Origin: a virus
Virus record (IMG/VR): IMGVR_UViG_3300036766_000416
Coordinates: 64,001-128,000 of that record
Length of the DNA: 64,000 nucleotides
Strand: one strand, 5' to 3'
Part shown: positions 1 through 64,000 of the stretch, piece by piece
How positions within the stretch are numbered: the first letter of the stretch is position 1
Layout of the letters: every line of letters starts with the position of its first letter
Translations under genes and position numbers: made by a program
Notes under the pieces: model-generated
The model's database searches: none
What the model was told of the DNA's origin: nothing
Seen by the model: only the letters and a program-made list of their open reading frames with translations

Positions 1-1
1 C

Positions 2-1711
2 GTTCGAAATCTCCACGCACAAACTCTCACAGCAATCCGAGCAACGATCAACTCAGCATTCATCAATACCGCTACTATCAATAACGCGACCATTAACACC
101 GCAAACATATCCAGTGCGACCATCGCTAATGGAATAATGGGGGTGCACCCAGTTCAGAATCTTCAGATTGCGACGAAGGAGTATGTGGATACTCTCATAG
201 CGAATTCTGTACCACAGGGTGGAAATTTACAGTTACTCATCATCGCTGCCGGCGACCTCCTGGTGGGTATTGCGGATAACACCGCGGAACGATTGCCCAT
301 AGGAACATTAGATCGATCTGTGCTGATCGCTGGAAGTGACAGCAATACGGGGGTGCGCTGGAGCACTGGAACCAGGGGGTCTATCTCCACACACCGAGGC
401 CTCTACATAGGAACGTCTTTTGATTCTCAACTGAGAAATACACATGTCGAATTGGTGACGGTGGATGAGGTAGTAATGGATGATGGTACGCGCATTTCGT
501 CTGGTTGGAATGGATTAACAGCAGCGATTACCTCGAATGTCGCCACATCAGGAGTGGGATACATAGATACGGGGGTCGTTAAGGCGCAAACATGCTATGA
601 AATATGGGGTGTTCGTAACAGTAGCAACGGGGCCCAGGGACTCGTGCTGCATCGTGCTATTGAGCGATTTGTTGATGTGTCATACCGGCCAACCATCGTC
701 GCTGCGTTCCGAAAAATAAATTATGCGCTTGGAGTCGGTCTCACAACCTGTATCAATGCAGCCCAGAGCTTTGTCTCCACCAATACAGGTCCATTTACAT
801 CGATAGAACTGACGATGTTCCGAGTGGGATCGCCGGTAGGGAATTGTTGGGTGACGCTTGAGGCGAACACTGGGGGAAATGCGAGCGGAGTACCATTGTC
901 CACCAGTCGATACATGGATGCCGGTCGAATGCCCACTGATGCCACTGGGGGTCGAATTCGGTTTGTTTTTGATACCACGGCCAACGTCGTTTCTGGGAAT
1001 TCCTATTGGGGAGTCTTTCATGTGGATTATCCCCAGGCCTTTGTCGGAAATGAGAATCATCTTTCGTTGTGTGGAGTCGCCACTGAGGCGTTTGCGAACG
1101 GAACAGGAAAACAATTTAGTGCGAACACCAATACGTGGCAATCAGCGAACGCAAGTGCCCCAGCAATCGCCGACTTTTATATTCGAACATTTGTGGAAAG
1201 TTTCAACACCGATCTATTGATGCCAACGGGTTATGACCAGAAATGTCTACTCAGTTACATGTCAACCTCTGGTAATGCCGGAGGTTTTGGTGTCGTCGTG
1301 TCGGAGTATCACCAAAGGGGTACCAAAATTGAAACAAATTTTCATTATAACTGGGACATTAACTATAACTCAGCATTTGGTGGGGGTGCTAACCCCACCG
1401 ATGTGCAAACTGGGCTACTAGAAGTCTTGGATATGCGAAACTATGTACCCCCAGTTCCTTGCCTTGTGACATTTGCAGTGAGTTGTTATAGTGGCGTCCA
1501 TACGTTTACATGCGTGGGGGCTTTGTCCAGCACGGATATGGGAGGAACAGGAGGAACCCCCATAGTCATTGAGTCGAGCGGTCAGATATGTGCGAATATA
1601 CCCGCCTCTTCTCAGATGTTATTTGGACCGGTGCTTGTGGAACACCAATCTGTTGTACTTCGTACTCATGCGTCTACCACAACCTTCTGGACCGCTGAGG
1701 TGGAATACTAA
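2..1711 (+). CDS. Tail fibre / receptor-binding-like virion protein, paralog 1 (5'-partial)
   Basis: Frame is open from base 2 (VRNLHAQTL...TINNATINTAN) and matches the same segment of the next two paralogs, so the true start lies upstream of the window. Shares GDLLVG.A.NTA.RL, D..VM.DG..I.GW, YE.W and AQSF motifs with them. Confidence 0.6.
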   Translation, partial: VRNLHAQTLTAIRATINSAFINTATINNATINTANISSATIANGIMGVHPVQNLQIATKEYVDTLIANSVPQGGNLQLLIIAAGDLLVGIADNTAERLPIGTLDRSVLIAGSDSNTGVRWSTGTRGSISTHRGLYIGTSFDSQLRNTHVELVTVDEVVMDDGTRISSGWNGLTAAITSNVATSGVGYIDTGVVKAQTCYEIWGVRNSSNGAQGLVLHRAIERFVDVSYRPTIVAAFRKINYALGVGLTTCINAAQSFVSTNTGPFTSIELTMFRVGSPVGNCWVTLEANTGGNASGVPLSTSRYMDAGRMPTDATGGRIRFVFDTTANVVSGNSYWGVFHVDYPQAFVGNENHLSLCGVATEAFANGTGKQFSANTNTWQSANASAPAIADFYIRTFVESFNTDLLMPTGYDQKCLLSYMSTSGNAGGFGVVVSEYHQRGTKIETNFHYNWDINYNSAFGGGANPTDVQTGLLEVLDMRNYVPPVPCLVTFAVSCYSGVHTFTCVGALSSTDMGGTGGTPIVIESSGQICANIPASSQMLFGPVLVEHQSVVLRTHASTTTFWTAEVEY

Positions 1712-1712
1712 C

Positions 1713-3518
1713 ATGCCGTTTATTTGGAATACCAACCCCAATCCTCCACCCCAGGTACCACCATTTGTCATTGGGTCAGACGAAATCACCTACAAAGCTC
1801 ATGTGGTTGCCAACGCGGTGAATGCCGGTGGCGAACTGTCCTACAACACACCTAATGTTGGGTTTGATATTGTCTATGAGCTTGATTCACTCAATGTCAG
1901 GAACCTGAGAGTCACGACACTGAATGGTTCTCAACTCACGATCAATACGGCGACCATCAACACCGCAAGTATCAATCGAGCCACAATCAACACCGCAAAT
2001 TTTACCAATGTATTCATCCAATATGGGTTCATGGGAGGCGACCCTACTTCAAATTTACAGATTGCTACAAAGCATTATGTCGATATTCAATCGGCCAACG
2101 TACCCGCCGGAGGCAGTGACCTACAAAATATCATTAATGCCCGAGGGGATTTATTAGTAGGAATTGCAGCCAATACTGCTGCCCGGCTTCCCGTGGGTTC
2201 CAATGGACAGATACTTATTGCTGATAGCACCTCCAACACAGGTCTACGATGGGCGACTGTCGCTGGCTTGACGTCCTTTAATAATTTATGGATACAGACG
2301 CACTACAATCTTGCAGTGAAAAATCACCAGGTACTTTTGAGACAGGCTGATGAGATTATTATGAATGACGGTTCTCGTGTAGCAGGGTGGTCCAACCTTG
2401 TTGCGGATATTACGGTATCGGGTGCAGGCGGGCTTGATATAGGTGTGGAGGAACCCTCGCATTGGTACGAGGTCTATGCGCTTCACGATAGCTCCAATGA
2501 TGTCGTGTCGCTGGTCCTTCACCGAGCACCTGAAACTCTTTTGGATCAGTCGCTTGTCACGACTACAGACAACGGAAGAAATGTGAGGAATGCCGCAGGA
2601 GGTGAATCGAAGATTGCACAGAGTTTTGTGCCGCTAGTTGCCGGCCCATTGACCAGCGTAGAGGTAGAGGTTAGCAGAGTGGGTTCACCAACGGGGTTGA
2701 TTTGGGTGACCTTGGAGACCGATGATGCTAATAATGTCGGATTCCCTAGTGGTAATGTACTAGCGACGAGCCGTGTGATGGACGTGGCACGACTCCCTAC
2801 AGATAAAGCCAGAATGCGGTTTCTATTCGACACAAATACATCTGTGTCGTTGAGCACGACGTACCATCTAGTGTATCAAGGTGATTATACTGTGAGTGGT
2901 GTGAACTACACAACGATATGGGGGATTGCTGCTGGTGGTTACACAAATGGTCGAGCCAATGAATTTCGTATTCCAACGTCAACCTGGAGACGCTGCACGG
3001 ACTCTGGTGGTCCTGCAGACCTTTGGTTCAAAACATTTGTGAAGGGTACTCCTGCCACCGAGGTTGTGTTACCTGTGAATTACGACCAATGGTGTCACAT
3101 TAGTTACGTGTATAACAATAGTGCCGGGCACTTCAAACCCTATGTTCAAAAAAACCGCAAAATCGTTGCATCGGTGTCGAGCGATTGGAGAGCCTTTACA
3201 GCGGTTACTGGACTCATTGAAGCGGTGGATTTGGGGACCTTTGTTCCTCCGGTGCCATGTGCGGTTCAATTTTATTTGTGGACTGCTCATGCGAGCCCTA
3301 ATGTCCCTAGCCCGATTGGTGGTGTGTCAAGCACTGATATGCTCATTACAGGAGGGACTTCTGTAGGATCAGTGACCGCCAACGTGAAGGGTCCAAGTGT
3401 AACCACCCGTGGTGTGTCTGTGGGTCCATATAATTATATGGTCGTCGAGGACCAGGTGATTCTCGCACGAATGCAGAATGTGGATTCACGTCTCTATTCG
3501 GTTGCCGTAAGTTTTTAA
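1713..3518 (+). CDS. Tail fibre / receptor-binding-like virion protein, paralog 2 (601 aa)
   Basis: Start moved from 1569 to ATG 1713 (MPFIWNTNPNPPP): GAGGTGG SD upstream, 1 nt after the previous stop, and same N-terminus as the 3535 gene. Confidence 0.65.
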   Translation: MPFIWNTNPNPPPQVPPFVIGSDEITYKAHVVANAVNAGGELSYNTPNVGFDIVYELDSLNVRNLRVTTLNGSQLTINTATINTASINRATINTANFTNVFIQYGFMGGDPTSNLQIATKHYVDIQSANVPAGGSDLQNIINARGDLLVGIAANTAARLPVGSNGQILIADSTSNTGLRWATVAGLTSFNNLWIQTHYNLAVKNHQVLLRQADEIIMNDGSRVAGWSNLVADITVSGAGGLDIGVEEPSHWYEVYALHDSSNDVVSLVLHRAPETLLDQSLVTTTDNGRNVRNAAGGESKIAQSFVPLVAGPLTSVEVEVSRVGSPTGLIWVTLETDDANNVGFPSGNVLATSRVMDVARLPTDKARMRFLFDTNTSVSLSTTYHLVYQGDYTVSGVNYTTIWGIAAGGYTNGRANEFRIPTSTWRRCTDSGGPADLWFKTFVKGTPATEVVLPVNYDQWCHISYVYNNSAGHFKPYVQKNRKIVASVSSDWRAFTAVTGLIEAVDLGTFVPPVPCAVQFYLWTAHASPNVPSPIGGVSSTDMLITGGTSVGSVTANVKGPSVTTRGVSVGPYNYMVVEDQVILARMQNVDSRLYSVAVSF

Positions 3519-3534
3519 CTTTTATAGGAACGTT

Positions 3535-5460
3535 ATGCCATTTATTTGGAATTCAAATCCTAACCCTCCTCCAGCGAACGTTGCTCCTGAGATTGCTTCA
3601 ACGGAGATTAGCTACAAGGTCCATGTGGTGGCCAATACGGTCAACGCCGGAGGCGAGGTATCCTACAACACCCCCAATGCTGGGTACGACGTCATCTACG
3701 AACTTGATTCGCTGAACGTCAGAACCATGAGGGTACAGAGTGGAATCATTGGTGCAGCAAATATTGGAACGGCATTCATCAACAATGCGACGATCAACCA
3801 GGCCTCCATCAACACCGCGAACATCACCCACGCAACCATCAATGTCGGATTTTTCACTGGAAATGCCACAGCGAATTTCAGCATGGTTTCAAAGCAATAT
3901 GTGGACAATGCGATTGCGAATATCTCTGGTGGTTCGGGACCTGATCTTACAGCTAATATTTTCCAATTAAAGGGTGACTTGCTTGTTGGGTTCGCACCCA
4001 ATACAGCCCATCGATTGGGTGTGGGAGATGATGGGGAAATCTTGAGTGTGCGTGGAAGTAGCAACCTCAAGACTCGGTGGATTTCCTCATCCAGCACTCA
4101 ATCATTTTCTGGATTGCGTATTGGTACCCATTTTCATCCTACATTGAAACACTCACAAGTGTTGTTGAATCATGTTGATGGTATCGTAATGAATGACGGG
4201 GAATACGTCACAGGGTGGGATGGTCTCGTTGCGGATATCACTGTTTCGGGAGCAGGTGGACTAGACTCCAACAGTGCAGAAGCCGCGAATACCTGGTATG
4301 AGGTCTGGGCCATCCGCAACAGTAATAGCGGAGCAAAGAGCCTTCTTCTTCATCGTACTCTTAATAGAGAGATCAACCAAGAATGGGTACCCACTACATT
4401 TGGGGGTGTCGGTGTCACGGCAGTCTTACGAATAGGGGATGCTGCTGGATTCAGTCTTCCTAGCCAGAGATATTGCACGAAAGTTTCGCAAAGTTTTATT
4501 CCTTCTTCATCAAATCCCATTGGAATGATACAACTGGCATCGGGAACCAATGTGACACCAAATGGAAATTTATGGATCAGCATACAAAGTGATAGTAGTG
4601 GAAACGCCAGTGGATCGAGTATCGCTACGTCAGAGAGCATTCTTGTAAACGGGTGGGTTTCAGGTAGACTACAACTCAGTTTCATATTTGACACCACTGT
4701 TTCTTTAACACCAGGAGGTCGATACCATATTGTGATGGAGGGTGACTGGGATTATCTTTTGGGTCTGCAGTCCAACGCAATAATTTTTTGGGGGAATAGC
4801 GCACCCATATCGGGTGGTCAGCAACAATGGATGGCCAACGTGGGGTATAATCCAGGTGGCAATGCAGCCCCATATGGGTTTGGGGATTGTAGGATGTATA
4901 ATGTAGTAACTGACAGATGGTCTGTCTCATCAAATATAGGGGGACCATCTGACCTCTGGTTCAAACTCTACACCAACAATAATGACACCTCTTTGGCTTT
5001 GCCTTCGGGGTACAATCAAAGATGCCTTATTAGTTACGTGAACAACAACGGTTCTAGCAATTTTAAGGAATACCACCAAATGGGCAGAACCATTTATGGT
5101 GGTTATGATGATGATTGGCGAGTTCACACCTTGGATTCTTCGACTGATTTTACACTGATAGCATCGGACGTGTCTAGTGGTGTTCCACCGGTACCCTGTG
5201 CGGTTCAGTTTTTGGGTCGTCAATTTCTGAGTTCCGTTGCCGGTATCAATTTGGGTCTCAGAAATATGTATGGATTGACTGTATCTTCTGTCAATGATAC
5301 CTCTCATGGACCATTAGGGAGCTACACCTTTGGTGGGTTTACGGTCCATACGGTACTCTCTCATACCATGCCCCTCGATGGAATACAAGTTGTAAATTGG
5401 AACGGCGCGCCACCTCCTGGAGCAGGGGACACACTTTACATGGCCAACATCACGTTCTAG
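3535..5460 (+). CDS. Tail fibre / receptor-binding-like virion protein, paralog 3 (641 aa)
   Basis: MPFIWNSNPNPPP N-terminus; colinear with paralog 2 (ADITVSGAGGLD, WYEV, SQSFIP, DLWFK, VPPVPCAVQF). Confidence 0.65.
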   Translation: MPFIWNSNPNPPPANVAPEIASTEISYKVHVVANTVNAGGEVSYNTPNAGYDVIYELDSLNVRTMRVQSGIIGAANIGTAFINNATINQASINTANITHATINVGFFTGNATANFSMVSKQYVDNAIANISGGSGPDLTANIFQLKGDLLVGFAPNTAHRLGVGDDGEILSVRGSSNLKTRWISSSSTQSFSGLRIGTHFHPTLKHSQVLLNHVDGIVMNDGEYVTGWDGLVADITVSGAGGLDSNSAEAANTWYEVWAIRNSNSGAKSLLLHRTLNREINQEWVPTTFGGVGVTAVLRIGDAAGFSLPSQRYCTKVSQSFIPSSSNPIGMIQLASGTNVTPNGNLWISIQSDSSGNASGSSIATSESILVNGWVSGRLQLSFIFDTTVSLTPGGRYHIVMEGDWDYLLGLQSNAIIFWGNSAPISGGQQQWMANVGYNPGGNAAPYGFGDCRMYNVVTDRWSVSSNIGGPSDLWFKLYTNNNDTSLALPSGYNQRCLISYVNNNGSSNFKEYHQMGRTIYGGYDDDWRVHTLDSSTDFTLIASDVSSGVPPVPCAVQFLGRQFLSSVAGINLGLRNMYGLTVSSVNDTSHGPLGSYTFGGFTVHTVLSHTMPLDGIQVVNWNGAPPPGAGDTLYMANITF

Positions 5461-5471
5461 CTTACCGGACG

Positions 5472-5479
5472 CATAAATA
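5472..5479 (+). promoter_or_regulatory. T4-type late promoter (CATAAATA)
   Basis: Intergenic CATAAATA; the identical octamer precedes gp18, gp19, the gp67-like gene and gp22; gp55 is encoded in the window. Confidence 0.7.
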
Positions 5480-5504
5480 GAGGGAACACTTCAAGAGGTA
5501 ACCA

Positions 5505-5837
5505 ATGGCTGGATATGTCGCAATCAATATTGAGCAGCATGCGAACTTTTCGCGGGTTATTACAGTCAAACAAGCCGATGGGTCAGCCCAAAACCTCACA
5601 GGTTACGCTGCAAACACCCTGATACGCCGATCTTTCTACTCCGAACACTCCAACACCATTACTACGGTTATTACCGATGCCTCCAACGGGCAGATTACCC
5701 TGAGTATGACTGCGGCCAATACAGGGTTATTGAGGGCTGGTCGTTATGTGTTTGACACCACGACGACCACCGGGGGTGGAGTAGTCCAACGTATGATCGA
5801 AGGGGTAGCTGTGGTATCCCCAGGTGTAACCCACTGA
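5505..5837 (+). CDS. Small virion structural protein (BppU N-terminal-like baseplate/adaptor domain)
   Basis: I.Q.A.F.......DG...NLTGY.A...IR.S......G.I.LS.TAA.T..L.AGRYVFD pattern typical of T4-like phage virion proteins; GAGG SD. Confidence 0.55.
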   Translation: MAGYVAINIEQHANFSRVITVKQADGSAQNLTGYAANTLIRRSFYSEHSNTITTVITDASNGQITLSMTAANTGLLRAGRYVFDTTTTTGGGVVQRMIEGVAVVSPGVTH

Positions 5838-5838
5838 T

Positions 5839-6428
5839 ATGTTCACGATTTATCAAGTAACTAATACAGTCAATGGAAAGAGGTATGTAGGGTTTACAAG
5901 TCAGAATCCACCACTCAATCGATGGACCGATCATAAGCGCAATGCCAAAAATGGATCAATGACACACCTTCATTGTGCCATCAGGAAATATGGTTTCGAA
6001 TCGTTTCTTTGGAGTGTATTGGAGGAAGGTCTGGAAACTGAAGTTGGGCAAAATGCTAGGGAACCCTATTGGATTTCTGTTATAAACCCTGAATATAATA
6101 AAACGCGAGGTGGAGAAGGGAGAGTGGGTTTTACTCAAGGAGCCGCAGAACGAGAGAAAAGAAGCAAAACAATGAAAATAGTAATGTTAGGTAACAAAAA
6201 CGGAAGAGGTCGCAAAGGGGTTAAAAATAAGGAAGAGCAAAACAGAAAACACTCAGAATTCATGATGGGGAAACACCATCTCCTCAGACCCTTGAAAAAA
6301 GACGAACCTCTATGCTCGGAAAAAACACGGGACCACAAATCAAGGTTACCTGCTTGATTTGTAAAAGGACTGGAGGACTTCCTAATATGATTCGTTATCA
6401 TTTCGGAAATTGTAAGGAAAAGAAATAA
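5839..6428 (+). pseudogene. GIY-YIG (Seg-like) homing endonuclease, frameshifted near 6271-6273
   Basis: FTIYQVTN...RYVGFT GIY-YIG domain. Frame 0 stops at 6357, but the -1 frame from 6273 reads TPSPQTLEKRR...VTCLICKRTGGLPNMIRYHFGNCKEKK*, the C-terminal Cys motif of the 25064 paralog, and ends in TAA 6426-6428 overlapping the next ATG. Confidence 0.75.
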
Positions 6429-9400
6429 TGCCACTCGATCCCATAGTTGTCCAGATTAAAGGCGGTCCTACCAAGGTTATCACAGGTCCTGCTGGTGCAG
6501 CTACACGTCTTGTTGAACTCTCAGACGTCGATGCAACACCAGTTGCCAATGGTGACGTGCTCACCTATGTCTCGGCCAACGGAAAATTTGAATTCCATCC
6601 AACAGCCGACAGTTCCAATGCCTTCGGTGTTGTCAACGTCGCGGGGCAGAACAATGTCATTGCCACAACACCTTCCGATACGCTTGAGCTAATCGCTGGA
6701 ACAGGCATCCTGGTTCTCACCGATAACGTCAATAATTCAGTGACCATCGTGGCTACAGGTGGATCGGCGTTTGACCAATATGCGCGTGATGTAGCCAACG
6801 GTGCATACGACCAAGCCAACGCGGCCTACGCAAATGCGAACACGGCGATTTATACCGCGGCGCAAATCCGCGCCAACATCAGTAACACTGCACCAATCAA
6901 CTACAGTGCGACAACAGGGATCATCAGTCACGCGGATTCCGGTGTCACCGCAACAACCTATGGTAACACCACGTATGTTCCCACGGTCACGGTGGATGCC
7001 CGTGGTCATGTGACGTCCATCACCAATACAGCAATCACATTCCCACCAAGTGGCGTCACATCGGTTGCAGGCAAGACTGGAGCAGTTCTCCTAGACACGT
7101 ATGACATTGCGGAGAACACTTCAAGCAACCTCTGGTTCACTGCTGCAAGAGTCCGTTCGAACATTTCCAATACCGCTCCAATCAACTATGAGCCCACGAC
7201 CGGTGTTGTTTCCCATGCGGATTCTGGAGTTGTCGCTTCTGGATATGGTGATGCCGCAACGGTACCTAAGGTTGTCGTAGACTCTAAGGGGCACGCTACC
7301 TCGGTCACCAATACTTCCATTGCTATCTCAGCAGTAGCCATCACGTCAGGAACCTTAGCAGTCGCTAGAGGTGGTACCGGGCAGACAGCAATAACAGTTA
7401 ATGGATCATTGCTAATTGGAAATACCGTCAGTGGTGGATTCGACGTCAACCCGATCACGCAGGGTGCGGGAATTCTGGTCACCAATGACAAGGGTTCAAT
7501 TACAATTACAGCGAACGTCACTTCAGCGACCGATCAATTCGCCCGAGACCAAGCGAATGCTGCATATAATCAAGCGAATAATGCCTATGCGAATGCGAAC
7601 ACGGCCATCTACACAGCGGCTCAGATACGCGCCAACATTTCCAACACAGCACCAATAAACTATGACCCTACAGCAGGTGTAATCAGTCATGCGTTATCTG
7701 GAGTAGCCGCATCAGGATATGGTGACGCTGCCACCGTAGCCAAAGTTGTTGTAGATTCGAATGGTCACGTCACCTCGGTCGTAAATACAGCCATTGCGAT
7801 TTCTGCGGCAGCAATCACCAGCGGCACCCTAGCAGTCGTTCGCGGAGGTACCGGCCAAACCGCCATCACGGTCAATGGATCATTACTTATTGGCAACACG
7901 GTCTCTAGTGGTTTTGACGTCAACCCAATCACCCAAGGTGCCGGAATCCTTATCACCAATGATAAAGGTTCGATCACCATCACTGCAAATGTGACCTCAG
8001 CTACAGATCAATTTGCTCGTGACCAAGCCAACGCTGCATTCAATCAAGCGAATACAGCGAATGTCACCGGACAAGCGGCATTTGATAAAGCGAATGGTGC
8101 CATCTATACGGCCGCACAAATCCGAGCTAACCTGTCCAATACAGCACCAATCAACTATGACGCTACTACTGGTGTCATCAGCCACGCACTATCCGGTGTG
8201 ACCGCTTCTGGATATGGCGATGCGGCCACAGTGGCCAAAGTCGTGGTGGATTCCAATGGTCACGTCACTTCCGTAGTGAATACTGCCATAGCAATCTCCG
8301 CTACGCAAATCACATCAGGAACGCTCGCGGTTGTTCGTGGGGGTACCGCACAGACTGCGATCAATGGCAATGGTTCTCTGCTCATCGGCAATACCGTATC
8401 AGGTGGTTATGATGTCAACACCCTCACTCAAGGCACCGGTATCATCATCACCAACGATAAGGGCTCAATCACGATTGAAGCGACGGGTGGGGCGGCAACC
8501 GATCAGTATGCCCGCGACAAAGCTAACGGGGCCGCACAGAATGCCTTCGTCACGATCAACATTGCTGGACAGTCCGATGTGGTGGCGGATTCCAATGTAG
8601 ACACCCTGATTCTCGTAGCTGGTACAGGCATACTACTCACCACTGATTCACCAAACGACACCATCACCATTACAGCAACGGGTGGATCAGCGACCGACCA
8701 ATTCGCCAGAGACACAGCTAATGGTGCGTTCGCAAAGGCCAATGGGGCCGCACAAAATGCCTTCGTCACACTCAATGTAGCGGGTCAATCGGATATCGTA
8801 GCGGATTCGAATACCGATACCTTGACGATTGTTGGTTCAGGTATCACGATTACGACTGATGCGGGAACCGATACACTGACCATTCAGCACCCGGCATCAG
8901 GTGTTGTGGCCTCTGGATATGGTGACGCTGCGACAGTGCCGAAGTTTGTGGTCGATGCCAATGGTCACGTCACTTCGGTCACGAATACAGCCATCGCTAT
9001 CTCAGCGACACAGATTACTTCTGGTACTCTTACCGTAGCACGGGGGGGTACCGGTCAAACCGCCATTACAGTGAATGGTTCATTGTTGATTGGCAATACC
9101 GTTAGTGGTGGTTTCGACGTGAACCCGATTACCCAGGGCACTAACATTACGGTCACCAATGACAAAGGTTCGATCACCATATCGTCAAGTGATGCCTTCG
9201 CGCAGTCTCAAGCCAATGCGGCCTATGATCGTGCCAATGCCGCCTATGCGAACGCGAATACTGCCATCTACACCGCAGCACAAATCCGTGCCAATTTGTC
9301 TAATACCACACCGATCAATTATGACGCGACGACGGGTGTTATCAGTCATGCGCTCTCTGGAGTCGCGGCAAGTGGTTATGGTGATGCAGCCACAGTGGCG

Positions 9401-12400
9401 AAGGTTGTGGTGGATTCGAATGGTCACGTCACTTCAGTCACCAATACTGCTATAGCAATATCCGCAACACAAATTACTTCAGGCACCTTAGCGGTTGTTC
9501 GTGGGGGTACTGGGCAGACCGCAATCACGGTGAATGGTTCGTTGTTGATTGGAAACACAGTGAGTGGGGGATTCGACGTCAATCCAATCACACAGGGAAC
9601 CAATATCACCGTTACGAACGATAAAGGTTCGATTACCATATCATCTAGCGATGCTTTCGCGCAATCCCAGGCCAATGCCGCTTATGACCGAGCGAATGCC
9701 GCCTATGCCAATGCGAACACCGCTATCTACACTGCGGCTCAAATCAGGGCTAATCTTTCGAACACCGCGCCGATCAATTATGACGCCACCACTGGTGTTA
9801 TTTCCCATGCGGTATCGGGTGTCGCCGCGAGTGGTTATGGTGATGCAGCTACGGTGCCGAAGGTTGTGGTTGATGTAACAGGGCACGTCACTTCCGTAGT
9901 GAATACCGCCATAGCAATCTCTGCTGCTGCAATCACGTCAGGTACTCTAGCGGTCGCTAGAGGAGGTACCGGTCAAACTACCATCACGGTGAATGGATCA
10001 CTCCTCATAGGTAATACAGTCTCCGGTGGCTTTGACGTCAACCCCATTACTCAAGGGACCAATATCACCATCACCAATGATAAGGGTTCGATCACGATTG
10101 CATCGTCAGATGCCTTTGCCCAGTCTCAAGCGAATGCGGCTTTTGATCGTGCCAATGCCGCCTATGCCAATGCCAATACAGCAATTTACACCGCTGCTCA
10201 AATAAGAGCCAATCTTTCCAATACTGCCCCAATCAATTACGATGCCACAACAGGAGTTATCAGTCACGCAATATCAGGTGTAACCGCTTCTGGTTACGGT
10301 GACGCGGCTACAGTAGCCAAGGTTGTTGTTGATACCTTTGGTCATGTCACTTCAGTCACCAATACTGCCATAGCAATCTCTGCTGCTGCAATCACCAGTG
10401 GCACCTTAGCGGTCGCTAGAGGTGGCACAGCACAAACGGCGATCAATGGCAATGGTTCTTTGCTCATCGGCAACACAGTCTCCGGTGGCTACGACGTCAA
10501 CACCTTGACCCAGGGAACTGGTATCGTCATCACCAACGATAAGGGATCGATCACGATTGCCGCAACAGGTGGCTCTGCGACCGATGATTATGCGAGAGCA
10601 CACGCCAATGGTGCGTTTGATAAAGCTAATGGTGCCGCACAGAATGCGTTTATTACACTCAACGTCGCTGGTCAATCCGATATCGTGGCGGATTCGAATG
10701 TAGACACCTTGATTCTTGTGGGTTCTGGTATCACCCTTACGACAGATGCGGGTACCGATACCCTAACCATCCAGCACCCGGCGTCTGGTGTTGTCGCCTC
10801 AGGTTATGGTGACGCATCGACAGTGCCGAAGTTTGTGGTCGATGCCAATGGTCACGTCACTTCGGTCACGAATACAGCCATAGCAATATCCGCAACACAA
10901 ATCACTTCAGGAACACTTGCGGTCGCCCGAGGTGGCACAGGTCAAACCGCAATCACTGTAAATGGTTCTCTCTTAATTGGAAATACTGTGTCCGGTGGTT
11001 TCGACGTCAATCCAATTACTCAAGGAACCAATATCACTGTTACAAACGATAAAGGTTCGATCACGATTTCGTCAAGTGATGCCTTTGCTCAGTCCCAAGC
11101 CAATGCGGCCTTTGATCGTGCGAATGCAGCCTATGCGAATGCCAATACAGCTATCTACACCGCGGCTCAAATAAGGGCCAATCTGTCCAACACAGCACCA
11201 ATAAATTATGACGCAACCACTGGAGTCATCAGCCATGCCTTGTCTGGTGTAACGGCCTCTGGATATGGTGACGCGGACACAGTAGCAAAGGTTGTAGTAG
11301 ACTCCAACGGGCACGTCACTTCAGTAGTGAATACGGCCATAGCAATATCCGCCACACAAATCACATCGGGAACTTTAGCAGTTGCTAGAGGTGGAACGGG
11401 TCAAACCGCGATTACGGTAAATGGCTCCTTGTTGATCGGCAATACCGTTAGTGGTGGTTTTGACGTCAACCCGATTACTCAAGGAACCAACATCACAGTT
11501 ACGAACGACAAGGGTTCAATTGCAATCTCGTCCAGTGATGCCTTTGCCCAGGCTCAAGCCAATGCGGCCTTTGCTCGTGCCAATGCGGCCTATGCCAATG
11601 CGAACACCGCTATCTACACTGCGGCTCAAATCAGGGCTAATCTTTCGAACACCGCGCCGATCAATTATGACGCCACCACTGGAGTTATCAGTCATGCTCT
11701 GTCTGGTGTAACCGCTTCGGGTTATGGTGACGCAGCTACTGTCGCAAAGGTTGTCGTGGATTCGAATGGTCATGTAACTTCAGTAGTGAATACTGCTATA
11801 GCGATTTCTGCAACACAGATTACTTCAGGCACCTTAGCAGTTGTTCGTGGAGGTACTGGACAAACCGCTATAACGGTCAACGGTTCCCTGCTCATCGGCA
11901 ACACGGTCTCTGGTGGATTCGATGTAAACCCGATTACTCAGGGCACCAATATCACGGTCACCAATGACAAGGGTTCGATCACCATATCCTCATCGGATGC
12001 GTTTGCCCAGTCTCAAGCGAACGCTGCGTTCGACAGAGCCAATGCTGCTTACGCGAATGCGAACACCGCGATTTACACCGCTGCCCAGATTCGAGCGAAC
12101 CTTAGTAACACAGCCCCAATCAATTATGATGCCACCACTGGTGTTATTTCCCATGCGTTATCTGGAGTAACGGCGAGTGGTTATGGCGATGCAGCAACGG
12201 TGGCAAAAGTCGTCGTGGACTCAAACGGTCATGTAACTTCAGTAGTGAATACTGCTATAGCAATTTCCGCTACGCAAATCACCAGTGGTACCTTAGCAGT
12301 TGTTCGCGGGGGTACCGCACAAACGGCGATCAACGGCAATGGTTCCTTGTTGATCGGCAATACGGTGTCCGGTGGCTACGACGTCAATACCTTGACCCAG

Positions 12401-15400
12401 GGTTCTGGTATCGTCATCACCAATGATAAGGGATCAATCACCGTCGCAGCCACTGGTGGTGCGGCGATCGACCAATATGCCAGAGACAAGGCGAATGGTG
12501 CTGCACAGAATGCCTTCATCACCCTGAATGTCGCCGGACAGTCGGACATTGTAGCCGACTCCAATGTAGACACACTGATTCTCGTCGGATCGGGTATCAC
12601 CCTCACGACTGATGCAGGCACCGACACATTGACGATTCAGCACCCCGCGTCGGGCGTCACACCATCAGGTTATGGTGATGCGGCCACGGTACCTAAGTTT
12701 GTGGTGGACGCAAATGGGCATGTTACATCCGTCACCAATACAGCCATCGCCATCTCCGCGACACAAATTACTTCAGGAACCTTAGCGGTCGCACGAGGAG
12801 GTACAGGACAAACAGCCATCACGGTCAACGGCTCCTTATTGATTGGAAACACGGTCTCTGGTGGATTTGACGTCAATCCAATCACCCAGGGAACGAATAT
12901 CCTCATCACCAACGACAAAGGCTCAATCACGATTGCTTCTAGCGATGCTTTCGCACAAACTCAAGCGAATGCGGCCTTTGATCGGGCGAATGCGGCCTAC
13001 GCGAATGCGAATACCGCCATCTATACTGCAGCACAAATTCGCGCCAACATCAGCAATACCGCTCCGATTAGGTATGATGCCACAACCGGAATTGTGAGTC
13101 ATGCAGATTCGGGCGTTGTCGCCTCTGGTTACGGTGATGCCGCAACCATTCCCGTCTTTGTCGCCAATGCGACCGGGCACATTTCTTCTGTCACCAATAC
13201 AGCCATCGCCATCTCTGCGACACAAATCACTTCAGGCACCCTTGCGGTCGCTCGTGGAGGTACCGCACAAACCGCCATCAACGGAAACGGTTCACTATTG
13301 ATAGGTAACACCGTCAGCGGCGGCTACGATGTCAATACCCTCACTCAAGGAACCGGAATCGTCATCACCAATGACAAGGGATCAATCAGTATAGCAGCCA
13401 CCGGTGGTGCGAGTGCTAATGGATTTGGGATCATAGAGGTTGCTGGACAAGCTAATGTGGTCGCCGACCAAGCCAATGATACCCTGTTGCTCGTCGGATC
13501 GGGTATCACCCTCACGACTGATGCAGGCACCGACACATTGACGATTCAGCACCCTGCCTCTGGAGTCGTAGCATCTGGGTACGGTGATGCAGCGACAGTA
13601 CCTAAAGTAGTGGTGGATGCGAATGGACATTTAACGTCTGTGGTCAATACTTCCATAGCGATTTCAGCAACACAAATCACCTCAGGAACCTTGGCTGTGG
13701 TGCGTGGTGGTACTGGACAAACAGCAATCACTGTAAACGGTTCCCTGCTCATAGGTAACACAGTGTCGGGTGGGTTCGACGTCAATCCAATCACTCAGGG
13801 CACCAATATCACGGTCACGAATGATAAAGGTTCAATCACCATATCGTCTAGCGACGCTTTCGCCCAATCCCAAGCCAACGCAGCCTTTGATCGCGCCAAT
13901 GCCGCCTATGCTAATGCGAATACGGCGATTTATACCGCAGCACAAATTAGGGCTAACCTTAGCAACACCGCGCCAATAAATTATGATGCGACAACGGGTA
14001 TTGTGTCTCATGCGCTATCCGGCGTGACAGCAAGTGGTTATGGTGACGCCGCCACGGTAGCGAAGGTTGTAGTAGACTCCAACGGGCACGTCACTTCCGT
14101 AGTGAACACTGCGATAGCGATTTCCGCAACACAGATCACTTCAGGTACCCTTGCAGTAGCCAGAGGTGGTACCGGTCAAACAGCGATCACTGTCAATGGT
14201 TCCCTACTGATCGGAAACACAGTTTCGGGTGGATTTGACGTTAATACACTGACTCAGGGTACTGGTATCGTTATCACCAACGACAAGGGATCGATCACCA
14301 TAGAGGCCACTGGTGGTGCGGCGACCGATCAATTCGCAAGGGATACAGCCAATGGTGCCTTCGCAAAGGCCAATGGTGCCGCACAAAATGCGTTTGTTAC
14401 ACTCACCATTGCCGGTCAATCCGATGTGGTCGCCGATTCCAACGTCGATACACTGACCTTGGTGGCTGGTGCGGATGTTGTCTTGACGACTGATGCGGGC
14501 ACCGATACGATCACGTTTGCGACTTCACGTTATGCCAAGAACGCAGTCAACAATGAGATGGCGTTTATTTACTCGGACTATGCGGCTAATGGTGTCTATA
14601 CCTCCTGGTCCACACTTCACGCCGCTTATGTGGCCTCAGGTTCCCCAGTCTGTACGATAGGATTCTGGCAGCAGGCTCCATTCAACCCAGCGTATCTTGA
14701 TATTCCTGCAGGCGCCTGGGCCTTCGAGTTTGGTACACGATGGAAGGGGTTAGGTAGCTACAGCGATGGTACTAGCATCCGTTTCCTTGAGGGCGCTACA
14801 ATATCTGGGGTACAATTCTTTGAAACGATTTATATTCTATCTAATTCTGCTGGTGGTGTTCAGCAAATTGGAAGAACAACCGACGCCAATGGTGCCTTTA
14901 CAATTGTCAATCAACCTATTCTTCATCGCGCAGCTATCCAAGGTGGTAACTCATCACAAACAGTATTCCAGTCGATAGATACTTTAACAGAGATATGGTT
15001 GGGTGAAGAATGTGTTCTCTATGCCAATTGCGTGGGTCTAGGGGCCAATGCAAATACATTCTTTGTGAACTATGCCGGACCTAGGTCGGATATAGCAGCC
15101 AATTCTTTCGTATCCACCAATGCATCTGCCGTTCTCCAATACCGAAGATTTGATGCGAGAACGTCAACAATTAGTGCCACACAAGCATTTTTTGCTGGTA
15201 TCACTCGCACTGAAGATATACCAGAGCAAATAGGTACCACGGCCGCACGTCCTCCGGTGCCATCTAACGGCCACATGTATTATGATTCCACCATAGCGGT
15301 TCCAATCTGGTGGTATAACGGCGCCTGGAGACGCCTAGTGACTGCGAACATCCCAGAATCCACCAGCAACCTATACTTTACAGCGGCCCGTGTTCGCGCC

Positions 15401-17488
15401 AACATCAGCAACACTGCTCCAATCAATTATGACTCCACCACAGGCATAGTATCACACGCGACTTCAGGTGTCACCGCAACCGGGTACGGGGATGCAAACA
15501 CCATACCCGTAGTGGTCGTTGATAACAAAGGTCACTTGTCCTCTGTGACCAATACAGCCATCACATTCTCTGATGGGTCCGCCACATCTCCCTCTATTCC
15601 TCACCGTGGAGACCTTGATACTGGATTCTGGTTCCCTGCAGCCGATACGATTGCAGCAAGCACCAATGGTCTTGAAAGACTGCGAATCACGGATGCGGGT
15701 TACATTGGCATCGGCACCAATAACCCTGTAGCCGACATTGAATTGCTGGCCAATGCTCCAGCCGCCTACATTGTCGTGACACAATACAGCGGGGCCCCTG
15801 GAGACGCCACTGATCCTGAATTCACCACACAGGCAGCCAGAGGGACACCAGGTACCCCAGCGGCCGTTCAACAGAATGATACATTGTTTGTGTTCGGAGC
15901 AGCAGCCTACAATGGCTCTGCATTCACCCCGAACAAAGTCTACTTAGAGATGGCTGCAGCCGAGAATTGGACAGCGGCCAACAACGGCACACTCATAGGA
16001 TTCAATACGACAGCAAATAATTCTACCCTTGTTACGCGGAGGATGTTGATAGACGGAAACGGCAACATCGGTATTGCGAATAGCTCACCAAAGCACAAAT
16101 TATCCATTACGGGAAATCTTTGGGTACGCGATACTGTCGTACTCCAAGACGGATTGATCGCCAACGGGACTCTAGGTGTTGTGGGTTCTGTGCTGACATC
16201 CAATAGCGCGACACCTCGATGGACTGGGGCCTCAGCGAATGGACAATTGTTTATTGGCAACACTGTGAGTGGCGGCTATGACGTCAATACGTTGACACAA
16301 GGTTCTGGTATCGTTATCACCAACACAAAGGGTGCTATTGAGATTGCTGCCACTGGTGGAGCGGCGACCGATCAGTTTGCTAGAGATACAGCCAACGGTG
16401 CCTTTACAAAAGCCAACGGGGCTGTTCAAACGGGGTTCACGATTTACGCTGTCAGTGGTCAATCGGATATCGTACCGGATTCCAATACTGACACGATAAC
16501 TCTCGTGGGTTCAGGTATTACTCTGACGACTGATGCAGGCACCGATACACTGACGGTTCAGCACCCCGCCTCTGGTGTGACTGCAAGTGGCTATGGAGAT
16601 GCAGCCACAGTTCCTAAATTTGTTGTGGATGCAAATGGTCATGTCACAAGTGTCACGAATACGGCTATCGCAATTTCCGCTACAGCGATCACCAGTGGTA
16701 CCTTAGCGGTTGCCAGAGGAGGTACTGGTCAGACGGCCATTACCGTCAATGGTTCGTTGCTCATCGGCAACACAGTCTCCGGTGGCTTCGACGTCAACCC
16801 GATCACCGCCACAACTCCAATCGTCGTTACAAACGATAAAGGCTCTATCGCACTTACTCATGCGACCTCAGGTGTCGTAGCAACTGGTCATGGTGATGCC
16901 GCGACGGTGCCTAAGTTTATTGTAGATGACAAGGGGCACGTCACCTCGGTCACCAATACGACTATCGCCATTGCTGCATCAGCGATCACTTCAGGTGTCT
17001 TGATCCAAGCCCAAGGAGGCACAGGGTTCTCTGGTGCCACAGCGAACGGACAATTACTTATTGGAAATACAGTAAGTGGTGGATTTGATCGTGCCACGTT
17101 GACACAGGGCACCAATATCACGATCACGAACGCAAAGGGATCGATCACGATTGATTCTACGGGTGGTGCTGGCAGCAATGGATTTGGTATTGTCAGTGTC
17201 TCTGGACAATCCGACGTCGTTGCAGACCAAGCCAATGATACCCTGACCATAGTTGCGGGATCGGGAATCACAATCACAACGGCTGCTGCTCTGGATCGTG
17301 TCAACATATCAGGTCAACCAATAGGAAATACCGTAGTTGGAGATTCGGTGTTCTTTGAGAATGGTCAAACTGTTACGGGTAACTATACAATTACCACAGG
17401 CAAATCCGCGATTTCTGCTGGACCCATCACACTCAACCCAGATATTATCGTGACTGTTCCTGGGGGAAGTCGCTGGGTTATCGTATAA
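6428..17488 (+). CDS. Giant repeat-containing long tail fibre / adhesin (3686 aa)
   Basis: About 18 copies of an NGSLLIGNTVSGG.DVN..TQG..I..TNDKGSI module; C-terminal FFENGQTVTGNYTITTGKSAISAGPITL...VTVPGGSRWVIV motif common at the ends of T4-like fibre proteins. Confidence 0.8.
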   Translation: MPLDPIVVQIKGGPTKVITGPAGAATRLVELSDVDATPVANGDVLTYVSANGKFEFHPTADSSNAFGVVNVAGQNNVIATTPSDTLELIAGTGILVLTDNVNNSVTIVATGGSAFDQYARDVANGAYDQANAAYANANTAIYTAAQIRANISNTAPINYSATTGIISHADSGVTATTYGNTTYVPTVTVDARGHVTSITNTAITFPPSGVTSVAGKTGAVLLDTYDIAENTSSNLWFTAARVRSNISNTAPINYEPTTGVVSHADSGVVASGYGDAATVPKVVVDSKGHATSVTNTSIAISAVAITSGTLAVARGGTGQTAITVNGSLLIGNTVSGGFDVNPITQGAGILVTNDKGSITITANVTSATDQFARDQANAAYNQANNAYANANTAIYTAAQIRANISNTAPINYDPTAGVISHALSGVAASGYGDAATVAKVVVDSNGHVTSVVNTAIAISAAAITSGTLAVVRGGTGQTAITVNGSLLIGNTVSSGFDVNPITQGAGILITNDKGSITITANVTSATDQFARDQANAAFNQANTANVTGQAAFDKANGAIYTAAQIRANLSNTAPINYDATTGVISHALSGVTASGYGDAATVAKVVVDSNGHVTSVVNTAIAISATQITSGTLAVVRGGTAQTAINGNGSLLIGNTVSGGYDVNTLTQGTGIIITNDKGSITIEATGGAATDQYARDKANGAAQNAFVTINIAGQSDVVADSNVDTLILVAGTGILLTTDSPNDTITITATGGSATDQFARDTANGAFAKANGAAQNAFVTLNVAGQSDIVADSNTDTLTIVGSGITITTDAGTDTLTIQHPASGVVASGYGDAATVPKFVVDANGHVTSVTNTAIAISATQITSGTLTVARGGTGQTAITVNGSLLIGNTVSGGFDVNPITQGTNITVTNDKGSITISSSDAFAQSQANAAYDRANAAYANANTAIYTAAQIRANLSNTTPINYDATTGVISHALSGVAASGYGDAATVAKVVVDSNGHVTSVTNTAIAISATQITSGTLAVVRGGTGQTAITVNGSLLIGNTVSGGFDVNPITQGTNITVTNDKGSITISSSDAFAQSQANAAYDRANAAYANANTAIYTAAQIRANLSNTAPINYDATTGVISHAVSGVAASGYGDAATVPKVVVDVTGHVTSVVNTAIAISAAAITSGTLAVARGGTGQTTITVNGSLLIGNTVSGGFDVNPITQGTNITITNDKGSITIASSDAFAQSQANAAFDRANAAYANANTAIYTAAQIRANLSNTAPINYDATTGVISHAISGVTASGYGDAATVAKVVVDTFGHVTSVTNTAIAISAAAITSGTLAVARGGTAQTAINGNGSLLIGNTVSGGYDVNTLTQGTGIVITNDKGSITIAATGGSATDDYARAHANGAFDKANGAAQNAFITLNVAGQSDIVADSNVDTLILVGSGITLTTDAGTDTLTIQHPASGVVASGYGDASTVPKFVVDANGHVTSVTNTAIAISATQITSGTLAVARGGTGQTAITVNGSLLIGNTVSGGFDVNPITQGTNITVTNDKGSITISSSDAFAQSQANAAFDRANAAYANANTAIYTAAQIRANLSNTAPINYDATTGVISHALSGVTASGYGDADTVAKVVVDSNGHVTSVVNTAIAISATQITSGTLAVARGGTGQTAITVNGSLLIGNTVSGGFDVNPITQGTNITVTNDKGSIAISSSDAFAQAQANAAFARANAAYANANTAIYTAAQIRANLSNTAPINYDATTGVISHALSGVTASGYGDAATVAKVVVDSNGHVTSVVNTAIAISATQITSGTLAVVRGGTGQTAITVNGSLLIGNTVSGGFDVNPITQGTNITVTNDKGSITISSSDAFAQSQANAAFDRANAAYANANTAIYTAAQIRANLSNTAPINYDATTGVISHALSGVTASGYGDAATVAKVVVDSNGHVTSVVNTAIAISATQITSGTLAVVRGGTAQTAINGNGSLLIGNTVSGGYDVNTLTQGSGIVITNDKGSITVAATGGAAIDQYARDKANGAAQNAFITLNVAGQSDIVADSNVDTLILVGSGITLTTDAGTDTLTIQHPASGVTPSGYGDAATVPKFVVDANGHVTSVTNTAIAISATQITSGTLAVARGGTGQTAITVNGSLLIGNTVSGGFDVNPITQGTNILITNDKGSITIASSDAFAQTQANAAFDRANAAYANANTAIYTAAQIRANISNTAPIRYDATTGIVSHADSGVVASGYGDAATIPVFVANATGHISSVTNTAIAISATQITSGTLAVARGGTAQTAINGNGSLLIGNTVSGGYDVNTLTQGTGIVITNDKGSISIAATGGASANGFGIIEVAGQANVVADQANDTLLLVGSGITLTTDAGTDTLTIQHPASGVVASGYGDAATVPKVVVDANGHLTSVVNTSIAISATQITSGTLAVVRGGTGQTAITVNGSLLIGNTVSGGFDVNPITQGTNITVTNDKGSITISSSDAFAQSQANAAFDRANAAYANANTAIYTAAQIRANLSNTAPINYDATTGIVSHALSGVTASGYGDAATVAKVVVDSNGHVTSVVNTAIAISATQITSGTLAVARGGTGQTAITVNGSLLIGNTVSGGFDVNTLTQGTGIVITNDKGSITIEATGGAATDQFARDTANGAFAKANGAAQNAFVTLTIAGQSDVVADSNVDTLTLVAGADVVLTTDAGTDTITFATSRYAKNAVNNEMAFIYSDYAANGVYTSWSTLHAAYVASGSPVCTIGFWQQAPFNPAYLDIPAGAWAFEFGTRWKGLGSYSDGTSIRFLEGATISGVQFFETIYILSNSAGGVQQIGRTTDANGAFTIVNQPILHRAAIQGGNSSQTVFQSIDTLTEIWLGEECVLYANCVGLGANANTFFVNYAGPRSDIAANSFVSTNASAVLQYRRFDARTSTISATQAFFAGITRTEDIPEQIGTTAARPPVPSNGHMYYDSTIAVPIWWYNGAWRRLVTANIPESTSNLYFTAARVRANISNTAPINYDSTTGIVSHATSGVTATGYGDANTIPVVVVDNKGHLSSVTNTAITFSDGSATSPSIPHRGDLDTGFWFPAADTIAASTNGLERLRITDAGYIGIGTNNPVADIELLANAPAAYIVVTQYSGAPGDATDPEFTTQAARGTPGTPAAVQQNDTLFVFGAAAYNGSAFTPNKVYLEMAAAENWTAANNGTLIGFNTTANNSTLVTRRMLIDGNGNIGIANSSPKHKLSITGNLWVRDTVVLQDGLIANGTLGVVGSVLTSNSATPRWTGASANGQLFIGNTVSGGYDVNTLTQGSGIVITNTKGAIEIAATGGAATDQFARDTANGAFTKANGAVQTGFTIYAVSGQSDIVPDSNTDTITLVGSGITLTTDAGTDTLTVQHPASGVTASGYGDAATVPKFVVDANGHVTSVTNTAIAISATAITSGTLAVARGGTGQTAITVNGSLLIGNTVSGGFDVNPITATTPIVVTNDKGSIALTHATSGVVATGHGDAATVPKFIVDDKGHVTSVTNTTIAIAASAITSGVLIQAQGGTGFSGATANGQLLIGNTVSGGFDRATLTQGTNITITNAKGSITIDSTGGAGSNGFGIVSVSGQSDVVADQANDTLTIVAGSGITITTAAALDRVNISGQPIGNTVVGDSVFFENGQTVTGNYTITTGKSAISAGPITLNPDIIVTVPGGSRWVIV
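6820..17160 (+). repeat. Intragenic protein repeat array (~150-aa A unit interspersed with ~60-aa B unit)
   Basis: A unit: TAIYTAAQIRAN.SNTAPINYD...SGYGDAATV.KVVVD.NGHVTSV.NTAIAISA..ITSGTLAV.RGGT.QT..NGSLLIGNTV. B unit: AQNAF.T.N.AGQSD.VADSN.DTL.L.GSGIT.TTDAGTDTLTIQHPASG. Confidence 0.9.
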
Positions 17489-17500
17489 TGGGGGCGTGAT

Positions 17501-18883
17501 ATGGATACCACTCTGAGCAGCATAACGGGTGCGGTGACCACAAACACATTTTTTCTCGCAGGAGACACATCGGGCATCTCCAACCTCTCAGCCAATTCTG
17601 TGGCTGGCTCGACCTCACTCACTCTGCCAGGTGCCAATGGGTCGTTGATGACGGGCACTGAACCCGGCACGCTTTCTGTAATATCAGTGATCACCCCGGC
17701 TCAAATTACTGCTGATGTTGATGACTGGGTACCTGGAGGTTATACGAATGAAAAAGTCATTCGCGCCAATACCAGTGACACCTGGTCGATAGGTGGCCTA
17801 AAGTTTGGATCGACCTTGTGCGTCTCGTTGATCAACATTGGATCGAATACGTTTCTGCTGAATCATAATGTGAGTACCTCCGCGGCCGTCAATCGTTTCA
17901 GTCTCACTGAGGACCAGGTGAGCGTGTATAGCAACACCAAGGTTGTGTTGATCTATGATGTGCCTTCGAGCCGTTGGTTTGTGAATGGTGGGGAACGCAA
18001 GGTGGGGAAGGGATTCTTCTCTGGGGGCATCGCAGGTTCCCCTTCTGCTGTGGCCGACCGGACGACCTATGCGACTGAAACGACTGCAGCGGTCTCAGGG
18101 GCCAACCTGTCACTGGCCCGATCTGGTCTTGCCGGGGCCGGGACTGCAACCAAAGGCTTCTTCATTGGAGGATTCGCGGGTGGCAACTCTGCTGTGGCTG
18201 ACCGGACGACCTATGCGACCGAAGTGACTGTAGCGGTCCCTGGAGCCAATTTGCCAGTGGCACGCAATCTTCTGGCGGCCGCTGGTAATGCCTTCAAAGG
18301 ATTCTTCTCAGGAGGCAGCGGCTCGTCTGTTGTCGCCAACCGGACGACCTATGCGACCGAGGTTACGGTCGCGGTCCCTGGTGCGGACCTGTCGGTGGGA
18401 CGAGACAGTCTTACGGCCGCCGGCAATGCGACCAAAGGATTCTTCTCAGGAGGCACCACGACCGATACTGTCGAGTCCCTTGTCGCTGATCGAACGACCT
18501 ATGCGACTGAAACGACTGCAGCAGTTCCGGGTGCGAATTTATCGCTAGCCCGATGGGGACTTGCGGCCGCTGGTAATGCAACCAAAGGATTCTTTTCTGG
18601 AGGAGACCCAGTGGGTCCTGTTACCGCGGTTGCTGACCGAACGACCTATGCAACTGAAACAACTGCTGCAGTCTCTGGGGCCAATCTGTCGATGGCGAGA
18701 AATACCCTGGCCGCGACAGGTAATGCGTCCAAAGGGTTCTTCTCTGGAGGGTTCAACGACACTATTGACGTCGCTGTGGCCGACCGGACGACCTATGCGA
18801 CAGAAACAACCGCGGCGGTCTCTGGAGCAAACTTGAGCCTGGCACGAGAGGGACCTGCGGCAGCCGGCACAGGTATTTTCTAA
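17501..18883 (+). CDS. Kelch-like six-repeat beta-propeller virion protein, paralog 1
   Basis: Six ~48-aa repeats KGFFSGG...VADRTTYATE..AAV.GANLS.AR..LAAAGNA with the Kelch-type GG dipeptide, after a ~165-aa N-terminal domain. Confidence 0.6.
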   Translation: MDTTLSSITGAVTTNTFFLAGDTSGISNLSANSVAGSTSLTLPGANGSLMTGTEPGTLSVISVITPAQITADVDDWVPGGYTNEKVIRANTSDTWSIGGLKFGSTLCVSLINIGSNTFLLNHNVSTSAAVNRFSLTEDQVSVYSNTKVVLIYDVPSSRWFVNGGERKVGKGFFSGGIAGSPSAVADRTTYATETTAAVSGANLSLARSGLAGAGTATKGFFIGGFAGGNSAVADRTTYATEVTVAVPGANLPVARNLLAAAGNAFKGFFSGGSGSSVVANRTTYATEVTVAVPGADLSVGRDSLTAAGNATKGFFSGGTTTDTVESLVADRTTYATETTAAVPGANLSLARWGLAAAGNATKGFFSGGDPVGPVTAVADRTTYATETTAAVSGANLSMARNTLAATGNASKGFFSGGFNDTIDVAVADRTTYATETTAAVSGANLSLAREGPAAAGTGIF

Positions 18884-21663
18884 AGGAGTCTATGGGTATC
18901 ACAATCAGTGGCGATGGGTACATTGCCGCACGTAAAATTTTCTTGCGAGGCAGCACATCAGGGAACACCACACTGTCTGCGAGTGAGAACGCAGACCTGT
19001 TTGTGGCGACTCTGCCTGCAGCCAATGGCACCCTGTTGATCGACGCGTGGTCTGATGCGGCTGTGCTGGCACCTAACATTACTCCGACACAGATCACCAG
19101 TGATACCGATGACTGGGCACCCACAGGGTACGCGAACGCTCGCATCATCCGTGCGAATACCAGCGACACCTGGTCCTTGGGTGGCCTGACGCACAGCACC
19201 ACTGACTTTGCGAACACGAATTTTGTGGTCCTACTCAATGTGGGACCGAATAGATTGCTCCTGAACCATGAAGCGAATACCTCGACGGCTGCGAATAGAT
19301 TTTATTTAGGTGAGGACCAAGTGGTTCTGTATGCGAATGCCTGTGTGTTCCTGACCTATAATAATACCTTGAGCCGTTGGGTGGCAAATGGTGGCGAACG
19401 AAAGGTTGGGAAAGGATTCTTCTCTGGAGGTCACACAGGTTCCGTTTCTGCTGTGGCCGACCGGACGACCTATGCCACAGAGACAACCGCAGCGGTCCCT
19501 GGAGCAAACTTGAGCCTGGCACGGCAGTTGCTTGCGGCTGCTGGCAATGCCTCCAAAGGATTCTTCTCAGGAGGCACCACAGGTGTAAGGTCTGTTGTGG
19601 CTGACCGGACCACCCATGCCACTGAAGTCACCGCAGCGGTCTCTGGTGCGAACTTGAGTGTAGCACGAGAGGGACCTGCGGCCGCTGGAAATGCCTTCAA
19701 AGGCTTTTTCTCAGGAGGTTCCACAGGTGCCGATTCTGCTGTGGCCGACCGGACGACGTATGCCACAGAAGTGACCGTTGCGGTCCCTGGAGCAAACTTG
19801 AGCCTGGCACGGCAGTTGCTTGCGGCTGCTGGCAATGCCTCCAAAGGATTCTTCTCAGGAGGCTTCACAGGTTCCTATTCTGCTGTAGCCGACCGGACGA
19901 CCTATGCAACCGAAACGACGGCTGCGGTCTCTGGAGCCAACTTGAGTGTGGCACAATCCGACCTTGCGGCTGCTGGTAATGCCTCCAAAGGATTCTTCTC
20001 AGGAGGCTTCACAGGTTCCTATTCTGCTGTAGCCAACCGGACGACCTATGCAACCGAAACGACGGCTGCGGTCTCTGGAGCCGACTTGAGTGGGGCCCGA
20101 GCCATTCTCGCTGCCGCAGGCAACGCCTCCAAAGGGTTCTTCTCAGGAGGCGACACGGGGTCTGATTCTGCTGTGGCTGACCGGACCACGTATGCAACCG
20201 AAGTAACTGTAGCGGTCTCTGGTGCAAACCTCAGCGTGGCACGTGACGGGACAGCGGCCACAGGCACCGGTATTTTCTAAGAGGAACGAATGAGTCTTAT
20301 TCTCGACGGCAACACAGCCACAGTCACCGCGAACTCCATTATTTTTAGGGGGAATACCTCAGGTACGATCACGCTCACTGCAAATGCAGTTGCCGATACT
20401 ACGAACATTTACTTGCCCGGTGTGACTGGCACCCTACAGACGACCTCGAATACCGCGAATGTCGTCACCACGGCACCGATGATTACTCCGACACAGATCA
20501 CCGTGGATACCGATGACTGGGCACCCACAGGGTACGCGAATGCCAAGGTGATCAATGCCAACACCAGTGACGTGTGGTCTCTAGGTGGCCTGACCTATGG
20601 ATTGACGAATTCTGTCATCATAAATAATGTTGGAGCAAATAGTTTTCTATTGAACCATGAGGCGAATACCTCCACGGCGGCAAATAGATTTCAGTTAGAC
20701 GAAGATCAAGTCACCGTGTATGCGAATGTCTCGATTTTCCTCATGTATGACGTCACTGGGACCCGTTGGGTTGTCAATGGGGGTGAACGAAAAGTCGGCA
20801 AAGGGTTCTTCTCAGGAGGCTTTACAAGTTCCGACTCTGCTGTAGCCGACCGGACGACCTATGCGACTGAAGTCACTGCAGCGGTCTCTGGTGCGAACCT
20901 CAGTGTAGCCCGAGATGGCCCTGCGGCTGCCGGTAATGCGTCCAAAGGATTCTTCTCAGGAGGCCATGCAGGTTCCGACTCTGCTGTAGCCGACCGGACG
21001 ACGTATGCAACTGAAGTCACCGCAGCGGTCCCCGGTGCGAACTTGAGCCTGGCACGGCGTTACCCGGCAGCCGCCGGTAATGCCTCCAAAGGATTCTTCT
21101 CAGGAGGTTTTACAGGCACCTATTCTGTTGTGGCCGACCGGACGACCTATGCGACCGAGGTTACCGCTGCAGTCTCTGGTGCGAACTTGAGCGTGGCGCG
21201 GAACGAACTGGCGGCCGCCGGTAATGCCTCCAAAGGGTTCTTCTCAGGAGGCGGCACAGGTGCCGACTCTGCTGTGGCCGACCGGACCACCTATTCGACC
21301 GAAGTGACTGCAGCGGTCTCTGGTGCGAACTTGAGCGTGGCGCGAAACGGACTTGCGGCCGCTGGTAATGCCTCCAAAGGGTTCTTCTCAGGAGGCCATA
21401 CAGGTTCCAATTCTGTTGTGGCCGACCGGACGACGTATGCAACTGAAGTGACTGCAGCGGTCTCTGGTGCGGACTTGAGCGTAGCCAGGCAGTTGCCCTC
21501 CGCTGCTGGTAATGCGTCCAAAGGATTCTTCTCAGGAGGTGATCCAGGTCCTTCTGCTGTGGCCGACCGGACCACGTATGCGACGGAAACGACTGCAGCG
21601 GTCTCTGGAGCGAACTTGAGCCTGGCACGATACGGGTTGGCTGCAGCCGGCACTGGAATTTTC
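18005..21663 (+). repeat. 18 copies of a ~144-nt blade repeat in three blocks (about 18005-18880, 19405-20277, 20795-21663)
   Basis: Near-identical at DNA level, e.g. 19492-19575 equals 19780-19863 (84 nt); GCCGACCGGACGACCTATGC recurs in all three genes. Confidence 0.9.
18892..20280 (+). CDS. Kelch-like six-repeat beta-propeller virion protein, paralog 2
   Basis: Same architecture; exact 144-nt repeat period; ends GTGIF like its neighbours. Confidence 0.6.
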   Translation: MGITISGDGYIAARKIFLRGSTSGNTTLSASENADLFVATLPAANGTLLIDAWSDAAVLAPNITPTQITSDTDDWAPTGYANARIIRANTSDTWSLGGLTHSTTDFANTNFVVLLNVGPNRLLLNHEANTSTAANRFYLGEDQVVLYANACVFLTYNNTLSRWVANGGERKVGKGFFSGGHTGSVSAVADRTTYATETTAAVPGANLSLARQLLAAAGNASKGFFSGGTTGVRSVVADRTTHATEVTAAVSGANLSVAREGPAAAGNAFKGFFSGGSTGADSAVADRTTYATEVTVAVPGANLSLARQLLAAAGNASKGFFSGGFTGSYSAVADRTTYATETTAAVSGANLSVAQSDLAAAGNASKGFFSGGFTGSYSAVANRTTYATETTAAVSGADLSGARAILAAAGNASKGFFSGGDTGSDSAVADRTTYATEVTVAVSGANLSVARDGTAATGTGIF

Positions 21664-21666
21664 TAA
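20290..21666 (+). CDS. Kelch-like six-repeat beta-propeller virion protein, paralog 3
   Basis: Same architecture; AGAGGAA SD; ends GTGIF. Confidence 0.6.
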   Translation: MSLILDGNTATVTANSIIFRGNTSGTITLTANAVADTTNIYLPGVTGTLQTTSNTANVVTTAPMITPTQITVDTDDWAPTGYANAKVINANTSDVWSLGGLTYGLTNSVIINNVGANSFLLNHEANTSTAANRFQLDEDQVTVYANVSIFLMYDVTGTRWVVNGGERKVGKGFFSGGFTSSDSAVADRTTYATEVTAAVSGANLSVARDGPAAAGNASKGFFSGGHAGSDSAVADRTTYATEVTAAVPGANLSLARRYPAAAGNASKGFFSGGFTGTYSVVADRTTYATEVTAAVSGANLSVARNELAAAGNASKGFFSGGGTGADSAVADRTTYSTEVTAAVSGANLSVARNGLAAAGNASKGFFSGGHTGSNSVVADRTTYATEVTAAVSGADLSVARQLPSAAGNASKGFFSGGDPGPSAVADRTTYATETTAAVSGANLSLARYGLAAAGTGIF

Positions 21667-21688
21667 TGTTCACTATGAGGAGGTTATA

Positions 21689-22255
21689 ATGAATTTACCA
21701 GAAATTATTTCACAACATGATGCGCTCTTTGCCGCGTTTGACGCCGTTAGTCAACCACGAAGCGATTATCAACTGAGAAAGTTTGTGGTGGGAGAACACG
21801 AAACACCCGAGAGACAGTATCTTCAAGTCGTGGTCGAAATGCAACGAAAAGTGTCGTCCCTTCGACGCGCTGTGATTGAGCGACGAAAGAAAATCGCCGC
21901 CATAGAGAAGGAAACGGATCTCGACGAGAAAGAATTGATGCAGATTGATCTTGATGACATGAACTTTGCGATTACGGGGGCCATGCGCGAATTCAACACG
22001 CTCTATGACATCTACATGAGCCTTCCGACATTCACGACCCAGCAACTTCAGGATGCGGAAGAAGGTTACTGGATTCGCCGATTGATTCGTCAATCACAGG
22101 TTGATATCGATTCCTGTGGGCAAGTGTCACCTGGCAACATGGATGCCCTGAGACAAGCAGGGATTGTCACCGGATTTGAGGAACGATTCAATTTGGTTTC
22201 ACAGTCACTTCGAGGAGTCAATCATGATTTACTTCAGTTACCAACTCAAGGCTAA
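21689..22255 (+). CDS. Conserved phage hypothetical protein (coiled-coil; possible fibre assembly factor)
   Basis: Strong GAGGAGG SD; RSDYQLRKFVVGEH.TPERQY motif; directly follows the propeller genes. Confidence 0.45.
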   Translation: MNLPEIISQHDALFAAFDAVSQPRSDYQLRKFVVGEHETPERQYLQVVVEMQRKVSSLRRAVIERRKKIAAIEKETDLDEKELMQIDLDDMNFAITGAMREFNTLYDIYMSLPTFTTQQLQDAEEGYWIRRLIRQSQVDIDSCGQVSPGNMDALRQAGIVTGFEERFNLVSQSLRGVNHDLLQLPTQG

Positions 22256-22826
22256 TCCTGATGGGTCGCGGTCAGGACCCGCGAGTATTCTTCCGGCCAA
22301 TTCCGTCACTGGGATCACGGCCAATGGAAATTACTACGGAAAAGCCAGTATCGGTTCGATTTCCATTTTGACGAATGCTGGATTTCAGGCGAACGTGCTC
22401 AATAGTGCGTATCAGTATGTCATGGCCAATGCGGCGAACGGTGTGATTACAGGGGTCGAGCGTCGTGCTGACCATCTTCTGATTACAAACAATTCGGCCA
22501 ATACCGCCAATGCAGAGAATATCGCCTTTACAGCCTATACGACCTGGATCAGCGAGGGGAAGGTACCACTACCACCAACACTCCCCTATGAGACACCTGA
22601 TTATGAAGGATTTAGTAGCTGGCTGAACAATGCGCTCTCGGTGGTCAATATCAATGCGTTTTGCGCCGCGTACCCAGGGTTCGCATGGTTTGTGATGTCA
22701 CACAATAATGCTGGTATCTCAGCGGTGATGATCGACGCCTTCAACACCGGAAAAATTACGGCCGGGCAACTCTTGGCCGTCAAGAACTCGATGATCGATT
22801 TCAACATTCCTATTGTGCTACCATAA
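22224..22826 (+). CDS. Hypothetical protein (200 aa)
   Basis: GAGGAG SD before ATG 22224, in frame with the 22164 ORF; no recognisable motif. Confidence 0.5.
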   Translation: MIYFSYQLKANPDGSRSGPASILPANSVTGITANGNYYGKASIGSISILTNAGFQANVLNSAYQYVMANAANGVITGVERRADHLLITNNSANTANAENIAFTAYTTWISEGKVPLPPTLPYETPDYEGFSSWLNNALSVVNINAFCAAYPGFAWFVMSHNNAGISAVMIDAFNTGKITAGQLLAVKNSMIDFNIPIVLP

Positions 22827-22838
22827 AGGGATCACTCC

Positions 22839-23630
22839 ATGGCTCTACTGAGAATTGCAGGAGACACTTCGGGATTCTCCAACCTCGCGGCCCCCGCGGT
22901 CGCGGGGAGTAACACCTACACCTTTGACTACCCCCAAGGATCACCTGTCACCACGCTGACGCCTGTCGTCATCGCCAACGGCACTCTGTTGATGGGCAAT
23001 ACGATCTCAGGACGTCTGGAGGCCAACACCCTTGTTGCCGGAACCAGCATCACAATCACCAATGGACCGAGTACCATCACGATTGCTTCGACCGTTACGG
23101 GCACCGCGGGTCTCCATACCATTTGGGTGCCTGCATGGGCCATGTATCCCACGACCACCAACGGGGCCTCAGCAGCGAACGGTGCGTTCCAAACAGTCAC
23201 CAACATCCTGATGTTCAAGACCCTGGACTATGATACGACCACCTCAGAGAAAGCCCAGTTCAGTCTCAAGCTTGGCAACTCGTGGAACCTGAGCACGGTG
23301 ACTGCAAAGGTCGTCTGGTCTCACGGTACGACCGCGACCAACTTTGGAGTCTCGTGGTCTGTCGCAGGACATGCGTTCAGTGACAACGAAGCGGGTGACG
23401 CAGCACTCGGTACTCCAATGGTGTTCAGTGACACCGGTGGTACCGCGAACAACATTTATATTTCACCTGCATCGGGAGGCATCACGATTGGTGGTACCCC
23501 TGCGGATGGTGATTGGATCATCATGGAAGTCTTGCGCTCAGTCGCCAATGCGAGTGATACCATGGCGATTGATGCCCGACTGCATGGCGTCGAATTGACC
23601 TACACCACCGATGCCGAAACGGATGCTTAA
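22839..23630 (+). CDS. Tail-fibre-related virion protein
   Basis: N-terminal AGDTSG.SNL.A..VAGS motif shared with the propeller paralogs; ANGTLLMGNT..G....NTL.AG..ITITNG segment shared with the giant fibre repeat. Confidence 0.55.
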   Translation: MALLRIAGDTSGFSNLAAPAVAGSNTYTFDYPQGSPVTTLTPVVIANGTLLMGNTISGRLEANTLVAGTSITITNGPSTITIASTVTGTAGLHTIWVPAWAMYPTTTNGASAANGAFQTVTNILMFKTLDYDTTTSEKAQFSLKLGNSWNLSTVTAKVVWSHGTTATNFGVSWSVAGHAFSDNEAGDAALGTPMVFSDTGGTANNIYISPASGGITIGGTPADGDWIIMEVLRSVANASDTMAIDARLHGVELTYTTDAETDA

Positions 23631-23639
23631 GAGGAACCT

Positions 23640-24062
23640 ATGATACCCTATGTCTGTCTCTATGCCGATACGTTGATTGTGCACCACTATCATGATTTTT
23701 TTGATCATGAGGTGTTGCCGATTGACCTGCTCCACAAGAACCTCATCTGGCGCAAGCTCGTGGTGGTCCATCCACCCTTTGATCACAGGACCGAACACGA
23801 AGCGGGGACCACTCAGGAGGTCACCGACACGGACTGTATCATCACCTATATCATTGAGCCCAACGTACCTGTGCCACCAGAGACCCCTGAGCAACGCCAG
23901 AGCCGAACGCTTCGAGTGGTCCAGGCACAATTTTTCAGTAATGAGAAGTTTCTTTTGACGACATTCATATTCGCGCTGTATAATGAGGTTCTGACACTCA
24001 AAGGTCTCCCGACTATTGAGATGGAAGAATTCAAGAAAGTGTTGCAGACCTATGTTGCCTAG
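23640..24062 (+). CDS. Hypothetical protein (possible fibre chaperone)
   Basis: AGAGGAA SD; tightly packed between virion genes. Confidence 0.4.
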   Translation: MIPYVCLYADTLIVHHYHDFFDHEVLPIDLLHKNLIWRKLVVVHPPFDHRTEHEAGTTQEVTDTDCIITYIIEPNVPVPPETPEQRQSRTLRVVQAQFFSNEKFLLTTFIFALYNEVLTLKGLPTIEMEEFKKVLQTYVA

Positions 24063-25044
24063 TACCCAACAGACAGGATTCAACGCAGGTCGGCGCATCG
24101 AATTCAGCGTGAGAACGGTCATCACTGGTGTCACCGGAAACACCGTTTATACTGTGCCACAAGATTGTTATAATATTTTTGTCAAGATGTGGGGCTCAGG
24201 TGGAGGTGGTGCCCACGCAGGTTCCACGGTCTCCTCAGGTGGGGGCGGCGGCGGCGGCGGTGGATTCGTTCAAGGCGTGATCCCCGTCACTCCAGGTGAA
24301 ACATTATTTTATGCGCTCGGTGCTGGTGGTGCGCTGACGTCCGCGACACGCAATGGTGCGGGTGGCGGTGGCATGACGCATGTTATGCGCGGACCCACCT
24401 ACCTCAGTTCTGCTGGAGCCGGTGGCGGCGGAGGTGGTGGCGCCAACTTGAACGTGGAAGACGGAGGCGGTGGTGGCGCAGGTGGAGGCACAACGGGAGG
24501 CGCGGGAACCACGGGTGCTGGTGGAGGAGGTAACGGAGGTGGTGGAGGCACTGCCTCTGCAGGTGGTGCAGGTGGAACAGGAACAACTGGATCGGATGGT
24601 GAGGCCGGTGAAGTAGACGGCAGAAACTTTGGTGGTGATGGTGGGCAGAACGCCGGTGGCACCCAGGGCGGTGGCGGCGCAGGTGGCGCGACTGGTGGTG
24701 GCGCAGGTGGATCGAATGTCACAGATGCGGGCGGAGCAGGTGGTGGTGGCGGGGCAGGATATTTTGGTGGTGGGGGTGCCGAGGGTGGTCCCGTAGGAGA
24801 AGCGGGTGGCGGTGGCGGTGGAGCATCCAGCTACACGGGTGGCATGGTTGAAGGTGGAACAGGACGCGCAATCACCAACACTCAAGGTACTGTAGGAGGT
24901 ACCCCAGGAGCAGGTGGTGCTTCAGCGAACCAAACAGATGTGGATTGGGTCGCCAGCGCAGGAAATGGTGGAGCAGGTGGAGCCGGATCAGATGCGACTG
25001 GTGCTGTCGGACAGGACGCACGAATCGTGATTTATGCCAACTAA
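24052..25044 (+). CDS. Glycine-rich tail-associated protein
   Basis: YTVPQDCYNIFVKMWGSGGGG...GGGGGFV.G.I.VTPGETL...LGAGG phage Gly-rich domain; ATG 24052 overlaps the upstream gene end. Confidence 0.65.
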   Translation: MLPSTQQTGFNAGRRIEFSVRTVITGVTGNTVYTVPQDCYNIFVKMWGSGGGGAHAGSTVSSGGGGGGGGGFVQGVIPVTPGETLFYALGAGGALTSATRNGAGGGGMTHVMRGPTYLSSAGAGGGGGGGANLNVEDGGGGGAGGGTTGGAGTTGAGGGGNGGGGGTASAGGAGGTGTTGSDGEAGEVDGRNFGGDGGQNAGGTQGGGGAGGATGGGAGGSNVTDAGGAGGGGGAGYFGGGGAEGGPVGEAGGGGGGASSYTGGMVEGGTGRAITNTQGTVGGTPGAGGASANQTDVDWVASAGNGGAGGAGSDATGAVGQDARIVIYAN

Positions 25045-25063
25045 ATAGAATCAGAGGAAACCT

Positions 25064-25828
25064 ATGTTCACGATCTACCAGGTAACTAATAGGGACAACG
25101 AAGAAAGGTATGTTGGGTTCACAAGCGAGAATCCACCAAAGAATAGATGGGTTGCTCATCAGTACCTAGCTCGTAAAGGTTCTATGACCCACTTCCACTG
25201 TGCGATTAGGAAATATGGTGTTGGTGCATTTGAATGGAAAATTTTGGAGATGGGTGAGAATGGGGATTATGGGAAGAATGTTGCTGAACCGTTGTATATT
25301 GCTTGGCTGAAGCCAGAGTATAACAAAACCAAAGGTGGCGACGGAATAGTGGGCTATAAGCATACACCCGAACATTGTCTAGCACAATCGGAACGAAAAA
25401 GAGGAAAGAAGTATGCCTTAGGTCACAGACACACTGAGGAAACCAAACGAATTATTGCCGAAGCAAGTAGAAGCCGTAAGCGCACCCCAGAACAAAATAA
25501 AGCAGCATCCATTAGAATGATGGGCAAGAAAATGGGGCTTGGACACAAAAAATCCGAGGAGTGTAAGAGATTGATGTCGGAGAAAATGAAAGGTCGGACA
25601 GGAATTTCCCATTCAAAAGAACGGAAACTCAAATCATCAGAACGAATGAAGGGTAATCAATATTCTTTGGGAGTCAAACATTCAAAAGAACAAAATTTAT
25701 CCAAATCCTCTCGTCAAAAGGGAAGAAAACAAATGTTAGTTCGGTGCCCTCATTGCGAAAAATCAGGAGGGCATAGAAATATGAAACGATGGCACTTTGA
25801 CAACTGCAAACAAAGAACGGGTGTATAA
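25064..25828 (+). CDS. GIY-YIG homing endonuclease with NUMOD3-like repeats and C-terminal Cys motif
   Basis: FTIYQVTN...RYVGFT, AE...I...KPEYN, HTPE/HTEETK repeats, CPHCEKSGG...MKRWHFDNCK; stop overlaps the gp13 ATG (TAATG). Confidence 0.85.
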   Translation: MFTIYQVTNRDNEERYVGFTSENPPKNRWVAHQYLARKGSMTHFHCAIRKYGVGAFEWKILEMGENGDYGKNVAEPLYIAWLKPEYNKTKGGDGIVGYKHTPEHCLAQSERKRGKKYALGHRHTEETKRIIAEASRSRKRTPEQNKAASIRMMGKKMGLGHKKSEECKRLMSEKMKGRTGISHSKERKLKSSERMKGNQYSLGVKHSKEQNLSKSSRQKGRKQMLVRCPHCEKSGGHRNMKRWHFDNCKQRTGV

Positions 25829-26793
25829 TGAGTATACCAACGACCAGAGCACAATTTATCGACTACTGCAAACGCAATAACGGCTGGCCCGTGATCGACA
25901 TAAATGTGGATGACGATCAAGTTGAGGATAGAATCGATGAAGCCCTGGAATTCTTTTTTGATTATGCGTACGACGGTTCAGAAAAAACTTATTTGAAACA
26001 CCGGATCACTCAACAGGACCGGGACCGCAAGTATATCCTGATACCCAATCGGATCATTGGTGTCACAGCGGTGATGCCATTCGATGATTCGGCAGCCAGT
26101 GTTAATATGTTTGACTTGAGGTATCAGCTTCGCCTGCACGATTTATATGATTTTACTTCGGTGAGTTACGTGCCGTATGCCATAACAATGTCGCATTTAC
26201 GGACCATGCAGATCCTCTTTTCTGGTACCCCACAGTTCCGATTCCACAGGCACCGCAATCGGTTGAACCTGGACATCGATTGGGAGGCCTCAGCACAACT
26301 GGGTTCCTATGTCGTCATGGAGTGCTATGCGACCATGAATCCTGATCGAATCGACTTTGCTGGTACAGTGAGTACCATAGCAGGTTCCAACACGATCACG
26401 AGCACTGGTGCAACATTCGACTCCGCATTCTTCAGGGGTGATGAGATTGTCATTGCGAACACTGGAGGCGACATTGCGACCACTGTAGATTTTCTGGCCA
26501 ATGCGAGTACCATGAACGTCTTAACCACTATGGTCTCTACAGAGACCGGGCTCTCTGTGTACCAAGTAGGGAACAGCGATGTTTGGAATGACCGATGGCT
26601 CAAGAGGTATGGAAGCGCACTGATCAAGAAACAGTTTGGTACCAACCTCAAGAAATTTGGAGGCGTGCAGATGCCAGGAGGTATCGTGCTGAACGGACAA
26701 ATTATTTTCGATGAAGCGGTCAGAGAGATCAAGGAACTTGAAGAGGAAATGTTCAAATTGTCGGTTTTGCCGAACGATTTTTATATTGGTTAG
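25828..26793 (+). CDS. gp13: Neck protein gp13
   Basis: FIDYCKR..G.PVIDINVDDDQVEDRIDEALEFF and WLKRYGSALIKKQFGTNLKKFGGVQMPGGIVLNG; position before gp14. Confidence 0.9.
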   Translation: MSIPTTRAQFIDYCKRNNGWPVIDINVDDDQVEDRIDEALEFFFDYAYDGSEKTYLKHRITQQDRDRKYILIPNRIIGVTAVMPFDDSAASVNMFDLRYQLRLHDLYDFTSVSYVPYAITMSHLRTMQILFSGTPQFRFHRHRNRLNLDIDWEASAQLGSYVVMECYATMNPDRIDFAGTVSTIAGSNTITSTGATFDSAFFRGDEIVIANTGGDIATTVDFLANASTMNVLTTMVSTETGLSVYQVGNSDVWNDRWLKRYGSALIKKQFGTNLKKFGGVQMPGGIVLNGQIIFDEAVREIKELEEEMFKLSVLPNDFYIG

Positions 26794-26804
26794 GAAATAA
26801 TACT

Positions 26805-27440
26805 ATGCCTGCTATTGTCTATGTGACCACTAATCTAGTTAATGGAAAGAAATACTTGGGGAAGCATAGCGGGAAAAGGATTGATTATTTGGGTTCCGGT
26901 TTAGGTATAAAACGCGCAATTAAGAAATATGGCAAAAATAATTTCATTAGAGAAGTAGTCGCTGAATGTTCGACAGATCAGGAAGCATTTGATGTCGAAG
27001 AGAGTTTATCAAAAAAATGGAATGTTGTATCTGATCCTAAATGGTATAACAATACAATTGGGGGAAAAGGATTTCAGTCCGGTTTGGGGCATCCATATTT
27101 CGGGAAGCCACTTCCCAAAGATCAGATAAGGAAGATTGCAATAGCTAGACGGGCGCGCCAGCCGGAAATTTGTTTGAAATTAAAGGAATCTGGAATACGG
27201 GCTTGGTCAGACCCAAACACACGTCAGAAAATAAAAGATTCTATGAACACCGAAAGGGCTATCAGAAATCGTAGCGATGCGGGGAAAAAACGATATGATG
27301 ACCCAATTGAAAGACAACAACAGAGTTTAAGAATGAAGCTGCGATATGAAAACACATCGGAAAGACAAAAAACAAGTGAAGCCGGAAAATTAGGATGGAT
27401 AAAAAGAAGGCGAAGAGGGTCTGATGTCCTATTCAAGTAA
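26805..27440 (+). CDS. GIY-YIG (SegA-E type) homing endonuclease
   Basis: IVYVTTNLVNGKKYLGKH...YLGSG...IKKYGKNNF.RE and WYN motif; AT-rich relative to its flanks. Confidence 0.85.
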   Translation: MPAIVYVTTNLVNGKKYLGKHSGKRIDYLGSGLGIKRAIKKYGKNNFIREVVAECSTDQEAFDVEESLSKKWNVVSDPKWYNNTIGGKGFQSGLGHPYFGKPLPKDQIRKIAIARRARQPEICLKLKESGIRAWSDPNTRQKIKDSMNTERAIRNRSDAGKKRYDDPIERQQQSLRMKLRYENTSERQKTSEAGKLGWIKRRRRGSDVLFK

Positions 27441-27810
27441 AGTTATCGACCATTTCAATAATCCTAGAAATATGGGAAGCCTTCCAAAAAATGATAAGGA
27501 TGTAGGAACTGGATTAGTGGGTGCACCTGAATGTGGGGATGTTCTCAAACTCCAAATTAGAATCGACAAAGATGTAATAGTTGATGCCAAGTTTCGTGCT
27601 TTTGGTTGTGGTTCTGCTATAGCCAGCTCAAGTCTTGCCACAGAATTTCTTAAAGGCAAGACCGTTCAGGAAGCGCAAACAATCAGGAACACGGACATTG
27701 TGCAGGAACTGAACCTGCCACCCGTAAAAATTCACTGTTCGGTGCTCGCAGAGGATGCGATTAAGGCAGCGTTGGCGGATTACCAGAAGAAACAGGTGGT
27801 CTCAATATGA
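27424..27810 (+). CDS. iscU: Fe-S cluster scaffold IscU
   Basis: YSSKVIDHFNNPRN, GAPECGDVLKLQI, FGCGSAIASSS, LPPVKIHCSVLAEDAIKAA: all three Cys, the Asp and the HscA-binding LPPVK motif are intact. Confidence 0.95.
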   Translation: MSYSSKVIDHFNNPRNMGSLPKNDKDVGTGLVGAPECGDVLKLQIRIDKDVIVDAKFRAFGCGSAIASSSLATEFLKGKTVQEAQTIRNTDIVQELNLPPVKIHCSVLAEDAIKAALADYQKKQVVSI

Positions 27811-28124
27811 TCACCGTGACACCGGAAGCAGCCAGCAAAATCAAGGCATTCATAGCTGACGAACCAGATGCCCTGGGTCTCAGAATATACGTCAAGGGCG
27901 GCGGGTGCTCCGGTTACAGCTATGGCATGGCCCTCGAACCCACGATCAGTGAGGACGATACGGTCATTGAGAAAGACGGTATCCAGGTGATTGTTGATCC
28001 ACAATCGCTCCCGTTGATTCAAGACTCCGTTGTAGACTATTCCGATAGCCTGATGGGCGCTGGGTTCCAGATCAAGAACCCCCAAGCCAAAACGACCTGT
28101 GGTTGCGGAAGTTCCTTCTCATGA
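27807..28124 (+). CDS. iscA: A-type Fe-S carrier IscA/ErpA (HesB family)
   Basis: LRIYVKGGGCSGYSY and NPQAKTTCGCGSSF; three conserved Cys; ATGA overlap with iscU. Confidence 0.92.
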   Translation: MITVTPEAASKIKAFIADEPDALGLRIYVKGGGCSGYSYGMALEPTISEDDTVIEKDGIQVIVDPQSLPLIQDSVVDYSDSLMGAGFQIKNPQAKTTCGCGSSFS

Positions 28125-28402
28125 CAGAATTTGTGATTAGTTGGATTATGTGGGCGCTCGTAGCCTCCACAACTCCCAACGTGAATATGATTGTGGTGCT
28201 TGATGAATTTCCGAGGCAGGATACCTGCCTGGGAATTGCAGAGCAGGTGGCGATCAGTGCGGCCAAGGATATTGAAGTCAAAAAGATTTCAGGTGTCGAG
28301 AGTATCACCGTGGTCTGTCTCCCGGTGCTCACGCGAGAGTCAGAAGATGCAGAATCTGATGGCAAACCCAAAAAGCATGTGCGAACCGAACCCGTAGGAT
28401 AA
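28121..28402 (+). CDS. Small putative exported/membrane protein
   Basis: ATGA overlap with the iscA stop; hydrophobic N-terminus; two Cys (F...DTC ... VVC). Confidence 0.45.
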   Translation: MTEFVISWIMWALVASTTPNVNMIVVLDEFPRQDTCLGIAEQVAISAAKDIEVKKISGVESITVVCLPVLTRESEDAESDGKPKKHVRTEPVG

Positions 28403-28403
28403 C

Positions 28404-29300
28404 ATGAGCACGAATCACTACTTTTCGTTTTTCCCCGAACAGATTACCTCCGAGCAATTGCTCGTTGAAGACCTGGTCATCGAGTCCCTAAAAATACACG
28501 GCATGGACGTCTACTATCTGCCCAGAGAGTCCAGGGACCAAATTGATCCTCTGATGGGTGAGGAGCAACTGAAGTTATTTGGTTCCGCTTACACCATTGA
28601 AATGTACCTTGAGAATGTGCTGGGTATGGAGGGCGAACAGGACCTTATCACTCGCTTTGGTCTCGAAATACGCGACGAGATGACCTTACTGGTGTCTCGT
28701 AGACGCTTTCAGTTCACCATCCCCTCAATGGTACGCCCACGCGAAGGTGACCTGGTGTATGTACCGCTGCTCCAAAATTTCTTTGAGATTATGCATGTTG
28801 AGCACGAGAACCAGCAAGCCGCATTCCACACTCTCGGAAGAGGCCGCGGGGGAAATGTGAATGTGTTTGCGCTCAAGCTCAAACAGTTTGTGTTCAGCAA
28901 CGAACAGATTCAAACAGGGGTATCCGAGGTGGATGAAGAAATCATTGAGAACTATCAACTCACCAACCTTGTGCTCTCAACGGGCACTGGGACTTTTGAC
29001 GTGGCCAACAGTGAACTGGTGTTTCAGGGTGCCAACATTGCGTATGCGAATGCGTTCGGTACAGCGCACACCTGGGATTCAGCGAACACCACGCTGTCGA
29101 TCTACCTGGTCAATGGTCTGTTCGCCAATACCGCGAACGTCAAGGGTGCGAATTCAGGAGCACAGTGGATCATGTCGTCGTTGGACACGGATACACCATC
29201 GGGTTCACAGTTTGAAGATCCTAGTGACAACAAGCAAATCGAGACCGAGAGCAACGCGATCCTTGACTTCGACGCAACCAATCCGTTTGGAAACCCATAA
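28404..29300 (+). CDS. gp14: Neck protein gp14
   Basis: EQLLVEDLVIESLKIHGMDVYYLPRE...IEMYLENV.G.EG..DL.TRFGLEIRDE...RPREGDLVY.P; ends DF...NPFG. Confidence 0.9.
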   Translation: MSTNHYFSFFPEQITSEQLLVEDLVIESLKIHGMDVYYLPRESRDQIDPLMGEEQLKLFGSAYTIEMYLENVLGMEGEQDLITRFGLEIRDEMTLLVSRRRFQFTIPSMVRPREGDLVYVPLLQNFFEIMHVEHENQQAAFHTLGRGRGGNVNVFALKLKQFVFSNEQIQTGVSEVDEEIIENYQLTNLVLSTGTGTFDVANSELVFQGANIAYANAFGTAHTWDSANTTLSIYLVNGLFANTANVKGANSGAQWIMSSLDTDTPSGSQFEDPSDNKQIETESNAILDFDATNPFGNP

Positions 29301-29309
29301 AGGACTACG

Positions 29310-30335
29310 ATGCTGGGGCACAGACCATTTTTTCACAACACGATAAGGAAGTATGTCGTCCTCATGGGCTCCATATTCAATGACATCTTCGTGGTCCGCG
29401 AGACCTCTGTGGGCACAGAGAAGGAACGCCAGAAGGTACCGATTCTTTATGGGCCCAAAGAAAAGTGGCTAACCAGTCTCCGCACGGACCCGTCGCTCAC
29501 GAAGTCCATCCTGACCACAGTACCACGTATGAGTTTTGAACTACTGTCTTTGACGTATGACCAAACACGTAAGCAGGAATCCACCATACGGCACAGGGTT
29601 CCCAACTCCGCGAACAGTGCGTTCCCACAGACCCAGTACGTCGGGGTACCCTACAATTTTGAATTTGGTGTCTCGGTGTATGTGCGGAACATCACCGATG
29701 GTCTCCAGATCATCGAGCAGATCCTTCCCTTCTTCTTGCCTGACTACACCGTGAGCGCGGAGGTCTCGCAGGAACTCAACATCATCAAGGACCTGCCAAT
29801 CATCCTCAAGTCTGTGACCGAGAAGGTGGATTACGAGGGCGCGATGGCCGACGGTACCCGCATCGTTACCTGGGACCTTGAGTTTACGCTGAAGGGGTAT
29901 ATCTTTGGACCTGTCGCTGAGACTGCCATCATCAAGGGTGTCCAGACAGGCAACACAATCACCGGTGGTGTCTATGCGAACCTGTATACCGATGTCAACA
30001 ACAAGACCCTCCAGAAAGTCATGCTCACAGGGGGTATCACAGACTATCGTGACCTGGAGGCTGTGCGGGAACCAGAGAACGATGTGACGGGGGTGGTCTA
30101 CTCGTGGAGCAACACCTCCAACACGCTGATCCTGTCAGGCATGACAGGGGTACTCAAGGCCAACGATGAGGTCTGGGGTCTGGTCACTGGGGCGCATTGG
30201 ACTGTGCAGAGCGTCGAGGTATCGAACCTCAAGGATGCAGAAATTTGGATCACCCAGAATCCTATCACTGCAAACGCTGATAGTGACTATGGGTTCACAA
30301 CGGTTATAACCGAGTGGCCCGACACGATACCTTAG
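29310..30335 (+). CDS. gp15: Tail sheath stabilizer / tail terminator gp15
   Basis: FFHNTIRKYVVLMGSIFNDI...KVPILYGPKEK...PRMSFE...VPYNF...QIIEQILPFF.P. Confidence 0.9.
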   Translation: MLGHRPFFHNTIRKYVVLMGSIFNDIFVVRETSVGTEKERQKVPILYGPKEKWLTSLRTDPSLTKSILTTVPRMSFELLSLTYDQTRKQESTIRHRVPNSANSAFPQTQYVGVPYNFEFGVSVYVRNITDGLQIIEQILPFFLPDYTVSAEVSQELNIIKDLPIILKSVTEKVDYEGAMADGTRIVTWDLEFTLKGYIFGPVAETAIIKGVQTGNTITGGVYANLYTDVNNKTLQKVMLTGGITDYRDLEAVREPENDVTGVVYSWSNTSNTLILSGMTGVLKANDEVWGLVTGAHWTVQSVEVSNLKDAEIWITQNPITANADSDYGFTTVITEWPDTIP

Positions 30336-30349
30336 AGGATGACTAGATC

Positions 30350-30826
30350 ATGAGCGACACAAAACTCAATGAAATTCTCGACGTAGAAATTCCCGCTGGT
30401 CAAACTGAGACGTGGGTGGACATCACACCGATTGAGCCTCCCAACCTCGCGCACTATGCGAACAACTCCGTCGAACAGGATGCGCTGGAGTCACGAACCT
30501 ACATCCGTCAATCGATGGCGCAACTGTCCACCGCGATCACAGAGATGCTGGCGATTGCGAAGGCCTCAGGGAAACCCAGAGCCTACGAGGTCGTCACACA
30601 GATGCTACGGTCCCTCGCTGAGATGCAGCAGGACCTCATGGGTAGCCATCAGTCGGAGCAGGTGCTCTCGCAACCCGAAGAAGCTGGTGGTGAAGTTCAC
30701 AACCACTTTGAGAACGCGGTGTTCATTGGATCAACCAGCGAACTGAGCGAACTGGTTCGACGCAAGCGAGCCGAACGCGAGGCCAATACCATCACCGTGA
30801 GTGCGTCCAATGCAGCCAACACCTAA
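30350..30826 (+). CDS. gp16: Terminase small subunit gp16
   Basis: PRAYEVVTQML and NAVFIGSTSELSELV motifs; directly before gp17. Confidence 0.85.
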   Translation: MSDTKLNEILDVEIPAGQTETWVDITPIEPPNLAHYANNSVEQDALESRTYIRQSMAQLSTAITEMLAIAKASGKPRAYEVVTQMLRSLAEMQQDLMGSHQSEQVLSQPEEAGGEVHNHFENAVFIGSTSELSELVRRKRAEREANTITVSASNAANT

Positions 30827-32546
30827 AAAGAAACCCAACGCCTTCAGCTTCAAGGTCAAGCCGGTACCCAATGGATTCTATCTCAAGAATCCAAAACTCA
30901 AGCAGGTCGGCGTCAAGGTGCCGTTCACTCAAGAGCAGGTGTCTGAATGGGTGAAGTGCAGCCAGGACCCGGTGTATTTCATCAAGAAATACTGCAAGAT
31001 CGTTCATGTCGATAAAGGTGTCATACCCTTTGACATGTGGGACTTCCAGGAAAAAATTATTGAGACCTACTTCTGCGAGCGCAAGGTCATCGTCAAGCTC
31101 CCTCGTCAGATGGGGAAATCGACGGCCACCGCGGCCTTCTTCGTGTGGTACATCCTGTTCAACAACAACAAGGTCTGTGCAATCCTCGCCAACAAGGCCG
31201 AGATGGCCCAAGAAATTCTAGGTCGCCTCAAGTTCATGTATGAATTTATTCCACTGTGGCTCCAACAGGGTATCGCTGAGTGGAACAAACGGTCGATCAC
31301 CCTGGAGAACGGTTCGCGTATCCTCGCTGCAGCGACGAGTTCGAGTGCCATTCGAGGTTACTCGCTGTCTATCGTGTTTCTCGACGAATTCGCGCACGTA
31401 CCCAACAACATCGCCGAGGACTTCTTCACCTCCATCTACCCCACGATTTCATCGGGAAAGGACACCAAGATTCTGATTGCCTCAACGCCGTTTGGGATGA
31501 ACCATTACTATAAATTCTGGACCGAAGCGACCAGTGGAGCCAACGACTTCATACCCATCATGTACCCATGGAATGCGGTGCCTACTCGTGACGAAGCCTG
31601 GTTCAAGGAACAGCAGCGAGCCCTGGGGCCCGTCAAGTTCCGGCAAGAGGTGCTCTGTGAATTTTTGGGTTCATCTGGTACCCTTATCTCAGGTGAAAAG
31701 TTGGCCGCACTGGCCATGACACAACCCATCTACACTGAGGACGACTGGAGTGTCTACGAGCACCCACAAGAAAACCGAACTTACGTGATTGCCTGTGACC
31801 CTGCGAGAGGACTGGACCAAGATGCCTCAGCATTCTGGGTCATAGACATCACCAACATACCCTACAGGTGTGTCGCCCGCTACAAGAGCCACACGGTGTC
31901 ACCGATCATCCTACCTAACTTTCTCTACAACGCGGCCGTTAGGTACAACCATGCATTCATTCTCGTGGAGATCAATGACAACGGGCAACAGGTAGTCGAC
32001 CTGCTACACTATGACCTGGAGTATGAGAACATTTTCAAGCTCGAATCCACCATGAAAAGTGGCTCACAAGGTGCCAAGATCAGCGGTGGTTTCAAAAAAC
32101 AGATGCGCCTGGGCCTCCGCATGACGGAATCTGTGAAGCGTATTGGGTGCCTGAACCTTAAGACCTTTATCGAACAGGACAAGCTTTTGGTGACCGATTT
32201 TGATACCATCTCGGAATTGTCCACCTTCACCCAGCAACTTCAGACATACAAGGCCGAAGAGGGGTACCATGACGACCTGGTGATGTGCCTGGTTATGTTT
32301 TCCTGGCTGATGACCCAGAAGTATATCCGCGAATCACAGGGCATGGGCGTCGATATACGAAAAGCCCTTGAGGATGAGCAAAATTCGCGTATCGATGAGG
32401 ACCTGGTACCCTTTGGATTGATTGATAATGGACTGGAGGAGGATGCCTTTGTCGAAGGCAATGACCTCTGGGTTAGGGCCAACAAAATGTACCCAGGGGA
32501 TACCGGGGTCAAGTCCAATGACTATATCCGCAGAGGTGAAAGATAG
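30810..32546 (+). CDS. gp17: Terminase large subunit gp17
   Basis: PRQMGKS Walker A, FLDEFAH Walker B, IASTPFG, DPARG..QD nuclease motif and DDLVM; ATG 30810 preferred to GTG 30801. Confidence 0.95.
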   Translation: MQPTPKKKPNAFSFKVKPVPNGFYLKNPKLKQVGVKVPFTQEQVSEWVKCSQDPVYFIKKYCKIVHVDKGVIPFDMWDFQEKIIETYFCERKVIVKLPRQMGKSTATAAFFVWYILFNNNKVCAILANKAEMAQEILGRLKFMYEFIPLWLQQGIAEWNKRSITLENGSRILAAATSSSAIRGYSLSIVFLDEFAHVPNNIAEDFFTSIYPTISSGKDTKILIASTPFGMNHYYKFWTEATSGANDFIPIMYPWNAVPTRDEAWFKEQQRALGPVKFRQEVLCEFLGSSGTLISGEKLAALAMTQPIYTEDDWSVYEHPQENRTYVIACDPARGLDQDASAFWVIDITNIPYRCVARYKSHTVSPIILPNFLYNAAVRYNHAFILVEINDNGQQVVDLLHYDLEYENIFKLESTMKSGSQGAKISGGFKKQMRLGLRMTESVKRIGCLNLKTFIEQDKLLVTDFDTISELSTFTQQLQTYKAEEGYHDDLVMCLVMFSWLMTQKYIRESQGMGVDIRKALEDEQNSRIDEDLVPFGLIDNGLEEDAFVEGNDLWVRANKMYPGDTGVKSNDYIRRGER

Positions 32547-32557
32547 GTAGCAAGAAT

Positions 32558-32565
32558 CATAAATA
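32558..32565 (+). promoter_or_regulatory. T4-type late promoter (CATAAATA)
   Basis: Intergenic octamer upstream of gp18. Confidence 0.75.
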
Positions 32566-32632
32566 GACTGAAGGAAACCCTTACCATACGACCACTATAA
32601 TTTGTTGTTCCTATAAAGCAAGGAGATCACCC

Positions 32633-34534
32633 ATGGCTTTCCAGTTGAGCGCCGGCGTTAATGTTTCAGAGGTCGACCTTACAACAATAGTTCCTACCGT
32701 CTCCACAACCGTAGGAGCATTTGTCGGGCAATTTGTGTGGGGACCCGTGGATACCCGCATCTCAATAGACCAGGAAGTGAAGTTAGCCACACGATTCGGT
32801 AAGCCCGATTCCAATACCTTTGTGTCATTCTTTACGGGTGCCAATTTTTTGGCTTATGGAAACAATCTTCTCCTCACCCGTGCAGCCAACACACTTTCGA
32901 AGAATGCTGTCGCTAACACGACTGCGGGTGCCGCACTGTCGATCACGAATGAAGTGGTCTATGAGAACAGTTACTTCGATGGATCAGGAAACTTTGGTTC
33001 TTTCGCTGCTCGTTACCCAGGAGCCCTTGGAAACAATCTCAAGGTTTCGGTATGCGGTTCTGCCAATGTGTTCGCAAGCAACGTGTCAGTTCAAACTGGA
33101 CAATACGCACAAACATCCAGTGCAGGAGCCACCACGATTCCTACAACGGGAAACACCGCCGCCTATGTGCGACCTGGTGACCTGGTCAAGCTGGATGCCA
33201 ACCCCTACATCACGGTGACCTCAGCAAACGCAACCTATATCACTCTAGCCGCTGGGTTAACCACGGCGATTACTTCCAACGTTTCGATTCTTCGAAAGTG
33301 GGAATATGCTGATGAGTTTGACAGCGCCCCAGGTACCTCAGAGTATGTTTCTTCACGACTCGGATCAGGCGACGAACTTCACGTCATTGTCGTTGATCAG
33401 GATGGTGGTATCACCGGTTCAACCGACATCGTGCTTGAGAAATACCCATTCGTATCCAAGGCATCGGATGCCAAGCAAAGCGATGGCTCTTCAATTTATT
33501 ACCCAGTCGTAATTTTCAACAAGTCTGTTTGGATTTACTGGGGAGATCACGATCCTCTTGGCACGAACTGGGGCAATACCGCTCTCAGCACCATTTTCAC
33601 CGATGTCACGGTGGCCGAACGACTGTCATTGGTTGGTGGGGCCGATCAAACGGTTTCAACTGGAGACTTGGAACGTGGATGGGACCTCTATGCCGATGCA
33701 GATACCGTTGATGTGTCCTTGTTGATCACAGGAAACACTGACGCAACACTCGCCAACTACATCATCGACAACATCGCACTCGCCCGCAAGGATTGTGTGG
33801 TGTTCTTATCACCTCCTCGTGCGACTGTGGTTGACAATGTGGATTCTGAAGCTGATGACATTGTGACCTATCGCAATACCCTGTCCTCGACGTCCTATGG
33901 GGTTCTGGACAGTGGTTGGAAATACCAGTATGACAAGTATAACGACACCTATCGTTACCTTCCATTGAACGGTGACATTGCGGGACTCTGCGTTCGCACA
34001 GACACCACCAGAGACCCATGGTTCTCACCAGGTGGATTTGATCGTGGACAGATCAAGAATGTTGTGAAGCTTGCTTGGAACCCACGCAAGAATTTCCGTG
34101 ACACCCTCTACAAGAACGGGATCAACCCAGTCGTGACATTCCCTGGGGATGGCACCGTGCTCTATGGTGACAAGACCCTGTTGAGCAAGCCTTCAGCATT
34201 TGATCGTATCAATGTGCGCCGTCTGTTCATCGTGTTGGAGAAGTCGATTGCTCGTGCAGCAAAGTTTTCGCTCTTTGAATTCAACGACGAATTCACTCGC
34301 GCAGCGTTCCTCGCATTAGTAGAACCGTTCCTTCGTGACGTGCAGGGTCGTCGAGGTATTTTTGATTACCGAGTCGTCGCTGACAGTACCAACAATACTC
34401 CTGAAGTAATTGATCGTAATGAATTTGTTGGTGACATCTATGTGAAGCCGGCCCGCAGTGTAAATTATATCCAATTAAACTTTATCGCAGTAAGAACTGG
34501 GGTTTCGTTTGACGAAATCGTAGGAAAGTTCTAA
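32633..34534 (+). CDS. gp18: Tail sheath protein gp18
   Basis: FQLSAGVNVSEVDLT...PWFSPGG..RG...RINVRRLF...F.G.IYVKPARSVNYIQLNF.A.RTG. Confidence 0.95.
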   Translation: MAFQLSAGVNVSEVDLTTIVPTVSTTVGAFVGQFVWGPVDTRISIDQEVKLATRFGKPDSNTFVSFFTGANFLAYGNNLLLTRAANTLSKNAVANTTAGAALSITNEVVYENSYFDGSGNFGSFAARYPGALGNNLKVSVCGSANVFASNVSVQTGQYAQTSSAGATTIPTTGNTAAYVRPGDLVKLDANPYITVTSANATYITLAAGLTTAITSNVSILRKWEYADEFDSAPGTSEYVSSRLGSGDELHVIVVDQDGGITGSTDIVLEKYPFVSKASDAKQSDGSSIYYPVVIFNKSVWIYWGDHDPLGTNWGNTALSTIFTDVTVAERLSLVGGADQTVSTGDLERGWDLYADADTVDVSLLITGNTDATLANYIIDNIALARKDCVVFLSPPRATVVDNVDSEADDIVTYRNTLSSTSYGVLDSGWKYQYDKYNDTYRYLPLNGDIAGLCVRTDTTRDPWFSPGGFDRGQIKNVVKLAWNPRKNFRDTLYKNGINPVVTFPGDGTVLYGDKTLLSKPSAFDRINVRRLFIVLEKSIARAAKFSLFEFNDEFTRAAFLALVEPFLRDVQGRRGIFDYRVVADSTNNTPEVIDRNEFVGDIYVKPARSVNYIQLNFIAVRTGVSFDEIVGKF

Positions 34535-34559
34535 GCACAATATCGGGATGAAAGAGTCG

Positions 34560-34567
34560 CATAAATA
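34560..34567 (+). promoter_or_regulatory. T4-type late promoter (CATAAATA)
   Basis: Intergenic octamer upstream of gp19. Confidence 0.75.
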
Positions 34568-34591
34568 AGTCTGTAAGTAAAGGAGTCTAAT

Positions 34592-35146
34592 ATGGCTTTC
34601 AACGTTTTTGAGTTCCGAAGTCAAATGCAGGGTGACGGCGCACGCCCAAACCTATTCGAAGTACAACTGACATTCCCAACAGCCGTTAACCCAGGGGCTG
34701 CCAACAAAAAGTTGACCTTTATGTGCAAGACCGCTTCGCTTCCAGGTTCGACCATCGGGCACGTGCCGGTGTTCTACTTTGGTCGTGAAACAAAGCTCGC
34801 TGGAAACCGCACATTCCCAGAGTGGACCTTATCAATCTTGAACGATGAAGATTTTGCGGTTCGTAACGCATTTGAAAAGTGGATGAATGGCATCAACCGT
34901 CATGTCAGCAACGTGCGCGACCTCTGGGCCGGAAATTCCTTAGGGTACTCAACGCAGGGATTGGTCAAGCAGTACAGCAAGACCGGTGACGTGTTGAAGC
35001 AATACACCTTCGAAGGTATATTCCCTGTGGATATTTCACAGATCGACCTGGATTGGGGCAGCAATGATACCATCGAAGAATACAGCGTGACACTTGCATA
35101 CCAATATTTCGTTTCTACATCTAAGGATAACACGGTCATTGTATAA
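34592..35146 (+). CDS. gp19: Tail tube protein gp19
   Basis: GARPNLFEVQL...LPGSTIG...AGNRTF.EWT...NDEDF..R.AFEKWMN.IN...IEEYSVT. Confidence 0.95.
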   Translation: MAFNVFEFRSQMQGDGARPNLFEVQLTFPTAVNPGAANKKLTFMCKTASLPGSTIGHVPVFYFGRETKLAGNRTFPEWTLSILNDEDFAVRNAFEKWMNGINRHVSNVRDLWAGNSLGYSTQGLVKQYSKTGDVLKQYTFEGIFPVDISQIDLDWGSNDTIEEYSVTLAYQYFVSTSKDNTVIV

Positions 35147-35153
35147 TAGGATT

Positions 35154-35180
35154 GGGGCGTCCTCGGGCGCCCCGTTTGTG
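35154..35180 (+). terminator. Probable intrinsic terminator after gp19
   Basis: GGGGCGTC-CTCG-GGCGCCCC hairpin (35154-35173) followed by GTTTGTGATTT; the U-tract is imperfect. Confidence 0.6.
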
Positions 35181-35187
35181 ATTTATT

Positions 35188-35670
35188 ATGGATAATGTTC
35201 ACCATATCATTCCTCGCCATGAATGGAAGAGACGATTCGGAAACTTTAGCGGTTGCAACTCACCTGATAATCTTGTGGTTCTCACCACCGAGCAACACGC
35301 TCAAGCCCACCTCTTTCTTTTTGAATTGAATCGACACCCATATGATCTAATTGCCTATGAGACCATATCTGGGAGAATAGGAAAAGACGAAGCCACTTTG
35401 CGGGCTTGGAAAGCCAGAGGTGCTCCCAGACCTAAGGGGTTCAAGATGGACCCGGCTCATAAAAGAGCTATTAGTTTAGCTAGCATGGGAAAACCAGGAA
35501 CTCGTAATGGTGCGACCTGCTCGCCCGAAACTCTTCGGAAACGATCAGCATCCTTACAAAATTTATCTAGGTTAACCTGTCCTAATTGCGGAAAAGAAGG
35601 TGGGCATTGTGCTATGAAACGTCACCATTTTAATAATTGTAAAATGAAGAAAGTGAGTAATATATCATGA
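35188..35670 (+). CDS. HNH homing endonuclease
   Basis: HHIIPRH...NSPDNLVVLTTEQHAQAH HNH motif; C-terminal CPNCGKEGG...MKRHHFNNCK; ATGA overlap with gp20. Confidence 0.85.
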   Translation: MDNVHHIIPRHEWKRRFGNFSGCNSPDNLVVLTTEQHAQAHLFLFELNRHPYDLIAYETISGRIGKDEATLRAWKARGAPRPKGFKMDPAHKRAISLASMGKPGTRNGATCSPETLRKRSASLQNLSRLTCPNCGKEGGHCAMKRHHFNNCKMKKVSNIS

Positions 35671-37382
35671 GTTTTCGTCTCTTCGGGTTTTCATTAGGTA
35701 AAACCCCTGAAATAACACAATTAGAAGATCCCGCCAAGCAGAATCTAGTTATCCCACAATCCCAGTTGGATGACGGAGCCGTCACGATAACCCAGGGCGG
35801 GTACACAGGGACGTATGTGGACCTGGAGGGTTCGGTTCGCAATGAACTGGAACTCATCACAAGATATCGTGAAATGTCCCTGCACCCAGAATGCTCTGAA
35901 GCGATTGAGGAAATCATCACCGAAGCGGTCACTGCAGATGAAGATGGTGAGATTGTTGGTCTGAACCTCGATAAACTCAATGTCCCCGCGAGCATCAAAA
36001 AGAAAATCATCGACTCGTTTGACAAGATCAAGTCCATGCTGTCGTTCCAGGACCTTGGTGAGGACCTGTTTAAGCGTTGGTATGTCGATGGTCGTCTGTA
36101 TTTCCAGGTCGTCGTGGATACCACAAAACCCAAAGAGGGTATCCAAGAACTCCGCTATATCGATCCTCGTAAAATTCGCAAGGTCCGCGAAATCCTCAAA
36201 GACCGCGACCCTCGCAGTGGTATCGAAATCATCCGTGCGACCAGCGAATACTACGTCTACAACGAGAACGGTCTCACCGCTCAAGCCTATACCGCAAGTG
36301 TGAATCAAGGTACCCGTATCGCCCCAGACTCCATCGTGTTCGTGCCATCTGGATTGCTGGATGCCAAATCCGTGATGGTGATTGGATACCTACACAAGGC
36401 CATCAAGTCTCTCAATCAACTTCGCATGATCGAAGATGCCGTTGTGATCTATCGGTTATCACGCGCCCCCGAACGCCGCATATTCTACATCGACGTGGGC
36501 AACCTACCCAAAGCCAAAGCTGAACAATACCTCAAGCAGATCATGACCCAGTATCGCAACAAGCTGGTCTATGATGCATCGACCGGCGAACTCCGCGATG
36601 AACGCAAGCACCTTTCTATGTTGGAAGATTTCTGGCTCCCTCGCCGTGAAGGTTCCAAGGGTACTGAAATCACCACGTTACCTGGTGGAGAGAACCTAGG
36701 TAAAATGGAGGACGTCGAATACTTCCAAAAGAAACTCTACAAGTCTTTGAACGTACCTATCGGACGACTCGATTCCCAATCAGGTGGTACAGGTGGCCTC
36801 CAGGGTCTTGGTCGTGTCGCTGAACTGACTAGAGATGAGGTCAAGTTCCATAAGTTCGTCCTACGACTTCGCAACAAATTCTCTCGGGTCTTCGATGAAG
36901 CATTGGCAAGAGACCTTGTCCTCACTGGGGTCTGTTCGCAAGAGGAATGGAGTGACTTTCGTGAGTATGTGACCTATGAGTATAAAAATGATAATAATTT
37001 CACCGAACTTCGTGATTCAGAATTGCTGAGGGAACGTATTGCGACCCTGATGCAGGTTCAACCGTTTATTGGCACCTACTATTCGAATACCTGGGTCAAG
37101 CGACATGTGCTCATGTTTGACGACAAAGAAATTGAAGAGATGCTGGATGAGATAGACGAAGAGACTAAACGTGGTGAGTTGCCCTTGGCACCATTGCCTG
37201 GACAAGAGGGACAACCTGGGCAAGGCGGTCAGCCTGGACAACCGGGTGGCGGAGGTGCAGCAGGTGCCCCGGCACCAGAACCGGTCGATAACACCGTAGA
37301 TACCTCAGAGGAACCTACGGAATCACTGACGCCGGGGTTGGATCGGGCAGTGGATAAGGCATTCAAGAAACGAGGCAAGTAG
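35667..37382 (+). CDS. gp20: Portal protein gp20
   Basis: WYVDGRLYF, LRYIDPRKI, SYLHKAIK-like GYLHKAIK.LNQLRMIEDAVVIYRLSRAPERRIFYIDVGNLPK, MLEDFWLPRREG.KGTEITTLPGGENL. Confidence 0.96.
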   Translation: MSFRLFGFSLGKTPEITQLEDPAKQNLVIPQSQLDDGAVTITQGGYTGTYVDLEGSVRNELELITRYREMSLHPECSEAIEEIITEAVTADEDGEIVGLNLDKLNVPASIKKKIIDSFDKIKSMLSFQDLGEDLFKRWYVDGRLYFQVVVDTTKPKEGIQELRYIDPRKIRKVREILKDRDPRSGIEIIRATSEYYVYNENGLTAQAYTASVNQGTRIAPDSIVFVPSGLLDAKSVMVIGYLHKAIKSLNQLRMIEDAVVIYRLSRAPERRIFYIDVGNLPKAKAEQYLKQIMTQYRNKLVYDASTGELRDERKHLSMLEDFWLPRREGSKGTEITTLPGGENLGKMEDVEYFQKKLYKSLNVPIGRLDSQSGGTGGLQGLGRVAELTRDEVKFHKFVLRLRNKFSRVFDEALARDLVLTGVCSQEEWSDFREYVTYEYKNDNNFTELRDSELLRERIATLMQVQPFIGTYYSNTWVKRHVLMFDDKEIEEMLDEIDEETKRGELPLAPLPGQEGQPGQGGQPGQPGGGGAAGAPAPEPVDNTVDTSEEPTESLTPGLDRAVDKAFKKRGK

Positions 37383-37390
37383 TCAAAACA

Positions 37391-37398
37391 CATAAATA
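37391..37398 (+). promoter_or_regulatory. T4-type late promoter (CATAAATA)
   Basis: Intergenic octamer upstream of the prohead core genes. Confidence 0.75.
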
Positions 37399-37429
37399 AC
37401 AGCACTAACCTATATCAGGAGAATTACCC

Positions 37430-37813
37430 ATGTTGAACGAAGAATTATCCCCTATTGCTGACGTCATCACTCTGGTCGCCAACGGTCAAGCCGGAGAGGC
37501 CACTGGGCTTGTCCATGACCTTCTGGGTGCCCGGGTTCTGGATGCCTTGCAGAGTCACAAACAGGAAATCGCTCAGACGTTGTTTGCACCAAGTGCAGAT
37601 AGTCTCACAGAAGAGTCCGAACAGTTGGATGAACTCAGTAAGGGTACATTGGGAAACTATGTAAAAAAGGCGTCTCACCGAGCGGCCGATAAAGCCTATG
37701 AGACTGGTTATCAGGGTGGAAAAAAGTCAAGTACCGGATTTGGAGATGTCAGTGGAGAAATCAAGCGACACCGAGGTATCCGCCGTGCCGTCGATAAATT
37801 AGTGAAGAAATAA
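37430..37813 (+). CDS. Prohead core / internal head protein (gp67-like position)
   Basis: Follows gp20; helical N-terminus and the LDELSKGTLGNYVKKA ... KRHRGIRRAVDKL motif of large-phage internal proteins. Confidence 0.5.
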   Translation: MLNEELSPIADVITLVANGQAGEATGLVHDLLGARVLDALQSHKQEIAQTLFAPSADSLTEESEQLDELSKGTLGNYVKKASHRAADKAYETGYQGGKKSSTGFGDVSGEIKRHRGIRRAVDKLVKK

Positions 37814-37816
37814 TCC

Positions 37817-38308
37817 ATGAAAGAATTTACCGAGTTCCGCACAGAATTGAATGAAGGTATCGAGGACCTCGTCGAGCATGTGACGATGCCACCGAACATT
37901 TTAGTGCTCAGACGCCGAACCGTTCGTCAGTTTCCCGATGGCGTCATGGTCGCGTTGTATTACAATGACAAACTGGGTCTCCAGTTCAGCATCCCCTATG
38001 GTGGTCACGAAGAATCAGTGGTGACACCGGTGGCACTGAAAGAAGAGGAATTGACCGAATCGAGTGAAGAAGCTGCCGAGCACGGTGTCATTCAGCGACT
38101 TCGTAACATAAAAGATTTTCATGCTATCAATCATATCACACACGCTGACAAGACCAAGACTCATGTAGACCCAACGACCGCCCACGCGCTCTTGACGGTC
38201 CATGATGCGCTGCATCCAGACAATCAGAAAAAGTTTGCCGATCACCTGGGGCACTCAGCGATAAAATTCAATCGTATGGTGGACTTCGCTTGGAAGAGTG
38301 TGAAATGA
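37817..38308 (+). CDS. Conserved prohead-region protein
   Basis: PPNILVLRRRTVRQFPDG..VALYY..KL...FSIPY; lies between the portal and protease genes. Confidence 0.5.
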   Translation: MKEFTEFRTELNEGIEDLVEHVTMPPNILVLRRRTVRQFPDGVMVALYYNDKLGLQFSIPYGGHEESVVTPVALKEEELTESSEEAAEHGVIQRLRNIKDFHAINHITHADKTKTHVDPTTAHALLTVHDALHPDNQKKFADHLGHSAIKFNRMVDFAWKSVK

Positions 38309-38613
38309 GCACCATAGAGGTAGTCGGTGAATTGCTGACTGAGATTGCCAGCAGGAACCGCATGAAGCAGGGGCGCACGATTCTGATTCGCCGAAGAATC
38401 CGTAAGGGAAAACTTCAGCGCAACATTCGTCGTTCGGCCGTCAAAGGGTACACAGTTCGCCGTGGTAAGATTACTCGGATACCTGTGGCGCGAAGAATCC
38501 ACATGAGGATCGTGCAGAAGCGAGCAGCGAGAAAACGAAAATCTCATATGCAGCAAACACTCCGTAAGAGGAAGTTGAGTCTCAGGAAAAGAAAAGCACT
38601 TGGAATAAAATAA
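38305..38613 (+). CDS. Basic prohead core protein (gp68-like)
   Basis: Very Arg/Lys-rich; ATGA overlap with the upstream stop; position before gp21. Confidence 0.55.
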   Translation: MSTIEVVGELLTEIASRNRMKQGRTILIRRRIRKGKLQRNIRRSAVKGYTVRRGKITRIPVARRIHMRIVQKRAARKRKSHMQQTLRKRKLSLRKRKALGIK

Positions 38614-38622
38614 GGGGATACC

Positions 38623-39006
38623 ATGGGATTAGAAATTATCAATAAATTTCGGGGGCCTTCAATCATTCGCGTGACCAATGCGCTAGGTGCAACCACGATC
38701 AATCTGTCACAGTTGTCAGCTAACACGAACACTGAGAATGTCATCTCTGCAGTCATCACATCAGCAAAGTGGTCTCTGCAACCCACAACGGGCAACTTCA
38801 TTGTGAGCCGTGGGAACCCAGTCAGTCAAACAACCAACACGGTCCTGAACACCTGGCAAACAGGGTATTGGCAGCACGACGAAGGTGCGAAGGCCCTTGG
38901 TAACACCCCAACCGGAAATATTATCATAACCTTAGTGACCGATGGTACTGCAATTTTCACGCTGTCAAAAGATTGTACCTATAACGTCGATACCTCGATC
39001 CTGTAA
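38623..39006 (+). CDS. Hypothetical virion protein
   Basis: AAGGGG SD; inside the head operon immediately before gp21. Confidence 0.5.
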   Translation: MGLEIINKFRGPSIIRVTNALGATTINLSQLSANTNTENVISAVITSAKWSLQPTTGNFIVSRGNPVSQTTNTVLNTWQTGYWQHDEGAKALGNTPTGNIIITLVTDGTAIFTLSKDCTYNVDTSIL

Positions 39007-39015
39007 GGGAGAACT

Positions 39016-39693
39016 ATGAAGTTACTTAGAGAGCATTTCGAAAACGTCAAGGTCCTCACGGAATCGGATAAGCTGTCAGGCAAGAAATCCTTCTACATAG
39101 AAGGTATCTTCATCCAGACTGAGCGGCCGAACAAGAACCGCAGACAGTATTGCTTTGAATCAATGGACCGAGAAATCCAGCGATACACCAACACCTACAT
39201 CAAGGAAAACCGGGCGTTTGGTGAACTGGGTCACCCTGATACCCCAACGATCAACCTAGAGCGCGTCTCGCACCTCATCAAGGAACTCAGGGCCGATGGC
39301 AAGGACTTCTATGGCAAGGCCAAGATCCTCACCACCCCCTATGGCAAGATTGTGGAATCCTTGCTGGAAGAGGGCGCCAAAATCGCGGTGAGTACCCGTG
39401 GCCTAGGGTCTCTCGTAGCCGGACCTAATGGTGTCAACATGGTCCAGGACGACTTTCAGTTGGCCACAGCGGCCGACATTGTGGCCGACCCCTCAGCCCC
39501 CGATGCCTTTGTCCAGGGCATTTGCGAACAACGCGAATGGATTTTCGAGGCCGCCAAGGGTACCTGGGTGGAAAAGCAGGTCGAACAACTCTATGAGACC
39601 CTCCCAAAATACAACACCAAACAGCTACATGAAACCGCCGTCAAGCTCTTTATGGATTTCATGGACGGGATCACTGGTAAGGGCCGAAAATAG
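39016..39693 (+). CDS. gp21: Prohead protease gp21
   Basis: YIEGIF.Q....N.N.R.Y...AFGELGHP...INLERVSH...GKAKIL.TP.G...STRGLGS...D.VADPSAPDAFV. Confidence 0.95.
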   Translation: MKLLREHFENVKVLTESDKLSGKKSFYIEGIFIQTERPNKNRRQYCFESMDREIQRYTNTYIKENRAFGELGHPDTPTINLERVSHLIKELRADGKDFYGKAKILTTPYGKIVESLLEEGAKIAVSTRGLGSLVAGPNGVNMVQDDFQLATAADIVADPSAPDAFVQGICEQREWIFEAAKGTWVEKQVEQLYETLPKYNTKQLHETAVKLFMDFMDGITGKGRK

Positions 39694-39714
39694 ACAGAGA
39701 CAGCGTCAAAGAAT

Positions 39715-39722
39715 CATAAATA
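39715..39722 (+). promoter_or_regulatory. T4-type late promoter (CATAAATA)
   Basis: Intergenic octamer upstream of gp22. Confidence 0.75.
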
Positions 39723-39745
39723 ACACTCACAAGGAGAATTTTTCA

Positions 39746-40834
39746 ATGAAAACTTACAAGAGTAACCTACTTGAGGCAGCGGCCGAGATATTGAAGGGAA
39801 GCCTTGCTTCTGCCCCTAAAGAAGAGATGCGTAAAGTCGAGGGAGAGGTTCAGGACCTTGGTGGCGACACACCGACTAAGCACAGTGACGAAAAACTCGA
39901 CGTTCATGCGAAAGAAGCAACACCTCCTGGCAAGCAGCCAGACTCCAGCACCAAAGCCCCAGCCCAAAAGCTTGCGGGTTCTGATGCTCCAGTCATTGAC
40001 CCCACTGATGAAGGTGACGCGAGTGACGAACAGGAAGAAATTGAAAGCCGCGTTCACGCAGGTTTGTCAAAGGGCGACTTGACCGAAGAGTGGAAGCAAT
40101 CCATCTCTGAGGACGTTGCTGCAATTCTCGCATCCGAAACAGGACTTCCCAAGGAATTCTCATCCAAGATTGGTACCATCTACGAAGCTCGCGTGACCGA
40201 CAAGATTCAGAGCATTGCAGAATCCATCGAAGCCGAATACGCTAAAAAGTTTGAAGCCGCTGTGATCGAAGTGCGCGACAACTTGACCGAGCAAGTCAAT
40301 GACTATCTCGATTATGTCGTCGAAGAGTGGATGACCCAGAATGAACTCGCTATCGAAAAGGGACTTCGTTCCGAATTGACTGAGGAATTCATTGGTGGAC
40401 TCCGCAACTTATTCCTCGAACATTATATCGACATTCCAGTTGAGAAAGTTGACCTCGTTGACGAACTCGCCACCAAGGTTGAGGAATTGACCGGATCACT
40501 GAACGAAGAAGTCGCCAAGAGTATCGAACTCAAGAAGCAGCTTGGCGAATCCAAGAAAACCGAAATTCTCCAAGGCGTCTGTGAAGGATTGACACAGACC
40601 CAAGTTGAGAAAGTTCGCTCACTCGCAGAGAGCGTCGAACTCACCGCAGAAGGTGATTACAAGGAGAAGTTGTCCACAATCCGAGAGAACTACTTTCCCG
40701 CAACAGCAGGAAAGAAGATCGATGCGAAAGTGTTGACCGAAGCTCAGGAACCATTGGCTGAAGATAAACCAAAGGCCTACGTTGAAGCTGGAGTCTCCGC
40801 AGTCGCAGCAGCATTGAGCCGAACGAACAAATAA
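39746..40834 (+). CDS. gp22: Prohead scaffold protein gp22
   Basis: Start set at ATG 39746 (AAGGAG SD). YLDYVVEEWM..NELAIE.GLR.E..EEFI.GL..LF.EHYIDIP and YKEKLSTIRENYF motifs. Confidence 0.92.
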   Translation: MKTYKSNLLEAAAEILKGSLASAPKEEMRKVEGEVQDLGGDTPTKHSDEKLDVHAKEATPPGKQPDSSTKAPAQKLAGSDAPVIDPTDEGDASDEQEEIESRVHAGLSKGDLTEEWKQSISEDVAAILASETGLPKEFSSKIGTIYEARVTDKIQSIAESIEAEYAKKFEAAVIEVRDNLTEQVNDYLDYVVEEWMTQNELAIEKGLRSELTEEFIGGLRNLFLEHYIDIPVEKVDLVDELATKVEELTGSLNEEVAKSIELKKQLGESKKTEILQGVCEGLTQTQVEKVRSLAESVELTAEGDYKEKLSTIRENYFPATAGKKIDAKVLTEAQEPLAEDKPKAYVEAGVSAVAAALSRTNK

Positions 40835-40859
40835 GATCACCTTCACAAGGAGTATGACC

Positions 40860-42200
40860 ATGTTTTTATCAGAGAACCTAGAGAAAAAGTGGGCAGCCGT
40901 CCTCGACCACGAGGGTTTGCCTAAGATCACTGACAAGTACCGACGCGCGGTCACCGCAGTCGTACTGGAGAATATGGAAGTCGCCCTCAAGGCGGAATCC
41001 AGAATGCTCAACGAAGCAGCCCCAATCAACGCAACAGGCGGTGGTTTGACGGGTGCAGCGACCGCAACGGGACCGATGGCGGGATATGACCCCATCCTCA
41101 TCTCGTTGGTTCGTCGTTCACTCCCCAACCTCATTGCTTACGACGTATGCGGTGTTCAGCCGATGACCGGTCCTACTGGACTGATCTTCGCTATGCGTAC
41201 CGTCTATGCCAACGCGGCACTGGGTCGTTTGGATGAAGCATTCTACAACGAAGCCAACACAGGTTGGTCTGGTGCACAAGCAGCTCAGACAGCCTTGACA
41301 CTCACTGCCTCGGGTAACACCGCGGTGGTTTTTCAGACACCAGTGAATCCTGGAGTGGGTATGTCTACGGCCGCAGCGGAAGGTTTGGGTGCCTCGGGTA
41401 ACAACGCATTCCAAGAAATGGCCTTCTCAATCGAGAAAGTCACCGTCACAGCAGTCACCCGTGCATTGAAGGCTGAATACAGTCTTGAACTCGCACAGGA
41501 CTTGAAGGCTGTTCACGGATTGGATGCAGAGACCGAGTTGTCGAACATCCTCTCAGCCGAAGTGCTCTCAGAAATCAACCGCGAAGTCATTCGCTCCATC
41601 TACTCGATTGCTCGCGTGGGATGCCAAGTGGGTACCACCGCAGTCGGAACCTTCGACCTCGACACTGACTCCAACGGACGTTGGATGGTGGAAAAGATCA
41701 AGGGCTTGGGCTTCCAGCTTGAGCGTGAAGCGAACACCATCGCCAAGACGACTCGTCGTGGCAAGGGCAACGTGGTCATCTGCTCGTCAGATGTCGCGTC
41801 AGCGTTTGCTATCGCCGGATTGCTTGACTACGCAAGTGCCTTAGCAGGCAATGTGAACCTCAATGTTGACGACACAGGCAACACCTACGCAGGTATGCTC
41901 TTGGGTCGCTTCAAGGTCTACATTGACCCCTACTTCCCAGTGTCACAGTCACAGGAGTTTGTGGTTGTCGGATACAAGGGATCGAACGCCTATGACGCAG
42001 GACTGTTCTACTGCCCATACGTTCCTCTCCAGATGGTCCGTGCCATTGACACCAACACCTTCCAGCCGAAAATCGGATTCAAAACCCGCTACGGCATCGT
42101 TGCGAACCCATTCGCTGAAGGTTTGACCCAGGGATCAGGTGCCTTGACGGTGCGCTCGAATAATTATTATCGCAGTTTTAAGATCGCTAATATTGCCTAA
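40860..42200 (+). CDS. gp23: Major capsid protein gp23
   Basis: DPILISLVRRSLPNLIAYDVCGVQPMTGPTGLIFAMR, RALKAEYSLELAQDLKAVHGLDAE.EL.NIL, FYCPYVPLQM, FQPKIGFKTRYG; SD spacing favours ATG 40860. Confidence 0.98.
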   Translation: MFLSENLEKKWAAVLDHEGLPKITDKYRRAVTAVVLENMEVALKAESRMLNEAAPINATGGGLTGAATATGPMAGYDPILISLVRRSLPNLIAYDVCGVQPMTGPTGLIFAMRTVYANAALGRLDEAFYNEANTGWSGAQAAQTALTLTASGNTAVVFQTPVNPGVGMSTAAAEGLGASGNNAFQEMAFSIEKVTVTAVTRALKAEYSLELAQDLKAVHGLDAETELSNILSAEVLSEINREVIRSIYSIARVGCQVGTTAVGTFDLDTDSNGRWMVEKIKGLGFQLEREANTIAKTTRRGKGNVVICSSDVASAFAIAGLLDYASALAGNVNLNVDDTGNTYAGMLLGRFKVYIDPYFPVSQSQEFVVVGYKGSNAYDAGLFYCPYVPLQMVRAIDTNTFQPKIGFKTRYGIVANPFAEGLTQGSGALTVRSNNYYRSFKIANIA

Positions 42201-42250
42201 TCGCCAATATTGTGTAATTGAAACTACGTAGGCTCGTGACAGACAGGATT

Positions 42251-42282
42251 GGGGGTTCCGAAAGGGACCCCCTTTCTTTTTC
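42251..42282 (+). terminator. Intrinsic terminator after gp23
   Basis: GGGGGTTCC-GAAA-GGGACCCCC hairpin followed by TTTCTTTTT. Confidence 0.85.
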
Positions 42283-42284
42283 TC

Positions 42285-42313
42285 TTGACATTCCCTACAA
42301 ACTCCTGTATAAT
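42285..42313 (+). promoter_or_regulatory. Sigma70-type promoter (perfect consensus)
   Basis: TTGACA (42285-90), 17-nt spacer, TATAAT (42308-13). Confidence 0.85.
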
Positions 42314-42318
42314 GAACT

Positions 42319-42510
42319 ATGCTTACTGACACCACCAACAGCTACGGGGTCATCTACACGATCACCAACCTTGTCAATCACAAGGTCTATGTGGGTCAAA
42401 CCAAGACCCCCAAGCTTCGCTATAGACAACACCTCCAAGAGCGATCCAATCGCCCGGTCGCATCACAAAGGCTATTCTTGCAGGAGGTCTTGACAATCCC
42501 TCCTAAATAG
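42319..42510 (+). pseudogene. Truncated GIY-YIG endonuclease remnant (63 aa)
   Basis: GVIYTITNLVNHKVYVGQT...RYRQH is present, but the ORF stops before the catalytic Glu/YN segment and any DNA-binding domain. Confidence 0.7.
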
Positions 42511-42519
42511 TGCTATCAT
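42490..42519 (+). promoter_or_regulatory. Sigma70-type promoter with an embedded late-like CTAAATA
   Basis: TTGACA (42490-95), 18-nt spacer, TATCAT (42514-19); CTAAATA at 42503-42509 lies in the spacer. Confidence 0.5.
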
Positions 42520-42591
42520 GTATCACTCAGGTCTCAAAGGTCGCCTGTAGACCCTCTGTGTTCGTTCTGGGGGTATCCCTGAAGGAGTTTC

Positions 42592-42831
42592 ATGGTTCTT
42601 CATTTCTTTCTCTGGCTCGCATTGATTCCCATTGGTTTTGGGGCAGTTTCTACAAGCAAAATGGAGCATCACCTCGTCAACCAGTTTGGCCCAGATTATG
42701 AGACAATGGAAGAGTGTGAATTGGAAGCCTCAAGAATTCTCCGTGAGATGCAACTTTCGTACCCAGATGATAAGACCATGTATACCTACTGCACTGATAC
42801 CAAGAAACCAATCATGAAGGAGAATCTATAA
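42592..42831 (+). CDS. Small membrane-anchored/exported protein
   Basis: AGGAG SD; hydrophobic N-terminus (VLHFFLWLALIPIGFGAV); YETMEEC ... YTYC. Confidence 0.5.
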   Translation: MVLHFFLWLALIPIGFGAVSTSKMEHHLVNQFGPDYETMEECELEASRILREMQLSYPDDKTMYTYCTDTKKPIMKENL

Positions 42832-42832
42832 T

Positions 42833-43366
42833 ATGTCGCTACCCAGCATACCCCACACCCCGGCCAACCCGAACCTGATGCACCCCAACAAGTTCGTGGT
42901 GACCTTTGTGTCGCTACCGAACGTCGAATACTGGGTACAGTCAGCGAACCTTCCGGGTCTCTCACTGGGGGAAGCACCTCGACAGACCCCGTTCATTGAC
43001 CTTTATTCACCCGGTGACAAGTTGATCATCAACCCCTTTTCGTTTACCTTCCTGGTTGACGAGGACCTCTTTGGTTGGAAAGAAATCTATACCTGGATGC
43101 GCGGCATGACATTCCCCAAAGACTTTACCGAGTACCGTGACCTCAACAAACGACCAGGTACCTTTGGGGCCGTGATGCCACAATTCTCTGATGCCACATT
43201 GACGATCCTGGACTCCAAGCAGAACCCACAGATTCGTGTCAAATATTTTAATTGCTTTCCCATCACCCTTACCGACCTGCTGTTCTCAGCGACCTCAACA
43301 CCCGATGACCCCGTGACGGCTGATTGTACCGTACGTTTCGATTTGTACGAAATTGAGAATTGTTGA
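42833..43366 (+). CDS. gp3: Tail completion / sheath stabilizer protein (gp3-like)
   Basis: N...PNKF......PNVEYW.QS.NLPG.SLG...PGDKL...F...FLVDEDL..W.EIY.W...DATL.IL.S.....FP..L..L.F; canonical position before uvsY. Confidence 0.8.
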   Translation: MSLPSIPHTPANPNLMHPNKFVVTFVSLPNVEYWVQSANLPGLSLGEAPRQTPFIDLYSPGDKLIINPFSFTFLVDEDLFGWKEIYTWMRGMTFPKDFTEYRDLNKRPGTFGAVMPQFSDATLTILDSKQNPQIRVKYFNCFPITLTDLLFSATSTPDDPVTADCTVRFDLYEIENC

Positions 43367-43992
43367 TGTATATTATTTACCAAATGATCAATACAATCAA
43401 CTCAAAAGACTACATAGGGTTTACCACCACGTCTGTTGAAGAACGATGGAGTCAACACAAATCATCGGCAAAACACGGCGCCAGAAACCACTTTCATGAT
43501 GCAATTAAGAAACATGGGCCCGATGTATGGATGCACAGAATCTTATGTTGGGGCGAAGACCACGATTCTGGCCTAAGGATTGCTGAACCTTTGATGATAG
43601 AAATTTTCAAACCTAAATATAACGAAACTAAAGGTGGTGAGGGGGTGCTTGGCTACAAACCATCTCCAGAAGCCAACGCCGAGCGTTCCGCTCGCATGAC
43701 GGGAATAACTAAGGGTCCCTATTCACCAGAACACTGCCAGCGTATTTCCGAGTCATTACGGGGTAACAAGAATTGTCAGGGCAAGAAGAATGCCATGGGG
43801 CACCGCTGGTCTATTGGGCAAAAAGCAAAAAAGTCTCACAAATGGGAAATCATATCTCCCACTGGAGAAATATCACAAATTGTCAATCTAAGAGAATTCT
43901 GCCGCAATAACGGTTTGAACAACGGTCACATGGTCCAAGTGGCCAAAGGTCGTGTAACTCACCATAAACAATGGACTTGCCGAAAAATTTAG
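43366..43992 (+). CDS. GIY-YIG homing endonuclease
   Basis: YIIYQMIN..NSKDYIGFT, AEP.MI...KPKYN, NUMOD3-like SPEHCQRIS, C-terminal SPTG...NLREFCR...L...HM; TGATG overlap with gp3. Confidence 0.85.
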   Translation: MYIIYQMINTINSKDYIGFTTTSVEERWSQHKSSAKHGARNHFHDAIKKHGPDVWMHRILCWGEDHDSGLRIAEPLMIEIFKPKYNETKGGEGVLGYKPSPEANAERSARMTGITKGPYSPEHCQRISESLRGNKNCQGKKNAMGHRWSIGQKAKKSHKWEIISPTGEISQIVNLREFCRNNGLNNGHMVQVAKGRVTHHKQWTCRKI

Positions 43993-44021
43993 TTGACAAC
44001 CCTCTGATACTCTGTTATAAT
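43993..44021 (+). promoter_or_regulatory. Sigma70-type promoter of uvsY
   Basis: TTGACA (43993-98), 17-nt spacer, extended TGT-TATAAT (44016-21). Confidence 0.85.
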
Positions 44022-44028
44022 ACTCGTC

Positions 44029-44493
44029 ATGATCCTCGACACTTCTCACCCATCAACTGCCCAGGTCGACGCACTCTTGACTGAGTGGCAAAAAGACTCG
44101 GCCCTTAATCGCCTGGAGCCATCTGCGGAACTCCAAAAAATAGGTTCTCTACACTCCAAATATCTATTGATCCTTAGTGCCCACAGACGAACCTTCCAAG
44201 AGGGAGAACGAAGGGTGTTCAAACTTAGGCGACTCAAATATGAATATTACTCAGGACGACTCGATAAAGACACCTTGGACAAATATGGGTGGCCACCATT
44301 CCCATATACACTCAAGGGTGACCTCAACACTTATCTCGATTCCGACAAAGATTTACTAAACGCAAAAATAGTTCAAAACATCCACGAAGAAATCGTGGAC
44401 ATTTGTGAGAGAATTCTCAAGGAACTAGGGTCAAGAACATTCGCTCTCCGCGACATCATAAAATGGGAAATGTTTATACAGGGTACCCACTGA
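44029..44493 (+). CDS. uvsY: Recombination mediator UvsY
   Basis: W.KDS......L..E...I..LHSKYL...K.EYYSG....Y...PF...LK.D...YLDSD; adjacent to uvsW. Confidence 0.85.
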   Translation: MILDTSHPSTAQVDALLTEWQKDSALNRLEPSAELQKIGSLHSKYLLILSAHRRTFQEGERRVFKLRRLKYEYYSGRLDKDTLDKYGWPPFPYTLKGDLNTYLDSDKDLLNAKIVQNIHEEIVDICERILKELGSRTFALRDIIKWEMFIQGTH

Positions 44494-45971
44494 TGGAACA
44501 GATCACCCTTACCAAATTCAACGAGGCCTTTGTCAAGTTTGACTGTGAACGAGGTGTGGGGCAGGAAATTTGGGACTTCTTTTCATTCTATGTACCTGGG
44601 TTTCAATACATGCCCGCGTTCAAGAAGAAATTTTGGGACGGCAAGATGCACCTGGCAAACCTCCAGACACACACAATCCCAGGTGGTCTGGTAGGATACC
44701 TCAAGACATTCGCCGAGGAACGACAGTATCGCCTGGTCATTGACGAATCCATCTTACTGACCACAAGCTTTTCGTTAGCGGAGGCACAAGCATTCGCGGA
44801 TTCTTTGAGACTACCTCATGTGCCCAGAGATTATCAGATCGAAGCCTTTGCGAAGAGTATTCGAAATCGTCGGTTACTCGTGGTCAGTCCAACGGCATCG
44901 GGCAAATCGTTGATCATCTATCTAATCGTTCGGCACCTCCACCTCACACACCTCAAAGGTTTGGTGATTGTCCCGACGACCTCACTGGTCGAACAACTGT
45001 TTGGTGACTTCAAGGCCTATGGGTGGGACTCTGACAGGTATGTGCATCGCATTTATTCGGGAAAAGAGAAACACACGAATCATTTTTTGACGATTTCAAC
45101 ATGGCAATCACTACACCGACAAGGACCCGAGTACCTCAAGCAATTTAATTTTGTGGTCGGTGACGAAGCGCACCAGTTCAAAGCGAAATCTTTGACAGAC
45201 ATCATGGGGAACCTCACGAATGCTGACGTCCGAATCGGCACCACAGGTACACTGGATGGCGCCAAGGTCCATAAGCTGGTCCTCGAAGGTCACTTTGGTC
45301 CAGTATTTCAAACAGTAACCACCAAAGAACTGATGACCTCTGGACACCTCGCAAACCTCACGATCAAGTGTCTGGTACTCAAGTACCCCAAAGAGGTCTG
45401 CGCTCAACTACGAAAGTCCACGTACCCCGAAGAGTATGAGGCCGTTGTCCAGCACCTAGCGCGAGCAAAGTTTGTTCGAAACCTTGCGTTATCATTGAAA
45501 GGAAACACCCTGATTCTCTTTCAACTCGTCAAGAAACATGGGCGTCCCCTCTATGAGGACATTGCAAGTCACATAGTAGACGGTCGCTCGGCGTTTTTTG
45601 TTCATGGTGGTGTGGAAACCGAGGACCGTGAATCAATTCGTAAGATCACTGAGGAGGGTGAGAACGTCATTGTGGTCGCTTCCTATGGGACCTTTAGCAC
45701 GGGTATCAACATCAAGAATCTCCATAACGTGATCTTTGCTGCGCCGTCCAAGTCCAAGATTCGGAACCTTCAATCTATTGGTCGAGGTCTTCGCACAACA
45801 GACAGCAAGACTCAAGCGACGTTGTTTGACATTGTGGACGACCTTCGCATCGGGAAACACCAGAACTTCTTGCTCAAACATTTTATAATACGCACACAGA
45901 TTTACCATGATGAGAAATTCTCATTTCAACAATACCTGATCGACCTGAAGGGACCTGATGCCACACGATAA
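44493..45971 (+). CDS. uvsW: DNA helicase UvsW
   Basis: PRDYQ, SPTASGKS, VIVPTTSLVEQ, GDEAH, GTTGTL, SYGTFSTGINIKNLHNVIFA.PSKS.IR.LQSIGRGLR; TGATG coupling to uvsY. Confidence 0.96.
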   Translation: MEQITLTKFNEAFVKFDCERGVGQEIWDFFSFYVPGFQYMPAFKKKFWDGKMHLANLQTHTIPGGLVGYLKTFAEERQYRLVIDESILLTTSFSLAEAQAFADSLRLPHVPRDYQIEAFAKSIRNRRLLVVSPTASGKSLIIYLIVRHLHLTHLKGLVIVPTTSLVEQLFGDFKAYGWDSDRYVHRIYSGKEKHTNHFLTISTWQSLHRQGPEYLKQFNFVVGDEAHQFKAKSLTDIMGNLTNADVRIGTTGTLDGAKVHKLVLEGHFGPVFQTVTTKELMTSGHLANLTIKCLVLKYPKEVCAQLRKSTYPEEYEAVVQHLARAKFVRNLALSLKGNTLILFQLVKKHGRPLYEDIASHIVDGRSAFFVHGGVETEDRESIRKITEEGENVIVVASYGTFSTGINIKNLHNVIFAAPSKSKIRNLQSIGRGLRTTDSKTQATLFDIVDDLRIGKHQNFLLKHFIIRTQIYHDEKFSFQQYLIDLKGPDATR

Positions 45972-46419
45972 CATTCGTATGTTTTTGCTGACCAACAACG
46001 ACCTGGTCATTGCTGACGTGTTCGACACCAGTACCGACACCGTAAACCTTAACATGCCGGCTGTGGTCCTCTCCAATCGCATACCACAAGGTGACCTAGG
46101 GTTTATCATTCTGCCCTGGCAGCCCTTTGAATTGCTGGACAGCACCATCATGGTCCTGTCACGAACCAAGAATGTTTTCTGTGACCTACTACCCAGTCCA
46201 GGATTGATAGAATACTACCGGTCCTGGAAGCACAATGAAGAGGATAAGCGCAACAAATTCTCAAAACGTCTTGCTGAACAACTCCAGCAGATCACCAAGC
46301 TCACCAACATGAGGCACCATGAGATGGTCGCGGGTGATAGCTACGAGGATTTTACGGCTGCTGTCAATGAGAAATTTGAACACGACACCGAGTGGGGCGA
46401 TCCGTCAGCTAACAACTAA
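45958..46419 (+). CDS. Conserved T4-like hypothetical protein (between uvsW and gp55)
   Basis: L.N.DLVIA...L..P.....PW.PF pattern; syntenic position. Confidence 0.55.
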   Translation: MPHDNIRMFLLTNNDLVIADVFDTSTDTVNLNMPAVVLSNRIPQGDLGFIILPWQPFELLDSTIMVLSRTKNVFCDLLPSPGLIEYYRSWKHNEEDKRNKFSKRLAEQLQQITKLTNMRHHEMVAGDSYEDFTAAVNEKFEHDTEWGDPSANN

Positions 46420-46435
46420 TGACTGGAATCACATT

Positions 46436-46999
46436 ATGGCGACGAAAACAACTGAGTATGTCAATAATGCCACGCTTTTGCAGGAATTGGTGGCCCACAG
46501 AAAGGCTATACGGAAGGCCAAGAGGAATAAGCAAGAACCTCCGTTGCTCAATGACTACATTGGCACCTGCTTTCTCAAGATTGCGGACCACATGTCACGC
46601 AAACCCAGGTTTCTCTATTACAGTTTTCGCCAAGATATGATTTCAGAAGCCGTGGAATTGTGTGTGCGCTATGTGAATAATTTTGACCCAGCGAAGTCCA
46701 AGAACCCGTTTGCGTATTTTACCCAGATCACGTACCATGCGTTTTTCCATCGGATCAACAAAGAGCGCAAGCAACTCTACCTGAGGTACAAATCGACAGA
46801 ATTGTTGGGGTTACTCCAGGGCACCGCGCTCCACGATACCAAAGACCTTGGTATCGAACGTGCCAAGTCCTTCAAGGTCTATGAGAACATCAGCGATTTT
46901 ATTCAGACCTTTGAACAAAGTCGGAAGCAGAAAAAACGACGCAAAATTGTGAAGCCCACAACACGCGGTACCCTGAAGCATTTTATAGGAGATAAATAG
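46436..46999 (+). CDS. gp55: Late transcription sigma factor gp55
   Basis: YVNN..LL...YIGTCFLKIA..SRKPRF..YSFRQDMISEA...NFDPAKSKNPFAYFTQI.YHAF..RI.KE; start at ATG 46436. Confidence 0.93.
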   Translation: MATKTTEYVNNATLLQELVAHRKAIRKAKRNKQEPPLLNDYIGTCFLKIADHMSRKPRFLYYSFRQDMISEAVELCVRYVNNFDPAKSKNPFAYFTQITYHAFFHRINKERKQLYLRYKSTELLGLLQGTALHDTKDLGIERAKSFKVYENISDFIQTFEQSRKQKKRRKIVKPTTRGTLKHFIGDK

Positions 47000-47170
47000 G
47001 TGGCACTGAAACCAGAATTACAGAACCCAAAGCGGTCACAATTTGACCCCACTGAATCAGAGGCAAGACTGGCTTCCATTGAACAGACACTCGCAGATCA
47101 TGAACAACGTCTAGCAGTTGTCGAATCTTTTGTCTGGCGATTATTGAAACCTACACGGAGAACGGAATGA
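47000..47170 (+). CDS. Small coiled-coil hypothetical protein (56 aa, not in the ORF track)
   Basis: AGGAG SD 8 nt before GTG 47000; reads MALKPELQNPKRSQFDPTESEARLASIEQTLADHEQRLAVVESFVWRLLKPTRRTE*; stop overlaps the gp47 ATG (ATGA). Confidence 0.6.
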   Translation: MALKPELQNPKRSQFDPTESEARLASIEQTLADHEQRLAVVESFVWRLLKPTRRTE

Positions 47171-48243
47171 AAATCGCATTGATCAATGACAGCCACTTCG
47201 GTGCGCGGGGCGAGAACCCTCACATCAACGAATATTTTCACCGGTTTTATCAGAACATCCTATTCCCATACCTCAAGGAACACGACATCAAAACCTTGGT
47301 CCATCTGGGTGATGTGGTAGACCGTAGAAAATTTATCAATTTTCAAATTTGGAACTCTTGGCGCACACGGGTCTTTGATCGTTTGCGGCGTGAAGGCATC
47401 ACGGTCCACATGCTCACGGGCAACCATGACACCTATTTTCGCAACACGAACGATGTCAACGCACTGGATGAACTCCTGGGTGGCTACACCAACATCAAAA
47501 TTTATACCGAAGCTTGCGACGTGGTCTTCGATGGTCTCACAGTTACGATGGTGCCCTGGATCAACAGTGGGAACCTTGAACGGACCTTGGACTACCTCAA
47601 GCACACCACATCTCAGATCATCTTTGGACACCTGGAAATTTCAGGGTTTGAAATGGACCGTGGCAACGTCTGCCAGACTGGGTTGACCAGAGAGGTGTTT
47701 GACAAGTTTGATATGGTCCTTAGTGGACACTTCCATCACAAGTCCAGCGATGGTACCATTTATTACCTGGGCAACCAAGTGGAGATTACCTGGGCAGACT
47801 ATGGCGACAAGCGAGGGTTCCATGTGTTCGATACGGATACTCGTGACCTGACGTTCATCGAGAACCCCGATCACCTGTTCTATCGGCTGACCTACGATGA
47901 CAGTATCCAGAATTTTGAGTATTGGAAGCACCAAGACTTCAGTGCCTATGCGAACTCGTATGTCAAGATGGTGGTCACACGCAAGCAGAACCCCTATCTA
48001 TTCGATACGGTCATGGACCAACTCTACAAGGTCACCCCCATCGACGTCACCGTTGTTGAGGACTACACCGAACAGGTGATTGGCGAACAGCACGAACTTG
48101 ACCAAGCAGAAGACACAATCACCATCATTCAGAAATGTGTGGACACCATGAAACTCGAAAACCATGTGCAACCAGCGGCCCTCAAGCAATTGCTCCAAGA
48201 ACTGTACGTCGAGGCCCTGAACACAGAAACGGCAATCCAATGA
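47167..48243 (+). CDS. gp47: Recombination endonuclease subunit gp47 (Mre11/SbcD-like)
   Basis: LINDSHFG, HLGDVVDRRK, TGNHD, FGHLE, SGHFH metallophosphoesterase motifs. Confidence 0.95.
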   Translation: MKIALINDSHFGARGENPHINEYFHRFYQNILFPYLKEHDIKTLVHLGDVVDRRKFINFQIWNSWRTRVFDRLRREGITVHMLTGNHDTYFRNTNDVNALDELLGGYTNIKIYTEACDVVFDGLTVTMVPWINSGNLERTLDYLKHTTSQIIFGHLEISGFEMDRGNVCQTGLTREVFDKFDMVLSGHFHHKSSDGTIYYLGNQVEITWADYGDKRGFHVFDTDTRDLTFIENPDHLFYRLTYDDSIQNFEYWKHQDFSAYANSYVKMVVTRKQNPYLFDTVMDQLYKVTPIDVTVVEDYTEQVIGEQHELDQAEDTITIIQKCVDTMKLENHVQPAALKQLLQELYVEALNTETAIQ

Positions 48244-49952
48244 TTCGGTTTTTGTCTATTGAGTGGCGGAACATTCTCAGTACAGGGAACTACTACACCC
48301 ATATCGACCTCAACGCCTCTCAGAACACTCTCATTGTAGGTGAGAATGGGTCGGGGAAATCAACCATTTTAGATGCTCTGTGCTTTGCCCTTTACAACAA
48401 ACCCTTTCGGAACATCACCAAGCCGGCGTTGCTGAACTCCATCAACCAGAAGGAAGCTCTTGTCAAGGTAGAATTCACTACGGATAACCACACGTTCAAG
48501 ATTGTGCGGGGGATCAAGCCGAATGTGTTCGAAATTTTCAAGGACGGGGTGCTGCTGAACCAAGAGGCCGAAGCCAAGGATTACCAGGGGTACCTGGAAA
48601 AATTCATCCTCAAGCTGAATTACAAATCATTCACCCAGATCGTCATTCTGGGGTCCGCTTCGTTCACTCCCTTCATGCAGCTTTCTGCCTCAGACAGGCG
48701 AGCGATCATTGAGGACCTTCTGGACATTCAAATTTTCTCAGTGATGAACGGGTTGGTCAAAGAAAAGTTTTCGGGTATCTCATCACAGCGTAACGAAAAC
48801 AGACTCTTGATTGAGGGTGCCCACGAGAAGATTGCGATTCAGGAACGGTACCTCAATGAGATGCAGCAGGACCACGAGAAACTGATTCTTGAGTACCAGA
48901 AGGAACACCAGCAACACACCGAGGAAATCAATCGTCTGTCGGCCAACATCCTGGACTGCAAACATGCGATCAACACCCTATCCACCACGATTCTCGACAA
49001 ACCAAAGGTCGAAGCAGCCATCAAGAAAGTCACCCAGCTTGAGGCGCAAATCGAGAACGTATCGAGCAAGCACGTCAAGGCCGTTCAGTTCTTTGAAGCC
49101 CATGACAACTGCCCAACGTGTACCCAGGTGATCGATGCGACCTTCAAGACCGAGCACCTGGCACAACTGAACGACAAGATTGCCGAGTGTGCCAAGGGCC
49201 TCATGCAACTGGAAGAGAAGTTTCTGGTTCAACAAGCTCGGCTCACTGAGGTTCACGACACCGAAGCTCAGATCGACAAGAAGAAGCACGAGCTAGCCGT
49301 CGATACCACCACGGTGTCACAGATCAAGAAGTTCATTGGCAAACTCAACGAAAAAATCACGGGTTTACAAGGCACTCATCACTCCGTTGAACGCGAACAC
49401 GAACGCTTAGACACCCACCGTCAGGAACTTGGTCAGCTAGAGGAGACCAAGAAAACCTTGGTGGAGCAGTCGTCCTACTACGAGGTCGCTGGTAGTCTTC
49501 TCAAGGACACAGGTATTAAGACCAAAATTATTCGCCAGTACCTTCCGATCATCAACATGTTTGTCAACAAGCACCTGGCCCAGATGGACTTCTTTGTGAA
49601 CTTCAATCTGGATGACACGTTCAAAGAAACCATTAAGTCAAGACACCGAGATGAATTTACTTACCCATCTTTCTCGGAGGGTGAGAAACAACGTATCGAC
49701 ATGGCACTCATGTTGACATGGCGAGCAGTGGCCAAACTCAAAAACTCGGTGAACACAAACTTGTTGATACTGGATGAAATTTTCGATTCCTCAATGGATA
49801 CCACTGGGGCAGAGGAACTGATGAAGATACTACATGGTCTTGATACGGCCAACGTGTTTGTTATCTCACACCGCGGAGACATTCTTGGTGACAAATTTCA
49901 GCGAGTGATCAGGTTCCAGAAGAATCAAAACTTTAGCCATATTGTCAACTAA
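48240..49952 (+). CDS. gp46: Recombination ATPase subunit gp46 (Rad50/SbcC-like)
   Basis: GENGSGKS Walker A, CPTC zinc hook, FSEGEKQRID signature, LILDEIFD; ATGA overlap places the start at 48240. Confidence 0.95.
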   Translation: MIRFLSIEWRNILSTGNYYTHIDLNASQNTLIVGENGSGKSTILDALCFALYNKPFRNITKPALLNSINQKEALVKVEFTTDNHTFKIVRGIKPNVFEIFKDGVLLNQEAEAKDYQGYLEKFILKLNYKSFTQIVILGSASFTPFMQLSASDRRAIIEDLLDIQIFSVMNGLVKEKFSGISSQRNENRLLIEGAHEKIAIQERYLNEMQQDHEKLILEYQKEHQQHTEEINRLSANILDCKHAINTLSTTILDKPKVEAAIKKVTQLEAQIENVSSKHVKAVQFFEAHDNCPTCTQVIDATFKTEHLAQLNDKIAECAKGLMQLEEKFLVQQARLTEVHDTEAQIDKKKHELAVDTTTVSQIKKFIGKLNEKITGLQGTHHSVEREHERLDTHRQELGQLEETKKTLVEQSSYYEVAGSLLKDTGIKTKIIRQYLPIINMFVNKHLAQMDFFVNFNLDDTFKETIKSRHRDEFTYPSFSEGEKQRIDMALMLTWRAVAKLKNSVNTNLLILDEIFDSSMDTTGAEELMKILHGLDTANVFVISHRGDILGDKFQRVIRFQKNQNFSHIVN

Positions 49953-49963
49953 CGAGGTACCCC

Positions 49964-50623
49964 ATGAAAGAGTTTACCTACAATACATCGACACCCCCAA
50001 CCATCGTGCAGAAGAAGTATGACCCGCTACCTCTTTACAATGATAAGAATCCGATGCTCGCACAACGACAGGAGGCCATGGACCTCAATCCACTGCCTGT
50101 GGACCTCATCGAGACCTGTAACCGATTGCTGGCGACCATGAATCAGTATGGTGGCGTAGGTCTCGCTGCTCCTCAATGTGGGATACCCTTGAGGCTCTTT
50201 GTCATGACTGGTGGAATGGTGTGCATCAACCCTCGGATTCTCACAGCTTCTATTGAGACCCTACGCGAGAAAGAGGGGTGCCTCTCGTTTCCTGGACTCT
50301 ACCTACCTATTACACGGTCCAGGACCATTGAGGTCGAATACTTCAACGAGTTTGGTGTGCAGAAGCACGAGACATTTTCTGGTGCCACGGCGAAAGTCTT
50401 TCAACATGAGACCGATCACCTCAATGGCATTGTCTTTACGTCTCTGGTGGGAAACCTGACACTCCAGATGGCCAAGAAGAAAAAACAAAAGCTCTTCAAG
50501 CGCATGGAGCGCATTGTGGAGGTCAAGGAAATGCAGCGCAAGATGGCTGATCTGGTCAGCAAGAGCGCGATGGCCAAGGTGGCACCTCGTGCAGTTCAGG
50601 TTCAGTCAAACAGAGTGACATAG
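49964..50623 (+). CDS. def: Peptide deformylase
   Basis: GVGLAAPQ, EGCLSFP and QHETDHLNG (HExxH) motifs. Confidence 0.93.
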   Translation: MKEFTYNTSTPPTIVQKKYDPLPLYNDKNPMLAQRQEAMDLNPLPVDLIETCNRLLATMNQYGGVGLAAPQCGIPLRLFVMTGGMVCINPRILTASIETLREKEGCLSFPGLYLPITRSRTIEVEYFNEFGVQKHETFSGATAKVFQHETDHLNGIVFTSLVGNLTLQMAKKKKQKLFKRMERIVEVKEMQRKMADLVSKSAMAKVAPRAVQVQSNRVT

Positions 50624-50629
50624 GGTGGC

Positions 50630-51787
50630 ATGATGAAAAGTTGGCAATGTGGTTTCGAAATTGATGAACTGAAAACCTTGGAGGCCTTCTACGAGCCATA
50701 CAATCGCTATGCCCTGTCACCGTTCGGAAAATTTAAGAAGAATGACATCGCCACCAAGCTGGACAACAAGGCCTTCAACCAGGTCAACGACCGAGACGGG
50801 CACGTCGAGGCAGCTTGGGTGCGTGAAAGGTCAAAGGTACCCAGCAAGATCACGATGCACGGCAAAACCATCATTGGTGAGAAACTCAAGGGTGACGTGA
50901 CCCTTTCAAGACTCTGTGGTGACCCAGAGACCTTAGAGACCTCACTGATGCATGAGGGGTACACGATGGACAACTGCTGGCTCCTGTCCTACGGTGGGGA
51001 CACCGCGATCTGCCGGCTCGCTGAACGCCTGGGGTTCAAGAAAATTGGCTACAAGGTCACCTCGTTTGCAGAGATCATGGCGGTCTATTTTCGGGACAGT
51101 GACCTCAGTTTGGCACCCAGGAACCACCCAGTGGTGAACAAGGCTGACTTGGTGGGTATGGCAAAGATTGCGAGCATAGGGTCCACGTTGCCCTTGTTGA
51201 TTCTGCAGAAAATCCAACTCAAAGGTCTCCAATACACCAATCACTACAGCAACTACAACACCAAGAATGCCTGGTCTGCATTGGCCCTTCGAGGTTACTC
51301 AGCGGACGCCGCGTTCATCACGAAGCCCGCTGAGATGAATGACAAGTGGCATGAGGCCCACACACACGAACACTTCGAACTTCAAGATACCCCACTCTAC
51401 GCACAGTTCCCCGAAGTCAGAAAACTACTTACGTTTTTAGACGGGGAGTGCCACCGAGTCAGATTTATGCGTCTCGCCCCTGGTGGGGGAGAACTTACTC
51501 GTCATACAGACCAGGTAGACCCCGACGCTGGCAACTCACTAGGCGCGCTGGCTCGCTTGCACTTCCCTCTCAAAACCAACAAGGACGTCCTATTCAGCAC
51601 ATGGAATGGTGACGACCAAGAGGAACGCTATCACTTTGGATTCGGTGAGTGTTGGGTCATTGATACTCGGAAACCTCATATGGCTGTCAATGGGGGCACA
51701 GAGGAACGGATACACCTCGTGGTTGACGTGATTGTGACACCTAAAATCGAACGCATGATCACCGAAGGACTCTCTATTCGAGCCTAA
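50630..51787 (+). CDS. Fusion of a GNAT-like N-terminal domain and an AspH-type 2OG-Fe(II) oxygenase
   Basis: C-terminus RVRFMRL.PGG.L..HTD...RLHFPL.TN...GECW.IDTRKPH.A.NGG.E.RIHLVVD matches the aspartyl/asparaginyl beta-hydroxylase fold (HxD...H). N-terminal A.RLGF.KIG.KV resembles the GNAT C-terminal motif (weaker). Confidence 0.7.
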   Translation: MMKSWQCGFEIDELKTLEAFYEPYNRYALSPFGKFKKNDIATKLDNKAFNQVNDRDGHVEAAWVRERSKVPSKITMHGKTIIGEKLKGDVTLSRLCGDPETLETSLMHEGYTMDNCWLLSYGGDTAICRLAERLGFKKIGYKVTSFAEIMAVYFRDSDLSLAPRNHPVVNKADLVGMAKIASIGSTLPLLILQKIQLKGLQYTNHYSNYNTKNAWSALALRGYSADAAFITKPAEMNDKWHEAHTHEHFELQDTPLYAQFPEVRKLLTFLDGECHRVRFMRLAPGGGELTRHTDQVDPDAGNSLGALARLHFPLKTNKDVLFSTWNGDDQEERYHFGFGECWVIDTRKPHMAVNGGTEERIHLVVDVIVTPKIERMITEGLSIRA

Positions 51788-51805
51788 TCAACCACTTAGC
51801 ACCCC

Positions 51806-51834
51806 TTGACACCTGGACCTGGTTGTGATACCCT
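51806..51834 (+). promoter_or_regulatory. Sigma70-type promoter
   Basis: TTGACA (51806-11), 17-nt spacer, TGA-TACCCT (51829-34); intergenic. Confidence 0.6.
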
Positions 51835-51873
51835 TAGTATGACAGTTGAAGAAACACCAGGAGCCTTTATATT

Positions 51874-54800
51874 ATGAGTACCCTCAGCAAACTTACAAAG
51901 ATTGTCAGACACAATTACAAAAAGTCTCTGGCCAGGGAACCCAAGGTTCTTCTCTATGTCTATCAGATGATGGACCACAAACCCCTGAATTCTGCCGACG
52001 GGATATACAGTCTCAAGGTGGGGGACCATTGGTGTATCTTCAGGGACATTTATGCGGCCGCCAAAAGGCGAATTCGAGAGGGGTTGGGGTGCCACAAAGC
52101 TGCCCTGGATGACGGTCGAATCAAGATTCTCGCAGTATTCGATGTGACTGTGTATGCCAAGCACCACAAGAAATATAAAAAACATGGCAAGATCGACCTC
52201 AATGTTCACAAAGTTATTCCAGGTCACTATCGAGATGACAATTTCCATGTCAACGATATTGGTGAAGTTCTAGCTCTCATCACCAAAGAAATCAACCGCT
52301 ATTCGACAGCACAACAGAAGGACACCCTCAAACTCAGCCCTCTCCAACACGATCTGCTCAGAGATTCCATTGTGGCCTACAAGGCAGGGAAACTCCGACA
52401 GTTGTTCGCCGCGGCAGCACGAATCGGAAAAACCTGTATGGCTCTGGCTCTCATGCGGGAACTGAACCTTCCGTTTATGGTGTTCGCCAGCTACGTCACG
52501 ACTTCACTCAATTCGATGATTCAGGATGCCGCAAAGTTCGCGCAATTCCACAACATCCTTGTGGTCGATACGCGAAAAAATGACTACCAACAACTCATTA
52601 GTGAAGGTCTTGCGGCGGGTAAGCAAATCGTGGCGCTCCTGAGTATGTGCAATGGTGATGATCGACAGGAACGCATCGACTTTCTCTTCAAGCTGAACCT
52701 TCTTCAAACGTTGGTGGTCGACGAGGCAGACTATGGGTCACATCAACCGACGCAAACCGAACCACTTCAAGCAGCGGTCTCTGTAAACGAATTGGTGATC
52801 CTGATGTCAGGGACCAATCCAGAACGGTCTATGAGTACCTGGAAAATCGACTTCCAGCGACACATCAGTAATCAAGACATGCAAGTGGCCAGAGGGCTGT
52901 ACCTCAGAGGTGAGTACAAACAGTCACCGAGCAAGATGCTCTTCTTCAAGAAGGACTACAGCATTCTCGGCGCGGTTGTTCCGGCTCGCTACTACCAAAT
53001 GACCCTCAAGAAACTTCAGGACCTCGCCAAACTCCAGCACCCAGAGGCCTTCACGGATGATGAACTGTGGGGTTCGTGGATCAAGTGGATGAAGAACCCA
53101 GCGAAGGCCAGTGGCCCACTGTCCATGTTCTTTGAGTCAGTCTTTGAGGGCAAGTGGAACCTCGAAGAAGTCAACACCAGGTATCAGTTTAGTATCACCC
53201 CAGGTGGACAACAAGTGGTGATGGTCTGGCTGCCTTCCTGCACCGAGACCGAGAAGATGAACTTGTTCGCTGAGATTGCTCAAAAAAGTCTCAAAAACTG
53301 GGACGTGATTCCGCTCTCTGGTGGAGTGACGACCCCCGATGGCACCAGGATGACAGGCGCGAAGGCTGAACGCCATGTGAATGAACGTATTGCCTCAGCC
53401 AAATTCAATGGCAACCGCAACGTCATGATCATCTCAGCGATCATGGGTGCCCGCTCATTCGGGATCAAGGAAATCACTGAGGTCTATCTGTGCTACGATG
53501 AGGGAGCGGTGGGTTCGACGATTCAGAAAATGTCACGAGCCCTCACACCGTTCTTCGACGGGACTGAGAAACTTGCTCGCATTGTCTCGTGCAGCTTCGA
53601 CCCTAACCGTGACGAGAAATTCGACCCACTGGTCCTTGAGTGTGCCAAGCACACCAAGGCTCTGTATGGGATACCCCTGGTCAAGGCCATCAAACTCGTG
53701 CTACGCACGTCAGACTTCTTTGTGATGACCCAGGATGGACCGAAACCCTATGAAATCTCCGCGTACCTTGAGGGTGTGTTGGCCCGCAAGAGTACCGCGC
53801 GGGTGTTCGGGAAAATTTTCAAGCTGGAAAACATTCCCACTGACCTGTTGGAGTCTATCGCCAGGGTCTCTGGAAAAATCGGCAAGACCACGAAACAAGA
53901 AGTTGCTCAACGAGGCAAGACGCTCGCTGAGGTCCTCAAGAAATCACCAGGAACCAAGAATACTCCGGCTCAAGACAAAATCTGGAAAGACATCCACAAC
54001 GGCCTGGTCTACATCGCGTCCAACATCGATTGGATCATGTGCTTCGGTCGCCGTGGGGCCTCATTGGTGGAGTGCCTGGACATTCTCGATAAGGAAACTC
54101 AGAGGACCCGGGATGGCCTCGCTGAGGATTATGGTATCCCCTATGCGGACCTCGCACGATTGCTTCGGTGCGACGTGAGTAGCCATGACCTCCTGGAGTT
54201 GGAGTCCTACGCGGGCACTGGGACCGCTAGCAACCGCACAAAATTTTCTATCGACCCAGTGGTGATGGAGATGTTGGCGATCATTCCTGAGAAGGATTGG
54301 CAGTCGTCTACCAAGACCTTTGCGGACCTGGCGATGGCAGGAGGTCAGTTTATTGTTGGGCTGGTGCGAATGCTGAGAACCTACGGACACTCAGACGAGA
54401 ACATCAGGAGTCGTGTGTTCGGATTCGACACCTGCAAGCACAGAATTCTCGCTGCTAAATACCACTGTCCAGACCTCATCGGAACCTTTGAGGTCAAAAC
54501 AATCGAGGAGTTGATGAAGATGACCCAGAAATTTGACGTGATCGTTGGGAACCCACCGTTTCAACAAAATAGCAAAATCGCAAAAGACAGCGGCACCAAT
54601 AAACTCTGGAATAAATTTACAAAACTCGCTATCGATCTTTCACCGGGGGGATATGTGACATACATCACCCCCCAATCATGGTTGGTGGGAAACAGGACAT
54701 TCGACCTGCTCACCAGTAAGAAATCAATAAGTGTTAATACCGAAATCTCTCATTATTTTCAGGGTGTTAATAGTTCTTTCTGCTCGTGGGTTCTGTCAAA

Positions 54801-55404
54801 CAAAGACAAGGACGACGCAGAAACTGGGAAGATATTTGTGAACGGCAAACCACTTGACAGTTCCCTAGGTTTGATACCCAAAGACAGATCACACAACGGT
54901 CTTTCTTTAGTTGCTAAGTTTTTTTCAAAGAAAGATAAATTTTCATTCGACCGACTTTATAATCATGGATCAACAGCCATTAAAAACGACCCAACACTAC
55001 TAGGCAAAAAAAGTCAACGATACCAACACCCAATTACATTCACCGCCTCAAAACAAGGCATTGCGTGGAGTCGCATACCAAGCCCAGTGCAGGGGAAAAA
55101 GAAAGTGATTATATTTCGTAGCGCCCCTATAAAACCCACGTATTCAACTAATGGTGTTGGTGCTGACGCCTTCTTTAAGTTAGTGACCTCGAAAGAGGAA
55201 GGAAAGAATATGGTTGAAATTTTCAACTCAAAACTCTACTCATACATTTTCAAAACCACACTCTATAGTGGATTTTTCTCTATGTCAGTGTTTAACCACA
55301 TTCCCTATCTCGATTACACCAGGTCCTGGAGTGACGCTGAAATCTATGAGCACTTCAACATCACCAAGAAAGAGCAAGCACACATTGAAGCCTACCTTGC
55401 GTGA
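51874..55404 (+). CDS. Nuclease-SF2 helicase-N6-adenine methyltransferase fusion (Type ISP/IIG-like R-M enzyme)
   Basis: AAARIGKT (motif I), LVVDEAD (motif II), MSGT (motif III); FADLAMAGGQF SAM site and VIVGNPPF catalytic motif; N-terminal Y.Y...KVG...RI.E GIY-YIG/T5orf172-like segment (weaker). Confidence 0.75.
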   Translation: MSTLSKLTKIVRHNYKKSLAREPKVLLYVYQMMDHKPLNSADGIYSLKVGDHWCIFRDIYAAAKRRIREGLGCHKAALDDGRIKILAVFDVTVYAKHHKKYKKHGKIDLNVHKVIPGHYRDDNFHVNDIGEVLALITKEINRYSTAQQKDTLKLSPLQHDLLRDSIVAYKAGKLRQLFAAAARIGKTCMALALMRELNLPFMVFASYVTTSLNSMIQDAAKFAQFHNILVVDTRKNDYQQLISEGLAAGKQIVALLSMCNGDDRQERIDFLFKLNLLQTLVVDEADYGSHQPTQTEPLQAAVSVNELVILMSGTNPERSMSTWKIDFQRHISNQDMQVARGLYLRGEYKQSPSKMLFFKKDYSILGAVVPARYYQMTLKKLQDLAKLQHPEAFTDDELWGSWIKWMKNPAKASGPLSMFFESVFEGKWNLEEVNTRYQFSITPGGQQVVMVWLPSCTETEKMNLFAEIAQKSLKNWDVIPLSGGVTTPDGTRMTGAKAERHVNERIASAKFNGNRNVMIISAIMGARSFGIKEITEVYLCYDEGAVGSTIQKMSRALTPFFDGTEKLARIVSCSFDPNRDEKFDPLVLECAKHTKALYGIPLVKAIKLVLRTSDFFVMTQDGPKPYEISAYLEGVLARKSTARVFGKIFKLENIPTDLLESIARVSGKIGKTTKQEVAQRGKTLAEVLKKSPGTKNTPAQDKIWKDIHNGLVYIASNIDWIMCFGRRGASLVECLDILDKETQRTRDGLAEDYGIPYADLARLLRCDVSSHDLLELESYAGTGTASNRTKFSIDPVVMEMLAIIPEKDWQSSTKTFADLAMAGGQFIVGLVRMLRTYGHSDENIRSRVFGFDTCKHRILAAKYHCPDLIGTFEVKTIEELMKMTQKFDVIVGNPPFQQNSKIAKDSGTNKLWNKFTKLAIDLSPGGYVTYITPQSWLVGNRTFDLLTSKKSISVNTEISHYFQGVNSSFCSWVLSNKDKDDAETGKIFVNGKPLDSSLGLIPKDRSHNGLSLVAKFFSKKDKFSFDRLYNHGSTAIKNDPTLLGKKSQRYQHPITFTASKQGIAWSRIPSPVQGKKKVIIFRSAPIKPTYSTNGVGADAFFKLVTSKEEGKNMVEIFNSKLYSYIFKTTLYSGFFSMSVFNHIPYLDYTRSWSDAEIYEHFNITKKEQAHIEAYLA

Positions 55405-55825
55405 AGTGATTGAACACGTTCGCAACAGGTCCTACATGTCAGGGGTCCAACGGGATGCCCTGCGCGTCAAGGCCACTGGTGAAATCTTCACACCGACACC
55501 ACTGGTCCAGGAACTTCTGGACCAACTCCCCACTGAGGTGTTCAGTGAGCCCTCCGAGACCTTCCTAGACCCTTCCTGTGGTGACGGACAGTTTCTCGGC
55601 GAGGTCCTGATCCGCAAAATGGAGCATGGTAGCACGTTCGCTGAGGCCCTCAACACGATCTATGGTGTCGAACTGATGCCCGACAACAGGGCCCTCTGTG
55701 TTGAACGGCTCCTGTGTGGTCACGAAGAATACCGGGACCTCGTGGAGTCGCACATCGTCTGCGCTGATGCCTTGAGCTATGATTACTCGTTCGGTAAACC
55801 TGTGGGTCTGGAGAACCTGTGCTGA
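55385..55825 (+). CDS. N6-adenine methyltransferase-like protein, SAM-binding half only
   Basis: RVKATGEIFTPTPLV (motif X), FLDPSCGDGQFL (motif I), IYGVEL (motif II), DAL (motif III); ends without NPPY. Start uncertain (TTG 55385/55397 or GTG 55406); the 55214 upstream extension overlaps the previous gene. Confidence 0.7.
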   Translation: MKPTLREVIEHVRNRSYMSGVQRDALRVKATGEIFTPTPLVQELLDQLPTEVFSEPSETFLDPSCGDGQFLGEVLIRKMEHGSTFAEALNTIYGVELMPDNRALCVERLLCGHEEYRDLVESHIVCADALSYDYSFGKPVGLENLC

Positions 55826-56394
55826 TCATTGGGAACCCTCCATTCGGCAAGAGGGCCTCTCTGGCGATAGAGTTTTTCAATCGAGCCACCCGGCTCTCCG
55901 ATGTGATTGCGTTCGTGGTGCCAGTACAGTTCAGGAAGTGGTCGGTTCAGTCCAAACTCAACCCGGAAATGCGACTGGTCCTAGACAAGGATGTTCCTGA
56001 ACACACCTTCGACGGGATACGCTGCTGTTTGCAAATCTGGAAACGGGGAGGGTCGGGTCCCGATCTACGACTGAAAGCGGCACCCACGATCACCCACAAA
56101 GACTTTTTCATGTGGCAGTATAATAATACAGAAAAGGCCAAGCGAGTGTTCGGCATCACGTTCGATTTCGCGGTACCCCGTCAAGGGTACGCAGATTACA
56201 CCAGGCGTGAGACAGACTACAGGGCCTGTGAACTGACAACCCAATGGATACTCTTTCGAGCACCCAATCCAGTGGTCTTGTCGAGACTCAAGCAATTAGA
56301 TTTTGAGGCACTTGCAAAGAAGAATACGACGATCCCTGGGTTCGGCAAAGCAGACGTGGTGAGATTGTATCATGAGGTGTATGGTGACAACTGA
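55819..56394 (+). CDS. N6-adenine methyltransferase-like protein, catalytic NPPF half
   Basis: GGAG SD before GTG; IIGNPPFG...A..FF..A......IAF.VP..F...; no SAM-binding motif I. Confidence 0.65.
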   Translation: MLIIGNPPFGKRASLAIEFFNRATRLSDVIAFVVPVQFRKWSVQSKLNPEMRLVLDKDVPEHTFDGIRCCLQIWKRGGSGPDLRLKAAPTITHKDFFMWQYNNTEKAKRVFGITFDFAVPRQGYADYTRRETDYRACELTTQWILFRAPNPVVLSRLKQLDFEALAKKNTTIPGFGKADVVRLYHEVYGDN

Positions 56395-57301
56395 ACGAGA
56401 CATCGATCACGCGCTAGACCTGATTACCCCGGTCCAGTTCGACCAGGGTCTCTATTGGAAACGCGACGACCACTTCCAACCTTTCGGGCCCCTACATGTC
56501 AATGGCGGAAAAGTCCGACAGGCGATCATGGTCTTTCGGTCCAAGCTGGAAGAGCTTCGTGACCCTGAGTGCTACGACAATGGCGTGGTCACCGCCGCCT
56601 CAGTGTACTCCCCACAATCCGCCAACATCGCCAAGGTCGCGCAGCACTATGGGGTGAAGTGTATCTCGACAGTAGGGGGAACCACTGAAGCAGGACTCCG
56701 TAAGCACCATATGATGCGGCTCACGCGGCACTACGGGTCCGAGATTCGTATTGTCGCAGGGCACGGCATGACCGCGGTGATCCACAGCCGGATGCACGAC
56801 ATTGCGAAGCAGCTTCGGTACCTCCCAATCGAAATGGGTGAACTGATGGAGGAGAACCCCACTGCAATCTTTGAGTCAACCGCTCGCCAAGTCCAGAACC
56901 TACCCGATGACCTGGACAACCTCATCGTGCCCACTGGTGTTGCCATCCAGTTGACGGGTATCCTGCGGGGCCTCAGGGAGTTTGACAAAAAAGTTGGACG
57001 GGTCGTGTGTGTCTGTGTGGGACCGACCAGAGAGAAGCAACTGAGCCACTACCTCCGTGACATTTACAAGGAAGAGGTCTCGCGGTACCACAGTGTCGAG
57101 ATGGTTGCCCACAAGGCTCCGTATTCGAAACCCTACGAGGTCAAGGTCAACGGTGAGCATATCGATGACCTCTATGAGGGCAAGGCCTTTGACTGGATGA
57201 CCAAGAACGTGGATTACCGTAACCAGAAAACCTGCTTCTGGGTCGTCGGCAAGAGGCCTAGAGTGACCGATGTTGATACCATCATCCAGGACATGCTATG
57301 A
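56381..57301 (+). CDS. PLP-dependent enzyme, ACC deaminase / D-cysteine desulfhydrase family (fold type II)
   Basis: TPVQ...WKRDD...NGGKVR (Schiff-base Lys), IVPTG...TGILRG, IDDLYEGKAF; start could be 56372, 56381 or 56384. Confidence 0.8.
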   Translation: MVTTERDIDHALDLITPVQFDQGLYWKRDDHFQPFGPLHVNGGKVRQAIMVFRSKLEELRDPECYDNGVVTAASVYSPQSANIAKVAQHYGVKCISTVGGTTEAGLRKHHMMRLTRHYGSEIRIVAGHGMTAVIHSRMHDIAKQLRYLPIEMGELMEENPTAIFESTARQVQNLPDDLDNLIVPTGVAIQLTGILRGLREFDKKVGRVVCVCVGPTREKQLSHYLRDIYKEEVSRYHSVEMVAHKAPYSKPYEVKVNGEHIDDLYEGKAFDWMTKNVDYRNQKTCFWVVGKRPRVTDVDTIIQDML

Positions 57302-58878
57302 ACTACTTCTATGAACGGGGCACCGAACTACTCGAATCACCCGTCAACAAAACGTTCGACGAACTGTTGGTCATGAGCACCGAGGAATTTCGACAATGGG
57401 TCATCGACCTTCGCAAGACCGTCGTGTACCTCTGGGATACCAAGGGACAGCCGCCACGGGTGGGCTACGACGAAGCAGGGATCATCAAACAGTTTCGGGA
57501 ACTAGAGCCCTTCATCACCGAGACCTTCGAGCAGCTTGACGAGTGCACCGGTGAACGGAACGTGATCCGCAACACCTCGAACCTTGGGAACGCGGTGAAC
57601 CAGTGGTTTCCCACGATGATGAAGGTGCGTATCAACTACACGAAGGACGTCGACGCAGGGAAATCTATCTACGATTTTTTCGCTAAGGACTCTTTGCTCG
57701 ATACGTTCGTGACCTATGCGTCAAGACATTTTCACAGAGACTCGTTCTACAACTTCTCGCTGACCTTGCAGGCCTCTGACACCACACGGTACGGTCAGGT
57801 CCCTGTGGCGACAACGGGTCTGGAGTGGGTCCGACAATTCGAGACTGATGGGTACCGCAACCGTGGACAGTGGGATTACTGGCTCGAAACGATAGCTGCC
57901 ACGAAAACTTATACGGGCTACAACGAAGTTCTCAAAGACCGTCAGTACCTCCAGGTGTCTCAGCAAGAATTGGAGACCCTAGGTGACCTGGTACCCGCCC
58001 GATGCACAACCAACATCAACAGGTCCAAAGGTGACCTCTGTGCCATCAGGGTCTATGAGACCGGGCAGAAGGTGTTTCCAGTAGGCCTCAAGGCATTCCG
58101 TATGAGCTTCTGCCAGTACGCGGTCCAATGGCCTCCATTGACAGCCAAGCATATCATTGAACGGTTTACAAACGAGTGGAAATCTGAACCCACAATATAT
58201 TGTTGGGACCCTAGTGCTGGGTGGGGCGGGCGATTGCTCGGTGCTTTGGCAGTCGAGGATAAGCGTCACATCACCTATCTGGCCAATGACCCCAACAGCG
58301 ATCATACAACAACTCTAGGGCGGACTAAGTATCACGAGGTATACGACTTCTATTGCCAGCACGTTCCTAAAGGTGGAATTTTTGGTGCGGAGCACACTGA
58401 ATTCAAATTTTGGCAACTGGGGTCGGAGCTGATGCACCGTGACCCCGGCTTTTGTGAATATAAAGGAAAAATATCTCTGGTGTTTACCAGCCCACCATAT
58501 TTTTGCAAAGAAGCCTACTCGGAGGACCCCTCACAGTCCTACAAGAAATTCTCGCAGTACGATCAGTGGCGCGATGGGTTTCTCAAGAGGACCTTGGAGA
58601 CTGCTGTTGAGTGGTTGCGACCCGGTGGGTATCTGGCTTGGAATATAGCGAACGCCACATTTAGCGGAGATAGATTGCCCTTAGAAAATGATTCCAATGT
58701 TATCCTAAAATCGCTTGGTATGGAGTACGTGCAGGTGCTGAAAATGTCCCTTGCTCAAACCCCGGGCGGCAATAGACTAGACAAAGTTACAGGACTTCCA
58801 AAAACAGAGCATTCCTGCAAAGTGGGAGGGTTGTGGTTGAAATGGGAACCTATTCTAATATGGCGCAAACCGAAATAA
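57298..58878 (+). CDS. SAM-dependent DNA amino-methyltransferase-fold protein (SPPY type)
   Basis: WDPSAGWGGRLLGA (motif I), VFTSPPYFCKE.YS (motif IV), LRPGG; ATGA overlap with the PLP gene; long N-terminal region of unknown function. Confidence 0.75.
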   Translation: MNYFYERGTELLESPVNKTFDELLVMSTEEFRQWVIDLRKTVVYLWDTKGQPPRVGYDEAGIIKQFRELEPFITETFEQLDECTGERNVIRNTSNLGNAVNQWFPTMMKVRINYTKDVDAGKSIYDFFAKDSLLDTFVTYASRHFHRDSFYNFSLTLQASDTTRYGQVPVATTGLEWVRQFETDGYRNRGQWDYWLETIAATKTYTGYNEVLKDRQYLQVSQQELETLGDLVPARCTTNINRSKGDLCAIRVYETGQKVFPVGLKAFRMSFCQYAVQWPPLTAKHIIERFTNEWKSEPTIYCWDPSAGWGGRLLGALAVEDKRHITYLANDPNSDHTTTLGRTKYHEVYDFYCQHVPKGGIFGAEHTEFKFWQLGSELMHRDPGFCEYKGKISLVFTSPPYFCKEAYSEDPSQSYKKFSQYDQWRDGFLKRTLETAVEWLRPGGYLAWNIANATFSGDRLPLENDSNVILKSLGMEYVQVLKMSLAQTPGGNRLDKVTGLPKTEHSCKVGGLWLKWEPILIWRKPK

Positions 58879-59464
58879 CTTCAGTACATTTCCATCCTTT
58901 ATGATGCCTCCTTTCCCCGCGAGATGTTGACCACATGTGGCTAACATTCAGCTTATTGGTTCTACAGAACCCCTTCAGGTTTGTTATTTGAAAAGTACTC
59001 CCGGCAGGTGATGTCACCTCCCAGTGTTTATCTCTCTTTCCGCGTATAACTTCAGCAACTTTCCTAACATGTTCTGGGGATTGTGGACCCGTTTTTATTC
59101 CTCTATTCCAGGGAATTCTTCTCTTGAACCTCGCAATAGTCTCTGGCGAGTGTCTGAAACCAAGTTGTCCCTCTCCGCCGTAGGGCATATTATAGCCCTT
59201 GCCAGTAGAGTAGTGTGAATCATAAAGACGAATAAAATAACCCTCCATAATGTTCAACACAAAATCTTTATCAGGTGACTCATACTCAATAGTCCAATCG
59301 AATCCAGACGCACCATATTTCTTGATGGCTTGATGAAACACAACCCCCTGAGCTTTTGACTTTGCTTCCCATAGATGGATATACTTTCGTTTAGGCCAAG
59401 CAGAGTCGTACCCGATATAGACTTTTCCGTTGGTCTTGTTTGTCGCTTTATAAATGACAGGCAT
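58850..59464 (-). CDS. GIY-YIG homing endonuclease (only minus-strand gene)
   Basis: VIYKATNKTNGKVYIG, E..FI..Y.S....GYN, HSPETI NUMOD3-like motif, C-terminal SPAG...NLKGFCR.N.L...HM like the 43366 gene. Confidence 0.85.
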   Translation of the reverse strand: MPVIYKATNKTNGKVYIGYDSAWPKRKYIHLWEAKSKAQGVVFHQAIKKYGASGFDWTIEYESPDKDFVLNIMEGYFIRLYDSHYSTGKGYNMPYGGEGQLGFRHSPETIARFKRRIPWNRGIKTGPQSPEHVRKVAEVIRGKRDKHWEVTSPAGSTFQITNLKGFCRTNKLNVSHMWSTSRGERRHHKGWKCTEVISVCAILE

Positions 59465-59556
59465 AACGTTACTTATACGCGATCCACTGTGACAAAAATC
59501 CCACAGTTTTATAATGCTGGTCTAATCTAATTCTAATCTTCCCGCCCGTTTCCTGC

Positions 59557-59585
59557 TTGACACCCACCCCGGTACATGATACGCT
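59557..59585 (+). promoter_or_regulatory. Sigma70-type promoter
   Basis: TTGACA (59557-62), 17-nt spacer, TGA-TACGCT (59580-85). Confidence 0.65.
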
Positions 59586-59591
59586 TAGTGT

Positions 59592-59855
59592 ATGAACAAA
59601 GCACTCATCCCTGTCAATTCAGTTGTCACCCACCTCAGCAAGTATGGCATGAAGAAACAAGCCGGACTCGTTGTGGCTGATGCCGGGACCAAGTATGGTC
59701 GGCAGTATGTTTGGGTGTCGTGGGTCGCCCCTAAGACTCTCGTGGTCATGCAGACCGCCTTTTGGACCCAGGTTTTGAGGGTTTCCGACCAGACTGCCCA
59801 AGAATTTATTAAACAGACAGCAAAATCAATGAGTTACGCCGAGAATAGGGCTTGA
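59592..59855 (+). CDS. Hypothetical early protein (87 aa)
   Basis: ATG 6 nt after the -10 box; fills the gap between two promoters. Confidence 0.55.
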   Translation: MNKALIPVNSVVTHLSKYGMKKQAGLVVADAGTKYGRQYVWVSWVAPKTLVVMQTAFWTQVLRVSDQTAQEFIKQTAKSMSYAENRA

Positions 59856-59879
59856 CATTCCGGTAGGATATGATAGAAT
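59852..59879 (+). promoter_or_regulatory. Sigma70-type promoter
   Basis: TTGACA (59852-57), 16-nt spacer, TGA-TAGAAT (59874-79). Confidence 0.7.
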
Positions 59880-59885
59880 TAAGAC

Positions 59886-62348
59886 GTGGATAAGAGAGAA
59901 AACCTAGAGACCAAAAAAAGCATGTTTACCGTTGAAACCAAGAGTATGCTCGCCAAGCTGATGGCCGCTGAGAATATCAAAGTTGAGCACCGAGTCTGCA
60001 AGACCGCTAGCTTCAACCTCAAGACCCGCACGTTGACCTGCCCGATCTGGAACAATATGTCAGGCGACCTCTATGACCTACTGATGGGGCATGAGGTTTC
60101 TCACGCCAAGAACACTCCGATGAACGGATGGCACGATTCTGTAGTCTATGCCGGGGGTGACAAAAAAGCCTCTGCGATGGCACAGAAAGCCTTCAAGAAC
60201 TTCCTCAATGTCGTTGAGGATGCCCGTATCGAAAAGCTGATCAAGCGAACCTACCCCGGGCTCCGACAACCAATGATCCGGGCCTACAAGGAATTGGTCG
60301 CCAAAGACTTTTTTGGACTGTCTGCAATCTCGGACTTCAATGAACTGTATCTGATCGACCGCTTGAACCTCGCTGCGAAGTGCGGGTCATCGCTCAATAT
60401 TCGATTCTCGAAAAAAGAACAACCCCTCTATGATGAAATGATGACCCTGGAGACCTGGGATCAAGTTGTGGCCCTTGCGAAAAAACTCTACAAGCATAGT
60501 GTCGATGAGCAAAAAGATGGCGAGCAAAAAAAGAAAGAGTTAGCCGATCACCTCAAGGATTCTTTACAGGATCAAGATGAGGGCGAGGATGGAGAAGAGG
60601 GAGAAGAATCTGATTGGGATGAGGATTATGATTCTGAGGAAACTGAGGATGGGGACCGCAATGAAACGGGTTCCGATGACCTCGATTCTGATGAAGAAGA
60701 TCCTGATTCTGAGAAAGCTGATGGTCAGGATAGTGACGCCGAGGGCGAAGATGCCGATGGCGACAAAGAAGAAAAGGCCGACGATAAGACCACCAAGAAG
60801 TCGAAGGACGAGGGTGAGGGAAACCGAACCAAGGATTCTGACAAGAAACCTGCCGGAAACAAGAGCGACGGGGAGGGTGCTGGGCAGCAAGAAACGACTC
60901 AGGACCAGGAATTTATTCCCAAAGCGAAAACCGACGAGTCATTCCGTAACATGGAGCAAAATCTTGTCGCGGATAGCAATGTGGTCCCAATGGACGTCAT
61001 TATCCCGACCCCGAACCTCAAGGACCTTGTGGCCCCCGCTGCTGTAGTCAATAAGGGTCTCACGTCGTTCTATGCTGGATACCGAGCCAAGGGTATTCAA
61101 CTGCTGAACGAATTCAAGAAAAAGAACGAGGATTATATCTCATTGCTCGCCAAAGAGTTCGAGATGAAGAAAGCTGCGCGGTCCTACGCGAAAGCAAAAA
61201 TTTCCGACACTGGGGATATCAATGTCAACAAGCTTGCGAACTATAAGTTGGAAGACAATATGTTCAAAAAACTCATGGTGGTCCACAAAGGAAAGTCACA
61301 TGGGCTTGTATTGATCCTGGACAAGTCTGGGTCGATGTCCGAGCATATCAAAGGGGCCATGGAGCAGATTCTTGTGATGGCACTCTTCTGCAGAAAAGTC
61401 AATATCCCGTTCGTGGCGTATAGCTTCAGTGACAATGTAGGATCTGCTCGCAGCCACGATTTTCCTGGGCGAGAGGTATATTCACCGAACCCCCTGAAGC
61501 CGTTCAGCACCAAAGAGGGTGAGATGTTCATGGGAAACCTCGACCTTCGGGAGATGTTCAATTCGAAGATGCCCGCGCACGAATTTACGCAAGCGATTGC
61601 CAATCACCTGTTATTGTTGAATGGATTCAAGGGACGAGACGGCATGGGTATCCCTGAGCACGAACGAATGGGTTCGACGCCGCTCAATGAGGCGTTGGTC
61701 GCCTTGAGAGACATGATCCGAAACTTCAAGAAAGCTCATCGCCTGGACATTGTGAATGCCATCGTGGTACATGACGGAGATTCTGACGGGAACAGGGAAG
61801 TGCATGGACCTACTCAGAATTCTAGCTGGCAGAGAAAACGGTTTGACCCTCAGCATATGCGAGTAACCCTGATCGACCACAAAGAACACCTGCGCGTGGA
61901 CGTGCCCAAGGATTATCGGGGCGTGACCATTGCCCTGATGAAGTGGGTTCAAATGACCGCCGATTGCGGGGTCTTTGGATTCTTCATCACCGGGAACACC
62001 GCCAAGAGTGCCAAGCGTGGAATCATGGGTCTCTATCAGAACAAACAAGGGATCAGAATGAAGTTCGGCGGTCGCCTGGATCAACCTGTGGCCGACCAAA
62101 TGATCTTGCTGGACAAGCTCGCCAAGGAAGTGATCGAGCATAAATTTCTCGAATCCTACTCTGACGGCTATACGCGATTCTATTTCATCCCAGGCTCAAC
62201 GGAATTGCAGACCAGCAATGACACCATGGTGATTCATGGGGGCAAGTGGACCCCTTTCCGCCTCCTGGCCGCCTTCAAAAAGGTACACCAGAAGCGCCGA
62301 GTGAGTAGGGTTTTAGTCAATCGCTTCATTGAACTGATGAGCGTCTAG
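59886..62348 (+). CDS. Metallopeptidase-like/vWA (CobT-like) protein, partner of the MoxR ATPase
   Basis: GHEVSH (HExxH) plus NVVEDARIEK; acidic low-complexity linker; LILDKSGSM MIDAS, STPLNEAL, HDGD. Start GTG 59886 or ATG 59922. Confidence 0.8.
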   Translation: MDKRENLETKKSMFTVETKSMLAKLMAAENIKVEHRVCKTASFNLKTRTLTCPIWNNMSGDLYDLLMGHEVSHAKNTPMNGWHDSVVYAGGDKKASAMAQKAFKNFLNVVEDARIEKLIKRTYPGLRQPMIRAYKELVAKDFFGLSAISDFNELYLIDRLNLAAKCGSSLNIRFSKKEQPLYDEMMTLETWDQVVALAKKLYKHSVDEQKDGEQKKKELADHLKDSLQDQDEGEDGEEGEESDWDEDYDSEETEDGDRNETGSDDLDSDEEDPDSEKADGQDSDAEGEDADGDKEEKADDKTTKKSKDEGEGNRTKDSDKKPAGNKSDGEGAGQQETTQDQEFIPKAKTDESFRNMEQNLVADSNVVPMDVIIPTPNLKDLVAPAAVVNKGLTSFYAGYRAKGIQLLNEFKKKNEDYISLLAKEFEMKKAARSYAKAKISDTGDINVNKLANYKLEDNMFKKLMVVHKGKSHGLVLILDKSGSMSEHIKGAMEQILVMALFCRKVNIPFVAYSFSDNVGSARSHDFPGREVYSPNPLKPFSTKEGEMFMGNLDLREMFNSKMPAHEFTQAIANHLLLLNGFKGRDGMGIPEHERMGSTPLNEALVALRDMIRNFKKAHRLDIVNAIVVHDGDSDGNREVHGPTQNSSWQRKRFDPQHMRVTLIDHKEHLRVDVPKDYRGVTIALMKWVQMTADCGVFGFFITGNTAKSAKRGIMGLYQNKQGIRMKFGGRLDQPVADQMILLDKLAKEVIEHKFLESYSDGYTRFYFIPGSTELQTSNDTMVIHGGKWTPFRLLAAFKKVHQKRRVSRVLVNRFIELMSV

Positions 62349-62487
62349 AATGCCCTCCAAGGGGTCCAAAAAGAGTGGGTATGCTAGGACATTGGTGCCC
62401 ACTCAATCGACCCTCCTGGACCCTTTGCGGGGGTCGTTTGAGTGTTCAAAAGTGGACATTATAAACCTCTAATGTGGCTCATAGAAC

Positions 62488-62516
62488 TTGACAGGGACCT
62501 CGGTGTTTGATAGAAT
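62488..62516 (+). promoter_or_regulatory. Sigma70-type promoter
   Basis: TTGACA (62488-93), 17-nt spacer, TGA-TAGAAT (62511-16). Confidence 0.75.
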
Positions 62517-62563
62517 TAGATCATGGATAGCAGAGAAAACCAACTAATTGGGAGTGACAGATA

Positions 62564-63787
62564 ATGAGCGCCAGAAGTGAAAGCCGTGAAAAGTTCCTAG
62601 CCCTGTTGATTGCGACCGGAAAAGCGACCGTGACCACCAAGGAATTACTGGACCTGTGCGAAGCGAACGACCTCAAGGAACCTCAGTGGTTTACCAAGGA
62701 CACCGCGAACCGAGCGGGGCGTGGTCAGTTTCTCGTGCCGAATGGGGCTGTGCCAGTCTCATCGAAATTCAGTGCCCCTGCCCTCGAACCGAAAATTGTG
62801 GAAGAAGAAGTGGTGGCCTTTCAACCCCTCACGGGCAAACCGAAACCCCGGGTTATCTCCGTCGTGACCGACCTTGAGGACCAGGGTATTGTTCCCATCA
62901 AGTATAAAAATTATGTACCCTTTGGCAACTTTGAGGACCTCAAGTCTATCATCGTTTCTCGCCAATTCTACCCTGTGTTCATCACGGGCCCTTCTGGTAA
63001 TGGGAAGTCTATGTCCGTGGAGCAAGTTTGCGCCCTACTGGGGCGCGAGTATGTTTGCGTTTCCATGACCCCTGAGACCGATGAGGGTGACCTTCTCGGA
63101 AACTACATTCTTCTCGATAATCAGATGGTCTGGCGTGACGGTGCCGTGACAACGGCCGCTCGCCGTGGGGCTGTCTTGTGCATCGACGAGATTGACTACG
63201 GAGCCCAGAACCTTTCGTGCCTCCAGAGAGTCTTGGAAGGGAAGCCATTCTTACTGAAAAAGAAGGGTGAGATTGTCACTCCGGCGCCTGGATTCCAGAT
63301 TATTGCGACCGCTAACACCAAAGGAAAAGGTTCTGAGGATGGTCGCTACATGTTCACCAACGTGCTCAACGAGGCCTTCCTTGAGCGATTTCCCATCACC
63401 TTCGAGCAAGAGTGGGCACCTCAGGTGGTTGAGCGGAAAATTATCAAGAAAGAACTGGAAGCCGCGGGTCGGGGCGATGATGAGTTTGCCAATCACCTCG
63501 TGATCTGGGCTTCTACAATTCGCAAAGCCTACGATGAGGAGGGTGCGTCAAGTGAAGTGATTTCCACTAGACGACTCGTTCACATTGCCAGAGCGTATCC
63601 GATCTTCGGTGGTGACAGACTCAAGGCAATTCGGTATTGTCTAAACCGCTTTGACGAAGAAACAAAAAAAAGTTTCATAGATTTATATTCAAAGGTCGAT
63701 TCGAGCATAGTTATACAAAATACTATGGCAGGTGAAGGCACTCAAGACGGATCGGAGAATACAACACAAGAGCCTGTCACTGTCTAA
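62564..63787 (+). CDS. MoxR/CobS-like AAA+ ATPase
   Basis: FITGPSGNGKS Walker A, LCIDEID Walker B, ATANTKGKG, NVLNEAFLERF, ISTRRL; typical of the T4-like CobS-annotated ATPase. Confidence 0.9.
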   Translation: MSARSESREKFLALLIATGKATVTTKELLDLCEANDLKEPQWFTKDTANRAGRGQFLVPNGAVPVSSKFSAPALEPKIVEEEVVAFQPLTGKPKPRVISVVTDLEDQGIVPIKYKNYVPFGNFEDLKSIIVSRQFYPVFITGPSGNGKSMSVEQVCALLGREYVCVSMTPETDEGDLLGNYILLDNQMVWRDGAVTTAARRGAVLCIDEIDYGAQNLSCLQRVLEGKPFLLKKKGEIVTPAPGFQIIATANTKGKGSEDGRYMFTNVLNEAFLERFPITFEQEWAPQVVERKIIKKELEAAGRGDDEFANHLVIWASTIRKAYDEEGASSEVISTRRLVHIARAYPIFGGDRLKAIRYCLNRFDEETKKSFIDLYSKVDSSIVIQNTMAGEGTQDGSENTTQEPVTV

Positions 63788-63858
63788 ACCGACAACGATC
63801 AAAATGCCAACGGGTCATGGTATTACTACCACTGAGTATCTTGGTAGCGAAATAGTTC

Positions 63859-63887
63859 TTGACAATCCACCGAAATTATGTTATCAT
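63859..63887 (+). promoter_or_regulatory. Sigma70-type promoter
   Basis: TTGACA (63859-64), 17-nt spacer, extended TGT-TATCAT (63882-87). Confidence 0.7.
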
Positions 63888-63972
63888 AGTCCTCAATCGT
63901 GCGAGGTTCTTTGTGAGCCAGCACAGGGAATGGGGCGACCTCTTTTTCGTCCCAATTATAGTGAGGTGTTCC

Positions 63973-64000
63973 TATGAGTCATGTTTCAGCAAAGTCACGC
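63973..64000 (+). CDS. Start of a downstream gene (3'-partial, MSHVSAKSR...)
   Basis: GAGGTG SD before ATG 63973; the frame runs off the window end. Confidence 0.45.

Follow-up and report, generated by a model that had tools for sequence, protein, structure and literature searches.

The analysed window, a stretch of 64,000 nucleotides, is part of the complete 178.6-kb genome of an uncultured T4-like phage. The genes listed below were found directly downstream of gp47- and gp46-like recombination nuclease genes. This agreed with the replication/recombination setting described in a first-pass annotation of the sequence, and every gene named there was found where it had been placed.

49964..50623, plus strand: peptide deformylase (PDF; PF01327, E 6.6e-36), the upstream border of a slot conserved by synteny
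50630..51787, plus strand: 385-aa fusion of a GNAT-like domain and an AspH-type 2OG-Fe(II) oxygenase (C-terminal half, PF05118 Asp_Arg_Hydrox, E 1.4e-12, above cut-off)
51874..55404, plus strand: 1176-aa DEAD-like helicase with an Eco57I-type N6-adenine methyltransferase (PF07669, E 2.4e-13)
55436..55825, plus strand: small N6-adenine methyltransferase, N-terminal piece (motifs X and I, FLDPSCGDGQF; phrog_4376, E 4e-25)
55819..56394, plus strand: C-terminal piece of the small methyltransferase, in another frame (IGNPPFGKR onward; PADLOC MTase_II, E 2e-28)
56372..57301, plus strand: 309-aa fold-type-II PLP enzyme of the ViI gp226/phrog_3650 family (PALP, E 1.4e-12)
57298..58878, plus strand: 526-aa SPPY protein (motif I DPSAGWGGR at 304, motif IV TSPPY at 398)
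58850..59464, minus strand: GIY-YIG-type homing endonuclease (matches to phrog_314, phrog_7168 and phrog_5123)

The domain composition proposed earlier for the 385-aa protein was confirmed. The HxD...H triad of its oxygenase half (H292/D294/H350) and R360 were invariant in 20 homologues. The closest solved relative was L-proline cis-4-hydroxylase (4p7w, E 3.9e-5), the nearest relatives being free amino-acid hydroxylases. The N-terminal ~200 aa had a homologue in related phages that stands free as a protein of 150 aa (hhalign 94.9%, E 4e-8). Since the PDB matches of this free homologue, weak as they are (best E 1.4e-3), were to GNAT acetyltransferases alone, the "GNAT-like" label holds. However, the acetyl-CoA loop is missing from the domain fused in the window phage, and acylation by this domain, as suggested in the first-pass annotation, is thus doubtful.

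The PLP enzyme carries its Schiff-base lysine (Lys47) within a GGKVR motif and matched phrog_3650 with an E value of 2.3e-38. BLASTP aligned it end to end (residues 16-296, E 6e-27) with a gp226-type protein of a Kuttervirus (ViI-like), the lysine being conserved. By sequence, the enzyme is a much closer relative of these DNA-linked decarboxylases than of the ACC deaminases, in line with the earlier opinion that an ACC-deaminase role fits less well. For ViI gp226 and M6 gp52, removal of CO2 from amino acids carried on DNA bases has been proven (PMC8989533).

The ATG of the SPPY gene overlaps the PLP stop codon as ATGA. Residues ~295-526 of its product form a class I SAM-dependent domain of the amino-methyltransferase type, preceded by a conserved domain (residues 1-290) with no known counterpart in fold. 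In the structure model (pLDDT 79), the C-terminal domain matched class I methyltransferases. The tRNA m2G methyltransferases aTrm11, TrmN and Trm14 were the top matches (Z 14.6-15.3, the best being Trm11 and TrmN at 15.3), barely exceeding generic Rossmann methyltransferases (Z 15.3 vs 13-14). The model of the N-terminal domain (pLDDT 83) gave no match in the PDB, with a best Z of 4.1. The sequence matches, which were borderline, were to N6_N4_Mtase (PF01555, E 1.7e-5) and PADLOC MTase_II (E 3.6e-9). The SPPY gene is a conserved core gene with 218 IMG/VR relatives (177 cluster representatives at E<=1e-30). The target pocket motif is invariant in the family, and the protein has an extended motif IV, (S/C)PPY..E.Y, in common with PLP-linked relatives. 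Enzymes with (S/D/N)PPY are overwhelmingly plain methyltransferases, and none of the residue-level features of the SPPY protein separated aminocarboxypropyl from methyl transfer.

The SPPY, PLP and GNAT-like/2OG genes shared one conserved slot across about 90 related loci, and the functional link that had been proposed between them was thereby supported. In this phage group, the SPPY gene lies with gp47, gp46 and PDF, a translation-linked gene, on one side, and CobT and CobS on the other. The slot neighbours PDF, CobS and CobT are typical auxiliary genes. The 71 related loci covering the slot had the order PDF, accessory genes and SPPY, the recurring partners being the GNAT-like domain, free or fused to 2OG, and two kinds of fold-type-II PLP enzyme. 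The GNAT-like part occurred in 60 of the 71 slots. In 35 of them it preceded 2OG within a fusion, one such locus having a separate copy besides, and in the other 25 it was present as a free protein only. A PLP-type gene was found in 13/71 slots, most SPPY family members being without a PLP partner, and in six slots SPPY stood alone. An HMM recount of the slot contents led to a similar picture. The gene order of T4-like genomes is conserved anyway, so adjacency in the slot is weak evidence on its own. Regarding the ATGA junction, the coupling exists but is incidental: the PLP gene of the relatives shifts within the slot or is missing.

The further adenine methyltransferase genes, which the first-pass annotation had included in the pathway, were present but do not belong to the module. 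They are an unrelated insertion seen in the window phage alone. The 1176-aa helicase-methylase (VVDEAD at 283, NPPF at 893) was absent from 83 of 83 related loci. As for the split methylase, its first piece stops six codons ahead of motif IV, and the second is 71% identical to a methylase of 276 aa that is intact in the closest relative and lies there ahead of the PLP gene.

Natural fusions joined the remaining partners across unrelated lineages, in the form of SPPY with PLP in both orders, SPPY with GNAT, and GNAT with 2OG. In P0044 (829 aa), SPPY comes first and a PLP domain from the subfamily of the window enzyme second (E 6e-92), whereas P0083 (796 aa) has a PLP domain of that subfamily (E 3e-32) ahead of SPPY. 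P0143 carries PALP behind the SPPY core, a position taken in P0067 and P0091 by the GNAT-like protein of 150 aa (E 2e-42). Because such fusions join them, the SPPY, PLP, GNAT-like and 2OG genes were taken as one module. Its minimal form, seen in other lineages, was a PLP-SPPY fusion flanked by ParB_N proteins only. Other carriers were mycobacteriophage Vincenzo (gp1, a ParB-like/CPPY methylase, and gp2, PLP) and Pseudanabaena phage Pam4 (the gp70 fusion), and the same genes lie within the replication/recombination module both here and in Twort-like phages. DNA as the target is favoured both by the ParB and DNA-methylase neighbours and by the hits to PF01555 and PADLOC MTase_II.

Since related viruses fuse the SPPY, PLP and hydroxylase parts into single proteins, the module probably builds an undescribed DNA mark larger than a methyl group. 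Our tentative, preferred explanation is that the three genes are a single nucleic-acid modification module of an abundant uncultured T4-like phage group, working by a chemistry like that of MccD/MccE. The SPPY protein would bind SAM, its (S)PPY pocket presenting an exocyclic base amine in DNA (N6 of A or N4 of C, with N2 of G less likely), and would transfer the 3-amino-3-carboxypropyl end of SAM, not the methyl, with release of methylthioadenosine. Through a Schiff base to the free alpha-amine of this added group, the PLP enzyme would remove CO2 and leave an aminopropyl side chain. The AspH-type oxygenase may then hydroxylate this chain, and in related phages the free GNAT partners may add an acetyl group to its amine. 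Phage DNA bearing the mark would be protected from host nucleases. We infer the group transferred, the order of the steps, the DNA substrate and the protective role by analogy. There is a precedent in microcin C, in which MccD, of methyltransferase fold, transfers the SAM aminocarboxypropyl and the PLP domain of MccE, a protein that also has a GNAT domain, then decarboxylates it (PMC10491745). Judged by their relatives, all three partner types in the phage module handle amino acids, and the PLP enzyme is homologous to the proven decarboxylases of DNA-attached amino acids. Of the interpretation given in the first-pass annotation, the linkage, the low fit of an ACC deaminase and the lack of a thymidine route were supported; the extra methyltransferases as members and the acylation by the fused domain were not. 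Against this preferred reading stand the predominance of methyltransferases among (S/D/N)PPY enzymes with no residue mark for aminocarboxypropyl, the PLP partner in 13/71 slots only and the six slots with no accessory gene, the tRNA m2G methyltransferases, not DNA methylases, as top structural matches, and the lost acetyl-CoA loop.

The main rival, which we consider possible but rather unlikely, is that SPPY is simply an orphan DNA methyltransferase that counters restriction with m4C or m6A, its partners being helpers (for example on SAM or by-products) or unrelated auxiliaries of a plastic slot. The classical motifs I and IV, the PF01555 and PADLOC matches, the SPPY-only slots, the scarcity of PLP partners and the auxiliary neighbours all fit it. 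A helper role would, however, leave unexplained the recurrence, across unrelated lineages and with the parts in either order, of fusions between the SPPY core and PLP, GNAT and 2OG domains, the membership of the PLP enzyme in a family acting on DNA-bound amino acids and the GNAT-like part accompanying SPPY in most slots. Besides, a methylated amine offers no handle to a PLP enzyme. The same chemistry acting on RNA of the phage or host (tRNA, rRNA or mRNA) would agree with the tRNA methyltransferases at the top of the structural matches and with the neighbouring PDF, and aminocarboxypropyl is known on tRNA and rRNA, not on DNA (PMC10491745). We regard an RNA substrate as improbable, since those structural scores hardly stand out, by sequence SPPY matches models of DNA methylases, other lineages pair it with ParB_N proteins and DNA methylases, the characterised PLP relatives act on DNA, and the genes lie among those for replication and recombination.

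The PLP enzyme could also act first on SAM and supply decarboxy-SAM or another derivative as the SPPY donor, as in route b for MccE/MccD and comparable to CmoA feeding CmoX, or the pair could destroy SAM as an anti-defence. Route b is still viable for microcin C (PMC10491745), Cx-SAM-dependent DNA modification in one cyanophage is an example of phages using altered SAM donors (PMC12783734), the genome studied here lacks its own speD, and fused enzymes could channel a cofactor as readily as DNA. But the known members of the PLP family have amino acids bound to polymers, rather than SAM, as their substrates, and a pair that destroys SAM would have no use for an invariant SPPY pocket, a conserved 290-aa N-terminal domain or ParB partners; we therefore hold this order of events to be quite improbable. 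Far more remote is a divergent thymidine hypermodification pathway starting at 5-hydroxymethyluracil. The homology of the PLP enzyme to ViI gp226 and the presence of a 2OG oxygenase would speak for it, as some phage 2OG enzymes turn T into 5hmU (PMC13229309), but by type the oxygenase belongs with AspH and the amino-acid hydroxylases and not with TET/JBP. The absence of a 5-hmU kinase and an amino-acid transferase, observed earlier for the window, extended to the whole genome: no 5-hmdU kinase (HMUD2), amino-acid:DNA transferase (AADT), ThyA-type hydroxymethylase or TET/JBP was found in it, and ThyX was present. With these missing, the genome had no other candidate enzyme for attaching an amino acid.

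Compared with the thymidine pathways of ViI, M6 and PaMx11 (gp226, gp52 and the acetyltransferase gp48; PMC8989533), the module has a gp226 homologue and a similar layout, namely a core installer with interchangeable PLP and acetyltransferase tailoring enzymes that vary by phage. It differs in lacking the 5-hmdU precursor, the DNA kinase and the amino-acid:DNA transferase. Its installer would be a SAM-dependent (S)PPY enzyme acting on an exocyclic amine instead of pyrimidine C5, with the AspH-type oxygenase as an extra partner. Microcin C has the trio of SAM methyltransferase fold, PLP and GNAT with fused partners, and its derivation of an aminopropyl group from SAM is proven chemistry (PMC10491745), but its acceptor is a peptidyl-nucleotide phosphoramidate, not a nucleobase in a polymer. 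The likeness is drawn at the level of enzyme types, and the window PLP enzyme is of fold type II. Orphan phage N6A/N4C methyltransferases (PF01555) and ParB-methyltransferase fusions resemble SPPY in motifs I/IV, the setting among replication genes and the ParB_N neighbours of related modules. They differ from it by its 290-aa N-terminal domain of no known fold, its unusual motif I (DPSxGWGGR), the extended motif IV that it has in common with PLP-linked relatives and its constant association or fusion with PLP, GNAT and 2OG domains. Marks larger than methyl have precedents in phage DNA. In Synechococcus phage S-B43, CmoA/CmoX/CmoY yield 5-carboxymethylcytosine (PMC12783734), CmoX being a methyltransferase-fold enzyme that adds a non-methyl SAM-derived group. 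Mom is a GNAT that modifies adenine N6 in a Gly-tRNA-dependent manner (PMC13219725). In both, the target atom and donor would differ from those of the window module, and the likeness is by description.

At the downstream end, the homing endonuclease gene is convergent with the SPPY gene and overlaps its last 29 bases; it was found in only 3 of 80 related loci.

The window comprises bases 64001-128000 of a complete 178,609-bp virus genome with terminal repeats, from an uncultured T4-like myovirus. Cyanomyoviruses were its nearest cultured relatives, the CobT-like protein showing only ~32% identity, and megablast of this region matched no cultured phage. The module is flanked by gp47- and gp46-like nuclease genes, a peptide deformylase gene, and CobT- and CobS-like genes. 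The genes named by the first-pass annotation were all found at the coordinates it gave. The region contains:

Genes of the module region (window positions)
50630-51787 (+): 385-aa protein with an AspH-type 2OG-Fe(II) oxygenase in its C-terminal half
51874-55404 (+): 1176-aa DEAD-like helicase plus Eco57I-type NPPF adenine methylase
55436-55825 and 55819-56394 (+): small adenine methylase in two frames
56372-57301 (+): 309-aa fold-type-II PLP enzyme
57298-58878 (+): 526-aa SPPY protein
58850-59464 (-): GIY-YIG homing endonuclease

The ATG of the SPPY gene and the stop codon of the PLP gene overlap as ATGA. At the other end, the GIY-YIG gene is convergent with the SPPY gene and covers its last 29 bases; it was present in 3 of 80 related loci.

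The SPPY protein has the motif I and the (D/N/S)PP(Y/F) motif IV of N6-adenine/N4-cytosine methyltransferases (DPSAGWGGR at residue 304 and TSPPY at 398, neither of which varies among 28 homologues), and methyl transfer to DNA is a putative activity. DNA-methylase sequence models matched the protein weakly. PF01555 scored 25.3 bits on the protein, with a gathering cut-off of 26.7, and 26.3 bits in the genome search (26.9 including neighbouring matches in frame), covering profile positions 1-61 alone. The same genome encodes a second, canonical N6_N4 DNA methylase (G000:C1:148949-150064; PF01555, E = 5.9e-31, 435-aa frame). The structural model of the SPPY protein (pLDDT 79) revealed a class I methyltransferase domain in the C-terminal part. 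Foldseek searches with the whole model retrieved generic class I methyltransferases only, and the top VIA-align structures were tRNA m2G enzymes that scored scarcely better than generic methyltransferases.

The N-terminal ~290 residues of the SPPY protein (window 57298-58170) are highly conserved, and the 291 residues folded alone gave a pLDDT of 83. Searches of this domain against the PDB yielded no Foldseek match at E ≤ 0.001 and a best VIA-align Z score of 4.1, which does not in itself prove a new fold. In one related locus (L088) this domain is a separate 203-aa ORF. Family members of ~760 aa (P0008, P0011, P0013, P0014, P0022 and L094 5866-8208) carry a C-terminal extension of ~240 aa, which was recognised neither by Pfam nor by the slot-protein profiles in the five P proteins, nor by the ESM Atlas for P0008.

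We have identified 218 SPPY relatives in IMG/VR and fetched 80 of them for comparison. These were 56-61% identical to the window protein over the full length, and their loci kept the gene order gp47, gp46, peptide deformylase, slot, SPPY, CobT, CobS, the slot being the interval that houses accessory genes. The slot held the full GNAT-like/2OG fusion, or a stand-alone 200-aa 2OG enzyme with a 150-aa protein after it, or the 150-aa protein alone. The GNAT-like part lay beside SPPY in 60 of 71 slots, and a PLP-type gene was additionally present in 13 of the 71. The window-type PLP gene was found in the window and in loci L082-L084, the other PLP-type gene belonging to a second family of 245-275 aa with an RDD..YGSK.R motif. 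What this window newly contributes is evidence for fusion and fission of the GNAT-like/2OG pair, two alternative PLP families within one slot, and local adenine methylases that are an insertion unrelated to the module. Among 185,579 prokaryote genomes scanned, only four relatives turned up, all on viral-looking MAG contigs that offer no cellular context.

Slots of the relatives also contained other genes (L083 4413-6767; L067 8169-9992; L070 5172-6191), coding for a 200-aa vWA protein and a YunG-like protein. A YspA-type SLOG protein was also seen, its L067 copy being fused to DUF4326, and a 339-aa protein of no assigned family always followed the second PLP-like family where the oxygenase was absent. 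On one MAG contig (L096 5842-7550), the SPPY homologue lies in five successive frame pieces; either the gene has decayed there or the contig is badly assembled.

The window PLP enzyme matched phrog_3650 with an E value of 2.3e-38, compared with 1e-4 for phrog_7093. In BLASTP, its end-to-end alignment with the gp226-type protein from a ViI-like phage reached E = 6e-27 and preserved the Schiff-base lysine. ViI gp226 and M6 gp52 are decarboxylases of serine or glycine moieties on thymine in DNA (PMC8989533). The first-pass annotation had called an ACC-deaminase role the poorer fit to the context. The enzyme scored 18.5 bits against the ACC deaminase/D-cysteine desulfhydrase model TIGR01275, for which the NCBIfam cut-off is 289.4, and membership was rejected. 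The second PLP-like family (275 aa, 12 loci) was unrecognised by Pfam and PDB searches, and its hhalign comparison with the window PLP family was not significant (probability 0.3%). We linked it to PALP because both PLP profiles match one fusion protein, P0143. The predicted complex of the SPPY protein and the PLP enzyme scored 0.00 in a run without controls.

A gp226/gp52-family PLP decarboxylase is the feature of the thymidine hypermodification pathway that this phage does possess. Searches of the complete genome at E ≤ 1 found no ThyA (PF00303), no TET/JBP (PF12851), no 5-hmdU DNA kinase by the PF18747 (HMUD2) model and no amino-acid:DNA transferase (aGPT-Pplase2/AADT, PF18724), in agreement with the earlier remark that the kinase and the transferase were missing. 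The classical thymidine pathway was rejected on these grounds. ThyX is encoded in the genome.

The oxygenase of the 385-aa protein matched PF05118 with 48.1 bits (cut-off 22.6). Its iron triad HxD...H (H292, D294, H350) and its 2OG-binding R360 are all invariant, and it is closest to free amino-acid hydroxylases. Homology links the fused N-terminal domain with the 150-aa slot protein (hhalign 94.9%, E = 4e-8), whose PDB matches were GNAT acetyltransferases only, and weak ones (E = 1.4e-3). The "GNAT-like" label already given to the domain therefore holds. The acetyl-CoA loop (Q/R-x-x-G-x-G/A) is missing from the fused domain, the QGSGNA of the free family facing a gap in the hhalign alignment.

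The SPPY-family profile was also run against 1.84 billion cluster representatives, giving 177 matches at E ≤ 1e-30, several of which bear additional domains. P0044 consists of SPPY and, C-terminal to it, a PLP domain from the same subfamily as the window's (E = 6e-92), and P0083 has the reverse order. In P0143 the SPPY core precedes a PALP domain, and in P0067 and P0091 it precedes the 150-aa GNAT-like protein (E = 2e-42). The P0044 gene is located after an integrase; P0083 sits in a mobile island with a ParB_N protein on either side, and P0067 neighbours a ParB-N6_N4 methylase and a PhyH-type oxygenase. Judged by gene neighbourhood, these contexts point to DNA as the probable target. Minimal systems elsewhere comprised a methylase-like part, a PLP part and ParB, and nothing more.

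Related gene pairs were found in three cultured carriers, Vincenzo, AlanGrant and Pam4. AlanGrant is a Mycobacterium phage that has its pair as genes 1 and 2, like Vincenzo. In Mycobacterium phage Vincenzo (L091 1-2275), gene 1, a ParB-like/CPPY methylase, overlaps gene 2, whose PLP product matches the family of the window enzyme at E = 2e-26. The 829-aa gp70 of Pseudanabaena phage Pam4 (L092 3801-6290) has methylase pieces fused with a PLP domain. An extended motif IV, (S/C)PPY..E.Y, is common to the methylase-like parts of the fusion proteins above and of these phage proteins. As to existing annotations, the "ParB-like partition protein" of Vincenzo is ParB plus a CPPY methylase-like domain and its "carboxylate deaminase" is the PLP enzyme, and the Pam4 protein is annotated as "PLP-dependent enzyme" although methylase motifs are present.

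PLP enzymes require a primary amine adjacent to the carbon acted upon. The known attachment enzymes are absent, and the minimal systems reduce to a methylase-like part, a PLP part and ParB; SAM is the one available amino-acid donor. A precedent exists in MccD, a methyltransferase-fold enzyme that moves the aminocarboxypropyl group of SAM, and MccE, whose PLP domain decarboxylates it to aminopropyl and which additionally bears a GNAT domain (PMC10491745). The partner set is alike, a methyltransferase-fold SAM enzyme paired or fused with PLP and GNAT-like domains, the likeness being one of fold and fusions. On account of the donor and of this precedent, we tentatively favour a route in which the SPPY enzyme would place an aminocarboxypropyl group on the exocyclic amine of a DNA base, the PLP enzyme would decarboxylate the appended group, and the side chain would then be hydroxylated, or acetylated in relatives. 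No sequence feature proves which group is transferred, and we infer aminocarboxypropyl transfer with release of methylthioadenosine. That a widespread phage methyltransferase-fold family moves the amino-acid end of SAM, in place of the methyl group, onto exocyclic amines of adenine or cytosine in DNA, its PLP decarboxylase, GNAT and AspH-type hydroxylase partners making combinatorial N-aminopropyl-type bases, is possible but doubtful.

A strong rival, if on balance a rather unlikely one, is ordinary m4C or m6A methylation, the genes alongside being helpers or unrelated. It is favoured by the normal role of (S)PPY enzymes as methylases and by the absence of the PLP partner from most family members; the repeated domain fusions are the evidence on the other side. 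An RNA substrate, to be weighed with the tRNA m2G structures and with the fusion contexts pointing to DNA, appears improbable. Slightly more improbable is a route in which SAM itself is acted on first; in its favour, a search for a SAM decarboxylase of the phage's own was negative.

We found no description in the literature of a DNA pathway combining a methyltransferase with a PLP enzyme, nor of aminocarboxypropyl or aminopropyl DNA bases or aminoalkylated A/C in phage DNA. If correct, the wider reading of a whole enzyme family that moves the amino-acid end of SAM would give the first case of an aminoalkyl DNA hypermodification derived from SAM, and a second way, independent of thymidine, to amino-acid-decorated phage DNA. 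It would mean an unrecognised class of DNA base, derived from SAM by a methyltransferase look-alike, in abundant freshwater T4-like phages, and also in the mycobacteriophages, cyanophages and mobile islands bearing related pairs. Phage "orphan DNA methylases" would need different annotation, and odd sequencing and restriction behaviour of such DNA would be accounted for. It would further constitute a new counter-defence chemistry, implying matching host type IV nucleases, and would provide enzymes for site-specific DNA amino-functionalisation.

The adenine methylases of the locus had been listed together with the module enzymes, but they do not belong to the module. The 1176-aa gene and the methylase halves occurred in 0 of the 80 fetched loci, so that this block is unique to this phage and is an unrelated insertion. 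Its place is taken in L082, the closest relative at ~90% identity, by an undivided NPPF methylase of 276 aa. The 1176-aa protein has VVDEAD at residue 283, and weak similarity was seen only to proteins of cyanophages (S-CAM7, ACG-2014f) and of Tenacibaculum phages. In the split methylase, the ORF with motif I stops at a TGA (55823-55825), and the one with motif IV (IGNPPFGKR) begins at 55819 in another frame. The intact L082 methylase shows 71% identity to the C-terminal half and has nothing that corresponds to the N-terminal half. This pattern (55436-56394) points to a junction made by recombination, a frameshift mutation, a site of recoding or a misassembly. Elsewhere in the window, positions 6428-17488 (+) form a single open reading frame of 3686 codons.
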